Shown: positions 1-15,603 of the stretch, one piece after another
Numbering within the stretch: the stretch's first letter is position 1
How the letters are laid out: each line of letters begins with the position of its first letter
NCBI GenBank assembly: GCA_050012475.1
Contig: JBEKHC010000110.1
Location: forward strand, 1-15,603
Length of the DNA stretch: 15,603 nt
Direction: 5' to 3'
Source: Candidatus Velthaea sp.
GTDB lineage: Bacteria > Vulcanimicrobiota > Vulcanimicrobiia > Vulcanimicrobiales > Vulcanimicrobiaceae
Program-made: the position numbers and the translations under genes
Notes under the pieces: model-generated
What the model was told of the DNA's origin: nothing
The model's database searches: none
The model's input: only the letters and a program-made list of their open reading frames with translations

Positions 1-162
1 ATCGAGAATGCGTGCGTTCGCCGGCGCTGCGGCAACGAGCTCATCGACTATTGCGGCGTTGTAGTTTTCCAGCGCGGCTTCCGCTAATCGAAGCCATTCG
101 GTCCCGCTGTAGTCGCTCCCCGGCGAAGTCGGCTGCTGCGATTGAAAACGTCGGTTTTTCAC
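1..162 (-). CDS. Class I SAM-dependent methyltransferase, N-terminal part only (runs off left edge; not in ORF track)
   Basis: Manual minus-strand translation from GTG at 162: VKNRRFQSQQPTSPGSDYSGTEWLRLAEAALENYNAAIVDELVAAAPANARILD, open to base 1. The ending ARILD matches the strand leading into SAM motif I (LDxGxGxG). An in-frame TGA at 204-202 leaves GTG162 as the only ATG/GTG/TTG start. Confidence 0.65.
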   Translation of the reverse strand, partial: MKNRRFQSQQPTSPGSDYSGTEWLRLAEAALENYNAAIVDELVAAAPANARILD

Positions 163-321
163 CGTTTGAGCGCAACGCGGGTGCGACTGAGCATGCGCAC
201 TTCAATTGGCACGCACTTCGGTAAGCCCTCCTCTTGGCGTCGAGGGAAACGGTTGGGTTTTCGTGTTCCAAACGCCGTAGAAAGGAAATGGAACCTTCTT
301 TCCGGAGAGAACATTTACTCG

Positions 322-1260
322 ATGCGTTATTTCGTGACCGGATGCGCCGGATTCGTTGGGAGCACGTTTGCGGACCGGCTGTTGGGCGCCGGTCATTCCG
401 TTGTCGGGTTCGACAACTTCTCGACCGGTCGCGAAGCGTTCATCGCCGCTGCGCTGCGACATCCGAACTTCATGCTGCACCGGGGCGATTTGCTCGACGC
501 CGCGGCCGTGCGCGCCGCGGCTGCCGGCTGCGATACGATCGTGCATCTCGCGGCCAACGCAGACGTGCGGTTCGGAGCCGACCATCCGCTGCGCGATTTC
601 GAACAGAACGTCGGCGCGACGATGAACGTGCTCGAAGCCGCGCGGCTCAACGGGATCGCAACGATCGCGTTCTCATCCACGGGTTCGATCTACGGCGAGG
701 CCACGATCGTGCCGACGCCCGAAGACGCACCGATTCCCATTCAGACGTCGTTGTACGGCGCTTCGAAAATTGCCGCCGAAGGCTTCATCGAAGCGTACGC
801 CGAGGCGTTCGATCTGCGCGCGTTTATTTTCCGGTTCGTCTCGCTGCTGGGTGAGCGCTATACCCACGGCCACGTGCTGGATTTCTGCCGCCAGCTGCGC
901 GAACATCCGCGCGAACTCCACGTGCTGGGCGACGGCACCCAACGCAAGTCGTACCTATACGTCGGCGATTGCATCGACGCGATGCTGCTGGCCCTGGACC
1001 GTCCGGCGGGACGCGTGAACGTTTACAATCTGGGGTCGGACGGATATTGCCAAATCCACGACTCCGTGGCGTGGATCTCCGAACGGCTTGGCGTGCAGCC
1101 GCGCATCACGTACGGCGGCGGTGATCGTGGGTGGATCGGCGACAATCCGTTCATTTTTCTCGACACGGCGCGGATTCGGGAGCTGGGCTGGAACCCGACG
1201 TTGAGCATCCGCGCCGCCGTCGAGCGCACCGTCGATTTCATCGTGAAAGAGCAGTTGTGA
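322..1260 (+). CDS. NAD-dependent epimerase/dehydratase (extended SDR), 312 aa
   Basis: VTGCAGFVG Rossmann motif, HLAA, FSSTGSIYG, catalytic YGASK. Start moved from 142 to ATG322 (MRYFVTG), with GGAGA at 304-308. Confidence 0.93.
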   Translation: MRYFVTGCAGFVGSTFADRLLGAGHSVVGFDNFSTGREAFIAAALRHPNFMLHRGDLLDAAAVRAAAAGCDTIVHLAANADVRFGADHPLRDFEQNVGATMNVLEAARLNGIATIAFSSTGSIYGEATIVPTPEDAPIPIQTSLYGASKIAAEGFIEAYAEAFDLRAFIFRFVSLLGERYTHGHVLDFCRQLREHPRELHVLGDGTQRKSYLYVGDCIDAMLLALDRPAGRVNVYNLGSDGYCQIHDSVAWISERLGVQPRITYGGGDRGWIGDNPFIFLDTARIRELGWNPTLSIRAAVERTVDFIVKEQL

Positions 1261-2567
1261 ACGTCGGCGTCGTCGGGCTTTGGCATTTGGGAACCGTTAC
1301 CGCGGCGTGCCTGGCCGCCGCCGGACATACGGTGGTCGCGGTCGATACGGAGGCGGTGGTCGCGCCCCTCGCCGCCGGCGAAGTGCCGGTCGCCGAACCC
1401 GGTTTGGCCGAACTCGTCGCCGCCCAACGCACGGCCGGGCGGCTGGAGTTCGGTTCGGATCTGACGGCGCTGCGGGTTTGTGAGTTGGTTTGGATCACGT
1501 ACGATACACCGATCGACGCGTTTGATTGCGCCGACGTCGAGTTCGTCGTCGAACGCATCCGCGCGGTCATCGATTGCCTCGACGAGAGCGCGACAATCGC
1601 GGTGTCGTCGCAGTTGCCGGTGGGTTCGGTGGCGCGGCTGGAGCGAATCGCTGCCGCCGCCGGCAAGAGCGGCTCGCTTACGTTCGCGTCGATTCCGGAG
1701 AATCTGCGGCTCGGATCGGCGATCGCCTATTTTCGAACACCCGACCGCATGATCGTCGGCGTCCGCGATACGCTCGCGCGCGAACGCATCGCGCGCATGC
1801 TGGCCCCGTTCGTGGCCGACGTCAAGTGGATGCGCACGGAGTCGGCCGAAATGACGAAGCACGCGCTCAACGGTTTCTTGGCCACGTCGGTCGCGTTCAT
1901 GAATGAGATCGGTGCGGTGTGCGAGCGCGTCGGCGCCGACGCGCGGGAAGTCGAGATCGGGCTCAAGAGCGACGTGCGGATCGGTCCCAAAGCGTATCTG
2001 CGCGCCGGGCAAGCGTTTGCCGGCGGAACGCTGGCGCGCGATCTGGCCTTCCTCGCCGCGATCGGCGAGCGGACCGGGGTGGGCGTTGAACAGCTTACGG
2101 CAACCCAGGCAAGCAACCAACGACACAAGGATTGGCTCGCGGCGACGGTCGGTGCGGCGCTCGCCGGCAGTGGTGAGCCGGCCGTCGCGCTTTTGGGGCT
2201 GGTCTACAAGCCAGGCACGGATACCCTGCGCGCGTCGACGGCCCTCGAGCTGGCGCGCCGTCTGCGTGAGGCCGGGGTCCGGGTGAGCGGATTCGATCCG
2301 GCCATCGCTGTAGGCCGGGGCGAGCTCGCCGGCATCGTCGATGTGGCCGTGAGCGCCGCGGCGGCGCTGCTCGACGCGGACGTGGCGGTCGTCGCCACGC
2401 CCTGGCCGGCCTTCCGCGACCTGCGCGCGGCGGACTTTGCCGGGATGCGCGGACGCACGCTCGTCGACCCCGACCGCTTCCTCGATCCGGCGCATGCGGC
2501 GTTGAGCGGACTGACCTACGTGGCCTTCGGTGTGGGCGCACCCGACGCGGCAGTTGCGCACTCGTGA
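1257..2567 (+). CDS. UDP-glucose/GDP-mannose dehydrogenase family protein with non-canonical active site (no catalytic Cys)
   Basis: GVVGLWHLG, EPGL, PENLRLG, SAEMTKHALNGFLA, DVRIG, AFAGGTLARD (family GxGGxCxPKD), LGLVYKPGTDTLRAS. GTG1257 overlaps the upstream TGA (GTGA). Confidence 0.9.
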   Translation: MNVGVVGLWHLGTVTAACLAAAGHTVVAVDTEAVVAPLAAGEVPVAEPGLAELVAAQRTAGRLEFGSDLTALRVCELVWITYDTPIDAFDCADVEFVVERIRAVIDCLDESATIAVSSQLPVGSVARLERIAAAAGKSGSLTFASIPENLRLGSAIAYFRTPDRMIVGVRDTLARERIARMLAPFVADVKWMRTESAEMTKHALNGFLATSVAFMNEIGAVCERVGADAREVEIGLKSDVRIGPKAYLRAGQAFAGGTLARDLAFLAAIGERTGVGVEQLTATQASNQRHKDWLAATVGAALAGSGEPAVALLGLVYKPGTDTLRASTALELARRLREAGVRVSGFDPAIAVGRGELAGIVDVAVSAAAALLDADVAVVATPWPAFRDLRAADFAGMRGRTLVDPDRFLDPAHAALSGLTYVAFGVGAPDAAVAHS

Positions 2568-3418
2568 TACTCAAGGGGAAGCGCGCACTGGTAACGGGCG
2601 CTAATCAGGGCCTGGGTTTTGCAATCGCCGAGGCCTACACAGCAGCCGGGGCGGCGGTCGCGATATGCGCCCGGGATCGCGCCTTGCTCGAGGCGGCCGC
2701 GGAGTCGCTGCGCCGCGCGCACCCGGACGCCGATGTCTTCGCCCAGCCGTGCGACGTCGGCGATCGGGCCGATGTCGATCGGCTCTTCGCGGCGTTGGAT
2801 GCGCGGCAGGCCGGTCTGGACGTCGTGGTCTGTAACGCCGGGGTTTACGGGCCCAAGGGCGCCATCGAAACCGTCGACTGGGATGCGTGGGTCGACGCGC
2901 TGCGCATCAACTTGATCGGCACCGCGTACTGCGCGCGGCGCGCGCTGGCGTCGCTCGCGGGTTCGGCGCGAGGAAAAATCGTGATCATCTCCGGCGGCGG
3001 GGCGACCAAACCGCTGCCGAACCTGAGCTCCTATGCGGCCTCGAAGGCCGGGATCGTCCGCTTCGGCGAGACGCTGGCGGAGGAAACGCGCGGGCGCGGC
3101 ATCGACGTCAACATGATCGCGCCGGGGGCACTCAACACGCGCCTGCTCGACGAGATCCTCGCCGCCGGTCCGCAGACCGTCGGCGAAGCCTTTTTCGCCG
3201 CGTCGCTCAAACAACAGCAGACGGGCGGGACGCCGCTGGACGTCGCCGCTCGGCTGGCGGTTTTCCTAGCCTCGGGAGCCGCCGACGGGATCAGCGGCAA
3301 ACTCATCAGCGCCCCGTGGGATCCATGGGAGCGCTTCCGCGCCGACGATGAACGCTTGAACGGCGACGTCTATACCCTGCGGCGGATCGTTCCCGAAGAG
3401 CGGGGCTGGTCGTGGTAG
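2564..3418 (+). CDS. Classical short-chain dehydrogenase/reductase (probable keto-sugar reductase)
   Basis: TGANQGLG, CDV, CNAG, YAASK, IAPG motifs; GTGA overlap with the upstream gene. Confidence 0.9.
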   Translation: MILKGKRALVTGANQGLGFAIAEAYTAAGAAVAICARDRALLEAAAESLRRAHPDADVFAQPCDVGDRADVDRLFAALDARQAGLDVVVCNAGVYGPKGAIETVDWDAWVDALRINLIGTAYCARRALASLAGSARGKIVIISGGGATKPLPNLSSYAASKAGIVRFGETLAEETRGRGIDVNMIAPGALNTRLLDEILAAGPQTVGEAFFAASLKQQQTGGTPLDVAARLAVFLASGAADGISGKLISAPWDPWERFRADDERLNGDVYTLRRIVPEERGWSW

Positions 3419-4401
3419 CGAGCGGCGTTGCCATCGTCGGCTGCGGCTTGATCGGGCACAAACGCGCGAACGTGCTGCCCGCCGGAATGCTGCGCGTGGT
3501 GTGCGACATCGACCGGGCGCGAATGCGCGGGCTGGCGGAGCGCTACCCCGGCGTCGAAACCGAGCCGGACTGGCAGGCGGCGATCGAGCGCCCCGACGTG
3601 ACGATCGCGATCGTGGCCACCACCCACGATCAGCTGGCACCGATCACCGCGTTTGCCGCCGCGGCCGGAAAACACGTGCTGGTCGAGAAGCCCGCTGCCC
3701 GCCGGGCCGCCGAGCTCGACGCGGTCGATGCAGCGACCGCCAAAACCGGGGCGCTCGTGCGCGTCGGCTTCAACCACCGCTATCACCGCGCGCTGCGCAA
3801 GGCGCGCGAGATCGCCGATTCGGGCGTGCTCGGCCCGCTCACGCACGTCCGCGCGCGCTACGGGCACGGCGGCCGGCCCGGTTACGATCGTGAATGGCGT
3901 GCGCAACCGGTAATTTCGGGCGGCGGTGAAGCGATCGATCAAGGGATGCACGTGATCGACTTGGCGCGCTGGTTCCTGGGTGACTTCACCGACGTGCACG
4001 GATTCATGCCGCGCTATTTTTGGGACATGCCGGTGGAAGACAACGCGTTTTTTCTGTTGCGCACGGCCGCGGGGCAAGTCGCGCAGCTGCACACCTCGTG
4101 GACGGAATGGAAGAACTTGTTTTCGTTCGAGCTCTTTGGCCGGATGGGAAAACTGGACGTCCGCGGTCTGGGCGGCAGCTACGGGGTTGAAACGTTGGCC
4201 TACTATGCGATGTCGCCCGAGATGGGTCCGCCCGAGACCACTATTTACGAGTACCCGATGGGCGATGATTCGTGGAACGCCGAATTCACGGCGTTTCTCG
4301 ACGACGTCGCCGCGCACCGCCGGCCCGATCCGACGGTCGCCGATGCGCGCGCGGCGCTGGCGGTGATCGAGCGCATCTACGCGGCCGAGGCGGCGCGATG
4401 A
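3412..4401 (+). CDS. Gfo/Idh/MocA family oxidoreductase
   Basis: IVGCGLIG, GKHVLVEKP, VGFNHRY, GGGEAIDQGMHVID; 7-nt overlap with the SDR; stop forms ATGA with the next gene. Confidence 0.92.
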   Translation: MVASGVAIVGCGLIGHKRANVLPAGMLRVVCDIDRARMRGLAERYPGVETEPDWQAAIERPDVTIAIVATTHDQLAPITAFAAAAGKHVLVEKPAARRAAELDAVDAATAKTGALVRVGFNHRYHRALRKAREIADSGVLGPLTHVRARYGHGGRPGYDREWRAQPVISGGGEAIDQGMHVIDLARWFLGDFTDVHGFMPRYFWDMPVEDNAFFLLRTAAGQVAQLHTSWTEWKNLFSFELFGRMGKLDVRGLGGSYGVETLAYYAMSPEMGPPETTIYEYPMGDDSWNAEFTAFLDDVAAHRRPDPTVADARAALAVIERIYAAEAAR

Positions 4402-5378
4402 TCATCACGCGCAGCCCGCTGCGGATCTCGCTGGGCGGCGGCGGCACCGATTTGCCGTCGTACTATCGCGAGCACGGCGGTTTTCTGGTCGCGGCGGCGA
4501 TCGACCGCTACGTCTATATCACGCTGCACGAGACGTTCGTCGAAGAATGCATCATCAAGTACTCGCAGCTCGAACGCGTGTCGTCGGTCGATGCGATTGC
4601 GCATCCGCTCATTCGTGAAGCGCTGCGGATGACCGGCACGCCGACGGCGTACTTGGAGATCGCGAGCATGTCGGACATCCCGGCCGGAACGGGGTTGGGC
4701 TCGTCGGGCAGTTTCACGACGGCGCTGTTGCACGCACTGCACGTGATGAATCGCGAGATCGTCACGAAGGATCGGCTCGCCGAAGAAGCCTGCCGCATCG
4801 AGATCGACGTGCTGCGCGAAAGCGTGGGCAAGCAAGACCAGTATATCGCGGCGTATGGCGGGATCACGTCTTTTGCGTTCGAACGCGACGATAGCGTGCG
4901 CGTGGCGCCGGTCCGGCTCGATCCCGAGACGCGCTCGAACTTGCAAGACAATCTCGTGTTGTTCTTCACCGGGTACACGCGCTCGGCCTCAAAGATTCTC
5001 AGCGATCAGGATCAGCGCACCAAGAGCGGCGACCGCTCGACGATCGACGGCCTGCACTACGTCAAGGAGCTCGGCCGCGCCAGCCACGCCGCGCTCGAGT
5101 CCGGCGACCTGCGCCGTTTCGCCGAGCTGATGCACGAACATTGGGAGTACAAACGCAAGCGGCCTAATGGCATGTCAAATCCGCAGATCGACGCGTGGTA
5201 TGAAACCGGGCGCCGGCACGGCGCACTCGGCGGGAAAATCATCGGCGCGGGCGGCGGCGGATTTCTGATGTTTTACACCGAGGAAAAATCGCGCTTGCGG
5301 CGCGGTATGGTCGAAGCCGGACTTAAAGAGGTGCGTTTGAATTTCGACGTTCAGGGCACGACCGTCGTCACATTGTAG
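4398..5378 (+). CDS. hddA: GHMP sugar kinase, D-glycero-alpha-D-manno-heptose-7-phosphate kinase (HddA)-like
   Basis: PLRISLGGGGTD, PAGTGLGSSGS ATP motif, GKQDQY, GGKIIGAGGGGF; start at ATG4398 (ATGA overlap). Family is clear, exact substrate is inferred. Confidence 0.88.
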   Translation: MIITRSPLRISLGGGGTDLPSYYREHGGFLVAAAIDRYVYITLHETFVEECIIKYSQLERVSSVDAIAHPLIREALRMTGTPTAYLEIASMSDIPAGTGLGSSGSFTTALLHALHVMNREIVTKDRLAEEACRIEIDVLRESVGKQDQYIAAYGGITSFAFERDDSVRVAPVRLDPETRSNLQDNLVLFFTGYTRSASKILSDQDQRTKSGDRSTIDGLHYVKELGRASHAALESGDLRRFAELMHEHWEYKRKRPNGMSNPQIDAWYETGRRHGALGGKIIGAGGGGFLMFYTEEKSRLRRGMVEAGLKEVRLNFDVQGTTVVTL

Positions 5379-5385
5379 GAGTTTG

Positions 5386-6084
5386 ATGCTCCCGTTCGCG
5401 ATTTTATGCGGCGGGCTGGGCACGCGGATGCGCCCGGCAACGTTGACGCTGCCCAAGCCCATGCTCGAGGTTGCGGGCGAGCCGTTCCTCGGGCATTTGC
5501 TGCGCTATGTCGCCGCGCAGGGAGGTAGCCGAGCGGTGCTCTGTATCGGCTACCGAGGCGAACTCATCCGCGCGTTCGCGGGCGACGGTTCGCGCTTCGG
5601 ACTCGAGCTTGCTTATGTCGAGGACGGCGCGACGCCGCTGGGGACGGCCGGCGCGGTGCGGGCTGCGCTCGCGCAACTGGGCGACGCCTTTTTCGTCCTT
5701 TTCGGCGACGCTTTTTTGCCGATCGACTATCGCGCGGTCGAGCAGTGCTTCCTTGCCGCGGGGACGGAGGGTCTCATGACGGTCTATGCCGATCCGAACT
5801 CGTACCATCCGGCGAACGTCGAGGTCGCAGGGGGACGGGTGGTGGCGTACGACAAACTGCACCCGACACAACGCATGACGTTTATTGACTACGGGTTGAG
5901 CGCGTTTCGCGCATCCGCGTTTACCGGCATCGAACCCGGGACGGCAGCGGACTTGAGTGCGGTGAACCAGCGCCTCATCGCAGCGGGCCAACTGAGCGCA
6001 TTCCAGGCGCAGCAGCGCTTTTACGAGATCGGTTCGCCCGAAGGCATGGCGCTCACGACCGCATACCTGCGCGAGGAAAAATAA
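5386..6084 (+). CDS. hddC: Sugar-1-phosphate nucleotidyltransferase, HddC-like (probably guanylyltransferase)
   Basis: LCGGLGTRM...LPKPM signature, PLGTAGA, LFGD, EIGSPE; AGGAG at 5377-5381 before ATG5386; follows an HddA-like kinase. Confidence 0.82.
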   Translation: MLPFAILCGGLGTRMRPATLTLPKPMLEVAGEPFLGHLLRYVAAQGGSRAVLCIGYRGELIRAFAGDGSRFGLELAYVEDGATPLGTAGAVRAALAQLGDAFFVLFGDAFLPIDYRAVEQCFLAAGTEGLMTVYADPNSYHPANVEVAGGRVVAYDKLHPTQRMTFIDYGLSAFRASAFTGIEPGTAADLSAVNQRLIAAGQLSAFQAQQRFYEIGSPEGMALTTAYLREEK

Positions 6085-6087
6085 CGA

Positions 6088-6705
6088 GTGAACACCGTCG
6101 CACCGCAAACATTCTCGGCGTCTTTTCTGGCCGAAGCGCAAGAGGTGATCGGGAAGATCAACGTCGACGACGTCGAGCGCATGGTGCAGATCCTCGCGCA
6201 GACCAAAGCCCGCGGCGGTCGCCTGTTCGTGCTGGGCGTCGGCGGCAGCGCCGGAAACGCCTCGCACGCGGTGAACGATTTCCGCAAAATCGTCGGGCTC
6301 GAAGCATACGCGCCGACCGATAACGTATCGGAATTGACGGCGCGGACCAACGATGACGGTTGGGCCAGCGTCTTCGTCGAGTGGCTCAAAACCAGCCGGC
6401 TCCGGAGCAGCGACACGATCTGCGTCTTTTCCGTCGGCGGCGGAAACCTCGAGAAGATGGTCAGCCCGAATTTGGTGCACGCGCTGCGCTATGCCAAGGA
6501 GGTCGGCGCGTCGATCGTCGGCGTGGTCGGGCGCGACGGCGGCTTCACCGCGACCGTGGCCGATGCGTGCGTGATCATCCCGACGGTGAACGCCGATCAC
6601 ATCACGCCGCATTCCGAAGCATTCCAAGCAGTCGTCTGGCACCTGATCGTCTCGCATCCGGCGCTCAAGGCGGTCCAAACCAAATGGGAGTCGGTCGCGA
6701 AGTGA
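6088..6705 (+). CDS. gmhA: SIS-domain sugar-phosphate isomerase, GmhA-like (divergent)
   Basis: GVGGSAGNASHAVNDF, LTARTNDDGW, FSVGGG..SPN, VGRDGG, C-terminal EAFQAVVWH; GAGG upstream of GTG6088. Confidence 0.8.
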   Translation: MNTVAPQTFSASFLAEAQEVIGKINVDDVERMVQILAQTKARGGRLFVLGVGGSAGNASHAVNDFRKIVGLEAYAPTDNVSELTARTNDDGWASVFVEWLKTSRLRSSDTICVFSVGGGNLEKMVSPNLVHALRYAKEVGASIVGVVGRDGGFTATVADACVIIPTVNADHITPHSEAFQAVVWHLIVSHPALKAVQTKWESVAK

Positions 6706-7241
6706 AGGCTGGCGGCGCGCGCGCCGTGTTCTTCGATCGCGACGGCGTCATCAACGCGGCGGTCCTGCGCGACCGCAAACCGCATCCGCCCGCGTCGGCC
6801 GACGAATTGGAGATCGATGCCGACGCCGCCGCGGTCGTCGCCGGTCTGCGCCGGCGCGATTTCGACGTCATCGTGTTCACCAATCAACCCGATGTCGCGC
6901 GCGGGACGACGCCGCGCACGGCGGTCGAGTCGATCCACACGACGATCGCGGAACGGACCGCGATCGATGCGTTTTACGTGTGCTACCACGACGATGCCGA
7001 CCGCTGCGCGTGCCGCAAGCCGTTGCCAGGGATGTTGCTGTCGGCAAGCGCGGAGCGCGGCATCGATCTGCAGCGCTCGTACGTCGTCGGCGACCGCTGG
7101 CGGGATATCGAAGCCGGAAAACGTGCGGGCTGCCGGACCGTCTGGATCGACCGCGGTTACGACGAACCCCCGGCCGATGCACCGGCGCGCCGGGTCACCA
7201 ATCTGCTCGAAGCCTACGAATGGATCATCCATGATTGCTAA
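6702..7241 (+). CDS. gmhB: HAD-IIIA sugar-bisphosphate phosphatase, GmhB-like
   Basis: FFDRDGVIN (DxD), TNQPD, zinc motif CYH...CACRKP, VGDRWRD; GTG6702 overlaps the SIS stop (GTGA). Confidence 0.9.
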   Translation: MKAGGARAVFFDRDGVINAAVLRDRKPHPPASADELEIDADAAAVVAGLRRRDFDVIVFTNQPDVARGTTPRTAVESIHTTIAERTAIDAFYVCYHDDADRCACRKPLPGMLLSASAERGIDLQRSYVVGDRWRDIEAGKRAGCRTVWIDRGYDEPPADAPARRVTNLLEAYEWIIHDC

Positions 7242-7980
7242 CGCGCTTCAGCCGGCGGCTGCAGCTTCTGCCCTCAAGCGGCTACGGGTCAAGCTCTTCG
7301 CCGACGGCGCGGATGTCGACGGGATGCGCGAGATGGCCGCCAACCCGGCCATTGCCGGATTCACGACCAACCCGACGTTGATGCGCAAAGCCGGCATCGG
7401 CGACTACGCGAGGTTTGCGCGCGACGTGCTCGCCCTGGTTCCGGATCGCCCGATTTCGTTTGAGGTGTTTTCGGACGATTTCAAAGAGATGGAGCGCCAA
7501 GCGCGGACCATCAACGCGTGGGGAACGAACGTTTACGTGAAGATCCCCGTCACGAACACGAAAGGCGAGAGCGCGGCCAAGCTCGTGCATGCTCTCAGCG
7601 CCGACGGGATCAAGCTCAACGTCACCGCGCTGACGACGCTCGAGCAGGTGGGGGTCGTCACCGATGCGTTAGCGGCGGAAACGCGGGGCTATGTGTCAAT
7701 CTTTGCCGGGCGCATCGCCGATACGGGCCGCGACCCGATGCCGATCATGAAGGCGGCGGTCGCGCGGCTTGCCCGCAAACCGCTGCTCGAATTGATCTGG
7801 GCGAGCCCGCGCGAGGTGCTCAACGTTTTCCAGGCCGACGAAGTCGGCTGCCAGATCATCACCGCGACCAACGATATCCTCAAGAAACTCGCCATTGTGG
7901 GCAAAGATCTTACGCAGTACTCGCTCGAGACGGTAAAGATGTTCCACGACGACGCACGGGCAGCAGGCTACCGGATATAG
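7231..7980 (+). CDS. tal: Transaldolase (short MipB/TalC-type), 249 aa
   Basis: FADGAD, GFTTNPTL, ISFEV (acid/base Glu), VYVKIPV (Schiff-base Lys), NVTA, SIFAGRIAD, WASPR. Glu plus Phe indicates transaldolase rather than fructose-6-phosphate aldolase (Gln/Tyr). ATG7231 overlaps the gmhB end by 11 nt. Confidence 0.92.
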   Translation: MIANALQPAAAASALKRLRVKLFADGADVDGMREMAANPAIAGFTTNPTLMRKAGIGDYARFARDVLALVPDRPISFEVFSDDFKEMERQARTINAWGTNVYVKIPVTNTKGESAAKLVHALSADGIKLNVTALTTLEQVGVVTDALAAETRGYVSIFAGRIADTGRDPMPIMKAAVARLARKPLLELIWASPREVLNVFQADEVGCQIITATNDILKKLAIVGKDLTQYSLETVKMFHDDARAAGYRI

Positions 7981-7998
7981 GGAGCATCCCTATGCCGG
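7971..7998. terminator. Inverted repeat between convergent genes; possible bidirectional terminator or 3' stabilising hairpin
   Basis: ATAGGGA(7977-7983)-GCA-TCCCTAT(7987-7993) perfect 7-bp stem, extendable by CCGG/CCGG with one bulge and one G-U pair. No U-tract on either strand. Confidence 0.45.
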
Positions 7999-8889
7999 GA
8001 CGCGGGCGAAGGCCATGAGTTCGCCGATGTTGATCGAGATCGGTGCGTTGGTGATGTTGCTGGGGATCATGCGCGCCGCGGTGCGGTAGGCGCGTACGGG
8101 AAGCGGAAGGTACATTTCCACCTGTCCGGCGAGATAGTCGGCCGTGAGCGTTTTGCGCGCAACGGTGATGCGGACATCGGTGAGGCCGGCTCGGGTAAGT
8201 GCGAGCAGCAGCGAGCGGCGTGAGAAAAGCACGGTGTGCTGCATCGGCTGCAGCATCGGCCACTTCGAGCGCAACAGGTAACGCAAGAAATGACCGGTGT
8301 CCGGCGTCGTCACGACGACGGTCGCTTCGGGTGCCGCGACCGAACGCAGACTCTGCAAGAATCCGATTGGGTCGAACGTGTGTTCGATGATATCGAATGC
8401 GGTGACCACCGCATAGGGCGCTTCGCCGCGGGCGGTGAGTGCGTTGACGTCACCCAACGTGAGCCGCTCGCGCAGGTGCGCCGGGGCACTGGCGATCGCT
8501 TCGGCCGACAACTCGAGCCCGTAGGCATCGAACCCGGCTTTGATCGCTTCGTCGATGAAGTAACCGCACGAGGCGCCGACGTCGAGCAGGCGTCCCATGC
8601 CGCTCGACGCCCGGATCTTCGCCGCCCGGCGTGAGAACGTCAGCGATTTGAGCGCTGCGGCGTTGACATAGTCAGCGTACACCCCGGACGCGTATTGGGC
8701 GTTGACGTAGTCGCGCATCTGCTCGAGCGTCGGCATCGGTGCCTGGAAAAGCGTCGCGCAGACCGGGCAATCATAATAGGTGGCCGGAGGCAGCGTGCAA
8801 GAGCGCCGGCCGGGGCCGCCGCAAATCGGACAGGCGGCCTGCGGAGCCGGGTCGTTAGGCCGTGACGTCAAGGCGCTGAGAGTCTGCAT
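7990..8889 (-). CDS. Class I SAM-dependent methyltransferase with N-terminal CxxC...CxxC zinc ribbon
   Basis: CPIC...CPVC, LLDVGASCGYF (motif I), GLELS, TAFDIIEHTFDP, VVTTP. Start uncertain; overlaps the upstream SDR by 35 nt. Confidence 0.88.
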   Translation of the reverse strand: MQTLSALTSRPNDPAPQAACPICGGPGRRSCTLPPATYYDCPVCATLFQAPMPTLEQMRDYVNAQYASGVYADYVNAAALKSLTFSRRAAKIRASSGMGRLLDVGASCGYFIDEAIKAGFDAYGLELSAEAIASAPAHLRERLTLGDVNALTARGEAPYAVVTAFDIIEHTFDPIGFLQSLRSVAAPEATVVVTTPDTGHFLRYLLRSKWPMLQPMQHTVLFSRRSLLLALTRAGLTDVRITVARKTLTADYLAGQVEMYLPLPVRAYRTAARMIPSNITNAPISINIGELMAFARVPA

Positions 8890-9682
8890 ACAGTCGTTCG
8901 ATTCTTTTCTCGAGAATGCGGTCGAAGAGCGGGTTCATCACGAAGGGTGCCGCCTCATAGAGCCACGCGGCGAGCCCCAGCGTCCGCGGGATGTAGCACA
9001 CCGGTCGACCGCGTTCGAGAGCGCGGATCGTCTCGGCAGCCACTCGCGTAATTGGAACGCTATTACGCGTTTCCGGGCCGCGCGTCCGCTCGACGAATGT
9101 CGGATGCGCGAAGAACGGCGTCTCAACGCGCCCCGGACAGATCGCCGTCACGCTGATACCGAATCGGCGCAATTCGTGCCGGAGCGCCGCCGCGAGGCCC
9201 ATCATCCCGTGCTTTGCGGCACAGTAGGTTGCGTTTGGCGTGATCGGGATCCGCCCGGCAATCGACGCCATGAAACCGATCGCGCCGCCGCGCCGCGCGA
9301 TCATCGGCGGCAGCAATAATTTTGTCAGCCCGACGTGCCCGGTAAAATTAACGGCGAGCAGCCGGTCGATTTCATCGGGGTCGCTTGCCTCGAAGGCACG
9401 ATAGACGCCGAAGCCCGCGTTGTTGATGAGCACGTCCGGAGCGCCCTCGCGCAGCACATCGGCGGCCAGCCGTTTCACGGCCTCACGGTCTCCGATGTCG
9501 GCAACGAAGCCGGAAACCGCTGCCGCATGCCGTTTGAGATCGGCCAACGCGGATTCGACGTTCTGCTCGTCGTGGCCGACGATGGCGACCTCATTTTCAC
9601 GGTGCAAAAGCGCCGCAGCAATTGCTTTCCCGATTCCGCTCGAACCGCCGGTAATCACAATTCGTTTGCCGCGCAGGATCAC
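8855..9682 (-). CDS. Classical short-chain dehydrogenase/reductase, 275 aa
   Basis: ITGGSSGIG, LINNAG, ASIAG, YCAAK, ICPG. Start moved to GTG9682 (VILRGKRIVITG) with GGATGGA upstream; this removes the overlap with the divergent GT2 gene. Confidence 0.9.
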   Translation of the reverse strand: MILRGKRIVITGGSSGIGKAIAAALLHRENEVAIVGHDEQNVESALADLKRHAAAVSGFVADIGDREAVKRLAADVLREGAPDVLINNAGFGVYRAFEASDPDEIDRLLAVNFTGHVGLTKLLLPPMIARRGGAIGFMASIAGRIPITPNATYCAAKHGMMGLAAALRHELRRFGISVTAICPGRVETPFFAHPTFVERTRGPETRNSVPITRVAAETIRALERGRPVCYIPRTLGLAAWLYEAAPFVMNPLFDRILEKRIERLYADSQRLDVTA

Positions 9683-9762
9683 GCCGTTCCATCCACGCGG
9701 CCGTAGATTCTCAACCGCACAACCATGTCCCCTCACCCTTGACGCAAACGAGGACAATCACT

Positions 9763-11316
9763 TTGGATGCGAAAAGTGCGCAAGCTGCGATGCATCAGTC
9801 AGTAATCGAATCGTCGCCGAGAACGCTCATCCGCTGTCCGCTTTGCACTGCCGATCGTCTCGAATACGAGTTTAACCTCGCGACCGTTCCCGTTTCGCGG
9901 TGCGCCGACTGCTTGCTGCTGTTTCTCAATCCGCAGCCCGCGGCGCTGGAGGGCGCGCCGCCGGCGTGCGTCGATCTCACGGCGCTCGTCCGGCGCGACG
10001 TCGAACGTTTGCGCCAAGTTGCTCACCTCGGCAGCGCGGACGCCATCCTCGTGGTCGTCCCGTGGCTTCCCAGCGACGCCGCGGACGTCGGGGCGCGCGT
10101 CGTCACCGAGCAGCAAATGCTCGACGGCGCGGTGGCGCACGAGACGTTCGACGCCTGCGCGTTCGTTCACGCACTGGAACGCTCGCGCGATCCGCAATCG
10201 GCGCTGGCCGTCGGGCTCGAACGGTTGCGCCCGGGCGGCTCGGTTTCGGCCACGTGCACGTCGATCGACAGCCCGGCGGCGCGCTACTTCGGTGCCCGCT
10301 GGTGGGGCTTCGAGCCGTCGACGCGCTTCTATTTCGGCGTCAACACGCTGCAGAATTGTATGGCCCGCGCCGGCTTGGGCGAGTTCATGGTCTTTCACGA
10401 GAACGATCCCGAACGGCTGCATCCCAGCGCGCCGCTCATCGTCCGCGGGCTCAAGATACTGGGCCTGCGGCGCGCCGCAGCGCACCACCGGTATGGGAAA
10501 CGGCTTTTGGCGAGCGAACTGACGATCGTCGGCAAGCGCGTCGACCGGAACGCCTCTCCCAAGTTGTCCGTCATCGTTCCGGTGTATAACGAGCGCCGAA
10601 CGTTCAACGAACTCATCGAACGCGTTCTCGAGAAAACGATCGACGGTATCGATATCGAGATCATCATCGTCGAAAGCAATTCGACCGATGGCACGCGTGA
10701 CGACGTCATCGCCCTTGCCGATCATCCGCGCGTTCGGATCCTTCTGCAAGATCGCGCCCAAGGCAAGGGCAACGCGGTACGAGCGGGCCTCATGCACGCC
10801 AGCGGTGATATCGTGCTGTTTCAGGACGCCGATCTGGAATACGATGTCGGCGACTACGACCAGCTGGTGCGGCCGATTGCCGAATTCAAGCAAAATTTCG
10901 TCATTGGCTCGCGGCACAACAGCTTGGGCTCGAGCTGGAAAGTCCGCGACTTCAATAAAGCACCGATCCTTTCGCAGGTCTTCAATCTCGGCCATTTGAT
11001 CTTTCTGGGTCTGCTCAACTCCATGTATGGTCAGAAACTGGCCGATCCGTTCAGTATGTTCAAGGTTTTCCGGCGCGATTGCCTGGCGGGCCTGACCTTC
11101 GAGTGCAACCGCTTCGACTTCGATTTCGAGATCGTCATCAAATTGTTGCGCAAGGGCTACCGGCCGATTGAGATCCCGGTGAACTATCACTCGCGTTCGA
11201 TCAGCGAAGGCAAGAAAGTCACCATGATCCGCGATCCTCTTACGTGGATTCGTGCGCTGATCAAATACCGCAATACCGAGTTATATGCGTCGACGAATCT
11301 AACCCCGCGACCATGA
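9763..11316 (+). CDS. Fusion: zinc ribbon + degenerate methyltransferase-like domain + family 2 glycosyltransferase (DPM1-like, probable polyprenol-phosphate glycosyltransferase)
   Basis: GT2 from 10561: KLSVIVPVYNE, IIVESNSTDGT, GKGNAVRAG, FQDADLEYD (DxD), VIGSR, FDFDFEI. N-terminus CPLC...CADC and FDAC...LERSRDP...LRPGG. Start TTG9763 chosen for GAGGA at 9750-9754; ATG9790 is an alternative. Confidence 0.88.
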   Translation: MDAKSAQAAMHQSVIESSPRTLIRCPLCTADRLEYEFNLATVPVSRCADCLLLFLNPQPAALEGAPPACVDLTALVRRDVERLRQVAHLGSADAILVVVPWLPSDAADVGARVVTEQQMLDGAVAHETFDACAFVHALERSRDPQSALAVGLERLRPGGSVSATCTSIDSPAARYFGARWWGFEPSTRFYFGVNTLQNCMARAGLGEFMVFHENDPERLHPSAPLIVRGLKILGLRRAAAHHRYGKRLLASELTIVGKRVDRNASPKLSVIVPVYNERRTFNELIERVLEKTIDGIDIEIIIVESNSTDGTRDDVIALADHPRVRILLQDRAQGKGNAVRAGLMHASGDIVLFQDADLEYDVGDYDQLVRPIAEFKQNFVIGSRHNSLGSSWKVRDFNKAPILSQVFNLGHLIFLGLLNSMYGQKLADPFSMFKVFRRDCLAGLTFECNRFDFDFEIVIKLLRKGYRPIEIPVNYHSRSISEGKKVTMIRDPLTWIRALIKYRNTELYASTNLTPRP

Positions 11317-14288
11317 CGCTCCCCGTTCGGCTCGTGCGTTCCGCGAGCGGGGACGTTTTCGCTGCTGCTCTCGTGCTCGCTTTGCTGCTCAACGTCACGT
11401 TTTTCCCCTACCTTTGGTTGGGGAAGACATTGCTCAGCAGTGCCGCCGATGCGCCGAGCATCTACGATCGCGGAGCCGAACCGAGCCCAATGGTCGGCGA
11501 TCGTGCGCCCAAACTCATCGATTATGGTGCGCCCGCATGGCAGACAGAACCCGATTTCGCGCAGATTCATCGTCAGATTTTTGACGAAAAGCACCTGCCG
11601 CTTTGGAACCCCTCGATCGGTTACGGCCAGCCGTTAGCTGCCGACCTGCAGGCTCAGCCGTTTTTCCCGCTTTCGATCATCGCGTTCTGGCACCCATCGC
11701 CGGCAGCCTACAACTGGTGGTGCGTCGCGCGGCTCTTTGTCGCAGGGCTCGGCGCCTTCTGCTTTTTGCGGCTCTTTACGAGCTTTTGGCCTGGGCTCGC
11801 CGCCGGCATATCGATGATGTTCGCCGGTTACTATCTGCTCTATTACGATATTCCGCATCTAAGCGTAGAAACGCTCATCCCTTGGCTGTTCTACGTCAAC
11901 GAACGCATCGTCCGCGCGCCCCGGTTCTCGAATATCTGTTGGGCGGCCGGCGCAAACGTCTTGGTGTATTTGGGCGGAATGCCCGAGTCGGCGCTCCTTG
12001 CGCTCGGCTTCGCCTACCTCTACGCGGTGTATCGCGTGGTGACGTATCGAGCGCTTCGACCGCGCGCCCTGCGGGTAGGGGCAGGATTGGTGATCGAGGC
12101 CGTTGCGGGGGTCGGAGCATCGGCTTTCTTGCTGCTGCCGTTTATGGAATACGTGCGCGTCGCGCTGGATCAGCACCGGCCGGAAAATATCGGCGGGGTC
12201 ATTACCGGTGCGTTGCCCGACTACGGGAGTCTCTATCAGCTTCTCACGTACATCGTTCCGCTGATCTTCGGACCGCCATGGGGCAATGTTACAACGAACC
12301 TCAGCGGTTTTTCCGGGGCCCGCGGATTTTTCGGCATTGCGGGGTTGTTTCTCGCACTCGTCGCCATTTTCGGCGCCGCCGGCGATCGATCTCGCCGCCA
12401 ATATGCGTGGACCGGGCTGGTGCCGTTTTTTGCCGTCGCCGCTTGTTTTTTCGTCCTCAAGCGATTCGGTAGTCCGCTGGTCAACTGGGTCGGCTATCTG
12501 CCCGGCTTCTCACTCGTCCTATTCGTCAAGTATGAAGAACCGTTGCTGGCTTTTGCCGTAGCCGCAATGGTTGGATTCGGCTGCGCGCGCATTGCCGACG
12601 CCCGCCCGTCCGGAATCATTCGGTGGTGGTCGGCAGTCGTCGCTCTGGGGTGCTTGACTGCGACGTACGCGGTTGTCAGAGTGCTGGTGACGCCGGCGAT
12701 GGTTGGTCGCGGGTACACGATTTACAGTCTAATTTTTGCGATCGGCATCCTGGGTTTGATGGTGCTCGCGGCTGCAGCGCTGGGAACGGCGCGCTCCCGA
12801 CTGCGGCGAGCAGGCGCGTCGGTCGCCATCGTCGCGGTCGTCGCAATCGAAGCCATTGGCGACTTTCTCGTTCCGATGCATTATATGGTCGAACAACCGC
12901 CGTCGAGCGCTCGCAATCCGTATCGCGGCGCGCCGTTCGTAACCTACCTCGAGTCGGCAACGCGGCACGGTTACGAGCGCGTGCTCGGTCAAGACGATCT
13001 GCTCTATCCCAATTGGGCCGGGGCGTTCGCTCTTTACGACGTGCGGGATCTCGATGCAATGTACGAACAGCACTACCTGCCCTTCGTACGTGCTTTTCTG
13101 GCCGCAAATCCCGAGGATCCGCTCTTCAAGGACCGCTTCACGCAAGCGCCGCAATTGGAAACACCGCCGCAGCGTCGGTTTTTGGCGTTGTCATCGGTAC
13201 GCTATATCATCACGACGCAAGGCCTCGATCTGAGCGACTCCTTCTTCGGTCCGGCTCATTCCCAGAACGTCGCCAGCCTGCCGGCGGAAAAGAAGCCTTC
13301 GTTGGCGTTGAAGCGTTACGCGATCGCAGGCGTCGAGCGCGAAGGACTACTCGAGCACCCGCCCTTCGAGCGCCTACCGATGCACATCGTCATCCCGCGC
13401 GATGCAAAAGGTTTGAATTTCGGAATCGGCATGGATCCCGCCGTCTACGCGCCCGGTGTGAACATCTGCGGCGCAGGAGCCGAATTCCGCCTGGAGATCC
13501 GCGATGCCGGCGGCCGCATCACGCCGCTCTTTCGGCGTTACATCGATCCCAAGCACATCGTCGGCGAACGGCACTGGATCGACCAGACCGTTCCGGTCGC
13601 TCCCTGGGCCGGGCAACCCGTCGACATCCTGTTGTCCACAGCTCCGGGCCCGCAAGGCAACACCTGTGCCGATTGGGCTGTATGGGGCGGCGGCCGCTTC
13701 GTTCCGCAGCAGCCAGCAACGCGAGCGCACTCCGACTTCGAGCTGGTTTTTCGCGACGGCAAGGTGCTCGTCTATCGCTTTGACGGCGCGCTTCCCCGCA
13801 TCGGTATTTACGACAACGTCAAGACGACCGCGACGGCAGAGGCTGCTTTGGCGGCTCTAACCGCACCGGGCTTCAACGTGTCGAGCACGGTCGTCATCAC
13901 GCCCGACGGGCCGCAAGCCTCGCGTGAGGTCGCCGCCGTGGACGGTGCTCCCGCTGCCGTTCGCGCGGGAACATTGCTGGCGTACGACGCGCAAGATGTG
14001 AAAGCACGGGTCGTTCTTTCGCGCACGGGCGTCGTCGTTCTCAACGACACGTACTATCCGGGTTGGCGGGCTTACGTGGACGGCAAGCAGACAACGCTTT
14101 TGCGCGCCGATGCGCTCTTTCGAGGCGTCGTCGTCGGCCCGGGCGAGCATCTCGTCGAATTCAGATATGAACCCCAGTCGTTTGTGGCGGGGGTCGCGAT
14201 CACGTCGGCGACGATCGCTTCCGGAATCGCGGCAGCGTTCTTTTTGCGGATGCGCCGTCGCCGGGTGCCGCTTCAAAAAGCGGCGTGA
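11313..14288 (+). CDS. YfhO-family polytopic membrane protein (GT-C-type, lipid-phosphate-sugar-dependent glycosyltransferase), 991 aa
   Basis: LPLWNPSIGYGQP N-terminal loop, many hydrophobic segments in the first ~520 aa, C-terminal VLNDTYYPGWRAYVDG...FRGVVVGPGEHLVEFRYEP plus final TM helix; ATG11313 overlaps the GT2 stop (ATGA). Confidence 0.87.
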   Translation: MTLPVRLVRSASGDVFAAALVLALLLNVTFFPYLWLGKTLLSSAADAPSIYDRGAEPSPMVGDRAPKLIDYGAPAWQTEPDFAQIHRQIFDEKHLPLWNPSIGYGQPLAADLQAQPFFPLSIIAFWHPSPAAYNWWCVARLFVAGLGAFCFLRLFTSFWPGLAAGISMMFAGYYLLYYDIPHLSVETLIPWLFYVNERIVRAPRFSNICWAAGANVLVYLGGMPESALLALGFAYLYAVYRVVTYRALRPRALRVGAGLVIEAVAGVGASAFLLLPFMEYVRVALDQHRPENIGGVITGALPDYGSLYQLLTYIVPLIFGPPWGNVTTNLSGFSGARGFFGIAGLFLALVAIFGAAGDRSRRQYAWTGLVPFFAVAACFFVLKRFGSPLVNWVGYLPGFSLVLFVKYEEPLLAFAVAAMVGFGCARIADARPSGIIRWWSAVVALGCLTATYAVVRVLVTPAMVGRGYTIYSLIFAIGILGLMVLAAAALGTARSRLRRAGASVAIVAVVAIEAIGDFLVPMHYMVEQPPSSARNPYRGAPFVTYLESATRHGYERVLGQDDLLYPNWAGAFALYDVRDLDAMYEQHYLPFVRAFLAANPEDPLFKDRFTQAPQLETPPQRRFLALSSVRYIITTQGLDLSDSFFGPAHSQNVASLPAEKKPSLALKRYAIAGVEREGLLEHPPFERLPMHIVIPRDAKGLNFGIGMDPAVYAPGVNICGAGAEFRLEIRDAGGRITPLFRRYIDPKHIVGERHWIDQTVPVAPWAGQPVDILLSTAPGPQGNTCADWAVWGGGRFVPQQPATRAHSDFELVFRDGKVLVYRFDGALPRIGIYDNVKTTATAEAALAALTAPGFNVSSTVVITPDGPQASREVAAVDGAPAAVRAGTLLAYDAQDVKARVVLSRTGVVVLNDTYYPGWRAYVDGKQTTLLRADALFRGVVVGPGEHLVEFRYEPQSFVAGVAITSATIASGIAAAFFLRMRRRRVPLQKAA

Positions 14289-15508
14289 TTCCCGACGATA
14301 AGGTCGCATCCGGTGTCGGCGCGTCCGGTGAAGCGTTGGGAAGCGTCCCGAGCGCAGGCGAAGAGGCGGTACCTTCCCGGCGGCAGATCGCCGGCGCAGA
14401 GGTTCGCTCCGAACGTGATCTCTTTGGAGTCGGCGCTTGGGAAACACCAGGCCGGGATCGGGATCTCCTCGCCGGCTTCGGAGCGCGCGACGAGCGAGAC
14501 CGATCGGCTCACCGGACTCGAACGGCAGATCGTTCCGGTTATCGAAGTGACCGGCGCGCCTTCGCGCAAAACGAGCCGTTCGATCCGGGTTCCGTAGCGG
14601 TCGTAAATGACGGACGTTCCGCCGTCGACGAGTTTCCCGAGCCATTCCGGCGGCGAGGACACATGTTCGGCGCTCATGATGACGAGTCGTTGCGGCTCGC
14701 CGAGTGCGACCCAACGATCGTCACCCGTTAGACCGGCGATGCGCAAAGCGTGCAGGCCGGGTTCGGCAGCATACAGCCGGGTCCGGAGGTGAAAACCTGC
14801 GTCCCGCCTTCGATCAGTGGCTCCGAAGTCAGTTCGTTGGGCACCGGTCCAGCCCAAATTCCATGCTGAATCGTCAACTTGCGCTGCAACGCGAAGGAGC
14901 GGAGCCGACCGATCGTCGAGTGCCCATCCGCTTACTTCTAAGACGCCGTTCACCGGCACGTACGGAACCGCGTCCAGCGCACACGAATGCGCCGGACTCA
15001 TGACCGCAAAGTGCGGAAGCGATGACGCCGGCAACGTGTCGTGAACGAAAAAGCGGACGATCCCGGGCACGCGCGCGTGCGCGGCTCCGCGTCGCCCAAC
15101 GACTGCCCAAATCCTCAACTCGTGGCGCCCAACCGCGAGTGAACCCGTGTCGATCGTCGCGCAGAAGCCGCTGGACAAAGCGCGTGCGCCGTAGCTTTTC
15201 TCCACATCGGGCCGGTCTAAGCGCAACTTGATTCGAGCCCCCACGCGTTGACCATCGACGTCGACGAAAAGATCCCAAGGCAGCCGCTCGCAGTTGCGCT
15301 CAATTGCCCATCCGCTCACGGCGTAACGGCCGCCGCGCCGGACGTCGTGAGTCGAACCGTTCTGCGCATTGGATGCACGATCGCCGACAGCTCGTTGGCT
15401 GTCGATGCTTCCCAGCGTTTGCGCTGGCGACCTTCGTCGATGCGCAACGAAACGAATGATTGTCTGCCGGCAATTCAACAGCCCAAGCTTCGGTTTCGCG
15501 AGAAACAT
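14273..15508 (-). CDS. Hypothetical protein with about three repeated beta-sandwich (Ig-like) domains
   Basis: 411-aa ORF with recurring VSGWA...VD(G/D)...R(P/T)D...GF...GxHxLRI units and a weaker third unit ending DLPPGRYRLFACA. Overlaps the 3' end of the YfhO gene by 16 nt. Start uncertain. Confidence 0.7.
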   Translation of the reverse strand: MFLAKPKLGLLNCRQTIIRFVAHRRRSPAQTLGSIDSQRAVGDRASNAQNGSTHDVRRGGRYAVSGWAIERNCERLPWDLFVDVDGQRVGARIKLRLDRPDVEKSYGARALSSGFCATIDTGSLAVGRHELRIWAVVGRRGAAHARVPGIVRFFVHDTLPASSLPHFAVMSPAHSCALDAVPYVPVNGVLEVSGWALDDRSAPLLRVAAQVDDSAWNLGWTGAQRTDFGATDRRRDAGFHLRTRLYAAEPGLHALRIAGLTGDDRWVALGEPQRLVIMSAEHVSSPPEWLGKLVDGGTSVIYDRYGTRIERLVLREGAPVTSITGTICRSSPVSRSVSLVARSEAGEEIPIPAWCFPSADSKEITFGANLCAGDLPPGRYRLFACARDASQRFTGRADTGCDLIVGNHAAF

Positions 15509-15603
15509 GCTCTAACGGTCGACACCGATTTTGCGCATTCCTACGAAACTGGTTCGAATCGCGGCGTCGTCATGAGCGTCCTGACGAGTCGGGGGAGAGG
15601 ACT

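Follow-up and report, generated by a model that had tools for sequence, protein, structure and literature searches.

Heptoses are common envelope sugars, and the GDP-glycero-manno-heptose pathway shares its folds and its scheme of four steps (isomerase, 1-kinase, phosphatase and guanylyltransferase) with the locus described here. The GDP-octose of the lincosamide antibiotics is built by LmbR, LmbN, LmbP, LmbK and LmbO, followed by LmbM, LmbL, LmbZ and LmbS, according to the accessible text of two sources (PMC4351081, PMC12945683), and LmbR is described in the available part of a third as forming octulose from ribose 5-phosphate and either fructose 6-phosphate or sedoheptulose 7-phosphate (PMC5854111). 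In the literature found, an eight-carbon aldose was reported as a nucleotide sugar from lincosamide antibiotics only, and our search returned no paper describing the nine-gene cassette analyzed here. The window is a whole contig of 15,603 nucleotides from a genome that is 93.8% complete, and its gene content is readable only up to the contig ends. We consider it somewhat probable that the product of the cassette is a GDP-octose, likely an 8-deoxy form, used for envelope glycosylation.

The nine open reading frames (ORFs) occupy positions 322-7980 of the plus strand (Table 1) in the order given by the initial annotation and have no internal stops. Gaps and overlaps between neighbors are about -8 to +4 nt; ORF inspection and Pfam thus bear out nine genes that are real, intact and abutting, with one small correction that sets the transaldolase ATG at 7231. 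Since the same genes recur in the same order in 9/87 loci, and in 8/80 metagenome loci, the arrangement is not a product of chance. Pfam also upheld the match of eight enzyme families to the lincosamide GDP-octose pathway.

Table 1. Features of the window, with the evidence for each assignment.
Feature	Coordinates	Strand	Basis
Extended-SDR NDP-sugar epimerase, LmbM/CcbM subfamily	322..1260	+	Pfam Epimerase, 169 bits; tree
LmbL/CcbL-type UGD-like protein, optional tailoring member	1257..2567	+	All three UDPG_MGDP_dh domains (Pfam); motifs; tree
Classical SDR, no lincosamide counterpart	2564..3418	+	Pfam adh_short, 154 bits; YxxxK; Arg after beta-2
Gfo/Idh/MocA oxidoreductase, LmbZ/CcbZ-like	3412..4401	+	Pfam GFO_IDH_MocA; scores
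GHMP-family sugar-phosphate 1-kinase (HddA/LmbP family, own clade)	4398..5378	+	Pfam GHMP N and C; tree
Nucleotidyltransferase (HddC/LmbO family)	5386..6084	+	Pfam NTP_transferase; CcbO side of tree
SIS-fold ketose/aldose phosphate isomerase	6088..6705	+	Pfam SIS_2; loop motif; tree
HAD-IIIA bisphosphate phosphatase	6702..7241	+	Pfam HAD hydrolase; NQPD motif; 47% to CcbK; tree
Dedicated small transaldolase, TIGR02134 type	7231..7980	+	Pfam TAL_FSA, 140 bits; NCBIfam; tree
Class I SAM methyltransferase, N-terminal CxxC pair	7990..8889	-	Pfam Methyltransf_23
Second SDR (ORF open to 9757)	8855..9682	-	Pfam
Degenerate methyltransferase-like domain fused to DPM-synthase/ArnC-like GT2	9739..11316	+	Pfam; PDB comparison
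YfhO-like multi-pass membrane protein, 991 aa	11313..14288	+	Pfam YfhO over cut-off; Atlas clusters YfhO

Judged from scores, motifs and trees, most of the cassette's enzymes are close kin of the enzymes that build the lincomycin octose. Our lincosamide references were celesticetin-type (Ccb) clusters recovered from Streptomyces genomes; identities to one such set (L150) were 47% for K, 39% for Z, 37% for L and M, 36% for P, 35% for O, 32% for N and 31% for R. The genome-wide best match of CcbM, CcbL, CcbZ, CcbP, CcbO and CcbK was in each case the cassette's own protein, which, together with CcbL-type active-site changes, carries the proposed kinship deeper than shared Pfam families. In phylogenies against the Ccb enzymes, the expected placement was recovered for the UGD-like protein, phosphatase, nucleotidyltransferase and epimerase and failed for the transaldolase; the isomerase leans toward Ccb, and the kinase branch has a support of 30. 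CcbK nests inside the cassette phosphatase clade (97/87), while K proteins of lmb-order clusters join at just 87/80, placing the phosphatase as LmbK/CcbK-type. A quick tree united the nucleotidyltransferases of the cassette, Ccb and Streptomyces locus L147 apart from HddC-type enzymes (SH-aLRT 97), which assigns this protein to the LmbO/CcbO type; its substrate would be GTP. The epimerase (37% and 219 bits to CcbM) falls with CcbM in one subfamily (SH-aLRT 100), albeit a broad one that also takes in L147, L157, an archaeal protein and archaeal GDP-sugar 4-epimerases, and we class it as an LmbM/CcbM subfamily member. Its PDB matches were 3EHE (266 bits) and 8RDG (245 bits), with the next epimerase group at 127 bits or less. 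8RDG, the enzyme PhGal4E_1, represents an archaeal subgroup of GDP-preferring 4-epimerases in the accessible part of its report (PMC12171764); it was characterized on GDP-hexoses, and the likeness concerns this one enzyme only. L157 is a Rhizobium leguminosarum cluster that has the same epimerase subfamily and lacks a transaldolase, a point against the octose reading.

The UGD-like protein also belongs with its lincosamide counterpart. In UGDs the Cys of SCxPKD is catalytic, and LmbL and CcbZ perform 6,8-dehydration chemistry. Here GGTLARD stands in place of SCxPKD and GLWHLG in place of the GxGxxG dinucleotide loop; with both the catalytic Cys and that loop missing, an identity as UDP-glucose/GDP-mannose 6-dehydrogenase was rejected. 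Five signatures (GxWHL, SQ, ENLRLG, KHxxN and TLxRD, the last replacing SC[LF]PKD of canonical UGDs) are common to this protein, CcbL and the lmb-order Streptomyces proteins. GxWHL with TLxRD occurs in 21 cassette loci, 6/6 Ccb/lmb-order loci and 120/120 homologues among the matches listed (self included), and in 0/27 canonical UGDs. Cassette and Ccb proteins were split from seven canonical UGDs at 100/100, a result that holds without the long-branch rows, and on these grounds we assign the protein as an LmbL/CcbL orthologue. The Gfo enzyme scored 195 bits to a CcbZ-type protein versus 91 for its best PDB match and is the best match in both directions by score; its tree is an open fork with two paralogues from the same genome. 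An Arg after beta-2 indicates NADPH, and the cassette SDR is thus probably an NADPH-dependent ketoreductase. Gfo and SDR genes occur together in 43/87 loci, 23 with a UGD-like gene and 20 without, so that these two form the fixed pair and the UGD-like gene is optional; the initial annotation's fixed LmbL + LmbZ unit gives way accordingly.

For the kinase, the comparison did not single out the LmbP type. The cassette kinase, the sole CcbP match in the genome, scored 176 bits to CcbP, 143-175 to HddA-type kinases and 211-223 to other Streptomyces kinases; hygromycin-type Streptomyces kinases gave 215-219, and the basal support in the tree is 30. A kinase at least as near to heptose-type enzymes would suit an alternative, which we regard as possible but distinctly the weaker choice, that the cassette makes a modified NDP-heptose with the transaldolase supplying sedoheptulose 7-phosphate. 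The Gfo enzyme, the SDR and the Cys-less UGD-like protein would then oxidize and re-reduce C6; since heptoses likewise carry a secondary alcohol at this carbon, a Cys would be dispensable. In that case such a C7 cassette would have been the source of the lincosamide enzymes, with a new transaldolase taking the pathway to C8. This fits poorly with the heptose equivalog models, all of which scored far short of their cut-offs (GmhA 54/209, HddA 145/600, GmhB 65/250 and HddC 78/300 bits), though the HddA cut-off is strict, being reached by 0/301 sampled genomes, with HddA-like loci at 250-416. The kinases, phosphatases and transferases of HddA-type loci form separate branches, and the sole characterized member of the UGD-like subfamily works in an octose pathway, as far as the accessible text of its report goes (PMC12945683).

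The transaldolase passes TIGR02134 (344.6 versus a cut-off of 281.95) and carries Glu and Phe, as true transaldolases do, whereas CcbR has Gln and Leu at these positions, scores higher to TIGR00875 than to TIGR02134 (143 versus 105), sits on a separate, FSA/TalC-like branch and finds its best match in the genome in another gene (C15). These differences rule out LmbR orthology, and with it the LmbR-type transaldolase of the initial annotation. LmbR orthology is not required for octulose, since octulose 8-phosphate is also made by a Trypanosoma transaldolase according to the available part of its source (PMC5854111). Other transaldolase-family genes are present in the genome, which marks the cassette copy as dedicated. 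In the tree, three TIGR02134 enzymes from outside the cassette fall among the cassette transaldolases, which show no visible change in the pocket. The canonical signature residues are compatible with a heptose product, as is the transketolase domain found in 8/10 cassette-bearing genomes tested, through which erythrose 4-phosphate could be available. However, a transaldolase adjoins the cassette-type isomerase in 53/59 metagenome loci that were anchored on this isomerase and extend 1 kb or more downstream of it, and in 57/67 viral loci. A transaldolase is present in 6/6 Ccb/lmb-order loci, as opposed to 0/15 kinase-anchored heptose-type loci, hygromycin-type included (an isomerase is shown in 9 of the 15). 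A mere boost to supply would be expected to be optional, and this near-constancy therefore counts against the heptose alternative.

The isomerase shares with CcbN an SVxGG loop and an insertion that are missing from nine other isomerases in the alignment, GmhA-type enzymes having S(T/C/V/A/G)SG; the VG form of the loop occurs in 76/76 cassette-type isomerases. Its grouping with CcbN (87/81) leans toward the LmbN/CcbN side but is not decisive against a heptose enzyme, as the alternative grouping was not rejected (p-AU 0.124), and the best match of CcbN in the genome is another isomerase (C167), ahead of the cassette's by 4 bits. At the GmhA zinc-ligand positions, given as H64/E68/Q175/H183 in the accessible text of PMC5705639, the cassette isomerase reads H/D/E/H, departing from the GmhA set; the Asp/Glu pair is not diagnostic of C8, since it also occurs in Streptomyces heptose-type isomerases.

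Under the octose reading that we favor, the transaldolase would take a C3 unit from either fructose 6-phosphate or sedoheptulose 7-phosphate and attach it to ribose 5-phosphate, and the resulting octulose 8-phosphate would be converted to GDP-octose by the isomerase, kinase, phosphatase and nucleotidyltransferase, as in lincomycin biosynthesis. The LmbM-like epimerase would set the C4/C6 stereochemistry and the Gfo enzyme would oxidize the product to a keto sugar; where present, the Cys-less LmbL-like protein may then help in loss of the C8 hydroxyl. The SDR, which stands in place of the aminotransferase, would reduce the ketone at the point where the lincomycin pathway aminates. This operon is therefore predicted to yield an 8-deoxy-octose, and loci without an LmbL-like gene an epimerized, non-deoxy octose. 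A different length or configuration is improbable in our estimation, for example a nonose if the acceptor were an aldohexose 6-phosphate, an octose derived from arabinose 5-phosphate, or a mixture of C8 and C7 loci. The transaldolase family differs from LmbR, so that its acceptor need not be ribose 5-phosphate; tailoring gene content also varies widely among loci, and one cassette variant pairs a reversed HldE-like enzyme with an Asn-bearing UGD-like protein. Yet the downstream enzymes are nearest the octose pathway, and a gene for synthesis of a special acceptor recurred in no locus set examined.

A surface-glycan destination, as first suggested, fits the genes adjacent to the cassette. The GT2 is closest to DPM synthase and ArnC (best PDB match, DPM synthase 5MLZ), making it a candidate polyprenol-phosphate glycosyltransferase, and the YfhO-like protein, with 10 hydrophobic segments in a crude scan, is a candidate GT-C transferring sugar to a surface acceptor; we take YfhO to be a GT-C. 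The GT2 would load the sugar onto polyprenol phosphate, from which the YfhO-like protein would transfer it onto a polymer or protein at the surface. This adjacency resembles three-component lipid-carrier glycosylation (a DPM-synthase/GtrB/ArnC-type GT2, a flippase and a GT-C such as YfhO), but no flippase gene was found among the contig's 14 ORFs. Full-length GT2 homologues occur in eight cassette loci. The YfhO-like protein gave one partial match and is thus no constant partner in other loci. We think it very improbable that the sugar is instead destined for a secreted small molecule or glycolipid. It is true that the nine genes form a transcription unit to which neither the GT2 nor the YfhO-like gene belongs, and the orthologous Streptomyces set serves antibiotics and is found in lmb-order clusters (L153-L156, product unassigned). 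However, GT2 genes recur next to the cassette, which is patchy among relatives (7/61 genomes) in the manner of surface-antigen islands, and DegT-like aminotransferases occur in just 5/80 and 1/80 loci. The absence of aminotransferase and proline-branch genes was confirmed: Pfam and NCBIfam scans of the 14 ORFs found no LmbS and none of the assembly genes LmbC/D/E/F, and no A-domain. CcbD and CcbE had no match anywhere in the 93.8% complete genome, and CcbC and CcbF found weak generic matches alone. The cassette also differs from the lincosamide clusters in gene order.

The cassette is widespread among bacteria, being present in many phyla and on viral contigs, with cultured, non-pathogenic carriers that include Rhizobium sp. 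CB3060 and R. jaguaris. A broader proposal, to which we give somewhat less than even credence, is that octose is a common, undetected surface sugar in many phyla and some viruses, made by a mis-annotated, modular cassette from which the Streptomyces lincosamide pathway was recruited. Modular tailoring (Gfo and SDR always, LmbL-like protein optionally, methyltransferases) would yield a family of octoses, and Streptomyces would have swapped the transaldolase and exchanged the reductase for an aminotransferase. If the sugar is C8, many genomes labeled "heptose" or "UDP-glucose dehydrogenase" encode surface sugars of a kind so far unrecognized, and the lincomycin sugar pathway can be traced to a concrete source; a heptose product would still mean a tailoring route that is widespread and undescribed. 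The cassette can be recognized by GxWHL/TLxRD, by the SVGGG loop of the isomerase and by an adjacent TIGR02134 gene; it offers soluble homologues for work on LmbL chemistry, which is unusual, and a way to obtain octose building blocks.

Loci L010, L017, L019 and L021 hold a Coxiella-like variant comprising isomerase, phosphatase, transaldolase, epimerases, CTP_transf + PfkB, Gfo and UGD-like genes. Its counterpart is the Coxiella burnetii LPS locus cbu0674-cbu0678, compared by gene descriptions rather than sequences, in which cbu0675 is presumably a TIGR02134 transaldolase. The accessible text describes cbu0674 as a phosphoheptose isomerase, cbu0676/0677 as epimerases and cbu0678 as a reversed-domain HldE-like enzyme (PMC5843353), the last replacing the GHMP kinase and nucleotidyltransferase; the sugars named for Coxiella in the available material are virenose and dihydrohydroxystreptose, with no octose among them, which speaks against the octose reading. 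Of the remaining genes beside the studied cassette, the methyltransferase has homologues in seven cassette loci and may O-methylate the cassette sugar, and the second SDR has close homologues in L099, L018 and L201. In Lawsonia, all nine genes are accompanied by an LPG_synthase_TM gene and a closely related GT2.

The nine cassette genes (epimerase, UGD-like, SDR, Gfo, kinase, nucleotidyltransferase, isomerase, phosphatase and transaldolase) are intact and tightly spaced, and Pfam and NCBIfam profiles upheld the family named for each in the initial annotation. The window is the whole of contig C110 in a 5.36-Mb genome that is 93.8% complete, and positions 1-400 contained no match to a sigma-70 promoter. 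Only the transaldolase exceeded an equivalog cut-off in NCBIfam (TIGR02134, 344.6 versus 281.95), and the heptose equivalog models stayed below theirs: GmhA scored 54 (cut-off 209), HddA 145 (600), GmhB 65 (250) and HddC 78 (300). With three further transaldolase-family matches elsewhere in the genome, the cassette gene is an extra copy. The gene content of contig C167 suggests a separate heptose-type locus. The YfhO-like gene was not conserved as a partner across cassette loci, and neither Pfam nor NCBIfam matched the 411-aa ORF, which also lacked homologues among the searched loci.

Features of the window and of related loci
Feature	Location	Strand	Description
Nine-gene cassette	window, 322-7980	+	intergenic spacing -8 to +4 nt
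Methyltransferase and second SDR	window, downstream of cassette	-	
Methyltransferase-like/GT2 fusion	window, downstream of cassette	+	best solved relatives dolichol-phosphate mannose synthase and ArnC
YfhO-like membrane protein	window, downstream of GT2 fusion	+	991 aa
ORF	window, 14273-15508	-	411 aa, overlaps end of YfhO-like gene
Second isomerase and two epimerase-family genes	C167:1-5487 (L171), same genome		
Variant cassette	L021:7602-16284; L017, L010, L019		reversed CTP_transf + PfkB (HldE-like) enzyme; UGD-like protein with Asn at Cys position
Full amino-octose set	L153:4887-12953; L154, L155, L156 (G593, G397, G426, G328)		K-L-M-N-Z-P-O-S-R
Putative methyltransferase	L043:2214-3113; L009, L055, L060		about 300 aa, CxxC-containing, between epimerase and SDR
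TIGR02134-type transaldolases outside the cassette	L085:14986-15696; L087, L178		beside sugar uptake/catabolic genes
Rhizobium leguminosarum plasmid pRL9b3 locus	L157:4263-15734		isomerase, GT2, membrane protein, LPG_synthase_TM gene, LmbM-subfamily epimerase, HAD fusion, kinase

A kinase query against 401 Streptomyces-group genomes returned 14 matches, including lincosamide-type clusters. Loci L150 and L151 have the celesticetin (Ccb) layout (checked for L150, whose CcbD homologue scores 675 bits against solved CcbD) and supplied the reference lincosamide proteins, as stand-ins for those of S. lincolnensis. The gene order in L153-L156 is the lincomycin (lmb) order. These four loci, where lincosamide assembly genes were not visible within the 20 kb fetched, possibly encode a new amino-octose natural product; by eye, their neighbours were named as an ABC transporter and as genes resembling a glycosyltransferase and a nucleotidyltransferase. 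Locus L144, with a protein matching PDB 4XCA/4XCB (presumably HygX of hygromycin B), provided the C7 control. Functions of the Ccb genes follow PMC4351081 and PMC12945683.

Judged from sequence, the strongest tie between the cassette and the lincosamide pathway is the UGD-like protein. It reads GLWHL instead of the GxGYV loop and GTLARD instead of SC[LF]PKD, while CcbL reads GLWHL and GSTLQRD and the lmb-order proteins GDWHL and GATLHRD. Both marks (a GxWHL-type loop and a TLxRD-type site) occur in 21 cassette loci and in 120/120 homologues among the matches listed, with two partial rows carrying neither mark and four variant rows carrying Asn, and in none of 27 canonical UGDs. Three additional signatures are common to the UGD-like protein and CcbL, and in trees built on 17 and 15 rows (an earlier 45-row set gave a long-branch warning) the cassette and Ccb proteins split from canonical UGDs with 100/100 support. 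Plain scores are misleading in such searches because canonical UGDs (183-219 bits) exceed CcbL (179 bits); the 25 loci fetched with a UGD-like query of the 401 Streptomyces genomes yielded no UGDs other than canonical ones with the Cys. Since a UGD lacking the Cys implies only a secondary C6 alcohol, and heptose has this alcohol as well, a C6-modified heptose is a legitimate rival product.

The pairing of LmbL with LmbZ put forward in the initial annotation was not borne out by the distribution of the tailoring genes: Gfo and SDR occur together in 43/87 loci, only 23 of which have the UGD-like gene, and both are present in all 23 loci with that gene. With the UGD-like gene thus optional, the fixed redox pair is Gfo and SDR, to which the LmbL-like protein is an accessory. 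The Gfo tree gave no supported grouping and does not back the lincosamide reading. In L076 and L078 the epimerase directly adjoins the SDR gene; the four loci with a putative methyltransferase between these two genes all lack the UGD-like gene. A 741-aa epimerase/UGD-like fusion (P0051) among the homologues hints that the two proteins may act in sequence.

In trees against the Ccb enzymes, the proposed lincosamide affinity held for the L, K, O and M counterparts and failed for R; the kinase (P) scored best against non-lincosamide Streptomyces kinases, and its tree gave no clear placement. CcbK is nested among cassette phosphatases (97/87), and quick trees put both the nucleotidyltransferase and the epimerase on the Ccb side. 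Among the solved proteins close to the epimerase is an archaeal 4-epimerase that prefers GDP-sugars, in keeping with a GDP-sugar here. An SVxGG loop and an insertion of 4-9 residues are common to the isomerase and CcbN, which group together with 87/81 support in a tree where an alternative grouping was not rejected. In one published description, GmhA presumably binds phosphate through three Ser and a Thr; the SVxGG loop may represent a shifted phosphate site. An Asp/Glu zinc-ligand swap in the isomerase was discarded as a C8 marker.

The transaldolase is not of the LmbR type previously suggested: CcbR is FSA/TalC-like, lies on a separate branch and has its best match in the genome in another gene. 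CcbR has Gln and Leu where the window transaldolase has the Glu and Phe typical of ordinary transaldolases. Comparison with only three non-cassette TIGR02134 sequences revealed no cassette-specific pocket. This difference in family is no bar to octose formation, since octulose 8-phosphate formation is reported for a Trypanosoma transaldolase as well as for LmbR (PMC5854111). Absence of transketolase, which would leave ribose 5-phosphate as the only easy acceptor, was uninformative as a pointer to that acceptor, with the domain present in 8/10 genomes.

The cassette is real and widespread, and apparently undescribed so far. A transaldolase query recovered 80 loci in named records from many phyla; at strict thresholds, and with many loci incomplete at their ends, these contained the isomerase (69), kinase (55), phosphatase (53), nucleotidyltransferase (48), SDR (39), Gfo (38), epimerase (32) and UGD-like gene (18). 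Identical nine-gene order was found in 9/87 loci, including Chloroflexota, Acidobacteriota, Verrucomicrobia, Bradyrhizobium and Rhizobium sp. CB3060, and in Lawsonia intracellularis all nine genes are present in rearranged order, together with an LPG_synthase_TM gene and a GT2. Relatives carry the transaldolase type only patchily (7/61 genomes, counting the Velthaea genome). Using the isomerase as anchor in place of the transaldolase avoids circularity: the transaldolase was found in 53/59 metagenome loci that extend 1 kb or more downstream (21 shorter loci omitted), in 57/67 viral loci and in 0/15 kinase-anchored heptose-type controls of 18-25 kb each (6 HddA-like, 8 Streptomyces, 1 Rhizobium; isomerase seen in 9), figures that are counts, not a test, because related loci are not independent. 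The viral loci (L262-L328, viral by IMG/VR listing), all with a cassette-type isomerase, include the kinase in 52, and isomerase-transaldolase-kinase-epimerase is often a compact unit.

The near-obligate transaldolase of cassette loci, which heptose loci do without, argues against a C6-modified heptose, a product we consider rather unlikely, and favors an octose, as does the known octose substrate of orthologous enzymes. The cassette product is reasonably likely to be an octose. The step-by-step chemistry of LmbM, LmbL and LmbZ is background knowledge. Octulose 8-phosphate would form from fructose 6-phosphate or sedoheptulose 7-phosphate plus ribose 5-phosphate and be activated to GDP-octose, which would then be epimerised, oxidised by Gfo, dehydrated at C8 with the aid of the LmbL-like protein and reduced by the SDR, and finally passed via polyprenol phosphate to an acceptor at the cell surface. 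The cassette would work like the lincosamide sugar pathway, yet is not a member of it. A full-text search, with most subscription papers outside its reach, found no published account of the cassette or of a surface octose; what is new here is the sequence-level comparison with Ccb proteins.

The variant cassette with the reversed HldE-like enzyme is similar to the LPS locus of Coxiella described in PMC5843353, PMC13552124 and PMC5423948. The Rhizobium plasmid locus L157, with no transaldolase within it, is a related lipid-carrier sugar locus, and the kinase was matched in 57 Rhizobium plasmid records.

What the first reader, a model, noticed from the sequence alone, without database searches (positions are those of the whole stretch)
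1257..2567. UDP-glucose dehydrogenase homologue with a rewired active site (Cys to Thr)
Seen: family motif GGxCxPKD reads GGTLARD (Thr codon ACG at 2028-2030, residue 258); KST(V/I)PVG reads SSQLPVG; PEFLREG reads PENLRLG; GxGYVG reads GLWHLG. The conserved Lys/Asn (TKHALN) and the Asp after the nucleophile position are retained, and the frame is intact. Known: the Cys forms the thiohemiacetal/thioester needed for four-electron oxidation to a uronic acid. Inference: it cannot make a uronate and automated annotation as ugd would be wrong. It may perform dehydration or two-electron chemistry with the Gfo/Idh/MocA protein, like LmbL/LmbZ.
Basis: partly seen in the sequence, partly recalled or inferred. 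Interest (0 to 1): 0.8.

Follow-up and report, generated by a model that had tools for sequence, protein, structure and literature searches.

The report
Lincomycin-type enzyme in surface-sugar cassette
This gene encodes a relative of UDP-glucose dehydrogenase that has the same cysteine-to-threonine swap as LmbL, an enzyme of lincomycin biosynthesis, and it sits in a widespread nine-gene operon that likely builds an undescribed deoxygenated eight-carbon sugar for the cell surface rather than a sugar acid.

Summary
Observation confirmed. Codon ACG (2028-2030) puts Thr258 at the catalytic Cys position of an intact gene. Thr is kept in 120 of 120 close homologues and 144 of 150 distant representatives, and the genome has a separate canonical ugd. 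This is an LmbL/CcbL-subfamily member, not a one-off rewired UGDH. The nine-gene operon has counterparts of eight of the nine lincosamide octose genes, with an NADPH-type SDR where they have the aminotransferase LmbS. That SDR lies directly downstream in 63 of 67 related loci and is sometimes fused. Best reading (0.55): 6-oxidation and, with the LmbZ-like Gfo enzyme, 8-dehydration of GDP-octose; then SDR reduction to a GDP-8-deoxy-octose for lipid-linked surface glycosylation. No uronate: about 0.9. Chain length, product and division of labour are inferred. The primary LmbL paper could not be read. This scan noted the same subfamily before on three other genomes.

The parts
1257..2567 (+). LmbL/CcbL-subfamily NDP-sugar dehydrogenase-fold enzyme, 436 aa (the finding)
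   Evidence: model pLDDT 92, pTM 0.87; Foldseek top hits all UGDHs; 36% to LmbL, shared signature
2028..2030 (+). ACG, Thr258, at the position of the catalytic Cys (SpUGDH Cys260; Thr265 in LmbL P0395)
322..1260 (+). NAD-dependent epimerase, LmbM/CcbM counterpart; nearest solved structures are GDP-sugar 4-epimerases (3EHE, 8RDG)
   Evidence: 37%, best hit in genome; directly upstream in 53 of 62 loci
2564..3418 (+). Classical SDR with intact S143/Y157/K161 and invariant R37 (NADPH-type, inferred); no counterpart in the lincosamide-type loci
   Evidence: adjacent in 63 of 67 loci; fusions
3412..4401 (+). Gfo/Idh/MocA oxidoreductase, LmbZ/CcbZ counterpart
   Evidence: 39% over 293 aa, shared motifs
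4398..5378 (+). GHMP sugar-phosphate kinase (HddA/LmbP counterpart)
5383..6084 (+). Nucleotidyltransferase (HddC/LmbO counterpart)
6088..6705 (+). SIS phosphosugar isomerase (GmhA/LmbN counterpart); shares an FSVxGG-plus-insertion motif with the CcbN-type protein that the genome's two other SIS copies lack
6702..7241 (+). HAD phosphatase (GmhB/LmbK counterpart)
   Evidence: 46%, best hit in genome
7228..7980 (+). Transaldolase, TIGR02134 type (functional counterpart of LmbR; orthology not shown)
7990..8889 (-). SAM methyltransferase, convergent; possible sugar tailoring, link not shown
8855..9757 (-). Second SDR (true start probably further in); link not shown
9739..11316 (+). Methyltransferase-like domain plus GT2 (best NCBIfam match AglJ-type, below cut-off); likely polyprenyl-phosphate glycosyltransferase
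   Evidence: homologues beside the cassette in several loci
11244..14288 (+). YfhO-like polytopic membrane protein (about 10 hydrophobic segments); likely GT-C transferase

Best explanation
The protein is a member of the cysteine-less LmbL/CcbL branch of the UDP-glucose dehydrogenase family and likely acts on GDP-octose, not UDP-glucose. Inferred pathway: the transaldolase, SIS isomerase, GHMP kinase, HAD phosphatase and nucleotidyltransferase would make GDP-octose. The LmbM-like enzyme would set the C4 (and perhaps C6) configuration. This enzyme would use NAD+, Lys201 and Asp262 to oxidise C6, which in an octose is a secondary alcohol, so the reaction stops at a ketone and needs no thiohemiacetal. 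With the LmbZ-like Gfo enzyme, the C8 hydroxyl would be eliminated and C7 re-reduced, a net redox-neutral 6,8-dehydration to GDP-8-deoxy-6-keto-octose. The adjacent NADPH-type SDR would reduce the 6-ketone to a hydroxyl at the step where lincosamide producers aminate it with LmbS. The GDP-8-deoxy-octose would be loaded on a polyprenyl phosphate by the GT2 and transferred to a surface glycan by the YfhO-like protein. Shown: the substitutions, subfamily membership, operon and gene linkage. Inferred: substrate, chain length, which of L and Z does which half-step, product and destination.
For: (1) Named LmbL and CcbL have Thr at this position and the whole signature. (2) With 37 signature columns removed, all 14 Cys-less rows lie on one side of a 99/99 branch from all 9 Cys-bearing rows, three of which come from the genomes that hold the lincosamide-type loci. 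(3) The nine octose genes of the celesticetin-type cluster in G598/G462 were searched against the whole genome. O, P, Z, M, L and K hit this window best; N and R hit it a close second; the aminotransferase S has no hit here. (4) No SDR was found in the six lincosamide-type stretches. An LmbS-like gene was found in 3 of 90 loci (80 metagenome plus 10 other; many are short). (5) The losses are coordinated: of 18 residues invariant in four-electron NDP-sugar dehydrogenases (PMC4794789, passages), 14 are kept and Gly9, Thr118, Gly257 and Cys260 are changed; Tyr10 (thioester hydrolysis) is His. The NAD contacts D30, T84 and R325 and the C6 residues K201, N205 and D262 are kept (mapped). (6) A review states that LmbM, LmbL, CcbZ and CcbS convert GDP-octose to GDP-lincosamide (PMC12945683, passage); lincosamine is a 6-amino-6,8-dideoxy sugar with no carboxyl (established knowledge). 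(7) In 15 loci with at least 6 kb on each side: SDR 15, kinase 14, SIS 14, Gfo 13, nucleotidyltransferase 13, transaldolase 13, epimerase 12, phosphatase 12. (8) Epimerase neighbours are GDP-preferring. (9) The SIS insertion is shared with the CcbN-type protein.
Against: Identity to LmbL is only 36%, and the lincosamide proteins form their own long branch; their place inside the Cys-less group is unresolved (AU p 0.236). The transaldolase is not a demonstrable LmbR orthologue: 32% identity, tied with another genome copy, and Glu where the CcbR-type protein has Gln. Eight carbons are therefore not shown. The Gfo tree did not resolve a window-plus-CcbZ clade. Fusions seen are to SDRs (5 of 8; two of them only 33-36% like the window SDR) and an epimerase (1 of 8), none to Gfo. 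Canonical SpUGDH oxidises a 6-C-methyl (secondary alcohol) analogue 10,000-fold more slowly than UDP-glucose (PMC6367545, passage). Trp replaces the second Gly of GxGxxG, which could impair NAD binding. The GT2 was recognised at 35% or more in only 2 of the 15 long loci. The 6,8-dehydration assignment to LmbL/CcbZ is recalled from Wang et al. 2020, which was not held.
Confidence: 0.55

Rival explanations
1. Two-electron C6 dehydrogenase paired with the SDR, without dehydration. It oxidises C6 of GDP-heptose (or octose) to a ketone, the SDR reduces it from the other face, and the net result is C6 epimerisation; the Gfo enzyme does a separate redox step.
For: The SDR is the constant neighbour (63 of 67) and fusion partner (Atlas cluster of 67 SDR-UGDH fusions, Thr status not checked). 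The kinase, isomerase and phosphatase resemble GDP-heptose enzymes (all below cut-off). The transaldolase keeps the classical Glu/Phe pair (residue roles recalled).
Against: LmbL has the same active-site signature and works in a pathway with no SDR. The CcbZ counterpart is retained in 13 of 15 long loci. A dedicated transaldolase in 13 of 15 loci is hard to explain if sedoheptulose-7-phosphate from central metabolism sufficed (inference).
Confidence: 0.22
2. The protein is not the hydride-transfer catalyst. It binds the GDP-sugar and acts as a lyase or tautomerase (H10, D83, H202 as acid/base) or as a scaffold, while the Gfo enzyme does the redox chemistry of the same dehydration.
For: Gly9 to Trp in the Rossmann loop in 120 of 120 close homologues; new invariant polar residues H10, D83, Q119, N149 and H202. 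H10, D83 and Q119 are shared even with the distant GGNLERD clade.
Against: D30, T84, E148, K201, N205, D262 and R325 are all conserved. The model keeps the full UGDH fold.
Confidence: 0.13
3. Still a four-electron dehydrogenase that makes an NDP-uronate (hexuronic, or octuronic at C8) through a hydrated aldehyde or a Thr ester.
For: Automated names say UDP-glucose 6-dehydrogenase. Cys-to-Ala and Cys-to-Ser mutants of UGDH still oxidise the hydrated aldehyde or form an ester (PMC6367545, passages).
Against: The lincosamide sugar has no carboxyl although LmbL has the same site. Tyr10 and Thr118 are lost along with the Cys. The genome has a canonical GGSCFPKD enzyme and a GGHCIPID enzyme elsewhere.
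Confidence: 0.07
4. A decaying ugd copy under relaxed selection, or an assembly error.
For: None found.
Against: Intact frame in a translationally coupled operon (gaps -14 to +4 bp); Thr invariant with all four codons; dN/dS below 1 in 4 of 4 pairs; same codon in four runs.
Confidence: 0.01

Closest known systems
LmbL (Streptomyces lincolnensis, P0395) and CcbL (S. caelestis, P0393), with LmbZ/CcbZ, LmbM and LmbS/CcbS, of lincomycin and celesticetin biosynthesis
   Same: Thr at the nucleophile position, GLWHLG, YD, SQ, PENLRLG, KHAxN and KPxTxTLR; counterparts of K, L, M, N, Z, P, O and R in one operon.
   Different: 36% identity; GGTLARD against GATLRRD/GSTLQRD; an SDR instead of the aminotransferase LmbS. 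None of the lincosamide condensation genes was recognised among the 14 window proteins scanned; GT2 and YfhO-like genes are present instead. Different transaldolase subtype. SDR fusions occur in this branch.
UDP-glucose 6-dehydrogenase / NDP-sugar dehydrogenase family (BceC 2Y0E, UgdG 4A7P, SpUGDH HasB, AlgD 1MFZ, human UGDH)
   Same: Three-domain fold (TM 0.81-0.90 by query, 23-32% identity); 14 of 18 family-invariant residues; K201, N205 and D262.
   Different: Cys260 is Thr, Tyr10 His, Thr118 Gln, Gly9 Trp, Gly257 Ala and Glu145 Leu: the covalent-catalysis and thioester-hydrolysis set is gone.
GDP-D-glycero-alpha-D-manno-heptose pathway (GmhA, HddA, GmhB, HddC)
   Same: Same four enzyme classes.
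   Different: All four score far below the NCBIfam cut-offs (e.g. gmhA 54 against 209 bits). The operon adds a transaldolase, the L/Z/M counterparts and an SDR.
Three-component lipid-linked glycosylation systems (GT2 + flippase + GT-C; GtrB/YfhO-type)
   Same: GT2 and a YfhO-like polytopic protein lie downstream. The Lawsonia plasmid copy has a GT2, an LPG_synthase_TM protein and two proteins of about 1090 aa.
   Different: No flippase was identified in the window; the acceptor glycan is unknown; GT2 linkage is partial across loci.

Membership tests
NDP-sugar 6-dehydrogenase (UGDH/GMD, four-electron) | PF03721 + PF00984 + PF03720 architecture and fold | tested here: met
NDP-sugar 6-dehydrogenase (UGDH/GMD, four-electron) | Catalytic Cys (SpUGDH Cys260) in GGxCxPKD | tested here: not met
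   Thr258; no other invariant Cys
NDP-sugar 6-dehydrogenase (UGDH/GMD, four-electron) | Tyr10 and Thr118 (thioester hydrolysis, catalytic water); GxGxxG | tested here: not met
   His10, Gln119, Trp9 (residue roles from PMC4794789)
NDP-sugar 6-dehydrogenase (UGDH/GMD, four-electron) | Lys204, Asn208, Asp264, Asp29, Thr83, Lys320, Arg327 | tested here: met
   K201, N205, D262, D30, T84, K318, R325
NDP-sugar 6-dehydrogenase (UGDH/GMD, four-electron) | Forms NDP-uronate with 2 NADH | not testable with these tools
   needs an assay
LmbL/CcbL subfamily | Thr at the nucleophile position plus the W9/H10/D83/Q119/N149/L152/H202/T323 signature | tested here: met
   identical at all nine positions in P0395 and P0393; the signature was defined here by alignment, not taken from a paper
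LmbL/CcbL subfamily | Groups with LmbL-type proteins apart from Cys-bearing enzymes when the signature columns are left out | tested here: met
   99/99 branch, 14 against 9 rows, small outgroup sample, LG+G4; quick 48-row tree agrees
LmbL/CcbL subfamily | Encoded with LmbZ, M, K, N, O, P and R counterparts | tested here: met
   six best hits and two second-best hits in the genome
LmbL/CcbL subfamily | Acts on GDP-octose together with LmbZ/CcbZ (6,8-dehydration) | not testable with these tools
   activity recalled; the review passage confirms only the four-enzyme conversion
Lincosamide antibiotic cluster (lmb/ccb) | Aminotransferase LmbS | tested here: not met
   no hit on the window contig; SDR instead
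Lincosamide antibiotic cluster (lmb/ccb) | Condensation genes (LmbC, D, E, F, T, V, carrier protein) | tested here: inconclusive
   none among the 14 window proteins scanned; the rest of the genome was not searched for them
GDP-heptose pathway (GmhA/HddA/GmhB/HddC) | Equivalog-level scores for the four enzymes | tested here: not met
   all four below cut-off

The most novel reading that the evidence does not exclude
A nine-gene cassette spread across many bacterial groups, including plasmids of Lawsonia intracellularis and Rhizobium jaguaris, makes a neutral 8-deoxy-octose for cell-surface glycans that has not been described. The lincomycin sugar pathway is an offshoot of this cassette, in which the terminal SDR was exchanged for an aminotransferase. 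The Cys-less UGDH fold would then be a general C6-oxidase/dehydratase for higher-carbon NDP-sugars, with at least three branches (this SDR-linked one, the lincosamide one and the GGNLERD one) each leading to a different sugar.
Probability: 0.4. Interest if true: 0.7.

Novelty: new variant of a known kind. Interest (0 to 1): 0.5.

Why it matters
Many proteins named 'UDP-glucose 6-dehydrogenase' by their sources lack the machinery for that reaction; GLWHLG...TLxRD marks them. Tying the branch to LmbL gives a concrete, assayable prediction: GDP-octose, minus water, plus two hydrogens. It points to a common but apparently undescribed eight-carbon surface sugar and suggests where the lincomycin sugar pathway came from. 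It also offers many homologues for a first structure of an LmbL-type enzyme; none was among the 30 PDB sequence hits or the listed fold hits. The enzyme type is already known from lincosamide work, so this is an extension, not a new kind of system.

Tried and rejected
Gfo tree: did not resolve a window-plus-CcbZ clade (window group 75/90, other genome copies 55/83); the orthology claim rests on best hits and motifs. The careful 48-row tree did not finish; the quick tree is cited. The AU test of 'lincosamide L plus canonical' as one side was not rejected (p 0.236), so nesting of LmbL inside the window's branch is not claimed. The genome-contig scan used a single protein and gave only 7 loci. 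In the phylum survey (151 genomes) only the 20 top loci and 12 wider stretches were read: 5 of the top 20 (the window included) are Thr-type and 15 are Cys-type. A search from the GGNLERD clade did not return LmbL; the idea that this clade is the LmbL type was rejected when LmbL proved to be Thr-type. The transaldolase search of 401 genomes of the genus of G208 found 3 hits. The opposite-strand ORF 1023-2561 was disregarded as a shadow frame (no family test run on it). Literature: searches found no paper on the Cys-to-Thr branch or on a surface-glycan version of the cassette. The library lacks most subscription journals, and Wang 2020 (PNAS), Sasaki 2012, Lin 2014 and Mori 2024 were not held; the LmbL substitution may be noted there or in their supplements.
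Full report
Observation. The gene at 1257-2567 is an intact 436-aa member of the UDP-glucose/GDP-mannose dehydrogenase fold; the AlphaFold model has pLDDT 92 and all listed Foldseek hits are UGDHs. Bases 2028-2030 are ACG, Thr258, which HMMER aligns to the catalytic Cys of three solved bacterial UGDHs. Contigs from four public runs cover the codon without a difference; one of them may be the source sample.

The change marks a conserved branch. Thr258 is present in 120 of 120 listed homologues, the protein itself included, and in 144 of 150 representatives of 50%-identity clusters. All four Thr codons are used (87 motif hits in 88 loci), and dN/dS is 0.18-0.55 in four pairs, with dS near saturation. 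Against the 18 residues invariant in four-electron NDP-sugar dehydrogenases (PMC4794789; passages seen), 14 are kept. Gly9, Thr118, Gly257 and Cys260 are changed, and Tyr10, which hydrolyses the thioester, is His. I mapped these through the alignments; SpUGDH itself was not shown residue by residue. The genome has a canonical GGSCFPKD enzyme and a GGHCIPID enzyme on other contigs, so uronate supply does not depend on this gene (inference).

It is an LmbL. A transaldolase search of 401 genomes in the genus of G208 gave 3 hits. Two of them, G598 and G462, lie in clusters with the gene inventory of the published celesticetin cluster (PMC4351081 section 20 and part 1 of supplementary file 1 seen). 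A search with their L gene returned proteins named LmbL (P0395) and CcbL (P0393) by their sources. Both have Thr at the nucleophile position (Thr265 in LmbL) and share W9, H10, D83, Q119, N149, L152, H202 and T323 with the window protein; identity to LmbL is 36% over 434 residues. Thr is in 120 of 120 hits of that search too. With 37 signature columns removed, 14 Cys-less rows are split from 9 Cys-bearing rows at 99/99. The outgroup is small, and the position of the lincosamide proteins inside the Cys-less group is unresolved (AU p 0.236).

The operon. Nine genes from 322 to 7980 are coupled with gaps of -14 to +4 bp: epimerase, this gene, SDR, Gfo/Idh/MocA, GHMP kinase, nucleotidyltransferase, SIS isomerase, HAD phosphatase and transaldolase. 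The nine octose genes of the celesticetin-type cluster were searched against the whole genome. O, P, Z, M, L and K hit this window best; N and R hit it a close second; the aminotransferase S has no hit on this contig. Conversely, the SDR has no hit in the six lincosamide-type stretches. Among 80 metagenome loci, the SDR is directly downstream in 63 of the 67 with at least 500 bp of flank, and the epimerase is directly upstream in 53 of 62. The 15 loci with at least 6 kb on both sides carry each of the other eight genes 12 to 15 times. An LmbS-like gene was seen in 3 of 90 loci, many of them short. The cassette, in varying order, is also in Lawsonia and Rhizobium plasmids, a Ryanbacteria genome, and G053, G117, G036 and G098; not every copy showed all nine genes in the stretch read. 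Of 8 long hits examined, 5 are fused to an SDR, in both orders, 1 to the epimerase and none to Gfo; 2 are tandem Cys-type proteins. The SDR keeps Ser143, Tyr157 and Lys161 and has Arg37 in 36 of 36 rows, the pattern of NADPH-using reductases (recalled). The epimerase's nearest solved relatives are GDP-sugar 4-epimerases (PMC12171764 passages). A GT2 and a YfhO-like membrane protein follow, but the GT2 was recognised at 35% or more in only 2 of the 15 long loci. Homologue names suggest the host belongs to Vulcanimicrobiota (inference), and the runs holding this DNA are mostly peat and soil metagenomes.

Mechanism. A review states that LmbM, LmbL, CcbZ and CcbS convert GDP-octose to GDP-lincosamide (PMC12945683, passage). 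I recall from Wang et al. 2020 that LmbL and CcbZ together carry out a 6,8-dehydration; that paper was not held and I saw only its reference line. The UGDH fold presents C6 to NAD+. In an octose C6 is a secondary alcohol, so oxidation ends at a ketone, and the Cys, Tyr and Thr needed for the second oxidation become dispensable, which matches the residues lost. I infer C6 oxidation by this protein, elimination of the C8 hydroxyl and re-reduction at C7 with the Gfo enzyme, and reduction of the 6-ketone by the SDR where lincosamide producers aminate it. The product would be a GDP-8-deoxy-octose for lipid-linked surface glycosylation (0.55). Against this: the transaldolase is not a shown LmbR orthologue and differs at the acid-base position, so eight carbons are not proven. 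The Gfo tree is unresolved. Canonical UGDH oxidises a secondary-alcohol analogue 10,000-fold more slowly (PMC6367545, passage). Trp in the Rossmann loop may hinder NAD binding. For eight carbons: the cassette usually carries its own transaldolase, and its SIS protein shares an insertion with the CcbN-type protein that the genome's other two SIS copies lack. Rivals: C6 epimerisation with the SDR (0.22), a non-redox role in the same dehydration (0.13), uronate formation (0.07), decay (0.01).

Novelty. The enzyme is a new member of the LmbL/CcbL kind. The cassette, with an SDR in place of LmbS and surface-glycosylation genes, is a new variant, and my searches found no paper on it; the library lacks most subscription journals and the primary lincomycin papers. 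Three earlier notes of this scan reached a similar reading on other genomes. The excerpts shown named LmbL as closest known but did not show whether its sequence had been compared. The direct LmbL/CcbL comparison and the SDR-for-LmbS swap are what I tested here. Interest 0.5.

Noticed in passing
L005:9986-11284, L006, L007:9893-11266, L008, L009 (P0271 and hits): A second Cys-less branch: GGNLERD in 120 of 120 listed hits, with a new Cys at the SpUGDH Ser117 position (CQVPPG; Ser in L007/L009). In L007 it lies with transaldolase, SIS, phosphatase, an HldE-type PfkB/cytidylyltransferase, several epimerases, Gfo, a methyltransferase and a split transketolase-like pair, with no SDR found; it may build a branched higher-carbon sugar.
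   Followed up: partly
L144:10066-19750 and L145:1-343 (G369): A lincosamide-type octose cassette with aminotransferase, a GT1-type glycosyltransferase and an ABC transporter; its L protein (AGATLHRD) is only 42% identical to the one in L141. Possibly an uncharacterised lincosamide-like or octose natural-product cluster.
   Followed up: partly
P0398-P0462: About 60 proteins 48-57% identical to the CcbL-type query, mostly metagenomic, one from Rhodococcus sp. 06-235-1A, plus closer ones from Allokutzneria and other Streptomyces; their neighbourhoods were not read.
   Followed up: no
L031:2971-23580 (NC_008014.1): A Lawsonia intracellularis plasmid carries the whole cassette with a GT2 (56% to the window's), an LPG_synthase_TM protein and two unannotated proteins of about 1090 aa, near ABC-permease and rfbC genes.
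   Followed up: partly
L004:14352-17592: In a Ca. Ryanbacteria genome two B12-binding radical SAM genes and a SufS/NifU-type pair lie between the L gene and the SDR.
   Followed up: no
window 9739-11316: The GT2 has an N-terminal region of about 270 aa that resembles a SAM methyltransferase with a zinc-ribbon-like start, similar in plan to the methyltransferase at 7990-8889.
   Followed up: partly
window 14273-15508 (- strand): A 411-aa ORF with no Pfam or NCBIfam hit, apparently with repeated domains.
   Followed up: no
L137 (G598) against window 7228-7980: The CcbR-type transaldolase has Gln where the window and Lawsonia enzymes have Glu (ISFEV), and the genome's other family member (C15) looks like a fructose-6-phosphate aldolase (residue roles recalled).
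   Followed up: partly
P0136, P0210: Proteins of 910-942 aa made of two UGDH units in tandem; three of the four halves showed a Cys motif.
   Followed up: partly
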